A stretch of 64,000 nucleotides of DNA, from contig OX597821.1 in the NCBI GenBank assembly GCA_951406725.2, positions 115,382,001-115,446,000 of the forward strand, read 5' to 3'. Source of the stretch: Octopus vulgaris (lineage: Eukaryota). The stretch's first letter is position 1. Each line of letters begins with the position of its first letter. Positions 1 to 64,000 of this stretch are shown piece after piece. The translations under genes were made by a program, and so were the position numbers. Under the pieces are notes generated by a model, which was not told the origin of the DNA, ran no database searches, and was given only the letters and a program-made list of their open reading frames with translations.

Positions 1-299
1 ATCTAGTCATAGAAACCATGCCTAATGAGACAAGTGAAGAACACCACTGCCAAATAATCCAACCCAGGCCAGCATGGAAAGCTGGATGTTAAATGGTGGT
101 GCTAGTGATGATGATGAAGATGTCAGGCAAGGTTTTCTTCCTGCAAGGATAGACTTAAAATGGTTCGAATTTCTGTAAAACTATTGTATGTGCAAGTGAT
201 TTTAATATATATCAAAATGAAGATTTAGGTCAACTATTGTCTGGTTACTTGAACAAATATTCCAAGTTATTTGGAAATTGTAAGCTTGGACAGACTTTT

Positions 300-455
300 T
301 ACCATGTAAAAAGCACTCTGTAAAGTAGCTGGCATTAGGAAGGGAATCCAGCTGTAGAAACTATATTAAAACAGACAACTGGAAGCTGGTGTGGCTCCTG
401 CATGTCAAACCATCCAATCCTTGCCAGCATGAAGAACGGATGTTAAATGATGATG
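300..455 (+). mobile_element. Degenerate RTE 3' tail fragment (another at ~1-117)
   Basis: GGCATTAGGAAGGGAATCCAGCTGTAGAAAC ... GATGTTAAATGATGATG matches the 3' UTR that follows the RTE ORF at 7379-8110. Confidence 0.75.
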
Positions 456-616
456 GCAGATTAAAATTAATCCAACAACCAGACATTTACACCTGAGTAC
501 ATCAATGAAAGAAAGATTAAATATTTTGTGGTATAAGCCAATAATTATTTAGCATATGAGGAGGTCAAAAATAATATTATTATAGAAATAAAACGGTATT
601 ATTGAATATAATAATA

Positions 617-840
617 ATAATGAAATTATTGTATACAGTGCTCAGGTGCACCACAACTTGTCAAAAGTGCGTATAAAGCATATGCAGTAATGTACAAAAT
701 GTCTGGGAAGTGAACAGTGTATGAGTCAGATACATGCTTGCATGTGTATGGAGGGGAGAAAATCAGGTGTAGTGTTGGCGAATCTCAGGAAGCATGGAAG
801 TTTTGAAGGATGCAGTGCTCCGACAACTAACAACTGATAT
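617..840 (-). mobile_element. 5'-truncated CR1-type LINE 3' end with TSD
   Basis: Flanked by the direct repeat ATTGAATATAATAATA (601-616, 841-856). Minus strand reads SVVSCRSTASFKTSMLPEIRQHYT*; an overlapping fragment at 36260-36337 extends this to FFMLRVAEAWNKLP (CR1 C-terminal motif). Confidence 0.75.
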
Positions 841-1261
841 ATTGAATATAATAATAGTATTATTGAATTGGAATTACTATTATTGAAATTTCTCTAAATT
901 GTGACTTTGATATGTTTATTGTTATTAAAAGTTTGTTTATATGTCAACTGTCTTCTAAAAATTCTAATTTTTAATGAATACTTATAATTTAATTATAACC
1001 AACTATTAATTAGTATTGGCATTGTTAATAACTGATATAGATTTTATGTTATTAATTTTACCGTTTATATTGGATTCTTCCAATGCTGAATTGTCTTTGA
1101 ATTTCCATGCTTCTTTTGTTCTGCAACCATTTTCTTTCTTGTTTTACTTCAAGTCTCTGAAATATAAAACAAATAATTCGAATGTTATTCCAATCTGCCT
1201 TCATTTGCAGTGATAAGAAATTGTCTGACAAATTCTATGTTTAACATCTTGTATTTTTCAG

Positions 1262-1396
1262 GAATTGGTGAATCGTTATATGACGGATGACGAGAGCTAC
1301 TTGCAGTCAGATGCAGAATCTTACATCCGAACTGATGATGAAGAGGGTGGCAACACCGAATGGGAGGAATCAATGCGACGCTGGGTGAACAGATGA
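1262..1396 (+). CDS. Terminal coding exon of an upstream gene, tentatively invertebrate dystrobrevin-like C-terminus
   Basis: Acceptor TATTTTTCAG (AG 1260-1261), then ELVNRYMTDDESYLQSDAESYIRTDDEEGGNTEWEESMRRWVNR followed by TGA TAG; AATAAA near 1540-1562. The dystrobrevin identity rests only on my recollection of invertebrate C-termini ending RWVNR. Confidence 0.65.
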   Translation, partial: ELVNRYMTDDESYLQSDAESYIRTDDEEGGNTEWEESMRRWVNR

Positions 1397-2780
1397 TAGG
1401 TCGTCAACTGCCACACCTGTTGCTGATTAAAGAAGCCAACAACAGCTTCTGACAGCTTTAATTCTGGAAATTTCTCTCTTTTCCACCTGGTATTTCTGTC
1501 AGTCTGTCAGTCTGCCTTTTTGCACCACCACCCCACAAAAATAAATAAATAAAACCAAATAAAACCATGCTGATTCCAGCAAGGCCACACTTTAGAGCAG
1601 CACTGCAGCCGAGATGGACGACTCCCAAAATGACCAGTCGCCAGTCAGTGGTAGCAGCACCAGTCTTGTTTTATTAATGGACATTTCTGTTCCCTTTGAA
1701 AATACCTCACAACATACAACTACCGTCATTTCTACTTGTCTCTACACTTTTTGTCAAATTATTTTAAGCCACCGTAATCTTTATCACAGTTTCAGTTGAA
1801 GGAGGGAAATAAATCTGTCAGAAGGCAAATTGTAAAATGTATCTATGACTGTTGCAGAATGGAATGTGAGATGGAAGCATAAATAGCAGTGACTGAGAAG
1901 AAAATTCTAAGACATTTTTGGATGTTAATGTATAGAGGAGACATGTCTGATGATAACAACAACACCGTAATATTGTGTCATGCAGTTGGCATTGATGGCT
2001 GACCGTAAAAGAGAATGTTGGGAAAGACATTGAGGTCTTCGGTAAAGAATACATTAATGTTTCTGAGACTAAGTCCATTGATTAAAAATGCTGAAATGTT
2101 AAAAAAAAAAAAAAGAAAATCTTAATTCTAACGTTTGTCACCCTTGACAATACATTTTTAGTAACAATGACATCATCATATTAAATTATGGATACCTGAA
2201 ATTAAGTTTATAACTTATGGTTAGCATCCAAATGGAATTCAGTGACATTTACATATATAGGGTTCAGAAAAGTAGTGTGTGTGTATATATATATATATAT
2301 ATATTATACACATGCATACACAAATGATACTAAAGAAAAGGTCTTCACATACACACACACATATATATATATATATAGATGTGTGTGGATTTATTAGATT
2401 TGAATGGCCTGATGCGATAAGTTTCATGTGAATATATTCGTAGTTATTCAATTGTAGCTTAGGTAATGGATTATGACTGCTATTTAAACAGTTAAAATGG
2501 AAGTTGTCCATGATCCAGACTTTGAATAAAATTGGAATAAATTATTTATCCACAAATGACGAGATGTCAAAAACTCATTCTTCATGTGTGTGTGTGCAGA
2601 TATATATATAGATAGATATCCAGTGGGTGACACATTTTAAAAGTAATTCAGGATAAAATATTTTAAGATAAAATATTTTAAGATAAGTCTGAGAGCGAAT
2701 AAAATATTTACTCCATAATCATTAATTCAATAAAATATATTTTATTGGATCAATAATTACGGATGAAATATTTTATATAT

Positions 2781-2941
2781 GTAATTATGTGCTAGTAAAC
2801 AGAGTTATTTTCTCCTACCTAAAGGTTTCGTGCAGTTGGCATTAATCAACCATATTTATTCAGGAGTCTGAAATATTTCAGATTTATCATATGAAACCTT
2901 AAGCTACAAGAAATTAATTCTGTTTACTGATGCACAATTAC
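2781..2941. repeat. Imperfect fold-back inverted repeat (~50 bp arms)
   Basis: GTAATTATGTGCTAGTAAACAGAGTTA... is approximately the reverse complement of ...TAATTCTGTTTACTGATGCACAATTAC. Confidence 0.6.
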
Positions 2942-3421
2942 AACAGGCTTTACACATTTCCAACACGAGCATCTATTGAGCACTTTGGGTTTTGCATAAA
3001 ATAGACCCACTCATTTACGTGTGTGTGTGTGTGTATATATATATAGATATATATATATATATATGTATATTCTATAATTATAATCAGGGGTCAGCTAATT
3101 GCTTCGCCATGCACTGAATTTAGAAATAGGAGTTAAAATGCCTCTTGTATAATTTTACTTAAAAAGGTTATTTTAACGTGCCGAACTACTTGGTAAAATT
3201 ATTAATGAATTAATTTTACCCTTTATTATTATTATTATATATATATATAGTACAAAGTAAGATAGGGGTTACGGGTGTAACCCACTATGGGATATCACTT
3301 ATCCAATATACTGTTGGTAAAGTACCCAGATTCTTAATACATAAATGTTTTTAATTGCAATGCAATTAATTCATTTATTGTATTAAACAGGTGAAGGTAA
3401 AGAAATATTTTACCGTAAATT

Positions 3422-3546
3422 TATAATACAAATAAAAAAATGGAGAAACAAATTCAGTTTGTTCATCAACTTACGGATAACATACTAATATCCGTAAGTT
3501 GATGAACAAACTGAATTTGCTTCTCCATTTTCTTATTTGTATTATA
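3422..3546. repeat. Near-perfect fold-back (58 bp arms, 9 nt loop)
   Basis: Arms 3422-3479 and 3489-3546 with 2 mismatches; the same arm sequence recurs singly at ~39590-39650. Confidence 0.9.
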
Positions 3547-4100
3547 TATATATAACTTGAATTTCTAAGCTGAAGAATTATTTTACGCTCAGGCTAGTGT
3601 CCCTTCTTTGGTTGCTATACTTCTTCACAATGGTTTGGTCATTCTATTCTCAGGCTTTGTTCCCTTGACTAATATATTCACTAATATTCTTGGAATTTCA
3701 AAGCTGACTCTTTACTAAATCCACAAGGGAAGAGACTTAAGATCCTTTTACTCAACCAGGGGATATTCTTCCCTTCGTATTATCCCTCGAACCAGAGACT
3801 GTATTGATTAACCCAAGGACTGAACTCACAATCCCCAGCTAATCTACTGAATTTAATACTTTACTCCCCAACAACCAATGAAAATTAGGAGCTTTAAATC
3901 TAACATTTCCATTACGGTTGTAATTTCAATGGGTTTTTCTTCTTGAAAGCCCCACCCACCATAGGGGGTGGGGCATCAGGCTTTCAAAGAATCAGTGAAT
4001 GTGTTGGGCCCTGATAACCCCAGTTGGCCTGGCACAAGGTTAACATTTAAGGGGGAAAAAAATAAAAAATCAACTGCGATAACGAAAATGTTAGGTTTAA

Positions 4101-4319
4101 CCCTTTAGTGTTCTGATTATTCTATCAAACATAATGCTTATTGATTCCCATTGATTAGAATTAATCATGCATTATCCCATATCTTCAAGATGTTGATGGT
4201 GTAATTACTTAATGTAGAATAACATTGTAAGGTAGGTGTGAGAGCCTGGATCTGGTCAGTTTGAACATAAAACAGATTAGCTATTTTGGCCGGATATGGC
4301 CGGTTTAAATACTAAAGGG
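4101..4319 (+). mobile_element. piggyBac-type MITE
   Basis: TTAA|CCCTTTAG ... CTAAAGGG|TTAA; homologous copies at ~11934-12147 and 62500-62721. Confidence 0.85.
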
Positions 4320-4649
4320 TTAAAGATAATTGACCAACAGGAAGACACTGGGAAAGTAAATATAAGCATTGATTAAGTGGTCTGTTTAGTATTTCAGCTG
4401 AGAGACATGGGTTCAATATCTGGGTCAGTCAATATATAAACTCTGTTTCAGGGTTTATTAAAATAAGGAGAATAGCTGTGGACTTAAAGGGTTAACTTCT
4501 AGATTCTTAAATTATTGAATGTGCCGGGGGGGGGGGGGGGCAGAAGGTATAGAGACTGAACCATTATGACTAGAAACAACCAAAATCAAGATATTAGTGG
4601 GAATTACTCAGAGTATAATATGTAAATGTGTGTGTATATGTAATATACA

Positions 4650-4686
<37 letters not shown>

Positions 4687-4688
<2 letters not shown>

Positions 4689-4794
4689 GAATAAGTACCT
4701 GGCGTACAAAGAATAAGTCCTGAGACCGATTTGCTCAACTAAATGCAGTGCTCCATCATGGTCGCAGTCAAATGACTGAAACTAGTAAAAGAAT
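4687..4794 (+). mobile_element. 3' part of CORE-like tRNA SINE
   Basis: Matches the 3' half of the full copy at 40597-41015. Confidence 0.75.
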
Positions 4795-7354
4795 AATATA
4801 TATATATATATATACACACACACTTCCTTAATAGAACATGGCAAACGCCAGGCATCAAAAATAAATGTACCTGAAATTTTGGTCATTGATATAGTACATT
4901 TGCTACAAACGTAGAGATAATCCTTGGAATAAGATAATCCAAACAAATCATATCAGTATAGTAGACCTCCTTAATACGACAACAATTTCTTTTGGAACTA
5001 GGTGTCTTCCATAGAAACTTATTTTCTTCAAAAATTTTTTGGATGAACTTGGTTTGAGACCTTATGTTGAAATCCAAGCAATTACATCATAGAAGAGCTG
5101 ATCCAGCCATTTAATAAACATAAAACTGCTAAATTAGTTCCATTAGGTGCCAAAATTTTCATTGCACAGCTGCAATTCTGGCCCCTGATACAGTTCTTTG
5201 TGTTACTAAATGGCTAGAATAGTTTTTCTAGGATGTAATTCTAAAGATTTTGTGAAGAGATTTGATTTGTAGTATTTATTGTAAGGTATTATACTTCTTT
5301 CGTTAGTATTTACTATAAAGCACTACCAACTCACTTTCTATGTGTATGTGTGTATATATATATATATATAAACTAATAAAGAGAAGAAGATGCACAATAC
5401 TTTTGTATTGTTATTAAATTATTCCAAAACACTTACACTATCACATATTGCAAAATACATACAGGTTTCACTTCACATAACAGATAATCATTGTTAATGT
5501 ATGTGTAATATATATATATATATATACACATATTAACTGAAGGCTATCAGTTAGACATTGTATATTCCAATGTACAATTTCAGAATTGAAGTGAAACTGG
5601 TTTTGAATATGAACTAATGGTATTTTGAATCAATTTGATTGTAATGATGTATTCTGGGATAATTTAAGTAATTACAAAAGATATGCATTTTATTGTCTTT
5701 TTCTCCTCAGTTTCCTGCTTTGTGTGGAATATATTTTACAAACATGATACACATAGAGATGCATTTGTATATCTGCATATCTTTGAATAGAATCCTATGG
5801 ACACTATTGTAAAGAATTAGTTGTCATATTGTGGCAGGATCTGCTATATTTAATAGGATCTCATTGACAGAGAGAAAAAGAGAGAGAGACAGACAGACAG
5901 TTGTGAGCAACAGAGATAATTCTATAATTCATGTTGTACTGGCAGATTATTCTCCTCTTCTGATCAGTACCCTTTTCTTTTTTTTTTTCTTTAATCCCTA
6001 CTTCATGTCAGCACTGCAATTTATCTGTGATCAGTATTGATAGGTTATGATTCCTTTCTCTGATACGAAGCTATGGAATTTGCTACTTGTGGTCAATACT
6101 GTAATAACAACCTAATCTCATTTTCTCAACCTGTGTATCTATAATGTCAACTAAACTGATTTGCTGAGACACTCCCACTAGCAACACTTTGATTTTTTTT
6201 TTTTTTTATAATTGTTAGTTCAGTATTTCAATATCAGACTGGTCTTTCAATTCATCTTTACCACATTCAACCAATCTACATGTACGCATCCACTTTGATA
6301 GCGTTGCACTAATTTCTGGTAGTATTTTTGTTTTCTAGCTCCAGTCATCACAATTTTAATAGGGTCCTGGCTCGTCACACACAGATAACCAGGATAAGCA
6401 CACACACACACACACACATACACACACACACACGCACACACACACTCCTATTAAAATAACTCCCGTTGAAAGTGATATCCTTTTTTTCTCTCCCTTTTAG
6501 TCTTGTACTAATCCTTGTCACTGACTTTATCTGGGGTTCATTTCTTTACAATTACTAAAGGAACAGTTCCTCAAAAACCTGTCAAAACTATGTTGTCTGA
6601 AGAATAAAAGGTATTTAGACAAAAGAGAAAAAAATACGAAGACTTAAAAAAAAAAAAAACTGAAAAATAACCCTCGAAAGTGGACTTTTTTTTTTTTCTG
6701 AATTCAAAAATTAGTTTTAAAATAAAAAAAAGACATTTTAAAATCTCAAATTTAGTTCCTTTGTAATGTATTTATAATTGGATAATTGTACATTGAAACA
6801 AAAATAATAATAATAATATTAAGAACAACCTGCGGAGGAGTCAACCACCCACTTGTAATGTTAATGCTCTCTGGTCATTGTATAATAAATATATATATAT
6901 ATGTTTATTTAAAATGATATTGCTTTGAATATCTGTGTTTGTGTGGAAGGGGTCCTTTCAATGACAGCAAACTGGGTTGGGACATATCTTTGGTTTGTGT
7001 GATTCTAAAATAATGGGAGGCAACCCTTCCCTCGAATAAGGCAGTGGAGGCAGAAATAAACCCAACACGGCTAGACATAGAAACCCTTACCAAAAAAGCA
7101 AAACAATGCTGCTGTTGATGGTTATACAAGTGAGCTGGTTCTAGCCATCGTTGCTGTTTAACACCAGGCAATCCCCAACCAAGTCCACCTATGATTCAAG
7201 GTATTCCATCTGTGGCCATCCTACCATATTTTCCAGCATAATGTATCTAGTCTATCAACATTATCCATCATTTTATTTCCTTCCTTTTCTGAGGTGGTTA
7301 GATGCAATTTGAGGGAAGTTTGGCTGCTATTTTTATGATGGAGCAATTCTCAAA

Positions 7355-8110
7355 GGTGTAAGTGCCCTGAGAGAAAAGTTGGACTTAAGAAGCATCAGAC
7401 GTGGTGTGCAAGGGAGACGACTGCGCTGGTATGGTCATGTAGTGAGAATGGATGAGGACAGCTGTGTGAAAAAGTGTCACACCCCAACAGTTGAGGGAAC
7501 CTGCAGAAGAGGTAGACCCAGGAAGGCTTGGGATGAGGTGGTGAAGCATGACCTTCGAACATTGGGCATCACCGAGGCAATGACAAGTGACTGAGACCTT
7601 TGGAGATATGTTGTGCTTGAGAAGACCCGGCAAGCCAAGTGAGACCATAACTATGGCCTATGCCAGTGCTGTATAACCAGCCCATTTAAGAGTACCCTTC
7701 AATCATTGGACAATAAACTATGCTTGTGAAGATCTGTTAAGGCAAATAAAATTGCTGTCATGGCCAATGACAGTACTGCCTGATTGGCACCCATGCTAAT
7801 GGAACGTTAAAAGCACCATTCGAGCATGGTCGTTGCCAGTATCACCGGACTGGCTCCTGTGCAGGTGGCAAGTAAAATTCACCATTTGAGAGTAACCAAT
7901 GCCAGTACCACCTGACTGGCCCTCGTGCCGGTGGTATATAAAAGCACCCATTACACTCTTGGAGTGGTTGGCGTTAGAAAGAGCATCCAGCTGTAGAAAC
8001 TTTGCTAGATCAGATTGAGGACTGGTGCAGCCTTCTGGCTAGCCAGCCCTCAGTCAAACTGTCCAACCCATGTCAGTATGGAAAGTGGACGTTAAACGAT
8101 GATGATGATG
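7355..8110 (+). mobile_element. RTE-clade LINE 3' end (ORF C-terminus, 3' UTR, (GAT)n tail)
   Basis: RRLRWYGHVVRMDEDSCVKKC...RGRPRKAW is the typical RTE C-terminus; ends GGACGTTAAACGATGATGATGATG. Confidence 0.9.
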
Positions 8111-8387
8111 TCCCTGCGATGGTGGTATTTTCCAGCATATTTTCGGGCGGCGAGCTGGCAGAAACATTAGCACGCCGGGCGAAATGCTTAGCAGTACACT
8201 AGATCACATTGAAGAGTAAAAGAGTGGGGGGGGGGGGCAGCAATGCTGGCCAAAGGACATGCCCAGTCCACTGGATAAAACAAAAAGACAGCAGAAGAGG
8301 AGGAGAGGCTGACATAGGTACATCAGGAGTTTTACTGAATTTCAGAAAGTATGGAATTCTTGAAGGATATAAGTGAGACTGACATGT

Positions 8388-8716
8388 TCTTTTATCTTTT
8401 ACTTGTTTCAGTCATTGGATTGTGGCCAGGCTGGAGCACTACTTTGAAGGGTTTAGCTGAACAAGCCAAGTCCAGTATTGGTCTCTTTTATTGAATTGCT
8501 AAGGTGACAGAAACAAACCAACACCAGCTGTCAAGCAGTGGGAGACAAACACACTACACGTCCCACAGTTTTCTGTCAACCAAATTCAGTCACAAGGATT
8601 TGATCATCTCAGGACTATTACAAAAGACACTTGCCCAATGTACTGCACAGTGGGACTGAACCCGAAACCATGTGGTTGCAAAGCCAGCTTCTTAACCCAC
8701 ACGGCTATGCCTGTTG
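8388..8716 (-). mobile_element. CORE-like tRNA SINE, diverged
   Basis: Reverse-complement similarity to 40597-41015. Confidence 0.75.
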
Positions 8717-9042
8717 CCTATAAGAATAACATTTTGACAAATGACAGTTGTCTGTTATTCTTTTGAGTCTGCATCTTTTCTCTGTTACAAACATCTTAGG
8801 GTCCGAAAAGGTATTGTTATAGACACCTTACACAATTTTTTTCTCACCAGTTTCAACAGCTGGATGCTCTTTCTAACGCCAACCACTCCAGATTTTGCAA
8901 ATGAAGAAAAATTTGATAGCGGAAGGATTCCTTCCTTCTATTAATTCCTATTAAATCGCTCACAAACAATAAAACAGATTTGGATCACAGTCTTTTGTAT
9001 TATTATTATCATTATTATTATTATCATAATCATCATCATCTA

Positions 9043-9500
9043 AGGTGGCGAGCTGGCAGAAACGTTAGCACGCTAGGTGAAATACTTAGCGGTATTTTGT
9101 CTGTCTTTATGTTGAGTTCAAATTCCGCTGAGGTCAACTTTGCTTTTCATCCTTTTGGAATCGATAAATTAAGTACCAGTAGCATACTGGGGTCAATCTA
9201 ATCGACTGGCCCCCTCCCCAAAAATTTCAGGCCTTGTGCCTAGAGTATAAAAGATTATTATTATTATATAAGGTGACGAGCTGGCAGAATTGTTAGCATA
9301 CTGGGCGAAATGCTTAGCAGTATTTCATTTGTTTTTGTATTCTGAGTTCAAATTCCACTGAGGTCAACTCTGTCTTTCATCTTTTTGGGGTCAGTAAAAT
9401 AAATACGTCAAACACTGGGGGGTGTCAATGTAATCTATTCACCTCCCCCCTCTACTAAAATTGCTGCCCTTGTGGCAAAATTTGAAAGCATTATCATTAG
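9043..9500 (+). mobile_element. Two adjacent Meta-domain-like tRNA SINEs (a head-only copy also at ~8146-8195)
   Basis: Head GGYGRCGAGCTGGCAGAA...GAGTTCAAATTCC and central CTTTCATCCTTTYGGGGTCGATAAATTAAGTACCAG-like motif; (ATT)n/(AGT)n tails. Confidence 0.8.
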
Positions 9501-9789
9501 TAGTAGTTTGTCCATTGTCAGCAATAACCAAGGACAACACATGGGAGAAGGCAAGAGGGTATGATATGTCCAGCTGTGGTCAATCAGTTCAATGCATGTT
9601 TGGAGGGCTCTACTGCAGGTCAGGTACTGGTGGTCTGCTGGAACTGAAGACAAGGAGTTGGCATTAGTCTTGCATAGTTTTCTTTGAATACTTGTACTCC
9701 TGTTCCGTTCAGAGGAGATGGCACCACTGTTAGTGCATCTTCACCAGGCAGGGCACTCGTGTACTTGCATTTCCCAGGATCACAGTTAA

Positions 9790-10420
9790 TCATCATCATC
9801 ATTTAACATCCGTTTTCCATGCTAGCATGGGTTGAACAGTTCAACCGGGGTCTGGTAAGCCATGGAGGCTGCACCAGGCTCTAGTCTGATCTGGCAGTGT
9901 TTCTACAGCTGGATGCCCTTCCTAACGCCAACCACTCTGTGAGTGTAGTGGGTGTTTTTTCCGTGCCACCAGGTTGGCAAACGGCCACGATCAGTTGGTG
10001 CTTTTATGTGTCACCGACACGGACGCCAGTCAGGTGGCACCGGCACCTGCCACGTTCGGATGGTGCTTTTTACATGTCACCGGCACGGGTGTCTTAACTA
10101 CAATTTCCATTTGAATTTTTATTTTGATGTTGACGAACTTGACTCAACAGGTCTCCTCAAGAACAGTGGGTCACTCTACGATCCAAGGTTAGCACAGCAG
10201 GCTGTCCTGCGAGCATGATCTCACTTCATTTGTCGGGTCTTCGAAGTCACAGCATATCTCCAGAGGTTTCTGACTTTCGTCATAGCCTCTGTGAGACTCA
10301 AAGTATGAAGGTCATGCTTGACCACCTTGTCCTATGTCTTCCTGGGTCTACCTCTACCCTGGATTCCTTCAACAGTTTGGGAGTGGCACTTCTTCATGCA
10401 TCTCTCCTCATCCATTCCTT
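9790..10420 (-). mobile_element. RTE LINE 3' end
   Basis: (CAT)n + TTTAACATCCGTTTTCCATGCTAGC; reverse complement of the RTE ORF end at ~10240-10420. Confidence 0.9.
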
Positions 10421-10659
10421 AATTGAAACCCTGGTTAAGTTTTAAATAACATGTCTATTCATTCTCCAATAACATTCTGATGCATTCAAATGTGAATATC
10501 TGATTGTGGTCGTCGTTTCCTTTGCCACTGGCAAACGTCCCTTCCTATGAAGGACAACAAAGATCAGAACAATTGTTCTGCATAAGTCTCATGGATTATT
10601 ATCTGTTTGGGGCAGACATCAGCAAATAATTTTTGTTGATTTCTGTAAACAACACTCAA

Positions 10660-11017
10660 GCATGGTGGTAAGAAGTTGACTTCCCAACTACATGGTTCCA
10701 GGTTCAGTCACACTATGTGGCACCTTGAGCAAGTATCTTCTACTATAGCCCCAAGAAGACCAAAGCTTTGAATGGGTTTGATAGATGGAAACTCAAGCCC
10801 ATCGTGTGTGTGTGTGTGTGTCTGTACCTACCACCACTGCTTGCTAACAAATACAGGTGTGTTTACATCCCTGGAACTTAGCAGTTCAGCAAGAGATTGA
10901 CAGAATAAGTACTGGGCTTTAAAAAAATTAAACTACTAGGGCCAATTTGTTTGATTAAAATTCTTCAAAGCAGTGCCCCAGCATGGCCAGTCTAATGACT
11001 AAAACAAGTAAAAGATA
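10660..11017 (+). mobile_element. CORE-like tRNA SINE
   Basis: Colinear with 40597-41015. Confidence 0.8.
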
Positions 11018-11318
11018 AACAAGCCAGTACTTTTGGTCTGGTGGGAGTAGCTTTCATTGAGGAGACTTACAATAAAGTTGCAACAATAGAGTGTAACAAA
11101 GTGCCCTTACACCAGTGGGGTATATGGGCCGTGAATACATATTGTCTAAACCACGGGTTCCCAACTGGGGCCCACGAGTAAAAAATTGTAATTTGTGGAT
11201 CCATATATACGTTTTGTTTACTAGGAGAGGTACCTGTATTTATTGAAATTTTCAAGATTTATATTTGGAATTTATGTTATGAATATAACGAAATTGTTTC
11301 ATTGTTAGTTTTTACTAA

Positions 11319-11680
11319 CATCATCATCAACATCGTTTAACGTCCGTTTTCCAAGCTAGCATGGGTTGGACGGTACAACTGGGGCCTGGGAAGCCAGAAG
11401 GCTGCACCAGGCCCAGTCTGATCTGGCAGTGTTTCTACAGCTGGATGCCCTTCCTAACGCCAACCACTCCGTGAGTGTAGTGGGTGCTTTTTACGTGCCA
11501 CCTGCACAGGTGCCAGACGAGTCTGGCAATGGCCACAATCGGATGGTGCCTTTTACGTGCCACCAGCACGGAGGCCAGTCGGGGCGGCGCTGGCAACGGT
11601 CACATTCAGATGGTTCTCTTACATGCCACCGGCACTGGTATCACAGCTACAATTTCCATTGATGTTGATCGATTTCGACA
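11319..11680 (-). mobile_element. RTE 3' UTR copy
   Basis: CATCGTTTAACGTCCGTTTTCC...GGATGCCCTTCCTAACGCCAACC. Confidence 0.9.
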
Positions 11681-11933
11681 AACAAATATATAATTTCAAA
11701 AATTTACATGTGCCTATATGGGGTCCACAGATGATAAGCAAAATAAAGCTGGGAGCCCCTGGTCTAAACAGATGAGATCAGCAATCAGATATTTGTTTGA
11801 AATCTGCAAGAATATATTTAGAATGGAGAGCTATATTACTGTTTAAATTCTTGCTCTTTTACATGCATCTCGTGAGTTAATAAGTTTACGCAGCTCTAAT
11901 TGTTTAAAAGTTTATAATGAGGACAGAAAATAA

Positions 11934-12147
11934 TCCTTTAGCATTCAGATTACTGTCAAATCTAATGTTTGTTTATTCTCATTGTTTTTTTTAATTAATC
12001 CAGCATTATCTCACAGCTTTGAGATTTCAATGACATAATTAACTTTAGGACACCTTTGTAAGGTATGTTTGAAAGAGATCTGGCCATTTTAAGCATAAAA
12101 CAGATTGAATATTTGGGCTGGATGTGGCCAGCTTAGATACTAAAGGG
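11934..12147 (+). mobile_element. piggyBac-type MITE, diverged
   Basis: Homologous to 4101-4319; ends CTAAAGGG|TTAA. Confidence 0.75.
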
Positions 12148-12510
12148 TTAAGCAAAACAAATGGAGCTCAAAAAAAGAAGAATTGATGCAAATTGACAAC
12201 AGTTTATCATTACTATTGAGGCTGGCAACTATTGCAGTTGTTTACCATAGTTACTATCAAGAGACAATGTCCTAGTTATGAAGAATAGATGTCATCATTA
12301 TCATCATTTAATGCTCACAGGAGTTCAGCAAAAGTTATGGAGGTAGATTCTCTACAGATGGAGGCCCTTTCTGTCACCAACGCTAATCTGCTTCCAAATA
12401 ATGTAATATTTGCTCCATAACAAGACATGTTTACACGGAAGATTAAGAGCAAAGAACACCACTTGCCAGATGGTATCATTTGTTTAGAACTATCACATGA
12501 TATCAAGGTA

Positions 12511-12544
<34 letters not shown>

Positions 12545-12764
12545 TATATATATATATAAAGATTAGAAAAAAACCACTTTTTATCAATTCAAAATAAACA
12601 ATTAAATTACACCATCTAGAAAATTACATATAATAGAAATATTAAAATTAAAATAACAATAATATACCGATGATTAAGTAAATTGCAAAATAATAATAAA
12701 AACATATATATTTGGTAGAATAACGACACACACACACATATATATATATACATACATACATACA

Positions 12765-13300
12765 TACACACAAGGCTTCTTTCAGTTTCCATCTACAAAA
12801 TCCACTCACAAGGCTTTGATCAGCCTAAGGCTATAGAAGACACTTGTCCAAGGTGTCACAGTGAGACTGAACCTAGACCCATGTGGTTGGATAGCAAACT
12901 TCCTACCACATAGCCACATCTGCACCAGTGGAAAACTTTTTTATATATGGTTTTGTGATTAAGAAATCTGCTTCACAACCACATGGTTAAAGGTTCAGTT
13001 CCACTCAACTGCACTTTTGGGCAAGTGTCTTCCATTTTTGCTCCAGGTTGATCAATACTTTCATCATCATCATTTAACGTCCGTTTTCCATGCCGGCATG
13101 GGTTGGATGGTTTAAGAGGAGCTGGTCAGGCTGAAGGCTGCACCAGGCTTCACTGTCTGTTTTGGCATGGTGCTTATGGCTGGATGCCCTTACTAAAACC
13201 AACCACCTTACAGAGCAGACTGAGTGATTTTCACATGGCACCAGCACTGGTGAGGTCCGTTTTGGTATTGTTTTTTTACAGCCGGATGACCTTCCAAATG
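12765..13300. mobile_element. Head-to-head SINE fragments (~12765-12925 minus, ~12945-13060 plus) followed by a minus-strand RTE tail (~13063-13300)
   Basis: Similarity to the SINE and RTE copies elsewhere in the window. Confidence 0.7.
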
Positions 13301-13749
13301 CCATGTCTGTGTGTCTTTGTGTTTGTCCATACAGCTTGGCAACCAATGTAAGTTTTTTGTTTATTGTAACTGAGCAGTTCAACAAAAAGAAACTGAGGTA
13401 CCAGACTTAAGATTATGAGAATGGTAGCAGGGGAAAGAGGTTGTTAAAGTCGAGGTAGCAGCAATCCTAAGATGTATCTCAGGGAGGCGCAGAAAGGGGT
13501 GAAGAGGAACGATATTGATGATGAGGGAAGGATTTTGAAAGAAGCTATTCCAGGGAGGTAACTGGTAACAAAAAGGAACATGAAATATGTGCAGATTATT
13601 CTCATTATTATGGCAACTCAGTAGTGCCAGAGAAGAATGGCATAGAGATGGGTGTTAGGAAGATGAGGGATGGGGGCTTGAAAAGGACAGATTGTGTGCA
13701 GGGATAGAGTTTATGAACATAAACCTGCTTTTTGGACCTCACCTTCATT

Positions 13750-14090
13750 AAGCTGGACAGGTCCTCTCAAGTACAACAAATCACCAGTAATCTGGTCCAG
13801 AAGGCTTAACATCTTGGAGATCTGCCTTCACTACGTTGTCCCATGTCTTCTTGGGTCTCGCTCTTCCACAAGCGCCATCCAAATTTAGTGATCAGCACTT
13901 CATTACACAACTATCTTTATCCATACATGTCACATGGCTAAAACCAGTAAAGTCTTCTGATCTTTCACATTACAACTGATTCTACTGATGCTCAATATTT
14001 CTTTCATCCCATTCACACTCTGTTGTACATGCGAACTGATGTTGCACATCCAGCCAAGTATACTAGCTTCATTCCTTTCTGATCTTCACA
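13750..14090 (-). mobile_element. Old RTE ORF C-terminal remnant
   Basis: Degenerate similarity to 48450-48800. Confidence 0.55.
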
Positions 14091-14321
14091 TTTCCTCTCG
14101 ATTCAGAACTCGTGTCGTAATACAAACACCGCTGAGCTCTGTTTCACTTCTACATCCAGCCTCTAGCAGACCACTACTGTCTCTGCATCTATCAAATCAT
14201 CTGACCATTGCTTCATCCCAATACCCAAGCACATCAATGCCCCTCTTCCACCCCCATTTCTTGAACTCAATAGCATTTCAGATCAGCTGACTGGTCAGAA
14301 CTCCACCAGTTCTGTAGTAAC

Positions 14322-14465
14322 CTATTTCTTTACTACCCACAGAGGGGACAAAAAAGGACAGACAAACGGATTAAGTCGATTACATCAACCCCAGTGCATA
14401 ACTGGTACTTAATTTATCGACCCCGAAAGGATGAAAAGCAAAGTATACCTCGCGAAATTTGAACT
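14322..14465 (-). mobile_element. 5'-truncated Meta-like SINE with Tx1-type tail
   Basis: Same body and GTGGGTAGTAAAGAAATAG-type tail as the units at 18147-18517. Confidence 0.8.
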
Positions 14466-14821
14466 TGCTTCAATATATATGCTTCAGTCTCTGACTTGTC
14501 ACAACCAGCTCAGGAAATGATTGAAACCTCTCTCTTAGGCATGTCCACCTGGGTCTCACACAAGAAAATCTCACAGCCCTAAATCTCCAATTGTTTACTC
14601 AAAGAGCAACAGCTTGGATAAAACAACAACATACAACACATGGAAAAAAACTGCCCACGTCTACAAGATGAGCAGTGACTTTTTATTTTTTGTCCCTGCA
14701 CCACCACTCCTGTAAAACTCAATGGAAATGCGAAGGTTGTCACTGAGCATCACAAAGTCTTCGAGTTTTCCTGTGGCCCAAAGTGCAGCTGATCCTTTTG
14801 ATCTCTTGCCAAAAATTTCTT

Positions 14822-15155
14822 TTAACTTGCTTCATTCTGACTGTGACCATGCTAGGGCACTGCTTTGAAGGGCTTTTAGTTTGACAAATCAACCCCACTA
14901 CTCTAAAGTTTGGTACTTATTCTACCTTTTGCCAAACCACTAAGTTATGGGGGATGCAAACAAAGTAACACCGGTTGTCAAGCAGTGGTGTCAGTGGGGA
15001 CAAACACACACAGACTTCCATAGTTTCTACCCTCCAAATTCACTCAGAAAGCATTGGTCGATGTGGGGTGATAGAAGATGTTTGCCCAAGATGTACAGTA
15101 GGATTGAACTTGAAATCACATGAAAACTGAGCTTCTTAACTATATACCCATGCGT
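14822..15155 (-). mobile_element. CORE-like tRNA SINE, diverged
   Basis: Reverse-complement similarity to 40597-41015. Confidence 0.7.
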
Positions 15156-15399
15156 CTGTCCCTTACTAGTTTTGTGGGACCCTCCTCTCCTCTGCTTTTC
15201 AAATTATTGACCTCAAAATTTTTTTCATTTGCAGCAAGTTAAGATTCATTCTTTAATTTCCTTTCATTCTGGACAAATAGGAAAAAAAATAAGAAAACCT
15301 ACTTTTGAAATTAAAGCAAAAATAAATGGAGACCAGTCACCTTCCAGAAGTATTTTTGGTGATTCTAAGGTTTTTGTTTAGAAACGAGGACACCCTAAA

Positions 15400-15760
15400 G
15401 GCTAACGTAAATCCTCCAAAGGAAACAAAGAAAAAGAAAGATAATAGGGTGGCGGCGGAATAAGCAACAAAAGGTGCGGGAGAGGGAGTAAGAGGTTGTG
15501 CACCCCAGCCCAAACGATGTGTTCAGCCACGCCTCGCAGACATAACGGTAAAGGCGTTGCAGCAGGGAATGGCCAGCAACACTTATTGCAATAGCTACCC
15601 CACCTTTCTCAGATGGACCGTTGTGCAGGGCTGAGAACACCTGAGATCTCAAAGGCGACCGACACAGATAGAGGTCGGTCAGGCTCCTGTATTTAACTTC
15701 CTCTCCATTATGGGTTTGCAGTCAACGCAGCAAGGTCGGAGACAGTGAACATAGTATCAC
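15400..15760 (-). mobile_element. CRE-like (restriction-like endonuclease) non-LTR 3' fragment
   Basis: Homologous to 50200-50650. Confidence 0.6.
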
Positions 15761-15857
15761 AGCATTTACCAACTCTCATAGGAAGAGGGTTATTCCGTTT
15801 TGTTTGGGGTTTTATACTTTTTCAAATTATTTCCTAAAAAAAGAGAGAACAATTCTC

Positions 15858-16233
15858 GCAGGTGCAGGTGTAGAAAGAAGTTTCCTTCTCAGCAACAGGG
15901 TTCTGGGCTCAATCCCACTGCAAGTGGCAAATGTCTTCTACTATAGCCTTAGGCCAAACAAAGCCTTGTCAGTGAATTTGTTAAACGGAAACTGTAAGAA
16001 TCTTGTCGGGTATATGTATGTGTATATATGCGTGTGTGAGTGTCTGTCCCTCATTATCGCTTGACAACTGGTGTTGGTACGTCGTTACGTCCCCATAACT
16101 TAGAGATTCGGCAGATGAGACCGGCAGAATAAGAACCAGGCTTTAAAAAAATACTGGGGCCGATTCATTCGACTAAAAAATTTTTCAAGGTGGCGCCCCA
16201 GCATGGCCAGTCTGGTAACTGAAACCAGTAAAA
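15858..16233 (+). mobile_element. CORE-like tRNA SINE
   Basis: Colinear with 40597-41015. Confidence 0.75.
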
Positions 16234-16507
16234 TGTCTAGACGTAGCCATAAAACAATTCCACTCGCTTCCTTTCTTAATATAGAATCGAAATACATTGT
16301 GCAAGGGAGGTAACTCTAGTTTCTTTATATTGCCAACGCCAATCCGTTCTGATGCCAGTGTTTTCGCGAAAAGCGTCGGACAAAATGCTTCTCTGCATTT
16401 CTACCGGCACTTCGTGTTCTGAGTTTAAATACCGCCGAGGTCAACTTTGCCTTTCAACGTTCAAGTTCGATGTAATCAGTTAATCCCCTCCCCGTAAAAT
16501 GTATTTG

Positions 16508-16760
16508 GGTACTATTTGCGCGCACTCGCGTACTGGCGCATCCGCGCTAGCTAGTCATGACTAGTCGATCCTTACTTTGTGTTTTTGTGTTTTATTTACT
16601 TTGCGTAAAAAATTATTTACTTTGCGTAAAAAAAATATTTATTTTGTGTTTTATTTACTTTGCTTGGTAGTCGTTGTAGGATCGACTAGTCACGACTAGC
16701 AAGCGCGGATGCGCGAGTACGCAAGTGCGCGCACCGGGACCACTCTTCTTAAGTAGTACC
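16508..16760. mobile_element. MITE with 9-bp TSD (Merlin- or MULE-like)
   Basis: ATGTATTTG|GGTACTA ... TAGTACC|ATGTATTTG; GC-rich ~57 bp subterminal inverted repeats (~16517-16574 and ~16676-16733). Confidence 0.85.
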
Positions 16761-17032
16761 ATGTATTTGCTTTGTGTGTATCTACCGACTTCGCTACCTT
16801 TAAACTGTCTATTAAAAAAAATGGATATTTCTTGAAATTTTCTGAAAATACGGTTCAGATGGTGTAGGTTACAATTATATTGAAATTTGCAGTAATTTTT
16901 TTTTCAGGGGGTGCGCAGTGTGTGCAAAGAGTTTCGTATAATTCACACATTTGTTTCCTCATATTTATTGTTGACGTTACAATTACGTTCGTAAAAAAAT
17001 TATTTTTGAGGACTATTCTACCTATTTCTTTT

Positions 17033-17472
17033 GGATCTTTTCGCTTTGACCGGCAGATTTTTAAAATAATTTCTTTGTAACTAAACACTTTTAAACTTCT
17101 TATACTGATAGAATGTGTTACATAAAACATCTTTTTCTCTTGGCTTTTTGAGAAAATTCTGTAGTTTGTAAGCTATTTGTTGTTTAATTTCTTGCATTTC
17201 GGCAATTTCAACCAATCAATGACGTCTATTGAGGTGAATACAATATCTGCAGTAGTTTGTCAACAACAATTATTTGCGGTGTTATATCAATTTGTCATTG
17301 TTATTTATGAAAAAAAAAGATACCCTTCCCCCACTCCTAACCATAACCCTAACCCCATATATATAAAAAAAATTTTTTTTACGGAAAGTGACGAAACCAG
17401 TACACGAAGTTTAAAAGTGTTTAGTTACAAAGAAATTATTTTTAAAATCTGCCGGTCAAAGCGAAAAGATCC
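17033..17472. mobile_element. MITE with ~65 bp TIRs
   Basis: GGATCTTTTCGCTTTGACCGGCAGATTTT ... AAAATCTGCCGGTCAAAGCGAAAAGATCC; related left end at ~40026-40250; no TSD seen. Confidence 0.8.
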
Positions 17473-17978
17473 TAAGAATTTGTTAAATTAACATTTTTTT
17501 TTTTTTTTTGGCCTTCTTTCACGCACACGATTCGCTTATGGTTATTTGCTGTAATCTGCAGATAATGGGGTCATGTGTCGGGAAATCAGCTGACGTGAAT
17601 TTGACACTTGCAATACTTAAAACGAAAGAATACCAAAAATATTCGTTTAACAAATTCTCAAGGGAAATGGTGGAATAGCCCTCAAAAATAATCACATTCT
17701 ACATCAACGAAAAGTATGAGGAAACAAAGATGAGATGTATGGATTATCCGAATTTACTTTCATCTCCTCCACTGGAAAAGTTTTTCACCACACATTACGT
17801 TATACTTGTAATCACCAACATCTGAAACGTATTTGTAGAAAATTTCACTTAAGAATACCTGTTTTTTCTGGAAGTTATGAGAAAAAGTTGGGTGGGGCAC
17901 ACTTGCGTAGGTACGCCTTGTCTTGGATTTGAATTTCTTAACCATGCAACCACATCTGGCCTTTGAACTTTCAGGATT

Positions 17979-18517
17979 CTTCTTCTCTACTCTAGGTACA
18001 AGGAATGAAATTTTAGGAGAAGAGGCTAGTCGATTAAATCGACCCCAGAGTGTAACTGGTACTTGATTTATCGACCACGAAAGGACGAAAGGTCAAGTCA
18101 GTCTCGGTGGAATTTGAACTCAGAACATAGCGGCAGACGAAATACCTATTTCTTTACTGCCCACAAGGGACTAAACACAGAAAAGACAAACAAGGACAGA
18201 CAAACGGATTAAGTCGATTATATCAACCCCAGTGCGTAACTGGTACTTAATTTATCGACCCCGAAAGGATGAAAGGCAAAGTCGACCTCGGCGGAATTTG
18301 AACTCAGAACGTAGCGGCAGACGAAATACCTACTATTTCTTTACTGCCCACAAGGGGCTAAACACAGAAAAGACAAACAAGGACAGAAAAACGGATTAAG
18401 TCGATTATATCGACCCCAGTGGGTAACTGGTACTTATTTAATCGACCCCGGGAGGATGAAAGTCAAAGTCGACCTCGGCGGAATTTGAACTCAGAACGTA
18501 GCGGCAGACGAAATACC
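17979..18517 (-). mobile_element. Three tandem headless Meta-like SINE bodies
   Basis: Units 17979-18146, 18147-18330 and 18331-18517 each begin (minus strand) at GGTATTTCGTCTGCCGCTA; the two inner units carry a Tx1-type tail. Confidence 0.9.
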
Positions 18518-18759
18518 AATTTCTTTATTGCCCACCGGGAGCCAAACATAGAAATGGACAGAACAACTGATGGGATCAGTGAAGCGATATGATTTTACAT
18601 ATAATGTGACTTTAAACATTTAAATACAATATATAAAAAATCGAATGGAATTAACAATACAAAGACAATACAAATGAAGCGATGATCAGGCCACGCTCCG
18701 ACCCCACAAGCCCCGATCTACCGCTGGTACCTTTTTTTCTTTTTTTTCCCCCCGTCTAT

Positions 18760-21700
18760 TCACACGGTTCCTTGCACGCACAACACTCGTGCAACATGCT
18801 TCCGTCTCTTTTGGAACGTACACTCCGACAGACACCTCTTCTCCAGCCACAGTTTCCTTTTCAAATGAAAAGAAAAAAATGATCGTAAGTTGTGGCCAGA
18901 GATAAAGTTGCCTGTCTTAATTCCTTTTATCCTAGTCTTCCATACTGCCTCTTTTGCTATTGCTACAACCGTGAGAAAACAATTCTTACCTTCGTTCGTT
19001 AGAACTCCCGGTGGGTCAATATTTATACTTGACTCAGTCGACAGCTGTACTTTTCCTTCGCCGGACAACAGGTGTTCAGCATAAGCCCACATTTCAGTTA
19101 TCTCCGGACACTGAACAATAGCGTGAGGGACGGTTTCCCTGCCCCACTCCCCGCATCTTGGACAGGTCGGCGACTGACGTTTACTATGTCCTGCGAGCTT
19201 ATCCCAAACGGGCAAGGCACCTCTGTAGCATTGCCAGGTTAATGACTCTTGGAAGTTGCTCAACGTTCTCAACCCAAATGTACGGTGAAACAGGCTGTCC
19301 AGTTGAATAAATCCTAGACCTAGAGTCGACCCCAGGCCATCGTCGCATTCAGACTCTACCAACCCACTATATAAAATCCATGTGGAACCCCCACCGCTGG
19401 CGTTGCCCAAGCGCCGGAATAGCAAGAGAGCCTTACGGAACTCTTTATGCCACTCACTCGACCTCAGTCTACGAGAACACCAGGCTTCCTGTTCGCAAAA
19501 ACTTTTGAACTCAGGGAACATTTTTCTGGCCAGCGGAGACCACACCCGTTCACTATCCAGGAGAATCCAGAGGTGCCTCAACCTCAACGCATGTCTGCGC
19601 ATCATTAACCAAGGCATCCCTAAACCTCCCTTTAAAAGCTTTTGACGGCAGACAGAGCGTTTCACAAGTGGCGACCTGCCCTTCCACAAAAAGCGAAAGA
19701 GCTGTCTCTCAAACCTGATCAACCACGAATCCGGACAGGACACGACAGTAGGTAATGACCGATGCGATAAACACATTGACCACCTCTGGCCTCCCTTTCA
19801 GGGATAGCCACCGCCAAGACCAGGTCTTGACTACTGCAGCCACCCTGCTCAATACCTCCGTCCAGTTCTTCTCTATCTGGAGGCCTGGTCCAAACCAGAC
19901 TCCCAGCAACTTAACCGGTCCCTCCGTCCAGCGCCCAACAACGCTGTCTGAAGGCATCGACTTGCCAACCCAGGTGCCGAGCTGCAAGCCGACCGACTTT
20001 TCCCGGTTAATCTTTGCTCCTGCCACCTCCTCGTAAGCCTCAATACCCACTTCACGTAGGCGTGCCACTGAGGTTACGCTGATAGTGATATCATCCGCGT
20101 AAGCCGTAACAAACTCCTCTAGACCTGGTTCTCTCGGGATGCCACTCAGTCTTCCCAGTAAAGGCTCGAGAGCCATCACGTACAAAAGTGGTGAGAGCGG
20201 ACATCCTTGACGAACCGAGCGTCTGATACAGAATGGCTTCGAAAGGAAACTGTTCACCCGAACTATCGAGTCAATGTTGTAGTACAAAGCGATAAACTAC
20301 CTGAGGAAGTCAAGGCCCAGGCTAAACCGCGCAAGCACAGTCGCCAGGTATTGATGGTCAACCCTATCAAGAGCTTTAGACTGGTCCAAATGTACCAATG
20401 CCCCACCTTTGCTAGATTTATTACCAACCCTCTCTATGGTATAGCGAATAAGATGGAGGGTATCCTGAATGGTTCTGCATGGGATGGCACATGTATGTGC
20501 CGCCCCGACTATACTATTCGTGACACGCGCCAACCTTTTTGCTAAGGCCTTGGCCCAAATCTTCACTTCTGCGTTTAACAGTGTGATGGGCCTGAAATTC
20601 TCTAAAACGTCTCCCTTGTCCGGGTCCTTTCTGACCAACGTCACTACTCCCCGGCGCACAGATCTGGGGATAAGCCCATTATGTTGCCAGTTCGCGTACA
20701 CGTCAGCCAGTAGTTGCCCGAACAAGTCTGGCATTCATTTATACAGCTCATACGGAAGACCATCATGTCCCGTCGACTTACCCGCTTTACAGTCGGCCAA
20801 AGCCTCCTTCACCTCCACAGGCGTGATTGTCCCTTCGCAAGACTCCGCACCTGACCCCGAGAGGCACGGCAGCCCGGCAAGAAAGCCCTCGAGGGCTCTC
20901 CCACCACCAGGACCGCCGTCACCCATAGCTGGGCAAAGTACTCCCGAAAGGCCTCACACATTTTCTCGGATTCGTTTACCAAGACACCATTTTGATTCGT
21001 CAAAGACCGAATAGAGGAACTTATTTCCTTGCCGAGCTTCCACCACTCGGGCCCATCCAGCGGCCTTGATTCCTTCACTTCCCATTGCACGTAACTTAGC
21101 TCTGGCAATACTTTCCATGTGTTGGGCTTCAAGATGCTGGTTTTAACTCCAGTCTTTTCACCCTCGCTTGGTCTGCATTACCAGTCCTCCAGGCTTAACT
21201 AGACCATCTCCTATTCTATGTCCCTTCTTAGCTAAACTTAATAGATTCATATTTGATTGCTCTTTTTAGAGCGTACCACCATATGTTATTAATGATGGTA
21301 CCTGTTAATGCCCTCTGTATTAACATCTTGATCCGCTTTCTGTACTCCTCAATCGCAAAAAGGGACGTGGTTGAGTTTCCAGTAGCCAGATCCCTGACTA
21401 TGCAACTTATCTACCGTCAGTTTACAGGTAACCATCTTGTGGTCACTGTAGCTGACTAGAAAAAACTGTGGACACTCGACTATGGACTTGCCTGTTTCTC
21501 TAATTAAAATCCTATCTAGATATGTTCTAGAAGACTCGTCACTATTTGACCACGTCCACTGTGGAGTGTTCGGGTGTTCCAACCTATATGGATCTACAAG
21601 CTGAAATTGACATAGCAGATCTCGTAAGCCTGTGTCACATTTTCTGTTCATGTTCGAGCTAACACAATCTGTGTATGCTATACATATTAAAGTCTCCTAA

Positions 21701-22110
21701 CAGTACTAGCGAATGCGACGTGGCTAGGAACTTTCCCAGGTCACGAAAATATTCAGTTTGCGGGCCAATAATGTTTGGTGCGTAAATAGCGACCAGCCTG
21801 ATTGTCTTGCCACAATTGAATGTCAGGTCGAGAACGACCAACCTGCCTTCTGGGTCAGAAAAAAACCCAACTTTTTTGAGGCTACTCGGTTTCTTTTTAG
21901 TAGGAACAACACCCCACCTCCCCGCCCGACTCGGAGAAACGTATTTCTCGTAGCCGTTCAGGGGTGGGGCAGATTTCTTGGCCCCTTCACCCGGGTTTCC
22001 GTTGCAATAATTACATCCAAATTTCTCGACCTGATGTCATTTAGAAAACGTCCTTGCTTCCAGCTTGACATCAGGCCACGAACATTTATACAACCAATGT
22101 GAATAGACAT
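18760..22110 (-). pseudogene. Tx1 ORF2 (endonuclease/reverse transcriptase), frameshifted
   Basis: MSIHIGCINVRGL..ATETR; VAIYAP..LGDFN; YLDRILI..SDH; FRPITLLN; DQSKALDRVDH; VRQGCPLSPLLY; YADD; CPRCGEWGRETVPHAIVQC. Confidence 0.92.
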
Positions 22111-22113
22111 GAC

Positions 22114-23340
22114 TTACCTTTTAGATCGGGGCGTCTTGTGGAGAGGGGTTCTCCGCCTTTTCTTGACTTAGGGTCGGAGATGGTAAGCCTTCAAACATGG
22201 ACTGGTGAAAATCAAGTTTCCATGCTGAGACCGATTTTCTTATGTGTTCGACAACATATTGTATGTTTTTTCGTCCAATTCGTAATTTTTATATTTCTCT
22301 GACAGTTCAATTAATCGAGTCGCTGATTTTTTGGTTTTTATTTCCCGCATTAAATCTTCGTTTTTACTGTATAGTGCAGCTATTCCTCTGTTCGTTACCC
22401 CCTCCGCTTTCCTCGGTCTGTCTCTCTTGGCTGTTTTGTTTTTTGGTCTCGGCTCGCTCTGCTTTTGCTGGTTCGATCCTTCCATTTTCCTTTTATTGTT
22501 TATTTTTTCTTCTGGTTCTTTCTCTCTTTCTTCCCCCTCGCCGTCTGATTCTTCTACACCTTCTTTACAGTATTTTTTAATGTGACCCAGTTGGCCACAC
22601 TGGAAACATCGGGGCTTACGACCCTCAACAAAAATGTTTAGAACTTCCTTCCCTACTTCCACGATTTCTGGGAGCTGTTCTAAAATTTTTCGGTCAGCCT
22701 GTAATATGATGTTAAGCGTCTAACCTGTCCAATAAGTATTTTCTGTGACGGTAGCCTGCCAGAGGTTAATATCTTCCCTGTTTGCCAGGACCGCCGCCAT
22801 CAAGCACATAGGGTTCACTCCGAGCGGAATTCTAGGTATTCGCACTTTTGACGTTCTCATTCTCATGTAGATTAGGATTAACATAGTGTCGTCCGATTCT
22901 AAAGATTTTATAAAGTTGTCTCTGTGCCGTTTCTGCATTCTTGAACCTCACCACGATGGTTCCAAACTTCTTCCCTCTGGCCAGATATGTAATGTCCTGC
23001 CAGATGGGTTTTAAACATTTTTCAATTTTTTGTTCACCTATTTTATCAATTTTCCATGCTTTTAAGCAAAAGGTCTTAAAAATAATGATTTTCTTTTTTT
23101 TTCCTCTGTTAATTCTTCCTCTGGTATTTGTACTTTGACAATTCCATTTTGTTCCGTTATCATATTTTAAATATTCCTTTGTCAGTTGACAGCTGCCATG
23201 TTCCACGCAAAACTTTTCTTTTCTTCATTTTGGATGGTTCCTTTTTCTGTCTTTCTATTAGTGTTCGTAACACTTGGCAATGTTGGAAATTCGCTTTCCG
23301 ACACATCAGAAACGTTGTCGAAAATTAAGCTTTCAATTTT
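22114..23340 (-). pseudogene. Tx1 ORF1 (nucleic-acid binding, zinc knuckle), disrupted
   Basis: VEGRKPRCFQCGQLGHIKKYC; K/E-rich; split over several frames; boundaries approximate. Confidence 0.8.
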
Positions 23341-23551
23341 CTTTGCTTCTCTTTTTAATCGATTCGTCCCCCGACGAAGAACACGAACTTTTCGGCATCC
23401 TGCCGGCAATTAATGTTTTCCCCCACATGGGAAAACCACAGATAGCTTTCGAAAGAAAAGTATACTACAACTTTTTCAACAATAGGCACAGCAAGAAATA
23501 TAACAATTAATAGAAAGTCACGAACACACTCCAACAACAAGTCCTCAGCAA

Positions 23552-23615
23552 CAGACGTACGATATACCACAATGCATTTCGCCCGGCGTGCTGACATTTC
23601 TGCCAGCTCGTCGCC
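23552..23615 (-). mobile_element. Head of the Meta-like SINE interrupted by the Tx1 LINE
   Basis: Minus strand GGCGACGAGCTGGCAGAAATGTCAGCACGCCGGGCGAAATGC; outer TSD TTTGAACTTTCAGGATT (17962-17978) vs TTTGATCTTTCACGATT (23617-23633). Confidence 0.85.
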
Positions 23616-24212
23616 ATTTGATCTTTCACGATTGAAATATCTGGCGTAAACTACGGATGTGTGTGCCATGATACCAACGACAACTTTCTGAAAAAATGGA
23701 ATTTTCCAGATACAGTTTTGATGACGCTACATAGGAGTTTGTTCTAAAGATGTTCACGGATAATTCACACACCTCGATTTGTTTCCTCGCAGCTTTTTCA
23801 AAAACAGAAATTTTTTCCGTAAATTTAATTTCACACCAGACTTGATTTCGGTATTAAAAAATTCTTTCCCCGCGGGGTTTTTTTTTTGGGGGGGGGGGGA
23901 ATCGTCTTAGCTGTCGGAAATGCATTTTCTGTGGAAAATTTAGGGGGTGAGGTGGAATGAAGCTGATTAGCAAACGTCGCTTTGTTGTTTCTCTGGTCAG
24001 AAGCGTAACAAAGCGTTGCAGCAAGTAGCCATTTTTAAATAAGGCGCCAATTTGTGGTAGCAATATGACGTAATATTATTGTCGTTTTTTCATTGGTTAA
24101 TATAACTGCACATATAAGAATTCTAAGAGTTACTTAAAGAATATTTGTATGTAATTTCGATTCATTAAAGTCAGTTGAGCAGTTATAAAAACCCTGGATT
24201 TTGAGGAAAACT

Positions 24213-25560
24213 TCAGTGTTTGTTGGATGTCAGTTTGGCTTGGACGTGTTTTTTGAACCTGTGAGTGGCTGCTTTGAGTGAATTTGTTGATTTTGTTAAA
24301 CGTTGTTGTTAAGGGTTATTATTGGACGGTTCTTTCGATTTTTGTCTGTCTGTGTTGGGACGGACGGAGGGGGGCGGTCTGCCCCTCCCTGGGGGAGAGA
24401 TGGCAGGGCGAGGTATGTTTGAGGGTCTCAGTGTGTTGGATTTGTCGACCTCTGGGGGGGAGCTGGAGGGGGCTGGGGGAAGATGGGTGAAGAACTGGGA
24501 ACTACGTGCGCGCGAGCGACAGGGTTGGTGGAGGGGGAAATGGATCTGGCTGGGTTGCCAAGTTGTCGGGATTTCGGCGGTGGGGTGGAGTTGTCACCGC
24601 CACAGGGGAGAGGAGAATGGCGTGAAGGGGGGGCCCATCGCGTGCAGGGTTTGCGCAGGTGAAGTGGGGAAGGTTGAGGTGGTCGGAGTGGAAATTGTTG
24701 AGATGCAGTTCTCGAAATGAATGTACAAGCGGAAACTGAAGTGCTGGATCAACTAGCAGAAAACATTAAAATGGGAAACATTATTATGAGAGTGTGGGTG
24801 GGGGCATAGCTCCTTGCTGTAACAAGTGTGGCCTGAAGGGCCACATAAGAGCTAACTGCCCTCCCCCATCAAAGGAAATAAGATTGGAACCACAAAGAGA
24901 TGTAGAAACCGAGGAGGAACAGAATACAACGGAAGAGGAGGAATTACCAAAAGAACGGGAAGAAGGAGGAAAAGGAGAAGGAAAAAAGCAAACCGTTCTG
25001 AACCCCAACCCACCCCAACACCACCCGCACCCTCTGAGGCCCACCCCTCCCCTGCAGACAGTGAACCCACCCGCTCCCCACCAACAAGAAAACAAAAAAA
25101 ATAGAGACAGCAAACACACAATATAACTTTAAAAATCCTAGGCCCAATATTCTTGGTATTTGGAACTCAGAAGAAATACGGGAAATAATGGAAGAATGGG
25201 GAAAGGTGGAATAGAATGACAGCTGGGACAAGGCGGGGGTTAATGGACGCAGTAATTTCTGAAGATCATGTAAAGGAACTTAGGGAGGAATTTTTAAAGA
25301 AAAACTATAAATTGGTTAGGCATAAAATTGAAAAAGAGAGAATAACTGAATTGGAAAGAATATTTGAATCTAAACCAGAGGACTATATGTATTTCATTCC
25401 GGTATAGGGAAGAAGGACAGGTAAGTGATGCTAGCGGATGGGGCCGTTAGCATCACTTACATTATTTCATTTTTTCATACTTTGTGTAATTGTGATGTTT
25501 TATGTCCCCAATGTTTGTATTGTCCCCTCTGTGTAGCCCTTTATGGGTAATAAAAAATCA
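24213..25560 (+). mobile_element. ORF1-only (HAL1-like) Tx1-related non-autonomous retroelement, copy 1, A-to-G hypermutated in its 5' part
   Basis: ATG at 24400; CNKCGLKGHIRANC knuckle; stop at 25407; hairpin 25421-25460; tail TGTAGCCCTTTATGGGTAATAAAAAAT; no endonuclease or RT motifs. Confidence 0.8.
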
Positions 25561-26200
25561 TCAGTGTTTGTTGGATGTCAGTCAGTTTGGCTTGGACTTG
25601 TTTTTTGAACCTGTGAGTAGCTGTTTTGAGTGATATTGTTGATTTGATTTGTTAAACGGTTTTATTGATTTTTGTCTGTCTGTATTGAGACAGACAAGGA
25701 AGAAGCGGTCTGCCCCTCCCTAAGGGAGAGATGGCAAGGCGAAATATGTTTGAAAATCTCAGTGTGTCGGATTTGTAGACCTCTGAGGAGGAGCTAGAAA
25801 GGGCTGTAAAGAAGATGGATAAAGAACTCGGAACTACATACGCGCGAGCTACGAAGTCGGTGGAGAAGGAAATAGACCTAGCCAAGTTGCCAAGTTATCA
25901 AGATTTCGTCAAAAAGGTCGGCGGTGAAGTGAAATTCTCACCGCCACAAAAAAGAAAAGAATGGCATGAAAAAAGAACCATCACGTACAAGGTATATGCA
26001 AATGAAAAAAGGAAAATCGAGTTAGTCGGAATGGAAGTAATTGAAGAGGGCTCTGAAAAGGACAGAAGAGGAGATAGTGTTTCTGGCAAGAGGTGTAGGA
26101 TTCGACAGCGTAGTGGTCCAATCTTAAAACGAAAGAGTGGCTAGAAGAATGGCTGCAAAGACAGTGAAGTCGGAGAAGGTATTCCTTCTGCCCTCGTATC
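25561..26200 (+). mobile_element. Same element, copy 2 (head-to-tail, 3'-truncated, A-rich)
   Basis: Starts with the same CAGTGTTTGTTGGATGTCAG; ATG at 25731 MARRNMFENLSVSDL*TSEEELERAVKKMDKELGTTYARATK. Confidence 0.85.
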
Positions 26201-26400
26201 TGGAATGGAGCGGATTAGCAACCGTCGCTTTGTTGTTCCTCTGGTCAGAAGCGTAACAAAGCGTCATTGCTTCCACTAATTCAAAAATACATCAAACCTG
26301 GCTCAGTTATCTACAGTGGTTCTTGGGCGGCTTACAAAGATATACAATCATTGGGTTATCAACATTACATGATAAACCACAAAGAAAATTTGGTTAATGT
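26201..26400 (+). pseudogene. Merlin/IS1595-like DDE transposase fragment
   Basis: GMERISNRRFVVPL / KRNKASLLPLIQKYIKPGSVIYSGSWAAYKDIQSLGYQHYMINHKENLV; the first ~65 bp are duplicated at ~23953-24018. Confidence 0.8.
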
Positions 26401-26514
26401 TTACATTTTGACCCGGAAATGAAAATCCAAAATAAATATTGGAATTGGTTTAAAACAATGTGTAGGAAACGAGTATGAAAAAAAAAGCCCGCAAAACAAC
26501 GGGAAGGTGGCGAG

Positions 26515-26770
26515 AGCACTTCGGAAAATTCACAAGATCCGAGCTTTTCCCTCGTAACCTTTAGCAAAAGGGTTTTTTTTTTTTTTCAATGAAATTTTAT
26601 AGAAATACCTTTAATGGAATACATTACGATTATAAAGAAATTTGTGGGGAGGAGAGGACTTCGGGAAATTCACAAAATCCGAGTTTTTCCCTTATAACTT
26701 TTAGGAAAATGGGGGTTTTTTCAATGAAATTTTAGATATCTTTGAAACGGCATACATTATGACTATAAAG
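26515..26770. repeat. Two ~140 bp diverged tandem units
   Basis: ACTTCGGRAAATTCACAARATCCGAG...TTCAATGAAATTTTA...TACATTA occurs twice. Confidence 0.75.
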
Positions 26771-27144
26771 GGCGATCTTTCGTTACAAAACACATGTGTT
26801 TATTTACATTTGTGAAGATGATCGTCGATTTCCGTAAAAAAAAATTATTTTTTTACATATGGGGTTGGGGGGGATGGGATCTTTTGATGTTGGCGTGAAT
26901 CGGAAGATTTGATGTGCATGCGTGCGTGTGTATGTGTGTGTGTGTTTGATGGGGTGTGCGAGACACACACATACACACACACCTACACACACACACACAT
27001 ACACACACACATACACACACACACACACACGGAACACCAACTTCTACATTAGACAAAAAAAAATTAAAACAATATCTATGAATCTGATCATAAAATAACC
27101 AACAAACACAAAACACAAAGCACTCACACACACACACACACACA

Positions 27145-27183
<39 letters not shown>

Positions 27184-27204
27184 AACGCCAAGATAGATAA
27201 ATAG

Positions 27205-28053
27205 ATATCTTTTTATTATGGCCACACAAGGCTAAACCCAGAAAATAGACAAAATACAATGTAGAGCTTTTTTTCGAGGTGGGGATGGGTGGGACACACA
27301 AAGAAAAAGTTCGATCAATAGGGATCTTTGGGTTATGTGGTGTACAAAAAAAATGAAGAAATATATAAAGTTCCCCCAAAAAAGAGGGGGAATCGATATT
27401 GTTCACAGTTTAGGTGTAGCCTTGGAAAGAAAAACCTACAAAAAAGACGAAGACTCAGGCAGTTCAAAATGTACATAAGAGTAAGTATCTTGCCCCTCGT
27501 TATAGATTTATGCTTAAAATGGTGTCGTCTTTCATTTCTGACCATTCTTGCCACATTTACCCATTTTTTATTGAAACTTTCATTCGACAACACTTTCCTC
27601 TCTATTCTCATCCTCCTTTTCAAGTGGTACTTGAAAAAGTTGACGAGAGACTGACCAGAGAGGAAAGTGTTTGTTTGTAAGCCTTTCAAACGCATCCCCC
27701 ACACACGTGATGTCAAACGGTAGGGTAGCGTTCCAATCCCCTACTAACAGTAAAGGTTGAGAAGTTCCCAGGAAAACCTCTAGACATCTGAAGAAATCCA
27801 CCCGACCCGTTAAGGACGGTGCATACACTGCCATCAGATGGAATGCACACCCATTTCTGCCATCCACGTCCAAGACAACCAGCCTACCCTCCGGGTCTAG
27901 GAATATTGATCTTATTTTTACATTTAGACTCTTTCAAAAAAGCACCACAGTACCACCACCACCCATGTTTGGCAGACAGGGAGAAAAATAAATGTCGAAT
28001 TGTCTGCCAAACATGGACGTGAGAGCCCATGGGTTACTGAGTCTGGTTTCACT
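27205..28053 (-). mobile_element. Internally deleted Tx1-like LINE within a (TATC)n microsatellite
   Basis: Endonuclease motif AVYAPSLTGRVDFF..LLVGDWNA joined to the ORF2 C-terminus FLSGQSLVNFFKYHLKRRMRIER; Tx1-type tail; GATA repeats on both flanks. Confidence 0.8.
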
Positions 28054-28054
28054 G

Positions 28055-28087
<33 letters not shown>

Positions 28088-28586
28088 TAGATAGATAAAT
28101 ATTTTATAATTATATACATAATTATAGCAAGGGATTGGCTTTACGCCTCACCACACACTGTAGAGATAGATGCCAAATACCCTATTAACCACCTTAAAAT
28201 CTCTGAGAATAACACCCTATATTGTAGGCGAGCAAAAGAAAAATAATGAACCAGCAATTTTTCAGTTAACTGCATACAAGATCCTGTTTCAAGTTTAAGG
28301 TAAAGAAATATTACCTACTGCTCTCATCAGTGACAGTATTCCATAGCATAAATTTATGAGTAGCTCAAAATATGCATGCAAGCTACAACGTCACATAACC
28401 AATATCCATCCACTCTCATAGAAATATACTGCAAAGTAGAATTCATTTCTTTCTTTCATATTCATGTGTAGTGTGGCAAGATTTAGGTCGCAGTTAATAC
28501 AGTTTCAATCAGGGAGTAAATTTTTCATATATATATATATATATATATTTTCATTTAGAGATAGTAGGCCCCTTCGTCTCATATTA

Positions 28587-28628
28587 GCTACACGTGTTTC
28601 ATAAGGTACCTCATGAAACACGTGTAGC
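28587..28628. repeat. 42-bp near-perfect palindrome
   Basis: GCTACACGTGTTTCAT-A-AGGTACCT-C-ATGAAACACGTGTAGC. Confidence 0.9.
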
Positions 28629-29789
28629 CAAGTTATAAAATAGTAGATATTTAAAATTAAAATTCTTTTTTATATGGTGAAAATATATATTTCTTCATTG
28701 AAAATAATTTGAACTCCTGTTATGCCGGAATTTATATTCCCTAACAAATAAAATTAAATATATATATATATTTAAAACAATATATGAAGCATAACCATGT
28801 CTTATATATTGGCTAATTTATTCATATCTATATATTTTCAATTGTGACCCTCTCTCCATAAGAAATAAGATTTTGTAATTGTGCTCTTGTAAGTTTTCCT
28901 TCAGAGCTGTTTGTGTAATTCTTGGTGTCAATGAAATCAATGCTGTTGATCTAATGGTACTCCATGTTTTCTAAACAAAGTTAAAATCTTCAGTTCACAA
29001 TACCAGATGAATTCAATGAAATAGCAGTTATTTTAAGAACAAGCTAAACTCTCCTGAGCTAACCCCAAAGAGTTGGTTTTTCCATTCACTATATTACGTA
29101 TGTGAAACACTCCAGATTTTTTGTTTTTGTTTTTACTTTGTAGAACACTTCTGAAGTATTTCCCCTCAGCTATATTGTTGATATTCATAATCAGCATCAC
29201 TACATTCCTTCTATATCTTTACATATGGATCACTTTTAAGTCTTGAGATGAGAGTTTTATTGAATCTGAAAATAAACTGGTGGCCTTCAGAATAAGATAG
29301 CTGCTTTTACCTTCTACTGGAGCAAGGAGATTGGTACTCGTCTGTAATTAAAGACACACTTCAGGAATTTTTCTCATTAACAGTAGTGATCTTAAATGTA
29401 TGTTAATTAGATCAGTAGAATTAGCAGTAATAGTTTTGTCTGATATTCTAATTTTGAATCCTGCTAAGAACAATTTAACCTTTTGTTCTTCTAGGGTGAA
29501 TTCTTTAAATACTGGGGTCTTTGATTATTATACTCTTCCCTACAAATATGTAGCTATGTGCTTCTATTAGAAATAAATATTATATTGAATGTATCAGTTC
29601 TATGTATCCCTAATATTAGAAATTTGGTTTCTAGAACAGTTCCTGGTGGAGACACTTTGCAATGATTTTGGGTAATTGTCTTCAGTGACAACAAAACTGT
29701 GTTAAGTCAAAAATTATTTGAAAATAAACATGTACCCTTTGCAACAAATACATTTTAGCAGATAAGCTTCCTAAGTACTTGTCACGTAA

Positions 29790-31569
29790 CACTATGCAAC
29801 ACTCAAAAAATGTACAAGAGATCTGTGGCTATTTTTATATGCAAAATGATATGGGAAATCCATAACTGGCCTTCTTTTTGTTGAATTAGGCAGGGTTTCT
29901 ACAGAATTGTCACTGTATACCCTTTTTGTCATTGTTATTAAATAAAATTCTCTACCACATTGTAAAATGGGTTTCAACCAAGGGCTAGAGATTCAATGTG
30001 ATTCAAAGCTTGTGTTTAATGTTATTTTTTATCTTTCAGATCTTATTTGTTTTCAACAATGAGTGCAAGACAATGCCAAAATGATCCAAACAGATTCTGT
30101 TATATCTGTGGGGAAAAGACTTTTGCTAAAGATTGTTACTTAGGAGACCAGGATAAGTCATGGCCTCCTCATGTGTGTTGCCTTACGTGTGTGAAGACAT
30201 TGAGTGCCTGGTATGTGGGAAAAAATGTTCACATAAAGTTTGGTGTGCCGATGATTTGGCATGAGCAGAAAGATCACTCTAATGACTGCTATTTCTGTCA
30301 CCATGACTTTACAGACTGTACTACATCAATGAAAAAGAAACACATTGTCTACCCAAATTTGCAATCAGCAATGCAGCCAGTAGAGCACTCTGGCAACTTT
30401 TCATAGATGCATCCAAGGACAGAATCAAAGCTGTTCTGTTACTCAATGGTAATACTCTGCCTTCTGTTCCCATAGCTTATAGCACAACCATGAAAGAATC
30501 ATGTGAAAATCTGAAAGCAATTCTAACAAGCATACAGCATGATGACCATACCTGGCATATTTGTGCAGATTTTAAGGTTGTGGCCATGCTTACTGGCCTT
30601 CAGCTTGGCTATACTAAATTTTGCTTCTTCCTGTGCTTATGTGATTTCAGAGCAAGAGCAGAACATTATGTACACAAGGATTGGCCGATCCGAGATGAAA
30701 TTGAGCAAGGAAAACGCAACATCATGCACAAACCACTTGTGAAAAGTGATAGAATTTTTTTACCACCTTTGCATATTAAACTTGGTTTGTTTAAGCAATT
30801 TGTGAAAGCCTTGGATAAGGAATCCTCCACATTTGCATATCTTGCAGAAAAGTTTCCTTCCCCGAGTCAAGCTAAAATTTAAAGGTTTCTTCATAGGTCC
30901 CCAAATTCGAAAAATTGTACTTGATGAAACCTTCATCACACATCTCAACAGAAAAGAGAAGCTTGCCTTTGAGTCATTCAAGAAAGTTTGTGATAACTTC
31001 CTGGGCAACCATCATTCAGAAGACTATGTGCAAGTTGTGAATGATCTGCTGAGTCATTATCATGATATGGGATGTAACATGTCTCTAAAAGTTCGTGTGC
31101 TTCACTCTCATTTGGATTTTTTTGCGGAAAATCTTGGTGATGTGAGTGATGAACATGGCGAAAGATTCCATCAGGATATTTCAGTGATGGAGCAACGATT
31201 CAAAGGTAAATGGAACCCTGGCATGTTGGCAGACTACTGCTGGGGTATAAAAAAAAGATCACACTCTGCACAAGAAGCTTAGAAGGACAAATATTGTTTA
31301 AACTGACAGGTGTGTTTTTAATTCATAACCAATATATGTTTTGTTATACCAACTAAATTTTTTTTTTTTGTAACTTTCATTATTTGCAATGTTGTGTTCA
31401 ATGCACAATATTATGCAATATATTATAAAACATATGGTTCATGGTACAGGAAAACGGTACCTAATCTGGAGAAATAAAGGTCAAAATCAGAATCAGGACA
31501 ATTTTTTGACCCAGAAACAAGTCTTACTTAACTTATACTTTTTTTGAACCTGAAATTTGTTGCACAGTG
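29790..31569 (+). mobile_element. Chapaev3-like (CMC) DNA transposon, internally deleted
   Basis: TIRs CACTATGCAACA / TGTTGCACAGTG with TAA/TTA flanks; transposase motifs inside. Confidence 0.85.
30059..31282 (+). pseudogene. Chapaev-type transposase, disrupted
   Basis: CQNDPNRFCYICG; GDQDKSWPPHVCC; VPMIWHEQKDHSNDCYFC; LPPLHIKLGLFKQFVKAL; MSLKVRVLHSHLDFF..SDEHGERFHQDI..MLADYCW. Confidence 0.88.
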
Positions 31570-32215
31570 TTACCAGTAAAAGTATCAGAATAGTACATTG
31601 GCCTGCCAAGTACAAAACACATACACTATGTATAATACCATGTTTTTGTGTTATAACAATTTATATATTTATTGGATTATTTTGAACTCTGTATACATTG
31701 TGAACCTTTTTCTTTTACAGTTGTGCCCAAATGTTTTCTGTAATGTTATATAATGAGTTTGTTTTTGTTGTTCTAACTGCTAAATTCGTTTTTGCTGCAT
31801 GTAACTATATTTTTGTTTAGTTTGTGTCATAACAAACTACCTGCAGGAGACTCTTACAGCAAGGTTCCTGCTGAGTTTTGAACTATCGCTCTCAGGTTTC
31901 CCAGCGCAGAACCTTGCTCTAAAGTATCACCACAAAAAGTAAAGTGTTGCCATAAAAGACATTAATACCTAAAAGAATAAAGCACAACCAGTCAACACTG
32001 GCTGACTTATGATTGATGCAGTAGACTTCATCAAAGGAAGTGAGCTAGTTTTCTTACCAAACAGTTTGTCGAAGGTTCCGGAAAAGTTAGTTACAGTTAA
32101 AAAGTTGGCAAATTCAACCTTAGACCAGAGTCACTCGGAATTCCACACGAACTACGTCACTGTGCTCAGTGATCTGGTTTCTTTCCTTTCACCTTCTCCC
32201 ATTTAACATGCTTAT

Positions 32216-32645
32216 ATCATCATCATCATCGTTTAACGTCCACTTTCCATGCTAGCATGGGTTGGATGGTTCGACTGGGGTCTGGGAAGTCAGGAGGCTG
32301 TACCAGGCCCAGTCTGATCTGGCAGTGTTTCTACAGCTGGATGCCCTTCCTAATGCCAACCACTCCGTGAGTGTAGTGGTTGCTTTTTACGTGCCACCGG
32401 CACAGGTGCAAGAGGAGGCTGGTAACGGCCATGATCGGTTGGTGCTTTTTACGTGCCACCGGCACGGAGGCCAGTTGGGGCGGTGCTGGCAATGGCCACG
32501 TTCGGATGGTTCTTTTACGTGCCACCAGCACTGATATCACAACTACAATTTCCATTGATTTTTGAGCGATTTCGATTTCACTTGCCTCAACAGGTCTTCG
32601 CAAGCAGAGTTTTGTGTCCCAAGAAGGAAAGGTATGCATAAGTGT
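32216..32645 (-). mobile_element. RTE 3' UTR copy
   Basis: (CAT)n tail and conserved 3' UTR. Confidence 0.9.
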
Positions 32646-32829
32646 CAACAAAAATCACCAAGCTTAAATTGTAATGTCGAATAACATTATGTTTTAAATT
32701 TCTTGTTATTATTTCGTCTTCAATGATCCCGCACTACTATAACAGAAGATTCCTAACTGTTTGTCGTTTCATGAATGTCATTCCATTAATTTCTTTATAT
32801 GCATATGTAGTGGTGATTCGAAACTTAAT

Positions 32830-33480
32830 CATCGCTAGGTAATCAGTCAGACACCACGATCGAACCATAATAGTTTCATGTGATCATTCTATTAAGTGGT
32901 CAATCAGTTTGAAATCATCATGTGATTCAGTCTTCTAGAATCTTCTTAAAAAGCTGCTTTTGGCACCTACACTCTTTGCAGAATGTCATGGCAGCTGAAT
33001 GACATGTGTCTCCATTCTTGTCAACCAGGAAGATGGCCAAGACAGAAGACTCAGACAAATGACCAAGTATCTCCATCATCACGGAGATAGCGCAATTAAT
33101 TCCAGATATGTGAAGCAAACAGCATGTTACCATACCAATAGCTTCCTGTAATCTCAGAGCAATATCTCTCTCCCAGTCAGTAATTATTGCTGTTGCTAAC
33201 TATAAATGGTCAACTAAGTTTATTTTTATGTGCGACAATAAATTCTTCTGTTAAATGTTTGCGAGTGTTGTTTTGTTGCTTCTTCACACACATATTTTCA
33301 TTCATTAACTCAATCAGCTACCATAGCGGCGTTGACAAAATGCCATACTATCCTCGTGACTTCTGGTGACACCAGACGTTCATCTTTGCCAACAGAGCCA
33401 TTAGTAACTCTCTATTCAAGAAAAGGCTTGGAGAACCATTAAAATGGACAGCTGCCATTCATCTCCTCAACATTTGGTGA
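32830..33480 (+). mobile_element. Old repeat, possibly Tc1-like; second copy in pieces at 47007-49200
   Basis: Clear DNA homology to 47007-47051, 47483-47625 and 49004-49200; weak Tc1-like motif QPGRWPRQKTQTND. Confidence 0.5.
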
Positions 33481-34319
33481 TATTCAACTCGGAAATAGTC
33501 AGAAAAAAGTTATTAAAATAGACCTGACTCATTAAGTAGGTGAACATCAACTCAATACGACTATCACAATGACAAGATCAAAAGCTGCACTTATAATTCT
33601 TACCACCACAACACCTACCTCTGTAAGCTATGATGTTGAGAACATTGTTTGCTTTGGTGCATGTTTCATCTTGTTTGAAATAGCAGTCAAATCTAGCCTT
33701 CAACACCGAGGAAAGTCTCTAATTTGAATGAATGATTCCGGAGTGAAGTTGATCCTGAAATCCTGAACCTTTCCAAGTTTGCTATAATGGCTACTATTTA
33801 ATCTTTCCATATCCTTTCATTTGCGTGGTTCAAATTAATTTGTGCTTTAAATATGGCCACTTCACGTGGTATTATGGGTATTCAAAGAGAATATTTTTAA
33901 TACAGACACTTATCTTCCTACCCTCATCTCTTCCATTTCCTCTGAACTGGTGAGTTTTCTCAAGAGGACCAAAAACAGAATTCAGCCACTGATAGACGCA
34001 CGCAATGGCATCTGCCTTGTTATTTCAACTCTCATGACCAAAGAAATCTAGTCGGTTTGGCTGCCAGCTTCAATTCTGTTCGAATTGATTTCATATTAAG
34101 TGTAATGATACACTTTTATTGGCTAATGAATGATGTGAAAATAATTTTCGCTATGAATCAATAAATAAAGAGTTACTAGCAATTAAAATTTGAAAATGTT
34201 GGTGATTTTAGCCAATTGTAAGCCATAAACACATTCATGCCTGTTTCCATAGTGACAAGCGGAACATGAGAACTCTTTTGTCTGCAAGAAAGCACTTGTT
34301 GACAAATATATTGAAACAA

Positions 34320-34470
34320 CTTTTGTTAACCTGAAAGGTGGTGCCCACACTCAACAATTGGATAGTACGTGGGCCTCTGTGAAGCGAGGTACTAAACGAT
34401 GCTGTTGCACTCACCATTGTATGGTAGATTGATATCTCTGTGAATTTATGTGGTGCAGGAGATACAAAGT
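34320..34470 (+). pseudogene. Merlin transposase C-terminal fragment
   Basis: GAHTQQLDSTWASVKRGTKR..THHCMVD*YLCEFMWCRRY. Confidence 0.75.
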
Positions 34471-34795
34471 TGTGATTTGGTGAAAAATTGACTGAATGTA
34501 TTTCTAACTTTCATTTTTAGTTTTAAAAATATTTTGTAGTGTGTTGTTCATTGCATGCTTAAATGTTTGTTTTTGAAGCGTATTTTGTTCACTCCTTTAT
34601 TTTCATTTATAACATATAAACATGTTCATCTTTTAGAACATTGTCATTTTATAAAATTTTGCAGGCAAATTTACATGAAAGAAAACTACCAGAAAACTTT
34701 CATCTAATTCCTCCAAATCTTTCTGTTAAAACTATAGCATACAGTTAGGGATGTTCCTCTCTCTCTCTCTCTGTTATATATACATAAATACAAAC

Positions 34796-35705
34796 GTAGT
34801 AGATAACATCTAACCTTCAGCTGCCCTTGTGGACCCTGTTGTGTCCACTACTCTGGTTGGTATTGGCGCAGTTTGTGTGTCTTGCTCTGTTGTGCGCCAA
34901 TATCCAACCCAACCAATCACAGACTTCTGACAAGGTCACGTGAGACAGTCTCTTCCAAACTTCCCGTGAGCTGATAGCACAGTATAAAACGCTAGCTTTA
35001 CACCATCTCGAGGTCTTTCAGTTCCAGACCTTTTAAGATCTAGCCACTGACCACACAGGACACAGCCAGTTCCAGCGACAGCACAACAGCAGCCATATGG
35101 AGACGCAGCAACACTTGTCCAACAGCATATGGCAGTCACTTTCTTCGTTGCCTCCGTCATCTTAATGTCGTCAACAACATCTCTCTACGTACACAGCAAC
35201 TAACAACCGTCGCACATGTTTGTGAATTACTTCAGCATGGTTAACAGCAAATACAACCTGCGAGAACTCCTGTAATAAGTAACCGGCTCTGCATCGTAGC
35301 CACGACTTCTCGTACGATATGTACTTCAATCGGCTCTGCATTATTGCCACAACTTCTTGTTACAGCACTTCAACTATCATGTACCTTGACTACGAACTGG
35401 TATTTATCATCCTCGTGTCTGAACATTCTTCTAGCATCCTATTATAGACTCTTTCAGTGCTCTGTACTTAATGCACACACATACACATTGTATACATGAC
35501 GGCCTGTCTATTATTATGTATTTGTGACACATACATACACATGTTAACATATAAATAAAATCTTCTCTTAAACATTCTACCCGGTTGTGTTCCTCTTTTC
35601 CTTCTGGCACTTATACTAATTTATCCTTTTCATATTTATTGTATCGACCATGTGATGTACTAAAGGAGCTATTCTCATCACCTCTCCTTTGCACGGTCGT
35701 CTACA
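34796..35705 (+). mobile_element. Candidate solo LTR
   Basis: AAAC|GTAG ... CTACA|AAAC (terminal T missing on the left); internal TATAAAA near 34984 and AATAAA near 35554. Confidence 0.4.
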
Positions 35706-35959
35706 AAACTGTATTGAAACCATTTGTGGGGAAAAAGTGTAATGTGTTTATCGCATGTAAAGTGTTGTTCATCACATTTGCATTAAATGCATATTGAAAG
35801 CTTAAAACTACTTGTTTACTCGTTTCTTTTTGTCATTGAGGTGGTTGTGAGGCGTGCTAAAAATAACGGCTAAATAACGTTTTTTGGATAATTCTTTTAA
35901 GTTCCTGCTATCGCATTAAATTCATATTGAATGCTTCAAACTACAAAACGCCATTTTCA

Positions 35960-36837
35960 GGATATTGACGACAAAATGTGCAGTCACACACAAAATGTCA
36001 GCTTCCAAATCCTGCTTCCTGACTAGGTGAAAAATAATCAAACTTTAAACCTCTATAACTTTTCTAAAACATTTTTCTGGAAAGTGTGAAATAACTCCAG
36101 CAATTCAGCAACAAGACAGTGAAGGAGAAAGCAGAGATGAAAATGAGGAAGATGTAAGAGAAAGAATTTCTATTGATCAGTTAATTCAGCCAGCAGGTGA
36201 ACTGCTAAAAGGTCTAGAACAATGCAGTTTTATAAGTGAGCAAAAAAATTATGAACATGGTGCTCCGACAACTAACAACTGATGCCGGCAGTTTGTTCCA
36301 TGCTTCAGCAACTCTCAGCATGAAAAAATGTTTCCTAAACGCTGCAGGATAAACTGATCAAAGAAAGGCCAAGATATACGAAACAGCTTAGCTTGCAAGA
36401 TATGTTTTAAAAAACAGCTAGAAAGTGTACGACAGAAGAGTCATCACTTGAAAATTTAGTGCTTTCAACATCATCTCGCCCAGATGTGCTGCCGCCATCA
36501 TAATCAGTTCCTGATATTTCACTCACCTTACAAGATGATGAAGATAGAAGGCCTGACAGCCCTTCACTTCAAGAAGATGCCAATCTTGATATCCTCTCAC
36601 TTCAGTGATGATCTTTGTGTACGTCAACAGAACTTTACCACTCATTTTACCTGAGTTTTATTAAGATTTAATTTAACTTCATTTGATTTCATTAAAATTT
36701 CATTTGATGTTTCTCTTTTCCTTATTAATCAACTTGCACTGATTCACAGGGTATTTTACCTAACCTATCATTCTTAATCAATCAATAATCCAGCACTCAC
36801 CAGGTACGAATAATGCCAGATAATAAGTAGTTAACTG
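35960..36837 (+). mobile_element. Tigger/pogo-like transposon 3' remnant containing a CR1 fragment
   Basis: ISIDQLIQ..ELLKGLEQCSFISEQK / LQDKLIKERPRYTKQLSLQDMF; right end ...TAGTTAACTG|TA. Confidence 0.6.
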
Positions 36838-36852
36838 TATAATTCAACATCA

Positions 36853-37280
36853 TAATCATCATCATCATCGTTTAACGTCCGCTTTCCATGCTAGCATGGG
36901 TTGGACGATTTTGACTGAGGGCTGGCGAACCAGATGGCTGCACCAGGTTCCGATCTTGATTTGGCAGAGTTTCTACAGCTGGATGCCCTTCCTAATGCCA
37001 ACCACTTTGAGAGTGTAGTGGGTGCTTTTTACGTGCCACTGGCATGGGGGTCAGTCATGCAGTACTGGCAATGACCTCACTCGAATCTTTTTACACATGC
37101 CACCAGCATAGGGGCCAATAAGGTGATGTTGGTAATGATCACGCTCAAATGGTGCCCTTTTACGTGCCACTGGCATGGAAGCCAGTTGGCTGCTCTGGCA
37201 ATGATCATGCCCAGATGGTGCTCTTGGCACCCTACTAGCACAGGCACAAGTGCCAGTAAGGCACTGGTAATGATCATGGA
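36853..37280 (-). mobile_element. RTE 3' UTR copy (second subfamily)
   Basis: (CAT)n tail; variant shared with 63773-64000. Confidence 0.85.
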
Positions 37281-37699
37281 TGAATACCCCTAAAGACTTA
37301 GCCAGGGCCGGCTCAAGGTACCGGCGCATTACAAAGACAAAGAAATTTCCATAACTGTCAGCTTATACACATGTAAGTTCAGCTTGCTCAGGGTGCCAGC
37401 AACCTTCGGGCCAGCCATGGACTTAGCAAACACCTTGATTATACTTCACAGTTTACTGTGAAAATACAGCATATCAAGGGCACTGAAAAGTTTCTTTAGC
37501 AGAAATAGCAGCTAACATGAACCAGGCAGCTGTATTTCACGGCCCAGCAGAAGCTGGCAACACAACATCAAATTGCAACAAAACTGTTTTGTACACTTGA
37601 TTTCACAAAAAGACTCTCAAGAACTTTTTCTGTGCATGTTATGTTTACTTTACATTTTATTTTTATTAAAAAATGAAAAAAAAGAAACATGCCTTGTCC

Positions 37700-37860
37700 T
37701 GTGGCTGTGTGGTAAGAAGCTTGCTTATCAACTACATGGTTCTAGGTTCAGTCTCACTGCATGGCACCTTGGGTAAGTGTCTTCTACTATAGCCTCAGGC
37801 TGACCAAAGCTTTGTGAGTAGATTTGGTAGACAGAAGCTGAAAAAAGCCCGTCATATATA
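37700..37860 (+). mobile_element. CORE-like tRNA SINE 5' half
   Basis: TGGCTGTGTGGTAAGAAGCTTGC...GGCACCTTGGGTAAGTGTCTT. Confidence 0.85.
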
Positions 37861-38380
37861 TATATTTTCCGAATTATGAAATCTAAGTTACAGAATATTT
37901 TAGGAGAAAACCGTCTGTTCTTTTATGTTCTTTTTTAATGGTTGTTGGTTTCCTACAAAAATACAATGCTTCTTAATTGCTTTGGGGTGTTAAATTCTTT
38001 GACGTTTCTGTCTTTTCTCAAGGGCTTTAGGGATATTAGCAAAGTGATGACTTTGACTCAGAATTGAAACTGGGTCGTGGATTCGGCTCACTGGAAGATT
38101 ACCTGTCTCCAGGGAAAACATTGCTCTTTCAAATTTGTTGTTGAAAATTAGAAGCATTGTTGCATTCTTATGTTACATCCCTTGCGTCACATTCTATCCC
38201 ATTTTCTTTCTTTTTGTAAGATTCTACCATGAATTGAGTTTTAAATCTAAATTGGTAAATCAACTATGATAAAGTGGCAAAAGTGTGCTTACTTGATGGG
38301 CTACAAAAATAGCAGCCCAATTTCCCTGAACAAATGATTAAATTTCTTACCTCTCTTTCCCCTTGGGTTTATATATATAT

Positions 38381-38750
38381 CATCATCATCGTTTAACGTC
38401 CGCTTTCCGCGCTAGCACGGGTTGGACGGTTTGACCGGGTCTGGGAAGCCAGGGGCCGCACCAGGCTCCAGTCTGAATCTGGCAGAGTTTCTACGGCTGG
38501 ATGCCCTTCCTAACGCCAACCACTCCGTGAGTGGATTGGGTGCTTTTTACGTGCCACCTGCACAGGGGCCGGAGGGTCCGGCATCGTCACGATCGGTTCG
38601 AGCATTTTAACGTGTCAGCGGCACGGGGGCAACGAGGTCCGGGGTACTTTGGGGATCCAGGGTACTTTGGGGATCCGGGGTACTTAGAATGGGTAGGGGG
38701 TATGTAGAATTGCTGCAGAAAGCAGCCCGGGTCTTTGTAGTCACAGCATT
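38381..38750 (-). mobile_element. RTE 3' UTR copy, CpG-rich variant
   Basis: (CAT)n tail and conserved 3' UTR. Confidence 0.85.
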
Positions 38751-38972
38751 TATCGTCACTGAGTAACGTAATTAGGTAGAGGAAAGAAATACAGATATTC
38801 TAGAGTTGAGTTGGGGAGGGGGGGTCCAGTTGAGGCGGGTAATATAGGGGAGCATATAAAATATATATATATATAACACTATGAAATGGTCAAAACTTTT
38901 TCACAGGAACTTAGTTCGATTTGAAAACCCCACTAGAATGGGAGAAAGCGCTAATATATGATCTAAGTTATA

Positions 38973-39487
38973 TCTATATATATAAAACTGTAGTTGTGTG
39001 AGTGTCTGTCCCCTTCGATTTAGATTCCTAACTACTCCCACATTTTGCGGTGCAGTTTAACCAAATTCGGGTATCTTATAGTTGTGATTAATATCGAGCC
39101 CGTCTGGCTATTAGCGCGCGTCTACGATGAGTCTACGATTTTAAAAATAATTTAACATCATTTTTTATTCCATTTTAATGCATAATTTTTCGTGTGTTGA
39201 TGGCGGCGGAGTTGGCGTCCACGCTCAAACACCTGCACCTGTTTGCTTCTCCCCCTTCTTCCCTCCCTCGTGAAGCTGTGGGGAAGGGAGTGTAAGGAAA
39301 TCAACATCGTAAAGCGTTGTCAAGGAGACCAGCGTTCTATTAGAACAACGACTTCATGGCTTGAAGACACCAAAACAGAAATGGCTAAGAAAGCCCGAAT
39401 TGGCATCTATAAGGGAAGTAACTTTCTAAAAATGCTTATATAGTTATTTCCCTTACAAGCCCGAGCAACGCCGGGCGATACTGCTAG
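38973..39487 (+). mobile_element. Non-autonomous Helitron
   Basis: A|TC 5' end, subterminal hairpin GCCCG-AGCAACGC-CGGGC (39459-39476), CTAG|T 3' end, no TSD. Confidence 0.85.
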
Positions 39488-40254
39488 TGATGTATAAAAA
39501 CATGTAATATACAAATAAATATCTGTAAATATAAAACCATCCGAATTTCTGAGTACCTCATTTCTTCTAATATATATATATATATATATATAATACAAAT
39601 AAGAAAATGGAGAAACAAATTTGGTTTGTTCATGAACTTACAGATATTATAATGTTGGATTATTTATTCATTTTACAGAAGAGAACATCAAAAACATACA
39701 AAAATATTATATAAATCAATAGATAAGATAATAATAATACAAATACAGATTTTAAAAGTCATAGTATAAATTAATGAAATCCTAAAAATTACTTCTTACA
39801 GCCTATAGCAAAAAGTAAATCTAATTTTCATTGCCTATAGATGTCAACATACTAAGGTTACAGGCATTTAAAAAATATAATATTTATATATTAAAAGAAA
39901 ACATAGGCCTCGTCAGAGGTTGTAATGAACTTTAAAAATATTAATATTAATATACTAAACATGATACACGTATAACTTAATACATAAAAAATAAACAATA
40001 AACAAATATATATATATATATATATGGATCTTTTCCTTTTGAACGGCACATGTCAACACAATTTCTAGCTAACTAAACACTTTAAAACTTTGTATACTGG
40101 TAGAATGAGTCAAAATAAAACATTTTTTTCTCTTGGCTTTCTTGAGAAAATTGTAATTTGTTTGTTTAATGTAGTTTAATTTTTCGAATTTTAACCAATG
40201 AATCGCCTCTATTTAGCTAAAATCATTTGCTACCATAAACATACATTCATTGAA

Positions 40255-40290
<36 letters not shown>

Positions 40291-40596
40291 GTATATATCC
40301 ATTCACATATACACAAGCATACATGCATCCACGTGAATGTACATACTCTCACATATCATCAATAAATACATATATACACAGTCCCTCTTACAATCCACAT
40401 ATATGCACACATGTACACATTCAAACAAACATACATACACACACACATATCCATACACACACGCATATCCACACGCCCATGTAAATACACATACATTCCT
40501 ACATCAATAATTTACAAATACCTACAAAATAAACTTTATAAATAAGTATGTCTACAATTAAACAAAAAAAAAAACTAGATAAGAGTTAAATAATTA

Positions 40597-40754
40597 GAGT
40601 GGCTGTGTGGTAAGTAGCTTGTTTACCAACCACATAGTTCCTGGTTCAGTCCCACTGCGTGGCACCTTGGGCAAGTGTCTTCTACTATAGCCTCGGGCCG
40701 ACCAAAGCCTTGTGAGTGGATTTGGTAGACGGAAACTGAAAGAAGCCCGTCGTA

Positions 40755-40815
<61 letters not shown>

Positions 40816-41015
40816 TTGTCCCCCTAGCATTGCTTGACAACCGATGCTGGTGTGTTTATGTCCCCGTTTTAGCGGTTCGGCAAAAGAGACCGATAGAATA
40901 AGTACTGGGCTTACAAAAGAATAAGTCCCGGGTTCGATTTGCTCGACTAAAGGCGGTGCTCCAGCATGGCCGCAGTCAAATGACTGAAACAAGTAAAAGA
41001 GTAAAAGAGTAAAGA
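40597..41015 (+). mobile_element. Full-length CORE-like tRNA SINE (best copy)
   Basis: A box TGGCTGTGTGG, B-like box GGTTCAGTCCC, GTGGCACCTTGGGCAAGTGTCTT, internal (TA)n(TG)n, (GTAAAAGA)n tail. Confidence 0.9.
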
Positions 41016-41697
41016 GTATACCTAACATTTTTATTAAATAAATACACAAAATGAAAGTTAGCCAAATCCACAAGCATAGTCATAAAGGCAATTGAATATA
41101 TGAAGAAACCCACATCCACATCAGTAGTAGCTAGACTAGATGCATGCAAAAATATAAACATATACGTACATTCACATACACACACTTACACACACATCCA
41201 TACAAAAACATATATACATACATATACTTACACATACATACACACACTCACATATACAAACCATTACATTCACAAATATACACTAAGATCATCTATAGTA
41301 TCCAATATACATAATATAACACAGAACAATAAGTGAAAACCCTACACATACATTTGCATATATATATACATAAATATACATACATAAATCCACATATCCA
41401 TAGACTGAACCAAATACTAGTGCATTCATGTAGGCATTTATATGCAAACCTACCGTACACAAAGCTTAATATTAAACAACAGATGTAAATGTATACCAAT
41501 ATACATATACATACAAACATATACAAGTATATATGGAGTATACATATATGTACACATTTATATATAACCCCACAGGTAATTATACAACACAGTTTAAATA
41601 TGTAAAAACATAATACCAATACAAGTATAAGTCAGACTACATGCATATACATACATACATACATGTACACACACATACACATCTATATATATATATA

Positions 41698-41912
41698 TAA
41701 TGTGACCGCGTGTGTACCGTTGGCGATTGTTTTTTTTCCCTCTGTCTTCCCTTCTCTGGATCTTTCCTTCTACTATATTTCCAATGAAGAACTCCGCTCG
41801 AAACGTTAAACCCTCCTTCTTTCCTTCTTTCCTGATCGTCCAATAATACTATATTTGTTCCATATCCTTGCGTTGTTGTTTTTTTGTGCTTTCCTGTTTG
41901 GATTAACTTTAT
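41698..41912 (+). mobile_element. Penelope pLTR-like fragment with degenerate hammerhead motif
   Basis: TTCCAATGAAGAACTCCGCTCGAAACGTTA at ~41779-41808; flanked by (TA)n. Confidence 0.55.
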
Positions 41913-41920
41913 ATACATAC

Positions 41921-42003
<83 letters not shown>

Positions 42004-42039
42004 AAAAAGGAGATGTGGAACACGAGTTGTGATATATAA

Positions 42040-43071
42040 AAAAAGGAAATGAAGAAAATGCTGACAAAATAATTTAAGTAAGGGAGAGTGTATTTAATTA
42101 GGTGAAAGTTCTTTTTACCGGTTGCGCATTTGTTATGCTTATCAAAAGATATTTTTTAAGAGAGATAGAGTTCCTTTCTGATAGATTTTTTTCTCTTATC
42201 TGACTTTATGTTGGGTTTGCTGTCTCTTATATGTGAAAAAAGAGGCTCCAGAGTTGTTTAAGAATTGCTTGGTTTCGCGCCTAAAATTTCTTGTGGACAA
42301 TGGTCAATACAATTTTGATTGGTCATTATAAAGGGTTACGTGAATGTTTGAATGGAAGTTGGTGTTGGGGTAAGAAAATAGGCTCCAGAGATGTTAAAAT
42401 TTGGCTAGTGTCGCACCTAAAATTTCTTATTGGTCATAATAAAGAGGTCACACACATACATACATACATATAGCTCTTCCTGTCCTAAACGAACTTACTC
42501 ATCCAGCTCAAATTCAGTCAAGCGGAAAATACACTCCTTAACTACGCTCTAAAAAGCTATTTAAAATATCCACATGACGTCTACTGACCAGCCTGAACAA
42601 TTAGAATTTTCAACAATGCTATTTTCGAAAACTCCATACACCACCCACACCAACATTCATGTGACCTCTCTATTATGACCACATCCACGTGACCTCTTTA
42701 TTATGACCAATAAGAAATTTTAGGTGCGACACTAGCCAAATTTTAACATCTCTGGAGCCTATTTTCTTACCCCAACACCAACTTCCATTCAAACATTCAC
42801 GTAACCCTTTATAATGACCAATCAAAATTGTATTGACCATTGTCCACAAGAAATTTTAGGCGCGAAACCAAGCAATTCTTAAACAACTCTGGAGCCTCTT
42901 TTTTCACATATAAGAGACAGCAAACCCAACATAAAGTCAGATAAGAGAAAAAATCTATCAGAAAGGAACTCTATCTCTCTTAAAAAAATATCTTTTGATA
43001 AGCATAACAAATGCGCAACCAGTAAAAAGAACTTTCACCTAAAATTATTTTGTCAGCATTTTCTTCATTTC

Positions 43072-43073
<2 letters not shown>
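42040..43073. repeat. Long inverted repeat (~400 bp arms, ~235 bp spacer)
   Basis: ~42040-42451 is the near-exact reverse complement of ~42689-43073 apart from one ~24 bp indel. Confidence 0.92.
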
Positions 43074-43106
<33 letters not shown>

Positions 43107-43114
43107 CATACATG

Positions 43115-43392
43115 TGGAGGCGCAATGGCCCAGTGGTTAGGGCAGCAGACTCGCGGTCATAGGATCACGGTTTCGATTCCTAGACAAGGCATTGTGAGTG
43201 TTTATAAAGCTCCATGAGGCTCCGGCAGGGGGTGGTGGCAATCCCTGCTGTACTCTTTCGCCGCAACTTTCTCTCACTCTTTCTTCAGTCGGTCTGCTCA
43301 CTTAGCCAGCATGGTGGCGTCATTTAAAGGCTAAAACAATGCGAAACGCATTGTGACCATCAATGTGTAGCAACATCTGATAGCCTGGTCGT
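43115..43392 (+). mobile_element. Third tRNA-derived SINE family (Arg-like head)
   Basis: GGCGCAATGGCCCAGTGGTTAGGGCAGCAGACTCGCGGTC...GGTTTCGATTCC followed by a non-tRNA body. Confidence 0.75.
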
Positions 43393-43869
43393 AGACAGAG
43401 AGAGAGAGATACATACATATAACTATATATATACATATATATATATATACATATACATACCCATACATACATACAAACCTATACAATCATCACATACACA
43501 AATGTGTACTGATATCTATCCATAAGATCTAACATACATGAAAAATAAAATAAAATAATAATTAAAACTACCACATACATGTACACAAATATACATACAT
43601 AAATATATATACACATATCCATCTACACATATACAAATCCACTAGTGTACTCAAGTGGGTTTGTACATTCTCACACACTTTATACATAACTATATACTAA
43701 ATAACAAGTGTAAATATAAATCAATATACATAAATATATGGATATATCTACAAACCAATACAAGTACATAAAGAATATACAAAATTGTACACACAAATAA
43801 ACACTTATATATATATAAACATATTCACATACATATACATATATTACACACATATACATACATATACAA

Positions 43870-46800
43870 ATAACGATATGCCCATAACCCATTACAATTT
43901 CTTTACTCCTAAGTAAAAGTGCTCTTTATAACTAGTTGCATTTATTTCAAAGGGTATTTTATAATAAGTACTATTTATATCTGGAGAAAGTACACCCAAT
44001 TTTATGAAGACATGAAACATTATGTTCCTTAAAATTGTTAATAATTGGTAGATTAGTCCTAATTATAAAGAAAATCTCATTAATGCATAATGAGCATTTT
44101 CTGTTTTTATAATTATACGCTGGTGCAGATATAAGTATTTTCCATTGTAAATTATAATTTTTTCTTTTATCCTTAAGTTCCCATAAATATGTACTTAACC
44201 CTTACTCCTATTTCTATTTTTAAAAGTATATCTGTGATAATTAAGTCTCTGTTTCAAATTATTCTTAGTAGCCCCAATATTGACTCTCTTATCATATTAT
44301 GTACTTATATATTGATATACTACCTCTTTCCTCATGCATCATTCTTAAATACACAATTTTTTCTAATCCTCCAATTGCACCTATTAATTTGTTGTAGATG
44401 CTTTACTTTATTATGATTAATTGTTACTGCATTATTATCATTATTTTTATTATTAATATTATTATCATTATTACTTACTATTCCCATATCCACCTGCAGA
44501 TTATTATTGATATTATTGTTCTTATTTCTGTTATTATTACTATTACCTATAGTGTTATCATTACTAATTCTATTAATATTATCCATGTTAATAATACTCG
44601 TTATAGTATTTCTATTACTATTATTGTCATTTCGATTAATATTATTAATATTGTTATTATTATTATATCTTATGGTATTGTAAGACACGTTTGTGTTACC
44701 TAAATTATTTTTTCTATTTAGATAGAAATAATCAAGTTTTTTATTATTAATTGAGGATATGATGGTGGCCAGATTATGAGTTAGACTATATCCTATTCTT
44801 ATCATCATCATCATCATCATCATTTAGCGTCCGTTTTCCATGCTAGCATGGGTTGGACGGTTCAACTGGGGTCTGGGGAGCCCGAAGGCTGCACCAGGCC
44901 AGTCAGATCTGGCAGTGTTTCTATAGCTGGATGCCCTTCCTAACGCCAACCACTCCGAGAGTGTAGTGGGTGATTTTATGTGCCACCGACACAGGTGCCA
45001 GACGAGGCTGGCGAACGGCCACGCTCGGATGGTGTTTTTATGTGCCACCGACACAGGTGCCAGACGAGGCTGGCAGACGGCCACGCTCGGATGGTGTTTT
45101 TATGTGCCACCGACACAGGTGCCAGATGAGGCTGGCGGACGGCCACGATCGGATGGTGTTTGTTACGTCCCCAAAGCACGGAGGCCAGTCTATGCGGTAC
45201 TGGCTACGGCCACGTTCGGATGATTTTCTTGTGTGCCACCGGCACTGGTACCACAAAGATACAAATTCCATTGATGTTCATCTATTTTGATTTGTTTTGA
45301 TTTGATTTGATTTGATTTTCACTTGCCTCAACAGGTCTTCACAAGTGTCACAAGAAGGAAGGTATGCACAGGTGGACTGACTACGTCCCAGGTAGGGGCC
45401 ACGGGTTATGGCCTGACTAGTCTTGCCGGGTCTTCGGATGGTGTTTTTATGTGCCACCGACACAGGTGCCAGATGAGGCTGGCGAACGGCCACGATCGGA
45501 TGGTGTTTGTTGCGTGCCCACAGCACGGAGGCCAGTCGATGCGGTACTGGCTACGGCCACGTTCGGATGGTTTTCTTGTGTGCCACCGGCACTGGTACCA
45601 CAAGATACAAATTCCATTATAGTTTTATCTCCCAATGTTTGTTCTTTCCTTTTCCAAAATGCTTGTTTATTAAATTGAAAATATTTTTTACTATGTTATT
45701 TTTTATTTGCATAGCATAAGGAATTATTAACCACAGTGTATCTATTACATTATTTTGATTATAAGGTTTTTCTATATTATTTATAATTTCCCTATTCTTA
45801 TTATTTCTTCTATAATTAATAGAATTTTTATTATTATGATTTTGACTAAGTGCTTTATTGTAGTTATTGTTATTATAATAATTCTTATTAACTTTATTAT
45901 TTCTATTATTATTATTAATGTTATTATTATTATTATTATTATTATTTAATATATGATCTCTAATCTCATTTATACTATTACTAGTATTATTTTTATCCAT
46001 ATTTATATTATTTTTGAGATTATTCTTTTTATTTGGATTATTGTTATGCATGTCTAACAGGTGCTTATAAGTAGTTGTTAATTTATTCCTAGTATTAAGG
46101 TATATTTGGGATATATTTCATTTTACCACTATATCCTGCTCTATGTAATGCGGAGTTATACTTTTCACTATGTCTATTAAATATCTCTTCATTCGAGGAA
46201 AGGTTAGAAATCCTTTTACTTATGTTTAGTAGTAGTGCTTTTTTAATTTGTGGAGGGTGATTATTAGAGTTATTCATATATCTTAAATTGGAATTTTGTT
46301 TCACATAAGGTTCATGGATCCAGTATTAAGGTTACAATTGACATCGAGATAATTAATAGAATAATTTTCATTTTCTATAGTAATGGATAGGCCGAAACTC
46401 TTAAAGAATTTATGTAATCGTTTCTTGAGTATTTCTAGTCTTCTATTCGAAAGGTTCCTAACTAAAAATAAAGCGCCGTCTCTATAGAGGCTGCCATTCA
46501 ATTCAGGGAATTCTCTACTTAAATTATCTAATAAATAAATTCCTACTAAATCCATCGTTTCCGCTGAATCTGGCAAACCCATTGTAAATGTCAAATAAGT
46601 CAGGCGTATCCTTTCTAGCCCATAATTTATTATCAAATTCTATAACTGATTTTCTTGCTATCAAAATTACCTTAATTTCCTTCATGCTAATATTAGTATA
46701 TTTTTTTGCAAAAATTAAAGCTTTGTTAAGTATTATTGGGTTAATTGATGAATAATAATTTTGGATATCAAATTGGATTAATTTATGGTTAATACTGGAA

Positions 46801-46905
46801 AACCATTCCAATGCACCTTGTGTGTTCTTCCATAAATTAAGCTTAATTTTATTTCTAATAATAGGTATATATTTATCCAGAATTAATTTACTTAATTTGC
46901 CTATT
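43870..46905 (-). mobile_element. Penelope-like element (RT + GIY-YIG endonuclease), decayed and interrupted by RTE
   Basis: LIQFDIQNYYSSI..LFDI/TMGLPDSAETMDLVGIYLL..LYRDG; HPPQIKKA..ISKRISNLSSNEEIF; CNWRIRKNC..EVVYQ..NIGATKNNLKQRLNYHRYTF. Confidence 0.88.
44801..45615 (-). mobile_element. RTE 3' UTR with internal tandem units and a partial duplication, inserted in Penelope
   Basis: (CAT)n tail; ~56 bp units GGATGGTGTTTTTATGTGCCACCGACACAGGTGCCAGA; ~45435-45615 repeats ~45089-45270. Confidence 0.9.
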
Positions 46906-47051
46906 CAAGTCTACATGTACAGCTCTTTTTTCATTGTTCCACTCCTTGTACATTTTGTAATAAGTTGGGAAGAAACTGCTAGAGCAGTGATTCAAGGTTT
47001 CACCTCTAGGTAACTGTCAGGTACCATGACCGAACCATAATAGTTTCATGT

Positions 47052-47481
47052 ACTGCCAGTTGGTTGATGTATAGATCCACTGTAATTGATTTACCAGGTC
47101 TCATGAAGCGATGGACCACCGAACAGACACCTTTAGCTTTTTTTTGGTGAATATTCTTTTTTCGATTGTGTTTTGGCACTTTGTCTCTATCCAACCACCA
47201 TGCAGAATGCTTGCTATTGTTGAAAAGAATCCATTTTTTATCACATGTAACAATACGATGCAAAAATGGTTCACCTTTATGCCATGACAGCAAGTTTCAA
47301 GAAGACATGTCATTTGATGCTCATTGAGTTCCTGTGTTACCTACTTGTCCAGCTTCTTTACCTTGCCGATTTGTTTCAGATTGTCCAATACATACCTTGC
47401 TGCTAACTCACGCGTAGTTTGAGATGTATCCACTTCCACTACAGTTTCCAGCTCATCATTATCCACCTTGGTCTCAGGTCT
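47052..47481 (-). mobile_element. Internal Mariner fragment, inverted relative to 49201-50160
   Basis: EPFLHRIVTCDKKWILFNN; reverse complement of ~49303-49750; no TIRs. Confidence 0.9.
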
Positions 47482-47625
47482 ATGAAACCATCATGTAATT
47501 CAATCTTTTTCTTAAAAGAACCACTTTTGGCAGTTACATTCTTTGCAGAATGTCGAAGCAGCTGATTGACATGTGTTGCCATTCTTGTCAACCAGGAGAA
47601 GGCCAAGACAAATGGCTCAGACAGA

Positions 47626-49003
47626 TCATCATCATCATCATCATTGTTTAACGTCCGTTCTCCATGCTAGCATGGGTTGGACGGTTCGACCGGGGTTCTG
47701 GGAAGCCAGAAGGCTGCACCAGGCTCCAGTCTAATCTGGCAATGTTTCTACAGCTGGATGCCCTTCCTAATGCCAACCACTCCGTGAGTGTAGTGGGTGC
47801 TTTTTACGTGCCACCTGCACAGGTGCCAGGTGGGGCTGGCAACGGCCATGGTCAGATTGGTGTATTTTATGTGCCACCGGCACGGAAGCCAGTCGAGGCG
47901 GTGCTGGCATCGGCCATGAGTCGGATAGTGCTTTTTACGTACCACCAGACCAGGGATCCTGGCTGGTTCAATTCGATTTCGATTTCGCTTGCCCCAACAT
48001 GTCTTCACAAGCAAAGGGGGTTGGCATGGGTGCCTGTCGTACGGTCGCATTGGAGTATTTTACGTGCCACGGCCACGAGTCGGATAGTGCTTTTTACGTA
48101 CCACCAGACCAGGGATCCTGGCTGGTTCAATTCGATTTCGATTTCGCTTGCCCCAACATGTCTTCACAAGCAAAGGGGGTTGGCATGGGTGCCTGTCGTA
48201 CGGTCGCATTGGAGTATTTTACGTGCCACGGCCACGAGTCGGATAGTGCTTTTTACGTACCACCAGGCCAGGGATCCTGGCTGGTTCAATTCGGTTTCGA
48301 TTTCGCTTGCCCCAACATGTCTTCGCAAGCATGGGGGGTTGGCATGGGTGTCTGTCGGCGGATGAGGTTCTATATCGACTTCGCTTGCCTCAACCGGTCT
48401 TTGTGTCCAAGGGAGGAAAGGCATTCATAAGTGGGCTGGGCTCACTTGTCCTGCCTGGTCTTCTCACGTACAGAATATTTCCAAAGGTCTCGGTCTCTGG
48501 TCATTTCCTCAGTGAGGCCTAAAGTTCGAAGGTCGTGCTTCACCACCTCGTCCCAGGTTTTCCTGGGTCTACCTCTTCCACGGGTTCCCTCAACTGCTAG
48601 GGATTGGCACTTTCTCACACACCTATCTTCATCCATTCTCGCCACATGACCATACCAGCGCAATCGTCTCTCTTGCACACCACAACTGATGCTTCTTAGG
48701 TACAACATTTCTCTCAAGGTGCTAACGCTCTGTCGAGTATGTACACTGACATTACACATCCATCGGAGCATACTGGCTTCATTCCTCACGAGCTTACGCA
48801 TGTCCTCAGCAGTCACGGCCCATGTTTCGCTGCCATGTAGCATGGCTGTTCGTACACACGCATCATACAGTCTGCCTTTTACTCTGAGCGAGAGGCCCTT
48901 AGTCACCAGCAGAGGTAAGAGCTCCCTAAACTTTGCCCAGGCTATTCTTATTCTAGCAGTTACACTTTCAGCGCACCCACCCCCACTACTGACTTGGTCA
49001 CCT
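47626..49003 (-). mobile_element. 5'-truncated RTE LINE with TSD
   Basis: ORF ..RIRIAWAKFRELLPLL..MLHGSETW..RRLRWYGHVARM..RGRGRPRKTW; 160-bp tandem units in the 3' UTR; TSD CTCAGACA(G/A)AT near 47617 and 49006. Confidence 0.92.
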
Positions 49004-49200
49004 GACTCAGACAAATGACTAAGTATCTTCGTTGTTACGAAGATAGTGCAATTGATTCCACATATGTTAGGCACACAGCATGTTACCATACCAATAGCTT
49101 TTTGTAATCTCAGAGCAGTATCTCTCTCCTAATTAGTAATTATTGCTGTTGCTAATTATAAATGGTCAACTAAGTTTATTTTTATGTGCGACAATAAATA

Positions 49201-50160
49201 TCAGGTCATTAAGAATGGAAAATCTGATTTTTTTATTCACTAAGTTTGACGATTGGTAACTCTAATGTTTTATCCTGACAATTCTTTGTTTTACAACATT
49301 GGTAGACCTGAGACAAAGGTGGATAATGATGAGCTGCAAACTGTAGTGGAAGTGGATACATCTGAAACTACGCGTGAGTTAGCAGCAAGGTATGTATTGG
49401 ACAATCTGAAACAAATTGGCAAGGTAAAGAAGCTGGACAAGTAGGTAACACAGGAACTCAAAGAGCATCAAATGACATGTCTTCTTGAAACTTGCTGTTT
49501 TTTACTGTCATGGCATAAAGGTGAACCATTTTTGCATCATATTGTTACATGTGATGAAAAATTGATTTTTTCAACAATAGCAAGCATTTTGCATGGTGGT
49601 TGGATAGAGACAAAGTGCCAAAACACAATCAGAAAAAGAATATTCACCAAAAAAAAGCTAACGGTGTCTGTTCGGTGGTCCATCGCTGGTGTCATCCATT
49701 ACAGCTTCATGAGACCTGGTAAATCAATTACAGTGGATGTATACATCAACCACCCGAGATTGGTCAACAGAGACAGGCTAATTCTCTTGCAAGACAATGC
49801 TCGACCACATGTTGCACAAAGAACGCTACTCAAGTTGCAGGAACTGAACTTGGATGTACTCTATCATCTACTATATTCATCAGACCTTGCACCAGCTAAC
49901 TATCACGTTTTCTATGCATTAGACAACTTTTTGCAAGGAAAAACTTGAAATCTGAAGAAGATGCAAAACAGCCTTTCATGATTTCATCACCTCTTGCTCT
50001 CCAGAATTTTTTGCTGCTGGCATAAATAAGCTACCGATAAAATGGCAAAATTGTGTTGATAATTTAGGTGCATACTTTAATTAACTGCATTGCTTTTTGT
50101 TGAGATAAAGTAAAATAAACTTTCAGTTCAAAATCAGACATTTCATTCTTAATGACCTTA
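49201..50160 (+). mobile_element. Mariner (DD34D-type) transposon, internally deleted
   Basis: TIRs TCAGGTCATTAAGAATG / CATTCTTAATGACCTTA flanked by TA; motifs IVTCDEK, LLQDNARPHVA, YSSDLAPANYHVF. Confidence 0.92.
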
Positions 50161-50199
50161 TATTTCTGTTAAAAGACGAAAAATACATATAAAAGATAA

Positions 50200-50650
50200 A
50201 ATTATCGAGAAAAATCTCTCATAACTACCTCATCAAGGAAACAAAGAAAAAGAAAAGGGTGGAAGGAAAGTAAGCAGTAGAAGATAGGGAGGCGGAAGTA
50301 ACGAGTTGTACACTCCAGAACAAATTGGCATGTGTAGCTGCGCCTCGTGGCCATGATTGCAAAGGTGTTGTCGTGGAGAATGTTCAGTGACACTTGCTGC
50401 AACAGCCACTCCATCTCACACTGCTCATTTCTCAGATGGGCTGCAGTTATCCCGATTTTTCAAAGGAAATCAGCAGTGCGAGGTCCGAGAACACGTGAGG
50501 TCTTGACAGCGACCGCCATGAACTAATAGTGACCAGTCATGCTCCTGTATTTGCTTATCTTTCTCACCTTGGTGTTACAGGTGGCAAGCAGCCTGAGTTT
50601 ACAGCCAATGCAGCAAGGTTGGAGCCAGAGAATGTGTCACAGATTAGGGA
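50200..50650 (-). mobile_element. CRE-like non-LTR 3' fragment (RLE domain)
   Basis: RKISKYRSMTGHY*FMAVAVKTSRVLGPRTADFL*KIG..EMEWLLQQVSLNILHDNTFAI. Confidence 0.65.
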
Positions 50651-53600
50651 TCAGCCGTTGGGGATCTTACTAACCATGCGTTCAAGACTTACTGGTTCCT
50701 GTTATGATGGGAAACCAGCCGTGTTGAGGCCCCGTCTAATTATGTCATTTAGATCGGTATGTCGGTGGGAACGGCCTGCACGTGAATTTTTTTTTCCCAC
50801 AAGAATTCCGAACCCCAGTAATGAACTCATTTGTATACAGCCAATCAGAGTTCACCTTGAAAATCCACACACTGTGCAATGCTACAGTACAGCCAGTCCG
50901 GCACAGAATGGTGTATGCCACTTTGTGAGTACAGCATAGCAGGTCTCACCTAAGCACCACATTCCTCCTCCACCATCCTCATAGGTCAATTGAGCACCAT
51001 CTCTATAGAGCGCTAACATGAGCTACCTATGCTCAGACTGAGATTAGTGATACTGCATGTACCCATTGATATATGCAAGGAGGACGCAATATGACACAAC
51101 GCCATATTCATTATGATGTTTCCAGATCAACACCAACATTTTGAATTACGAATATACAAAATCAGTCAAAAAATTAGGAAACTACACTCATTTACATTTT
51201 CTAGTAAATTACGCAAATTGGCAACACTTATGGCATCATCGGTGAGCAACTCTCCATTCACTTTATACACTAAATTTCACATTTGTCACCCTTGATAAGG
51301 CGTTTAGAACAGATTTTGCTATAACGCACATTTTCCACTGAACTCAACTAGAGTATTTTCGTGATTAGGTGGACACTAGTTTGATAGTTCAGCTCTGATG
51401 GGCTGTATACAAATGAGTTCATGATGAGTCAGGAACTCTTGTGGGAAAAAAAAAATTGCGGCCCGCACTATGGCTGCAGGTTAAATTCAGCGACTACCTC
51501 TCCACAACGGAATTTGTGCAGATCACACTCATAAAGACCGAGGCGCTGGACCACTCTGACATGGGTGTACTCATTATCAAGAATACCAGTTGACGAGAAA
51601 GACACCAAATTGAGTCACGATTTGCTACTTGACTGTGAAGTGAAACAAAGGTAGGTAAAGCAGTGCTAGTCTAAGGATGTCTTAGTACGCCTGAAGACAG
51701 ATTTACGCTGAATGCTCACAGGTGTTGTTCAGTTACTTTTCAATGCAAACAAGAAAAGTATTTTCATTCACCAATTCAATCATAGAATAGCAAACTCCAT
51801 AATAACAATATCCCTCGGGACATATACATGAAAATATAAACAATACGAGTTTAGTGTGGTCATCTTTGTCTTCACACGCAACCTACCTAATATTGTAAAC
51901 TACCAACAAAGAGTATATGACTAACCACGATACAAAACTTTGTCTGGAAGCAGGTGAGAGTTGGCAACAGGTGGGGCATCCGTCTACAAAATCTGCATCA
52001 GCCAATTCCACCTGACCCATGCAAGTATGGAAAATTGGATGTAAAATGATGACAATAATTACTTAGCTCTGTTTATATGGCATTAAATTTATGAGATATA
52101 TATTTCCACTTGGATATGAATTAATAATATTCTCAGAAGAGCATGTAATGATGTCCACAGCAATGTGAACTGAGGATTGTTGAATGAAGTGTATTGTCTA
52201 AATACATAATGAAACGGCTGTGAAATGGACTGGAAGGTTGTAAGTTGATTATCCAATATTATATCTTTGCAACTGTTTGTTTCTACTTAGTAGGAACTAG
52301 ACAAAAACGATTTTGTGGCTTAATTAGAACAGGTGTTTCATAACTGTGCAGTTCTTACGAAAATGGTGAGAACAGCTTTATAGTATACTTGTCACACCAA
52401 GGATGTGTGGAGAAAATTTCCATTTGTTGAGTCTTTTATTTATTTTTTTTTTGATGGAATGATAGTTAAAAGTGTAAGGTCTTACTTAAGCACGTTGAAA
52501 ATATGGTAAGAGAGGATACAAAATGAAGAGCTTTGCAGCTTACATTAAAAATACGTCCCATAAAAAGATTTGAAATAGTGCAATGGATCTCTCTAGGAAT
52601 TAGAACCTAAAGTTCTAAGAAATGGGTGGTTCTGCATGAAAGTAAGTAGTGTGGCCCTATATCGTGTGGGATAAAATGCATCGTTGAAACGTTCCTACCA
52701 TTTCTAAAGGTTCCCATGATGTAAATGAAATAAATTGCTTTTACCCAGAAACAAAACTAAGTTAAAATCAGCCCACAAGGAACTTGCCTAGTTGTAAATA
52801 TTAACTTTTGATATAATATTCACATTGATATAACGTCATATAATTGTATTCATCCCGGAGGGATGTAAGGCAGTCAGCTCTAGCAGTATTCGAACTTAGA
52901 ACGTAGGTGGAAACTAGACACCAACAGGCATTTTATCCAGTGCTTACCTTTCAGCCAACCCAGTAACTTCCATATGAGTAAACATTTCGGATTCAATGAA
53001 AAACACTGAATTTTGTCAACATCTTCCTCATAAATAAACACTAATCGCATATAGAAATTTTTAATAAAATTGAAATGCTGCAATGACGTTATGAGTTCAT
53101 TATCTTTTGAACTCAATAGCTAATACAGCTTATTTAAATAATTCCGCCTTAAAATAAAGGCTACATTTCATTTTATAATCACCTTCGTAGTCAATTGATA
53201 TTGATTTATGACAAAAGTATAACATCTGAGGTTTTTACAGAAATGAAGAAAATGTGGGGTGGGGTGGGGTGGAAGGAGGGGGTGAGTCGTTCATGCCTTT
53301 CACAAGAATGGTTAAGTGAAATAAAATAATTAGGACCTGAAATAGGGTCGCATTCACCCGGCGGTTTACCTTCCCATGTTCAGTCTACCGCCAATTATAT
53401 ACAAATGTTTCTTCAGCTTTTTCTTAGCACCACGGCCTAAGCCAAACTAGTGTACTATCCCCCCCCCCCCAATTAAAAATAAACGAGGAAAATGACATTT
53501 TTAAGTAATTAGACAAAGACTGAATAATATGACTATCTTCGTTAGAGTGATAGTTGACCTTTAAAACATGAGACAACGATACTTTAATGTAAATAAATCG

Positions 53601-53839
53601 ACCAAAGGAAGCACAGTTTGTTCATTACAAACTGTCTAATTAGCGCCATATTTCAATGATTGCTGTCACGGATAAACCTTGTCTTCTTTAGGGCTCAGCC
53701 TTTTCATTACATTACTAACTCGATAAAATGCTACCTTAGATTGAATCTGAGCCGAAATACAATTTGCTTATTTTAGTAGAATGCTTTCTTTTGCTGTGAA
53801 TAAAGAATGAGAGAAGCGTATCATTCACAACATATCCCA

Positions 53840-54013
53840 GCATGCCCGGCCGCGTCGTCGTGCGCATGTGCAACGACCTTGGCCCGGTCAAGTTGTCGTC
53901 GTCGTAGAAAGCTAGCTGGCAACTTGGTTGATGGTGCCAGCAAAACACACGATCAAGCATGGCTTAGACCACTGCTTTAGTTGTGACTTTCTTTATCGTT
54001 GAACAATTCCAGA
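53840..54013 (+). promoter_or_regulatory. CpG-rich promoter/5' UTR of the AF10 homologue
   Basis: CpG cluster in an AT-rich background; NRF1-like TGCGCATGTGCA at 53861-53872; YY1-like GGCCATTTTG near 54427 in the intron. Confidence 0.55.
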
Positions 54014-54122
54014 ATGAAGGAGATGGTTGGTGGCTGCTGTGTTTGTTCTGACGAGAGAGGTTGGGCGGAGAATCCCCTGGTTTATTGTGATGGTCACGGG
54101 TGTAATGTCGCCGTACATCAGG
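54014..54122 (+). CDS. MLLT10: First coding exon of an AF10/AF17 (MLLT10/MLLT6, Alhambra/ZFP-1) homologue, PHD finger N-terminus
   Basis: MKEMVGGCCVCSDERGWAENPLVYCDGHGCNVAVHQ followed by the phase-1 donor CAGG|GTAGGT; the expected next exon (ACYGIV..PWFCRKC) was not found in the window. Confidence 0.95.
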
Positions 54123-55214
54123 GTAGGTTTTTGTGTGTGAATGCATGAATGGAATATATAAATATAATGTTTGTAATATATACACATATATATATATATA
54201 TATTATATTATATTTCTTTAAGTACATCAATATTGATTTAATAAATGAATTTATTTATTTATTTAATAGGAAGATTTCGTTATTGATTTGGAGAAGTTAA
54301 TAAAGTGTTTCTCAGAGTGTTTTTCTTTTCTCTCGACAGCGTGTTATGGAATTGTGCAGGTGCCGACAGGTCCGTGGTTCTGTAGGAAATGCGAGTCTCA
54401 AGAGAGAGCAGCACGAGTGGTAAGGCGGCCATTTTGAACTTGCTTAACGTTTCTGCACGGCGCCCCACACGTGGTGTTTTGGTGAGGGTGGGACGAATAG
54501 CTCCACTGCACAACCCCGTCCCTTCTCAGCTCTCCTCCAAGCTGAAATCTGATGCTTTCACTGACAACCGCCTTGCCTCCACTGACACACAAACACACAC
54601 ACACAAACACAAACACACAGACATACACAAACACACAGACATACACAAACACACAGACACACACTTGCCCTCACCCAATAATAATATACGTATATTATTG
54701 TAATCATGTATTGTTTAGTTGTGTCTATACGTATGTATTTGTTTGTTTTGTTTGGAGGTGTGTGCACTTAATATACTGTGGGTAGGTGTGTGCACCTATA
54801 TATTATATATATACATAGTATGTATATTTACATACTGTGTGCGTAAAAGTGAATTTGTACGTTTGTGTATACATAATACCTACAATTTTTTTTGTTCATT
54901 TATCTTGCTTGTGATTGAGAACTCGACCCTGATCAGAACCCATTTAAGATAATTATTATTATTAAATAATAATAATAATAATATATATATAAATATATAT
55001 ATGTGTGTGTGTTCTGTAGCTATGGGAATAATTTTGAAACGTTTTGTCAAGGGTCAATTTTGAACCGTTGGAAGGGTGTGGCAATATCTACTCCACTTTA
55101 ATCCGAGTCGGACTTAAATCACCTTTCCTGCTCTACTAATGCCATTTTATGCGCGTACAATATTCATAGTTTCTTTATATGCATAAATATACATCCACGC
55201 ACACAATCACACAC

Positions 55215-55296
55215 ACACACAGATGCATACGTTACGTACGTGTGTATATATATCTCTATATATTAATACATTCACACAGATGTATACGTTACGTAC

Positions 55297-55327
<31 letters not shown>

Positions 55328-55440
55328 CACACATTCACACAGATGTATACGTTACGTACGTGTGTGTGTGTGTATATATATATATGTATATATACACAGA
55401 TGCATACGTTACGTACGTGTGTATATATATATATATATAT
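55215..55440. repeat. Minisatellite, 4 units of ~60 bp
   Basis: CACAGATGYATACGTTACGTACGTGTG separated by (TA)n. Confidence 0.9.
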
Positions 55441-56237
55441 CGTAATTATTTCAGTAAAATAAAGTAAATGTAATTTTGAGTAGAGGTTGTGATAATGCAG
55501 GAAAGCTTTTAATGTTATGGAAGCCAGTATTGCCCGTTCTTCCTTCTCTTTATTACACACATCTTCCAGCTTTAAACCTTAAAATGTCTTCTGTCATTGA
55601 TGGTTGAATGCTTGGCTAGCAGCGGACGTGCCACTATCTCCGCCAGATGCTTCTTCCATTTGCCACTTCTCTTCTCTTCTTCCTCCACATCATTACCTTT
55701 CATTCGGTTACATCGCTTACTTACGCAAGTCACCATCAACGTTTCTACATTTTCCTTGTGGAGATAACGATTTCGGTCAGGATCTAGACTCCTTTGTGCA
55801 AATTTTCGTCAGTTTAAAAACCCTCGAATCAACCCTAAACCCGCCGTAAACTTTCCCGTCTAATATAGATAGAATACGAGACGGAATGAAGTTAGCTTTC
55901 GCTCCTTTTGTTGTCATCTTCATCAGCCAAAACATGGCACCTTGTGTAGGGAAGAAAAACAAAAATAAATAATATTTAAACACGGTCGTCGTTGTTTACA
56001 TTCAATAGTTGGAACCTAGATGATGCAGCGACTGCTTTTTATATTAATGTTGTTGTTTTACGGGTTTTTAAATTTTTTTTCCGTTTGGCGGAAATATTTC
56101 CCAACCAGATTTTAATTTGTCTAAGGTTGCTGATGCCTTTCAGCTTTGCTGTGTTTGCCGTTGGTCAGCTTGTTATGGTTGTCGGTGGGAGAGCTGACAT
56201 AACGACTACTAATTTCCTCAGTAAACTATCGCTCAGC

Positions 56238-56249
56238 GTGTGTGTGCGG

Positions 56250-56297
<48 letters not shown>

Positions 56298-57017
56298 ATT
56301 TATATATATATATATATACATTATATATATGTGTGTATTTATATATATATATATATATACATTATATATATATACATTGTATATTGTGTATATATTATAT
56401 ATATATTGTGTATATATATATAATATATTGTGTATATATTATATATATATTGTGTATATATTATATATATATTGTGTATATATTATATATATATTGTGTA
56501 TAATATTTATATATTGTGTATAATATATATATATATTGTGTATAATATTATATATTGTGTATAATATATATATATATATTGTGTATAATATATATATATA
56601 TATTGTGTATATATTATATATATATATTGTATGTATATTATATATATTGTGTATATATTATATATATATATTGTATGTATATTATATATATTGTGTATAT
56701 ATTATATATATATATTGTATGTATATTATATATATTGTATATATATTATATATATATTGTATGTATATTGTATATATATTATGTATATTATATATATATA
56801 TTGTATGTATATTGTATGTATATTATATATATTGTATGTATATTATATATATATATTGTATGTATATTTTATATATATATATATATTGTATGTATATTAT
56901 ATATATATATATATTGTATGTATATTATATATATATATATATTATATATATATTGTATGTATATTATATATATATATATATTATATATATATAGTGTATA
57001 TTATATATATATATATA
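56238..57017. repeat. Compound (TA)n / TATTGTRTR microsatellite
   Basis: About 780 bp of low-complexity sequence. Confidence 0.95.
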
Positions 57018-58639
57018 TGAAGATGGATTTCTCTACATTATCTTGATATCCGTCTGTAATCTATTTATTTATCAAATGTGTAATAGTTATAGCGTTGTTG
57101 TTAAACCGTTTGTAGTAGCTGTGCTTTACTAGCTCGTATAATAATAATAATGATGATAATAGTAGTAGTAGTAGCACCAATAGATAGGGACTGAAGCAAG
57201 TGTCCTCCCATCTCTCGAAACAGCATACATTTTTATTAAACACTTCTTGTCTTTGCTTTTAACTGATCGTTCAAAAAATATGTGCAGAGTAATCCTAGTG
57301 CTTTTCTACTGTGCAAAATGAGGAAGTAACTGCGGCTTGGTTGGCAGCCTTAAGCAAAAGAATGTGAGCGCTATTTACTATTCAATGATCATCTAAGCCA
57401 TGCCTGCTTTTTAAGATTCTTTATTATCACCACTTCGTCTGTCTCGGTGAAAGTATTTCCCTTAAGGCATTTGAAAATATTATAAAAATACGTTTTAAAT
57501 CTCAGTTACTGAGGCTTTAGAATGCTTTTTTTACGTCATATAATCTGTTAAAGCTTTTGAATTCTGAAACTTATTTCGGTAATGAGGTCTTCGGTTAGAA
57601 AAAGGAGAGAGAGGATCTCCTGCCGTTATTGAACTCGGTAAATGGAAGGGTGAACCTAAATACCAGAATATATTCTGGTTCGGTGTGCCACCGATCTTGC
57701 CATCCAACTTCCGTAATTATTTCAATAATGTAAACAGGATTTCATATTTACGTATTTGAATTTTCGCTCATAAATTATATCTTTAAAAAGTGTTTCAGTG
57801 TGTTAACTTTTATCAATTATATAACAAAGAAATGAATACGGTATTTTAAAATGTACCAGTTTCATTGAACTCTGTTTTGTATAACGATAAAATTAGAAAT
57901 AAAAGATGGGCTAAAAATGCCTGTCAACCAGTTAAATTGACCCAGAATTCTTTTTGCTATTGGTAACCAAAGTTGAAAAACAATTGCTCTACTGATCATT
58001 TTACCGTCAGCTGAAATGTTCTTACAATGTTTGTGCAGTGTTGAATAACTAGTATCAATACCAAGGAGATAACCAGTCTAGGACCACATTCCACGTAGTA
58101 CCATTTAGTGATTGCTCATATAGGTGCATTATGGCAATCAAGGCCTGTTTTCGCCTGTCAGTCTATACTGTTATTTTGAATGACAAAGGAATTATTTTTT
58201 TCTGCTCAAAAGTAGACTATATGAAGCATGTATAAAGAGTGATACAGCTTAATAGTGAGATATGAGCATTAAGTGTAAAAAAGGAGCAGTTAAATGACAC
58301 ATTAAATCTTCCTGTATGCAACTAAGTATTTTCGGAAAGTTACTATAGAATACAGCTAATGTAGATACAATGATATTTAGGTTTGTGTTAAGTTGTGGAG
58401 CCACAGATGTAATATTCCGGAGATATATTTATAAAGAAAATAGTCTATACATTTGTTGATCTGAAGAAAGACTTTCACTCTATAGTTAAGTGGATTCTAG
58501 GAAAACTAAATCTTAGAGCCCATTGTGTATGTATGTATATCTTTTATTGGTTTCAACCAGAAGCTGAGGCCATGCTGGGGCACAATCTTTCAGTGTGATT
58601 TTTTTTTCTGTGTTGTTTCTGGTGAAGTAGCAAATTGAA

Positions 58640-60600
58640 CAGAACTGTTCTTTGTGATTCCTGCCGCAATGTGGTACCTTTGAAGACTTCCACATCTACA
58701 CCTCAAATTTCTGAGGTTGTATGGCAGAATGTCGAATAGTTATGGACCCTTGAAAATCAAGCTGATATAGTACTGGGCCCTTATTCTTGATGGAGAAGAT
58801 GGGATCTTTGGTATTCTCCAGTGCTGTCCTGTTGTAGGTTTAGTATAGCTTTCAATTCCAAAGTTGGGAGTTAGACCTTCCACGATCTTCCATATGTACA
58901 TCATTGCATATTTTGTGTGCCTTCTCTCTAAGAGAAGAGCGTCAGTTCCTTTAACCTCTTCTAGTAGCTCATCTGTTGAACTGAGTCAATTTTCTTTGTG
59001 TATTGGCTCCAGATTGCTTTGAGTTCCACCATCAGTTTGACACTCTGTGGTAACCACAGTTAGCAGTAATCCAGACAACTGAGAATGAAAGTTCTCCATA
59101 GAAGTATCATAGTCTCCTTCCTCATCATCATCGTTTAACGTCCGTTTTCCATGCTAGCATGGGTCGGATGGTTCGACCGGGGTCTGGGAAGCCAGGAGGC
59201 TGCACCAGGCTCCAGTCTGATCTGGCTGTGTTTCTACAGCTGGATGCCCTTCCTAACGCCAACCACTCCGTGAGTGTAGTGGGTGCTTTTTATGTGCCAC
59301 CGGCACAGAAGCCAGTCAAGGCGGTGCTGGCATCAGCCACGCTCGGATGGTGCTTTTTACGCGCCACCGGCACAAGTATCACAACTACAATTTCCATTTG
59401 ATATTTATTTTGATGTTGATGTACTTGACTCAATAGGTCTCCTCAAGCACAGCAGTTCATGTGCCACCGGCACAGAAGCCAGTCAAGGTGGCGCTGGCAT
59501 TAATCACATTCGGATGGTGCTTTTTACGTGCTGCTGGGTCTTCCTGGGTCTGAATAATCTTAGAATCAATCCAGATACCCACCTGCATGGTGTTACCATC
59601 TTGGTAATATGCATATTGGAATGTTGCATCATTACTCATTTGGATTCCCAGGTCAGACATCAACTTTGACTCTTGGATTACACTACCTCCTGGTCTTGTG
59701 TATTCTGATTGTTTGTTTGTTTGTGGGCTGATAGTGGAGTGCTTGAAACTTCTCAGCATTTAACTGCATGTTATTTTCCATTAACCCACTTGTATATTGT
59801 ATTCAGGTATTTCTGCTAGTTTGATCACTAGTGATACTTTCGTATCATCAGTATACCTGGTGATAGTGGCTGAGGTCATGTTTTAGAGAGCCAACACAAA
59901 CAGTAGTAGTCCCAGTACAGTTCCCTGAGGGACTCCGCTGAGAATTGACCTCTCCCCAGAGAAAGCATCGTTGGTTGCAACTGTCTGGTTTCTGCCTTTT
60001 AAAAAGTGATGCAGCCACTCTCCTTATTCTCCAGTGATATGAAGCTCACACTGTAATATATCGTCCTATGATCAGCTTTGGTGAAGGCATTAGCGAAATT
60101 GAGATATATCGCATCCACATTTCTGTGGTCGAGCTCTTGTTTCAATATCCAGTCATAATGTTGTAGTAGATGTATGAGGCTGCTCCTCCCAGGACAGAAG
60201 CTATGCTGTGTGTTTGTGAGCAAGTTACTTTCTTTGAGGAATGTGCTCGGCCTTCTTCTGACAATGTGTTCCATGACTGCTAACATGTGAAATCAGAGAG
60301 ATAGGCCTGTAATTTTTAGCATCTGCTTTCTTTCCTTCTAAATGGATAGGACATATATTTTCTTTTAACATTTTGGGAAGTTTGCCACATGCAAGGAAAC
60401 TTTGAAAAAGTATCTGCACACCTTATGTGTCTATAAAAGAACAGCTAGAAATCCATCTGGGCCCATTACTGAGGTTAAGGTCATCTCATCATGGCCTATA
60501 TTACATGTTTTTACAGTGTGTTGATGTAATTGATGGTTGCCTCTTTCCCATATCGATCTGCAGGGTCAAAGAACTCATGAAGCTCACTTGTTTGCATATT
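58640..60600 (-). mobile_element. Decayed CR1-clade LINE RT region, interrupted by RTE
   Basis: KNYRPISLISHV; QHSFCPGRS..VDAIYLNFANAFTKADH; SGVPQGTVLG; YTDDTK. Confidence 0.85.
59123..59530 (-). mobile_element. RTE 3' UTR copy inserted in CR1
   Basis: (CAT)n tail and conserved 3' UTR. Confidence 0.9.
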
Positions 60601-61474
60601 TCCCAGTGGAGAGGTGAAGACACTTTGGAATTGTTTATTTAGTACTTCACTTAGTCACCTATTGTTCAAATGGAGTTTATTGAGGTAAATTTTCTGCATT
60701 TGGAGCCCTTCCTGTCACCAGTCCTCACCTGTTTCCAAACGCATTAATATTTCCCTGTGGGCAGACATATTTTGGCAGAATATTGGAAATGAATGGCAGC
60801 AACACTCATTTGCAACTATCATGTAATGTCAAGAAAAAGAGACACACACACTGACACACTCACACATACATATACATGTGTGAGTTTTTATTTCATCTTG
60901 TCTTCATGTGTATTAACTGATTGCAAACAAGGGATATCTTCGTAAATAATGACTTATTCATATGGTGTTGTTCGTGTCCAGTTCTTTGCATAACCCTGTC
61001 TTGACTGTTTGTTGTTCAATAGACTGAGATTATTAAGTCAAAGCAGGGGCAGCTGAAGAAGGGCAATGTTCCTTGTGTTGTTTTTTATGTTTTCGTTTCT
61101 CGTTGTGTTCGACGTTTATTTGTGGTGTCCTGTACTCATATATGCATGTATATATACATATAGATGTAGGTATGTACATATATGTATGTATGTATGTATG
61201 CATATGCTTTATTTATTAAATTGTTATTATATGATCGAACGCCGCGCGTCCTCTTCCATGTGAGATTATTACTTCGTTTGGAAATAATTAGTTTGATCCA
61301 ACCATAGAAAACTCTGCTCCAACATTCTTTCGTTTGACCCCTGCAAGTTTGAAAAAGTAAATCTTAAGATGATGGTGGTGATGATAGTGTCCTACTTCTC
61401 AAAGAAGAATCTGTTGAGTTGCAGAAAATGTTTCAGAACTTGCAAAAGAGCACAAAATTGGATTCTTGCAAAAG

Positions 61475-61815
61475 TCAATGGAAATTGTAGTTGTGATCCT
61501 TGTGCCATTGGCACGTAAAAAGCACCATCCAAATGTGGCCGATGCCAGCGTCGCCTTGACTGGCCTCCGTGCCGGTGACACGTAAAAAGCACCAACCGAT
61601 CGTGGCCGTTGCCAACCTCACCTGGGACCTGTGCCGGTGGCATGTAAAAAGCACCCACTACGCTCATGGAGTGGTTGGTGTTAGGAAGGGCATCCAGTTG
61701 TAGAAACACTGCCAGATCAGACTGGAGCCTGGTGCAGCCTTCTGACTTCCCAGACCCCGGTTGAACCGCCTAACCCATGCTAGCATGGAAAATGGACGTT
61801 AAATGATGATGATGA
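61475..61815 (+). mobile_element. RTE 3' UTR copy, plus orientation
   Basis: Ends GGAAAATGGACGTTAAATGATGATGATG. Confidence 0.9.
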
Positions 61816-62090
61816 CAGGATCATTTGTAGAAGGCATACTAGTGATTTGAAATCCTTGTATTGCTCAGAGGGTTTCTAAGTAATGTTAGCAATAGCTATG
61901 GCAGAAGTACAGTTGCAAGAGAAAAGAAGGTTAGTAATTGAAAGTGTTGTTAGCTTTTTAGCAAAGAGATTTCATTTTGTTTGAAAGTTGTACTGTACGA
62001 TGCAGCTGAAAAGTGCACTTATGCATGGAATTGAAAAACATTGAATACCTAGCAACGGTTAGGCAGAAATGAAATAAGTATGGTAAATTT

Positions 62091-62300
62091 ATCATCATCA
62101 TCATTTAATGTCTGCTTTCTATGTTGGCATGGGCTAGATGGTTTGACAGGAGCTGGCATGCCAGAGGATTGTGCCAATCTCTGTTGTCTGCTTTGGACTG
62201 GTTTCTGTGGCTGAATGCCCTTCCTAATACCAACCATGAAACAGCACACTGGATACTTTTTTTGTGGTACTAGCACAGGCAGGGTCACCAAGTAACTTGC
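62091..62300 (-). mobile_element. Old RTE 3' UTR copy
   Basis: (CAT)n tail, degenerate UTR. Confidence 0.75.
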
Positions 62301-62402
62301 AAGAAAAAGACTGGGAGGGGAAGTAGTTCTGAGGAAGGTGGCTTAGCACCAGTTGATGAGAGGGTAAGAGAATAATAGAGGAATAGTCTTGCTGTATTTT
62401 TT

Positions 62403-62835
62403 TTTATCTTGTTTCAGTCATTTGACTGTAGTCATGCTGGGGCACTGCCTTGAAGGGTTCAGTTGGACAAATCAACCCCAGTACTTCTTTTTTCTTTAAC
62501 CCTTTAGCATTCAAACCAGCCATATCCGGCCTAAATATTTTACCTCCTTTTTGTTCAAAACCATTCAGATCCAGCCTCTTACCCTGTCCTACAATATTAT
62601 TCCCAAAGTAAAGAGTCACATCGCAGAAATCTCACAGCTATGAGATAATGCAGGATTAATTCAATGCAATGTGAATAAACAAGAATCACATTTAGGTGGA
62701 ATAATTGTGAATACTAAAGGGTTAAACCTAGCACTAATTCTATCAGTCTCTTTTTTCTGAACATTTACAGCTAACCAATACCAATTGTCAAGCGGTGGGG
62801 TGGGGGCACAAACACTCACCTGCACACACATACAC
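62403..62835 (-). mobile_element. CORE-like SINE 3' half interrupted by a piggyBac-type MITE (62500-62721)
   Basis: TTAA|CCCTTTAG ... CTAAAGGG|TTAA inside SINE sequence. Confidence 0.8.
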
Positions 62836-62949
62836 ACACACAATAGTTTGTCCATCTGTCTGATAATAGTTTAGATGCAAAAGAAAAACGAAAATAAGAG
62901 GTGGTAGAAAACAGAAGATAGCTTCATTTTGTTTTGCTGTGGCTGAGTT

Positions 62950-63450
62950 GGTTTGTTCTGGTAGAGAGGTATTTGTTGCAGGCCACACATTATGTTCACT
63001 TGTACCGGAGTTGTTATGCTGATTTATAAGTATCCATTTTGGCTTCTGATACTGAAATTTGTAAAGATTCAAACACCTTTGAACTCCTGATGTTAGCTTC
63101 ACTCATGTAAAACCTCCAGGAAACGTCACACTATGAATTTAGATTGATTTTGCTGCCGCTCAAGGTTGCTTTTAATGCATCTATGAATTTTTTATGTGGT
63201 GTACCAACATGGTGCTCTCCATTTGTAACCTTAGAATAGAAGGTTGTCCTTGGTAGATATTCTGTTAACATGTCCAGCCCAACATACCTGGATTTGCTCA
63301 AAAGCTTAGCAAACAAACCAGGTATTTTGCCATGAGAGCCTCTGTATTGGCATTTTACCTTGCCACTTCATGCTTATAATCGTCCTTATGAAGATTCTGT
63401 GGGAGGATTGGAAATAATAAAAAAATTTTAGCATGGGTCTGGTTTGATGT
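62950..63450 (-). mobile_element. RTE-BovB-like C-terminal remnant
   Basis: YLPRTTFYSKVTNGEHHVGTPHKKFIDALKATL resembles the BovB-type RLPK..YGEL..G.R..G.P...FKD.LK motif. Confidence 0.55.
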
Positions 63451-63772
63451 CATACGGGAGATGTGGAAGGATAACAGCATTGTATATGCAGCAGTTTTCT
63501 AAAAGCTGCATTTTCCTTGCCAGTAAGTGATGGCACATCAACATCAATACAGGCGTTTTAGGAGTGCACTTCCAAGATATTTAAATTTGTCTACATTTTT
63601 CAGTATAATCTCACTTCCATTCCAGGATGTATACATTGTGCATGTTCTGGAATTGGTTGATGCAATATCTCTAGTTTTGCTTTATTGATAGAGAAGCCAG
63701 AGTTGTTGGAGACTCTTGAGATTTGTTTAACACATGGTTGCAGTGCTGGACTTATTTTGTGCAAGCAATCTA

Positions 63773-64000
63773 CATCATCATCATCGTTTAACGTTCGCTT
63801 TCCATGCTAGCATGGGTTTGACAGTTTGACTGTGGGTTAGCAAACCAGATGGCTGCACCAGGCTCCAGTCTTGATCTGACAGAGTTTCTACAACTGGATG
63901 CCCTTCCTAACGCCAACCACTCCGAGGGTGTAGTGGGTGCTTTTATGTGCCACCGGCACGGGGGCCAGACAGGCGGTACTGGCAACGACCTCGCTCGAAT
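63773..64000 (-). mobile_element. RTE 3' UTR copy (runs off the window end)
   Basis: (CAT)n tail and conserved 3' UTR. Confidence 0.9.

Follow-up and report, generated by a model that had tools for sequence, protein, structure and literature searches.

A LINE of Octopus vulgaris found at one position of a high-copy SINE, and the probable nesting of tailed SINEs at the same site

In the genome of Octopus vulgaris, a LINE of putative Tx1 affinity occurs almost exclusively at one position within a high-copy SINE. We consider it probable, at roughly three chances in four, that the LINE inserts at this position and that SINEs equipped with a LINE-type tail nest at the same site and renew the target in doing so.

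A LINE lineage of the L1/Tx1 type would integrate by target-primed reverse transcription at a single site between the A and B boxes of a tRNA-type SINE and generate a duplication of 13-16 bp. LINE master copies would reside inside a SINE, with transcription beginning upstream of the junction, and the SINE-head sequence at the 5' end of the LINE RNA would pair with the new target and overwrite the 5' duplication, a pairing that we propose by analogy with R2. The SINE subfamily with the 3' tail of this LINE group would use the same site in about a third of its insertions, a site in the A box more rarely, and in the remaining cases mostly near-cognate sites. An on-target SINE insertion would place a fresh target behind its tail while the first unit retains a complete A+B promoter, so that short arrays could grow through repeated insertion; a minority of array units would be added by duplication at the DNA level.

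As a rule, SINEs act as passengers of LINEs and nothing more. Where the SINE also serves as the integration site of a LINE, and probably supplies the start of its RNA, parasitism becomes a feedback loop, which goes some way to explaining why a major repeat of this genome is arranged in tandem.

Site use and identity of the LINE

Among 70 LINE 3' ends sampled from the genome, which include the copy in the window (the whole stretch of 64,000 nucleotides analysed here) and three apparent pairs of segmental duplicates, 66 are followed by a SINE body that begins at one position between the A and B boxes. Two are followed by the target and the 5' end of another LINE, and two lie off target. Target sites have a density of 33 per 400 kb, both strands counted, equivalent to a chance of about 4e-5 per insertion. 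The site specificity for a high-copy SINE put forward in the original prediction is therefore borne out genome-wide. Exact LINE tails continue with GGTAT in 15 of 70 cases, an apparent drop in specificity that is resolved by the other 55, since 39 of the 40 retrieved from these occupy the same site, the first base of which is mostly C.

Directly upstream of the LINE lies a SINE head, a tailed unit or the target at 29 of 30 5' ends, and 5'-truncated copies abut the SINE head directly. The flanks of the copies differ, and the host SINEs display several tail types and retain target site duplications (TSDs) of their own. Downstream SINEs vary in subtype and tail, which rules out a fixed SINE body as the 3' part of the LINE; mobilization of the whole composite as a single unit is likewise ruled out, because copies with the same leader differ in arrays and flanks. 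The LINE thus uses this SINE site, and its recognition probably reflects a sequence preference of the APE endonuclease.

The LINE falls into the L1 group of non-LTR retrotransposons by its predicted APE endonuclease, reverse transcriptase (RT) and C-terminal zinc domain, with L1 ORF2p as the closest solved relative. Pieces of its reading frames in the window match the RVT_1 and zf-RVT profiles, and ORF2 of a natural copy (L219) matches human L1 ORF2p with E 9e-61 (residues 5-855), against 1e-19 for R2. Variable 5' truncation and short TSDs (duplications of 13-16 bp), both traits of the L1 group, are seen. A CCHC zinc knuckle in ORF1 is a feature of the Tx1 clade; the motif is visible in the window and in young copies, with a zf-CCHC match (E 9e-4, 19.6 bits) under the Pfam cut-off of 20.8. 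Sequence-specific insertion into a multicopy target (66 of 70) is a Tx1-type trait that is not exclusive to Tx1, and the protein searches returned no named Tx1 reference among their matches, the best relative being an unnamed RT protein of cuttlefish (48%). We call the LINE L1/Tx1-type and treat the Tx1 label as putative. In the tree, the targeting clade and its sister clade each receive 100/100, the sister loci compared covering 3' parts only; sister LINEs were found at this SINE site in 0 of 30 cases.

Several elements offer a comparison: Tx1L of Xenopus inserts into Tx1D, Keno into U2 snRNA genes, and Kibi and Koshi into microsatellites (PMC4494074). Like these, the Octopus element combines an APE-type LINE with a sequence-specific multicopy target, which for Keno is also a small-RNA gene. 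It differs in that it inserts into a retrotransposed Pol III unit, which the LINE group can move in turn, and in that its place in the Tx1 clade is only putative.

The composite locus in the window

The composite locus occupies positions 17962..23633 and reads on the minus strand. Sequence comparison identifies a 17-bp TSD, that of the original host SINE, at both of its ends, upstream at 23617..23633 and downstream at 17962..17978; the two copies, which differ by two mismatches, are the only matches at up to two mismatches on either strand of the 64-kb window. The order expected between them, namely a SINE head, the LINE, two tailed units and a SINE body with another tail, was recovered. The terms head and bodies need some refinement: the head (23574..23616) is the A-box half, that is the 5' half, of a tRNA-type SINE head, with an A-box-like motif at 23594-23605, and the bodies begin with the remainder of the head and the B box. 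Both boxes are assigned here by similarity to the general box consensus.

The LINE (18518..23555) belongs to an older subfamily, that of the G variant of the site. It is full length, as predicted, but dead, with frameshifts and stops in both ORFs. The broken ORF1 (22043..23398, the start codon being a candidate) contains the CCHC zinc knuckle at 22567-22608, and ORF2 (18760..22110), spread over several frames, comprises APE endonuclease, RT (YADD at 20090-20101) and zf-RVT. The 3' UTR (18518..18759) has an AATAAA at 18524-18529 and is without poly(A).

Next come tailed unit A (18331..18517), consisting of target, B box (18480-18492), central domain, LINE-type tail and a terminal extra GTA, and tailed unit B (18147..18330, B box 18293-18305), which has a private tail haplotype in common with unit A. 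The original host SINE body (17979..18146, B box 18109-18121) carries a tail type unlike that of A and B, and its body, which is shared with them, is 85-88% like theirs. As predicted, GGTATTTCGTCTGCCGCTA stands directly after each of the junctions 18517, 18330 and 18146. A separate, 5'-truncated tailed SINE on the minus strand (14322..14465, the end coordinate being approximate) is off target, as had been noted earlier; its downstream sequence starts with GGT, and a search for its TSD found none.

Units A and B diverge by 0.049, and their tail haplotype has three exact genomic copies, A and B being two of these. We interpret this rarity as an indication of local duplication or conversion. Self-insertion of the tailed units, as put forward in the original prediction, is not supported for this locus: A and B share a private tail haplotype, the kind of pattern that the prediction itself had named as refuting it. 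Unit B is not a copy of the host body, whose changes are absent from it. At this locus, an old SINE with the 17-bp TSD would first have received a tailed unit; local duplication or tail conversion would have produced a second unit, and the LINE would have entered the first target, in either order.

Tailed SINEs and the formation of arrays

The SINE is non-coding and abundant (91,523 exact tails in the genome), and it displays box-like A and B motifs and TSDs; by boxes, TSDs and copy number it would be of the tRNA-derived type. ARAGORN called no tRNA in the window, and Rfam gave no meaningful match on window positions 9000-9500, within which two SINE heads lie. The SINE may be one of OK, OR1 and OR2, which it seems to resemble. 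These tRNA-derived SINEs of octopus go back to Ohshima and Okada 1994 (cited in PMC4824008, PMC4758252).

About a third of the tailed SINE copies stand at the site of the LINE: exact matches to tail plus site number 29,617 genome-wide, against the 91,523 matches to the tail, the two patterns being not strictly nested. Among the first 100 tails listed 36 are at the site, and of the tailed SINEs in random DNA 10 of 29 are on target and 17 of 29 off target. The self-nesting of tailed SINEs is therefore frequent, as had been foreseen. The SINE had also been described as the partner of this LINE. Their tails are indeed related, the last ~48 nt of the LINE 3' UTR being ~80% like the SINE tail, but sister LINEs are closer (36-37 of 42 positions, against 31 of 42 for the targeting LINE) and most of the copies in random DNA are off target. 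The partner would appear to be the LINE group as a whole rather than, demonstrably, this family.

Divergence between adjacent units (median 0.102, n=22) is close to that between units of different loci (0.104, n=2,938), and 16 of the 22 pairs of neighbours resemble each other no more than unrelated pairs do, while 6 are at or under the 5% quantile of unrelated pairs. Outside the window locus, adjacent units look mostly independent. It could alternatively be supposed that only the LINE is truly targeted, and that arrays are mainly products of tandem duplication at the DNA level or of multimeric SINE RNAs that travelled en bloc. Such a process holds for units A and B, for L099, whose units have private changes in common, and for L025 with its 400-bp repeat period; it would also suit the runs of 6-7 units with a period of 184-187 bp, and block movement of multimeric RNAs is a possible source of SINE-in-SINE arrays. 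The formation of SINE tandems by unequal recombination between TSDs has been described (PMC11481361). As the main origin of arrays we nevertheless judge duplication or block movement improbable, in view of the independence of most adjacent pairs, of unit boundaries that coincide with the exact base used by the LINE, and of the varied tail types of the units behind SINE tails (LINE-type 29, window host type 12, other 6, unclassified 18; n=65). Head-to-tail SINE multimers of few units, namely Dip of jerboas and sSat of squamates (PMC10702118) and the HCD SINE of bivalves (PMC11481361), are credited in these sources to duplication or recombination, whereas the boundaries in Octopus are those of the LINE insertion site. 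For repeat curators, the arrays are liable to collapse into false multimeric consensus families.

A second SINE insertion site lies in the A box and is used less often than the main site. The internal promoter contains both sites, between the boxes in one case and in the A box in the other, as would be expected if Pol III factors (TFIIIB/TFIIIC) tethered the LINE to the SINE with no sequence recognition. Tethering of this kind operates in Ty3 and TRE5. For Octopus we regard it as very improbable, because insertion also takes place where a unit has no A box and in the 5' duplicate belonging to another LINE (L015, L016), and because off-target sites look like the target sequence.

The nearest precedent is the Tx1-Mar/SINEU system of crocodilians, in which a Tx1 LINE and its SINE share a target in a Mariner DNA transposon, two hot regions are used by different families, tandem SINEU-3 arises by sequential insertion, and some Tx1-Mar have SINE-like heads, with transcription from flanking DNA proposed (PMC4494074). 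A target common to LINE and SINE, two sites, tandem SINEs and SINE-like heads recur in Octopus. Here, however, the role of target falls to the SINE family itself, and a target is restored by each insertion, so that, unlike with Mariner, SINE amplification makes targets; moreover, the Octopus site is base-exact and the SINE head is of tRNA type. The openly accessible papers covered by our search describe neither a SINE-targeting LINE nor such arrays. New here are also the A-box position as a second insertion site and the tie of the younger LINE subfamily to the C variant of the main site.

Site variants, leader and transcription

In the youngest LINE subfamily, 46 tails are followed by C and none by G. 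Truncated copies of the young subfamily stand in C-variant heads in 4 of 4 cases, compared with 5 of 20 in random DNA. The C variant makes up 5 of 33 target sites and appears in 1 of 100 listed matches to SINE tail plus site, and one copy (L186) has G in its 5' and C in its 3' duplicate. The scarcity of C behind SINE tails and the mixed duplicates of L186 would fit a site set by RNA-DNA pairing, in which read-through SINE sequence at the 3' end of the RNA base-pairs with a target nicked with little precision, thereby priming synthesis, and a lineage inherits the site of its master. Tail variants and sites are in fact associated (the main site holds 30 of 63 TAGT tails and 2 of 18 CAAT tails, p 0.006, CAAT being the commonest tail at the A-box site), 10 of the 17 off-target tailed SINEs begin with GGTA, GATA or AGAA, and read-through pairing raises the efficiency of R2Ol (PMC6530143). 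We still find pairing an unlikely determinant: LINE junctions are base-exact in both subfamilies, the LINEs are far stricter than SINEs with the same read-through, the sister LINEs at other sites form a separate clade, and the endonuclease is credited with the specificity of Tx1-type elements (PMC4494074). A targeting clade and a sister clade that lacks the specificity, together with an old G and a young C subfamily, provide a natural series on the question whether the target of a LINE is set by APE endonuclease sequence or by RNA-DNA pairing.

At the 5' end of the window LINE, the original prediction had placed a degenerate copy of the target. It is present, at 23556-23568, but as part of an inherited LINE leader of 18 nt (23556..23573, minus strand), which consists of the altered SINE target and 5 nt upstream of the junction and replaces the expected 5' TSD. 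This leader is found at 11 of 30 LINE 5' ends, and all 7 exact leader matches in the genome stand before a LINE, counts that rule out a decayed TSD as its origin. The 3' duplicate is canonical in 3 of 3 leader copies for which both ends could be compared, the comparison of both ends covering 9 of the 30 older LINE copies. In the young subfamily, GTCG occurs in 11 of 18 5' duplicates against 0 of 18 3' duplicates.

The inherited leader implies that the LINE RNA included SINE-head sequence. Read-through transcription from the Pol III head, as predicted, is thus supported as to an upstream start, but Pol III transcription of the whole LINE is doubtful, since the element contains 25 runs of four or more T. 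R2 has a restriction-like endonuclease and an essential host gene array as its target, whereas the Octopus LINE encodes an APE endonuclease and inserts into a dispersed target that is itself selfish. In 28S rDNA, R2 is co-transcribed with its target, and target sequence in the RNA aids integration (PMC6530143, PMC4494074); co-transcription and target sequence within the RNA would be common to both.

At somewhat less than even odds, LINE and SINE form a closed loop, in which the SINE gives targets, an upstream start and the leader, the SINE is amplified by the LINE group into its own copies, and the youngest LINE has shifted from G to C. If so, the shift would mean that a site-specific retrotransposon and a SINE subfamily have recently coevolved, the SINE would offer the LINE tens of thousands of harmless targets, and full-length integration of the LINE would need the upstream start and RNA leader that the SINE supplies.

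No RNA dataset is listed as containing the young element. Contigs from two sequencing runs, which we guess to be of RNA, span most of a young copy, and one X18 contig joins head and LINE; we base no conclusion on this guess. The young element is present in runs under four organism codes.

Targeting of a SINE by an L1-group LINE

Targeting of a single SINE position by the LINE of the window is real and genome-wide, which bears out this part of the original prediction: a SINE body lies next to the LINE 3' end in 66 of 70 copies, two further 3' ends are followed by the target and the 5' end of another LINE, and two are off target. This sample combines the 30 best matches to the LINE 3' end with 40 exact tails out of the 55 that lack GGTAT next to them, and contains the window's own copy and three pairs resembling segmental duplicates. 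The density of the main site, which lies between the A and B boxes of a tRNA-type SINE, is 33 sites per 400 kb of evenly spread DNA on both strands (about 4e-5 per position). Directly upstream of the LINE 5' end, a head, tailed unit or target is present in 29/30 copies. The sampled copies are independent insertions, as evident from their differing flanking DNA, the TSDs of their own that several host SINEs retain, the direct joining of truncated copies to the head and the several tail types among the hosts.

In the window, the minus strand successively carries half of a SINE head, containing the A box, then the 5.04-kb LINE (18518-23555), a pair of tailed SINE units and finally a SINE body whose tail is of another type (17979-18146). 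The composite is flanked by a 17-bp duplication with two mismatches (17962-17978 and 23617-23633), the only such pair within the window, and an identical target directly follows each of the three 3' junctions. Both ORF1 and ORF2 are broken; Pfam matches are RVT_1, zf-RVT and zf-CCHC (weak). The LINE is an L1-group element. Human L1 ORF2p is the closest solved structure to the ORF2 of a natural relative (E 9e-61), a cuttlefish protein is the best named relative, and protein searches with the LINE returned no named Tx1 reference among their matches.

At two loci (L015 and L016) a LINE 5' UTR of a third type follows the target directly past the LINE 3' junction, which we interpret as insertion of a LINE at the 5' duplicate belonging to a second LINE. 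There seems to be recurrent swapping of 5' UTR and ORF1 on a common ORF2. Two duplicate loci 7.5 kb apart (L009 and L013) hold a truncated LINE, probably a chimera, that carries the SINE-type tail variant at its end in place of its own tail.

New among target-specific LINEs is that the passenger SINE is itself the target. The nearest precedent, crocodilian Tx1-Mar with SINEU, has a Mariner element as common target, and the sections available of its description report two hot regions, tandem SINEU-3 and LINEs with SINE-like heads (PMC4494074). The accessible text of two cephalopod repeat surveys lists L1-Tx1 and abundant SINEs and leaves targeting unmentioned (PMC13282606, PMC8967140; for general background see excerpts of PMC4824008, PMC4758252, PMC5804259, PMC3747384, PMC8869645). 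Our literature search found no LINE reported to target its partner SINE; Repbase and Dfam, outside its scope, may hold an entry.

Inherited 5' sequences and a younger subfamily

What had been taken for a degenerate target at the LINE 5' end (23556-23573) is an inherited 18-nt leader: of its seven exact matches in the genome, all run into the LINE and none into a SINE body. This altered leader occurs at 11 of 30 LINE 5' ends, and the 3' duplicate is canonical in all three leader-bearing copies for which both ends are covered. Because the leader takes in 5 nt upstream of the junction, the transposed RNA would have started within or upstream of the SINE head and overwritten the target. Co-transcription with its target is described for R2 in the available parts of PMC4494074 and PMC6530143. 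The 25 T runs of at least four in the window LINE make it more likely that the LINE RNA would arise by Pol II read-through than by full-length Pol III transcription.

A younger subfamily, likewise missed by the original prediction, forms a short-branched group within the targeting clade; its ORF2 is about 92% alike to that of the window LINE, while the 5' UTR and ORF1 are different (about 65%). Near full length are 19 of the 20 copies examined, which were picked from those already known to reach beyond 1.2 kb. GTCG is present in 11/18 of its 5' duplicates versus 0/18 of the 3' duplicates, the same pattern of inherited 5' sequence as in the older leader copies. The base after the tail is C in 46 copies and G in none. 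For full-length copies the RNA could be the source of this C; the head of a truncated copy derives from the target. A C-variant head occurs in 4/4 truncated young copies versus 5/20 in random DNA (p 0.012), which suggests, in small numbers, a genuine shift of preference to the C variant.

The tailed SINE, its LINE partners and its arrays

Targeting of the tailed SINE to the main site is partial. Genome-wide there are 91,523 exact SINE tails and 29,617 matches to tail plus main site, the latter pattern not being strictly nested in the former; on another contig (C1) the exact site follows 36 of the first 100 tails. The random DNA sampled yields 29 tails whose 3' end matches: ten are at the main site, two occupy a second site and the remaining 17 lie elsewhere, ten of these 17 having downstream sequence that begins with GGTA, GATA or AGAA. 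The second site, in the A box (1,218 exact matches), had also gone unnoticed. Site use varies by tail variant (30/63 versus 2/18).

Sister LINE families, about 70-75% like the window LINE, form a clade apart from the targeting clade. Of 30 such LINEs, none is at the main site, two are at the second site (one being the seed of the search, chosen for that location) and seven have AGAA next. The SINE tail is closer to their tails than to that of the window LINE. The LINE partner of the SINE is thus a group, several members of which probably gave rise to the tailed SINE and mobilise it. Three sets of sister LINEs (L136, L146, L152; L140, L153, L154; L156, L160) have common downstream starts, GTGTGTTTCTTAAA, ACTTGT and ATAGACACT respectively, hinting at other repeat targets.

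Neighbouring units in a set of 78 full ones diverge as much (0.102, n=22 pairs) as units taken from different loci (0.104, n=2,938 pairs), some pairs not being mutually independent, which favours array growth by repeated insertion. Against this count six of the 22 adjacent pairs at or below the 5% quantile, private changes common to the units of one locus (L099) and a 400-bp period at another (L025). SINE tandems are known from jerboa, squamates and bivalves, for which the available text of PMC10702118 and PMC11481361 proposes duplication or recombination as the cause. For the two tailed units of the window (A, 18331-18517; B, 18147-18330; divergence 0.049), the original prediction of a further self-targeted insertion is wrong: their common tail haplotype has just three exact copies in the genome. 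A T4 run in this haplotype should halt Pol III ahead of the tail, which makes a local duplication or conversion the better explanation. Since the units disagree at a pair of common subfamily positions, a simple duplication would have to be followed by exchange. On contig C1, runs of 6-7 tailed units with a 184-187 bp period lie near 4,037,600-4,038,400, 4,607,400-4,608,400 and 4,676,300-4,677,400.

Other repeats in the window

Remnants of more distant LINEs from the same group are an endonuclease-like piece (27697-28050, minus strand, 39%) and an ORF1-like piece (25903-26202, plus strand, 29%). Further SINE copies, all on the plus strand, comprise two adjoining full copies with other tail types (9044-9254, 9272-9480), a lone head (8146-8190) and a degraded body (16416-16456). 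Another abundant dispersed repeat has internal subrepeats of about 62 bp and occurs at 9775-10100, 11309-11620, 32205-32544, 36844-37190, 38365-38640, 44796-45600, 47620-47900, 59107-59490, 61477-61815 and 63760-63984. A perfect 265-bp inverted repeat with arms 237 bp apart (42187-42953) is read as a recent MITE-like element or a local inversion, and the element at 47107-49687, whose terminal arms are 97% complementary and which encloses several frames of 160-240 aa, is probably a DNA transposon.

Follow-up and report, generated by a model that had tools for sequence, protein, structure and literature searches.

Copying of edited RNA into DNA has been described in cultured human cells, where 3 of 235 pseudogene insertions made by L1 carried ADAR-type clusters, located in inverted Alus (PMC11702581). 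In avian proviruses (Rous-associated virus, avian leukosis virus), stretches with about 50% A>G were described in the 1990s and ascribed to ADAR (via PMC12925331). Deaminase scars are also known from the APOBEC-edited LTR elements of vertebrates. Like the tract reported here, these are sense-strand-specific fossil scars, but they show the opposite change, G>A, and arose on a DNA substrate (PMC4866542). According to the accessible text of the same report, a screen of 123 genomes, which covered LTR elements and DNA transposons with LINEs lying outside it, found G>A only, other types being rare and invertebrates devoid of such clusters. Octopus RNA hyper-editing is among the highest levels reported (PMC5625713, PMC3197674). 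The hyper-editing clusters described in repeats in these two reports resemble our tract in density, clustering and 5' G depletion; they are RNA-only differences, whereas the tract lies in genomic DNA. One endogenous mouse virus is reported to show an A>G excess without ADAR context (PMC12548423). The accessible parts of PMC2873906, PMC5974252, PMC7531822 and PMC11817618 add no precedent, and a literature search that covered few subscription papers yielded no germline-fixed, ADAR-scarred copy of a non-LTR element.

In this study, we analyse a window of Octopus vulgaris DNA, by which we mean the whole stretch of 64,000 nucleotides (contig OX597821.1, positions 115,382,001 to 115,446,000). A first-pass annotation, made from the letters only, had claimed that the RNA of a retroelement in this window, copy 1, underwent ADAR-type hyper-editing, was written into DNA and was inherited. 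This core claim gains support from sequencing runs of (guessed) DNA type, from A-rich relatives, from the avoidance of a 5' G and from a target duplication together with a 3' tail. We describe the element, the A>G tract and its inheritance, and weigh how the tract arose.

Copy 1, its target and its neighbours

The genome assembly to which the window belongs comprises 2.8 Gb in 227 contigs, and a search for the family of copy 1 gave at least 40 matches. Family loci are designated by L numbers. The features of the window are as follows.

18513-23560, minus strand: decayed LINE of L1/Tx1 type, head-to-head neighbour of copy 1 (RVT_1 and zf-RVT over the cut-off, Exo_endo_phos and zf-CCHC under it)
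24020-24213, plus strand: fragment of a high-copy repeat serving the subfamily as insertion target (common upstream of L002, L003 and L017)
24214-24230, plus strand: left target-site duplication, a 17-mer identical to 25562-25578
24231-25561, plus strand: copy 1, ORF1-only (zinc-knuckle) non-autonomous non-LTR retroelement with internal deletion and frameshifts (family matches, zf-CCHC, ORF1 similarity)
24305-24700, plus strand: A>G hypermutated tract, covering the end of the 5' UTR and the first ~300 nt of ORF1
24454-24487, plus strand: predicted G-quadruplex-type motif made by A>G changes (pattern present in copy 1 and absent from copy 2)
24573-24586, plus strand: loss of 12 nt within the tract, relative to copy 2, L002 and L003
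24700-24701, plus strand: junction of an internal deletion of ~280-300 nt, at which the tract stops (missing relative to L002 1666 to 1368 and L003 1651 to 1368)
24701-25561, plus strand: 3' part free of editing (zinc knuckle region, 3' UTR, tail)
25505-25561, plus strand: 3' tail common to the neighbouring LINE and a 187-bp SINE (four 61-nt ends aligned, mean column identity 77%)
25562-25578, plus strand: right target-site duplication of copy 1 and left flank of copy 2 (identical 17-mer)
25579-26210, plus strand: copy 2, unedited sibling in the same target, its 3' side cut after ~630 nt (alignment)
26200-26395, strand unassigned: separate repeat of ~200 bp cutting copy 2 (the initial 64 bp are found again at 23953-24016)

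Judged by its sequence features, copy 1 is classed as an ORF1-only, target-specific and LINE-dependent element. Members of its family possess a single ORF, at most 392 codons long and encoding a zinc knuckle (zf-CCHC in L002: 24.6 bits, cut-off 20.8), and the translated similarity of the family to ORF1 of the neighbouring LINE has E values of 1e-17 to 1e-19. Copy 1 bears marks of retrotransposition, namely the 17-bp target duplication and the LINE-type 3' tail. One target is used by copy 1, copy 2, L002, L003 and L017, with L003 having it on both sides, which indicates target-specific insertion. Behind 24230, the runs show very high contig depth and loose ends from empty sites. Among the upstream flanks of L006-L030, each ORF1-only subfamily has a flank of its own, as if the subfamilies targeted different repeats.

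Copy 2 and L003 are about equally distant from copy 1, with 17/242 and 16/243 differences outside A/G sites, respectively. The target fragment, copy 1 and copy 2 are together flanked by a 64-bp duplication (94%) at 23953-24016 and 26201-26264. This duplication was considered as a LINE 5' end and rejected, since it belongs to another repeat; with it fell the proposal that antisense RNA might be driven through copy 2 by a LINE promoter.

The LINE on the minus strand, for which Tx1 type is a provisional label in keeping with PMC3747384, belongs to a family with 4909 first-look candidates in the assembly; this family is the likely kind of donor of the reverse transcriptase. The element is about 94% identical to dozens of copies. 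It has SINE sequence at both ends and apparently lies within an array of the 187-bp SINE, which suggests target-specific insertion; a tandem array of this SINE occupies 18028-18554. Elsewhere in the window, a perfect 265-nt inverted repeat with a 237-nt spacer (42187-42953) is either a young foldback element or an assembly feature, and an element with 97% inverted arms (47107-49687) holds a mariner-type transposase remnant at 49445-49945. Host exons were not found among the 18 other long frames scanned.

Extent, neighbour context and inheritance of the A>G tract

When copy 1 (24340-24700) was aligned pairwise with copy 2 over 360 columns, 70 of the 130 A of copy 2 stood opposite a G, and other substitutions numbered 17. 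For polarisation, copy 2 and L002-L005 served as outgroups, and columns were kept if they held at least two relatives with at least 66% agreement. Relative to these five close copies of the family, 60 of the 119 A on the sense strand of 24311-24700 had become G, with 10 other changes in 351 columns; a recount from the multiple alignment gave 69 A>G versus 12 other. The mirror change T>C was found in 1/78 (Fisher p 1e-15 versus A>G), A>T twice and A>C never. G>A on the sense strand amounted to 3/100, which is not an APOBEC-type pattern. The A>G changes are confined to the strand of the element RNA (ORF1 sense). They begin near 24305-24324 and stop at 24697-24700, at the internal deletion, the last edits standing at 24697. 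Immediately 3' of the tract (24701-25160), A>G was 0/163; for the entire 3' part of copy 1 it was 8/282 (p 4e-29 versus the tract), six of these in 25161-25300, and on the 5' side (24020-24310) it was 3/71. A minor cluster of A>G at 25191-25287, where the sequence is variable, is not counted as edited.

At the changed sites, 25 more distant copies hold A in 1158 of 1415 cells (82%), so that copy 1 is the one that changed, from A to G. Compared with copy 2, the G content of the tract stands at 46% versus 27%, and runs of at least three G number 20 versus 2. The first-pass annotation had counted by eye about 60 A>G and roughly a dozen other substitutions, figures which are, if anything, low, and all five examples that it quoted are visible in the alignment of the two copies. 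It had placed the tract at 24340-24700, of which the end stands and the start has to be moved slightly upstream. Its polarity agrees with the outgroups: the relatives are A-rich, so copy 2 is not G>A hypermutated. The argument that it had drawn from the A-rich segment 24780-25560 was weak, since copy 2, cut at 26210, does not extend into a matching segment.

At the site of the 12-nt loss (24573-24586), two of the sequencing runs described below carry more letters than the window, X4 12 and X1 3. The loss is probably later than the insertion, and the extra letters would represent the edited form of the lost segment. The G runs created by the changes are now indel-prone, their lengths differing at 24573, 24618 and 24699 among the four runs compared.

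Sorted by 5' neighbour, changed A in the polarised set numbered 9/11 after T, 31/45 after A, 7/15 after C and 9/36 after G; the recount from the multiple alignment gave 13/15, 38/54, 7/17 and 10/40, respectively. A 5' G is depleted (9/36 versus 47/71 after other bases, p 8e-5), a 5' C is not separable from a 5' G (p 0.34), and 5' W is favoured over S (p 9e-7). Among triplets, TAG was changed in 5/5 and AAA in 19/24. The 3' neighbours, which are small numbers, were G 20/30, A 21/44, T 8/17 and C 3/13, leaning to G (20/30 versus 32/74, p 0.05). It had been noted before that A is often spared after G and changed after T, A or C; this holds for G, T and A, but after C only ~40-47% were changed. 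Depletion of a 5' G is the ADAR motif common across metazoans (PMC5625713), and AAA is typical for ultra-edited RNA (PMC3197674). Invertebrate RNA hyper-editing leans to a 3' A (PMC5625713), which the tract does not clearly show.

Contigs of 8 of the 24 listed sequencing runs hold part of the stretch, none of these holders being listed as RNA, and four runs, with types guessed as DNA, were compared. In X1, possibly the assembled sample, a single contig of 634 nt covers 24211-24851 and differs by 7 other letters. X2, another sample from another study, has contigs of 249 and 291 nt with 3 and 6 other letters, and X4, which bears organism label B, a 729-nt contig over 24188-24927 with 20 other letters. 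X8 (organism label C) contributes 151 nt at a depth of only 2 and gives a hint. All of these contigs have the G-rich form and all span the deletion junction, and the G-rich contigs come from three samples and three studies, one with another organism label. At 24602, X1, X2 and X4 carry an extra G where the window keeps the A of the relatives. The check for the G alleles in genomic DNA thus finds them in runs of (guessed) DNA type from three samples, which, unless every one of these runs is RNA, rules out an assembly or polishing artefact. The tract thus sits in the germline and predates the divergence of organism labels A and B. Private non-A>G divergence of copy 1 is 2.8-4.8%, versus 2.7% between the window and X4, which would place the insertion about two to three times further back than the A/B split, no rate being applied.

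Rarity of edited copies

Clusters were found in 1 of the 58 family copies inspected (the two copies of the window plus 56 further loci). The edited copy had no sibling among 38 matches, the best other match reaching 74%, and none of 29 loci and copy 2 was otherwise hyper-edited. Two scans for successive mismatches of one type, the one all-versus-all over 113 sequences (505 kb, at least 12 of 15) and the other over 30 further loci (at least 11 of 15), brought up no other hyper-edited copy. Several candidates were rejected: L013, L018 and L044 are microsatellites, L079 reflects subfamily divergence, and L139 shows A>G 8-10 versus G>A 4-8 against its nearest kin. The remaining candidates of the 30-locus scan, judged by the matching stretch alone, are simple repeats, mirrors of copy 1 or L079, or matches to a single partner. 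A branch comprising L079-L082, L131, L132 and L140 has a G-richer ORF1 3' end on the sense strand, with ~25 A>G versus 7 G>A against other subfamilies; this is probably ordinary divergence, the alternative being an old edited founder.

In the LINE family, no cluster was seen in the best-scoring 29 copies, a set biased against hypermutated ones. One LINE motif in its edited form gave 0 matches, a figure that lacks a baseline and therefore puts no limit on the frequency. Private changes in these copies (L084-L112) are strand-skewed, with A>G 95 versus T>C 52, G>T 65 versus C>A 26 and T>G 28 versus A>C 15, and this skew looks like a general transcription-linked asymmetry and not like editing. For the 187-bp SINE, one 27-nt motif has 44,310 exact copies in the assembly, although tandem arrays reduce the number of independent insertions behind this figure. 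The motif with its four TA sites in edited form was found 0 times in the assembly, as was the mirror control. Allowing one mismatch gave 13 versus 1 in the mirror control; this was rejected as a strand bias, because one site is a common variant with G in 16 of 75 background copies. The one-mismatch copies are not hyper-edited outside the motif (A>G 6/243 versus 29/2149, p 0.16). The 95% upper bound for SINE hyper-editing is ~1-2 per 10,000 copies if 80% editing per TA site is assumed, for one motif of one family. The SINE results speak against a large effect of editing on the SINEs of this genome.

Two wider proposals of the first-pass annotation fall short on these counts. A general route of mutation from editing to the genome is not supported by one family copy in 58 and none hyper-edited among the 44,310 SINE motif copies. 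ADAR-based restriction of retroelements is not supported by a single copy; moreover, according to the accessible text of PMC5224506, human ADAR1 does not need its deaminase domain to restrict L1, and more than 2.5 kb of L1 RNA showed no editing. The edited copy is one event, its strand statistic being that of a single locus, and represents an apparently rare fossil, not a demonstrated restriction system.

Origin of the tract and comparison with known systems

We consider it probable that copy 1 derives from an RNA that was hyper-edited by ADAR and then retrotransposed; that ADAR and reverse transcription combined by any route we hold to be highly probable. Over a 5' stretch reaching from element nt ~75 to ~470 or beyond, the sense transcript of the ORF1-only, LINE-dependent element would have formed a duplex with complementary RNA. 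The most likely partner is the antisense RNA of some other copy of the family or an inverted copy situated at the source locus. ADAR would have deaminated about half of the adenosines in the duplex, sparing A after G, and a LINE reverse transcriptase would then have copied the edited RNA at the subfamily target (target-primed reverse transcription, 3' to 5'), reading inosine as G. During copying, some 290 nt bordering the edited region on its 3' side would have been lost. Copy 1 would subsequently have entered the germline and become fixed before the A/B label split, followed by neutral decay. The deletion may stem from a template jump or a cut at the inosine-rich duplex, or from a later loss that hides the true end of the tract. 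Hyper-edited RNAs are reported to be cleaved or non-canonically spliced (PMC3197674). The deletion is not ascribed to splicing, since the lost segment has no GT start in the alignment.

Exons for A_deamin (PF02137) are present at four loci of the assembly, ADAR1/2 and ADAD or ADAT1 not being told apart in this count. No duplex partner was found in the element or nearby, which counts against this reading: long inverted repeats were absent from the element sequence of three family members and from 22000-28000, the single long inverted pair in L003 is part of an insertion unrelated to the element, and shuffled sequences fold as well as copy 2 RNA does (z -1.15). Inverted near-identical family pairs do exist at three of the loci examined (L127, L133 and L134, contig C28), where they stand head-to-head with 99% identity over 187-421 nt of the stretches analysed, in palindromic repeated units, and family duplexes can therefore form. 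The C28 pairs belong to a distant subfamily, only 69-79% alike.

The sharpness of the tract, the unedited ends on both sides and the deletion at one edge would also fit a post-insertion event, in which cDNA of an edited transcript, of this or a sibling copy, overwrote part of an unedited copy by gene conversion or RNA-templated repair and the deletion marks one end of the patch. We regard this as unlikely. The intact target duplications make a single insertion event simpler, the edited form is present in every compared run covering the tract, and distances outside A/G sites are star-like (16-20 of ~240 differences to copy 2, L002 and L003), although the last is a weak test. A template switch between different source copies is not detectable by these distances. 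Error-prone DNA synthesis, with a Y-family polymerase (eta or iota, placing G opposite template T) producing the sense strand, be it in second-strand synthesis or in gap repair, or with a reverse transcriptase under a skewed dNTP pool, would dispense with RNA editing altogether. It would be strand-specific and clustered, the W-over-S 5' context is compatible with it in that WA is a context of polymerase eta too, and second-strand synthesis of a new insertion would offer a plausible long gap. Against it stands the tract itself, in which ~50% of the A are changed along ~390 nt while A>T occurs twice and A>C never, a density and purity far beyond what these polymerases are known to produce; imbalance of the dNTP pool yields mostly G>A and T>C via wobble pairs. 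This origin appears distinctly unlikely.

Direct deamination of the sense DNA strand by ADAR, while paired with antisense RNA in an R-loop or hybrid, would be expected to leave the same neighbour context. Nevertheless, hypoxanthine in DNA gets repaired, and a saturation of 50% is unlikely in this setting. ADARs do act on the DNA of hybrids in vitro (PMC12925331), but the activity is described at mismatches and for mutant enzymes, and we judge this origin very improbable. Hardly credible, finally, are an artefact of assembly or RNA-based polishing and the reverse change, by which copy 2 and its relatives would be G>A hypermutated: nothing was found in favour of either, and against them stand the G-rich contigs in (guessed) DNA-type runs of three samples and three studies and the 82% A in distant copies.

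Hyper-editing of the RNA before retrotransposition is accordingly the reading that we prefer. A much broader view, to which we give only a small chance, is that germline ADAR regularly hyper-edits LINE-family transcripts meeting antisense RNA, that inosine-rich duplexes are cut or skipped in retrotransposition, hence the deletion at the edge, and that many divergent fossils are missed by ordinary repeat alignment. If it were true, such scars would be to A>G what APOBEC scars are to G>A, and they would preserve the ancestral ADAR motif in dated form. In a bolder, local version of this view, the partner would be the 3'-cut copy 2 transcribed antisense, the tract and the start of the deletion falling within its ~630 nt. 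Copy 1 itself would show RNA editing that entered a genome in nature and was passed on, with ~60-70 substitutions in one step, published cases being somatic or viral. It would place ADAR-type activity on retroelement RNA in the germline lineage before the A/B label split, with the old neighbour preference preserved. Moreover, it offers a design, three-letter realignment of repeat copies, for a genome-wide screen of editing that feeds heritable change.

The mechanism is known in kind, and its germline setting is apparently undescribed. In its mode of insertion, copy 1 resembles the target-specific LINEs of the Tx1 group and their non-autonomous partners (PMC3747384), with a fixed target in another repeat, tandem copies there and a 3' tail that LINE and partner have in common, the clade assignment being provisional. 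With the edited mRNAs retrotransposed by L1 ORF2p, copy 1 shares clustered substitutions of one type, fixed by target-primed reverse transcription of edited RNA. Those cases are somatic and experimental, with edits in inverted Alus of the same RNA, whereas copy 1 is natural, germline-fixed across organism labels and edited in its own ORF1, with no partner arm in the insert (PMC11702581). The avian proviruses likewise have about half of the A in a stretch changed to G and copied to DNA by reverse transcriptase; they are exogenous retroviruses, whereas copy 1 is a non-LTR element fixed in an invertebrate germline (PMC12925331).
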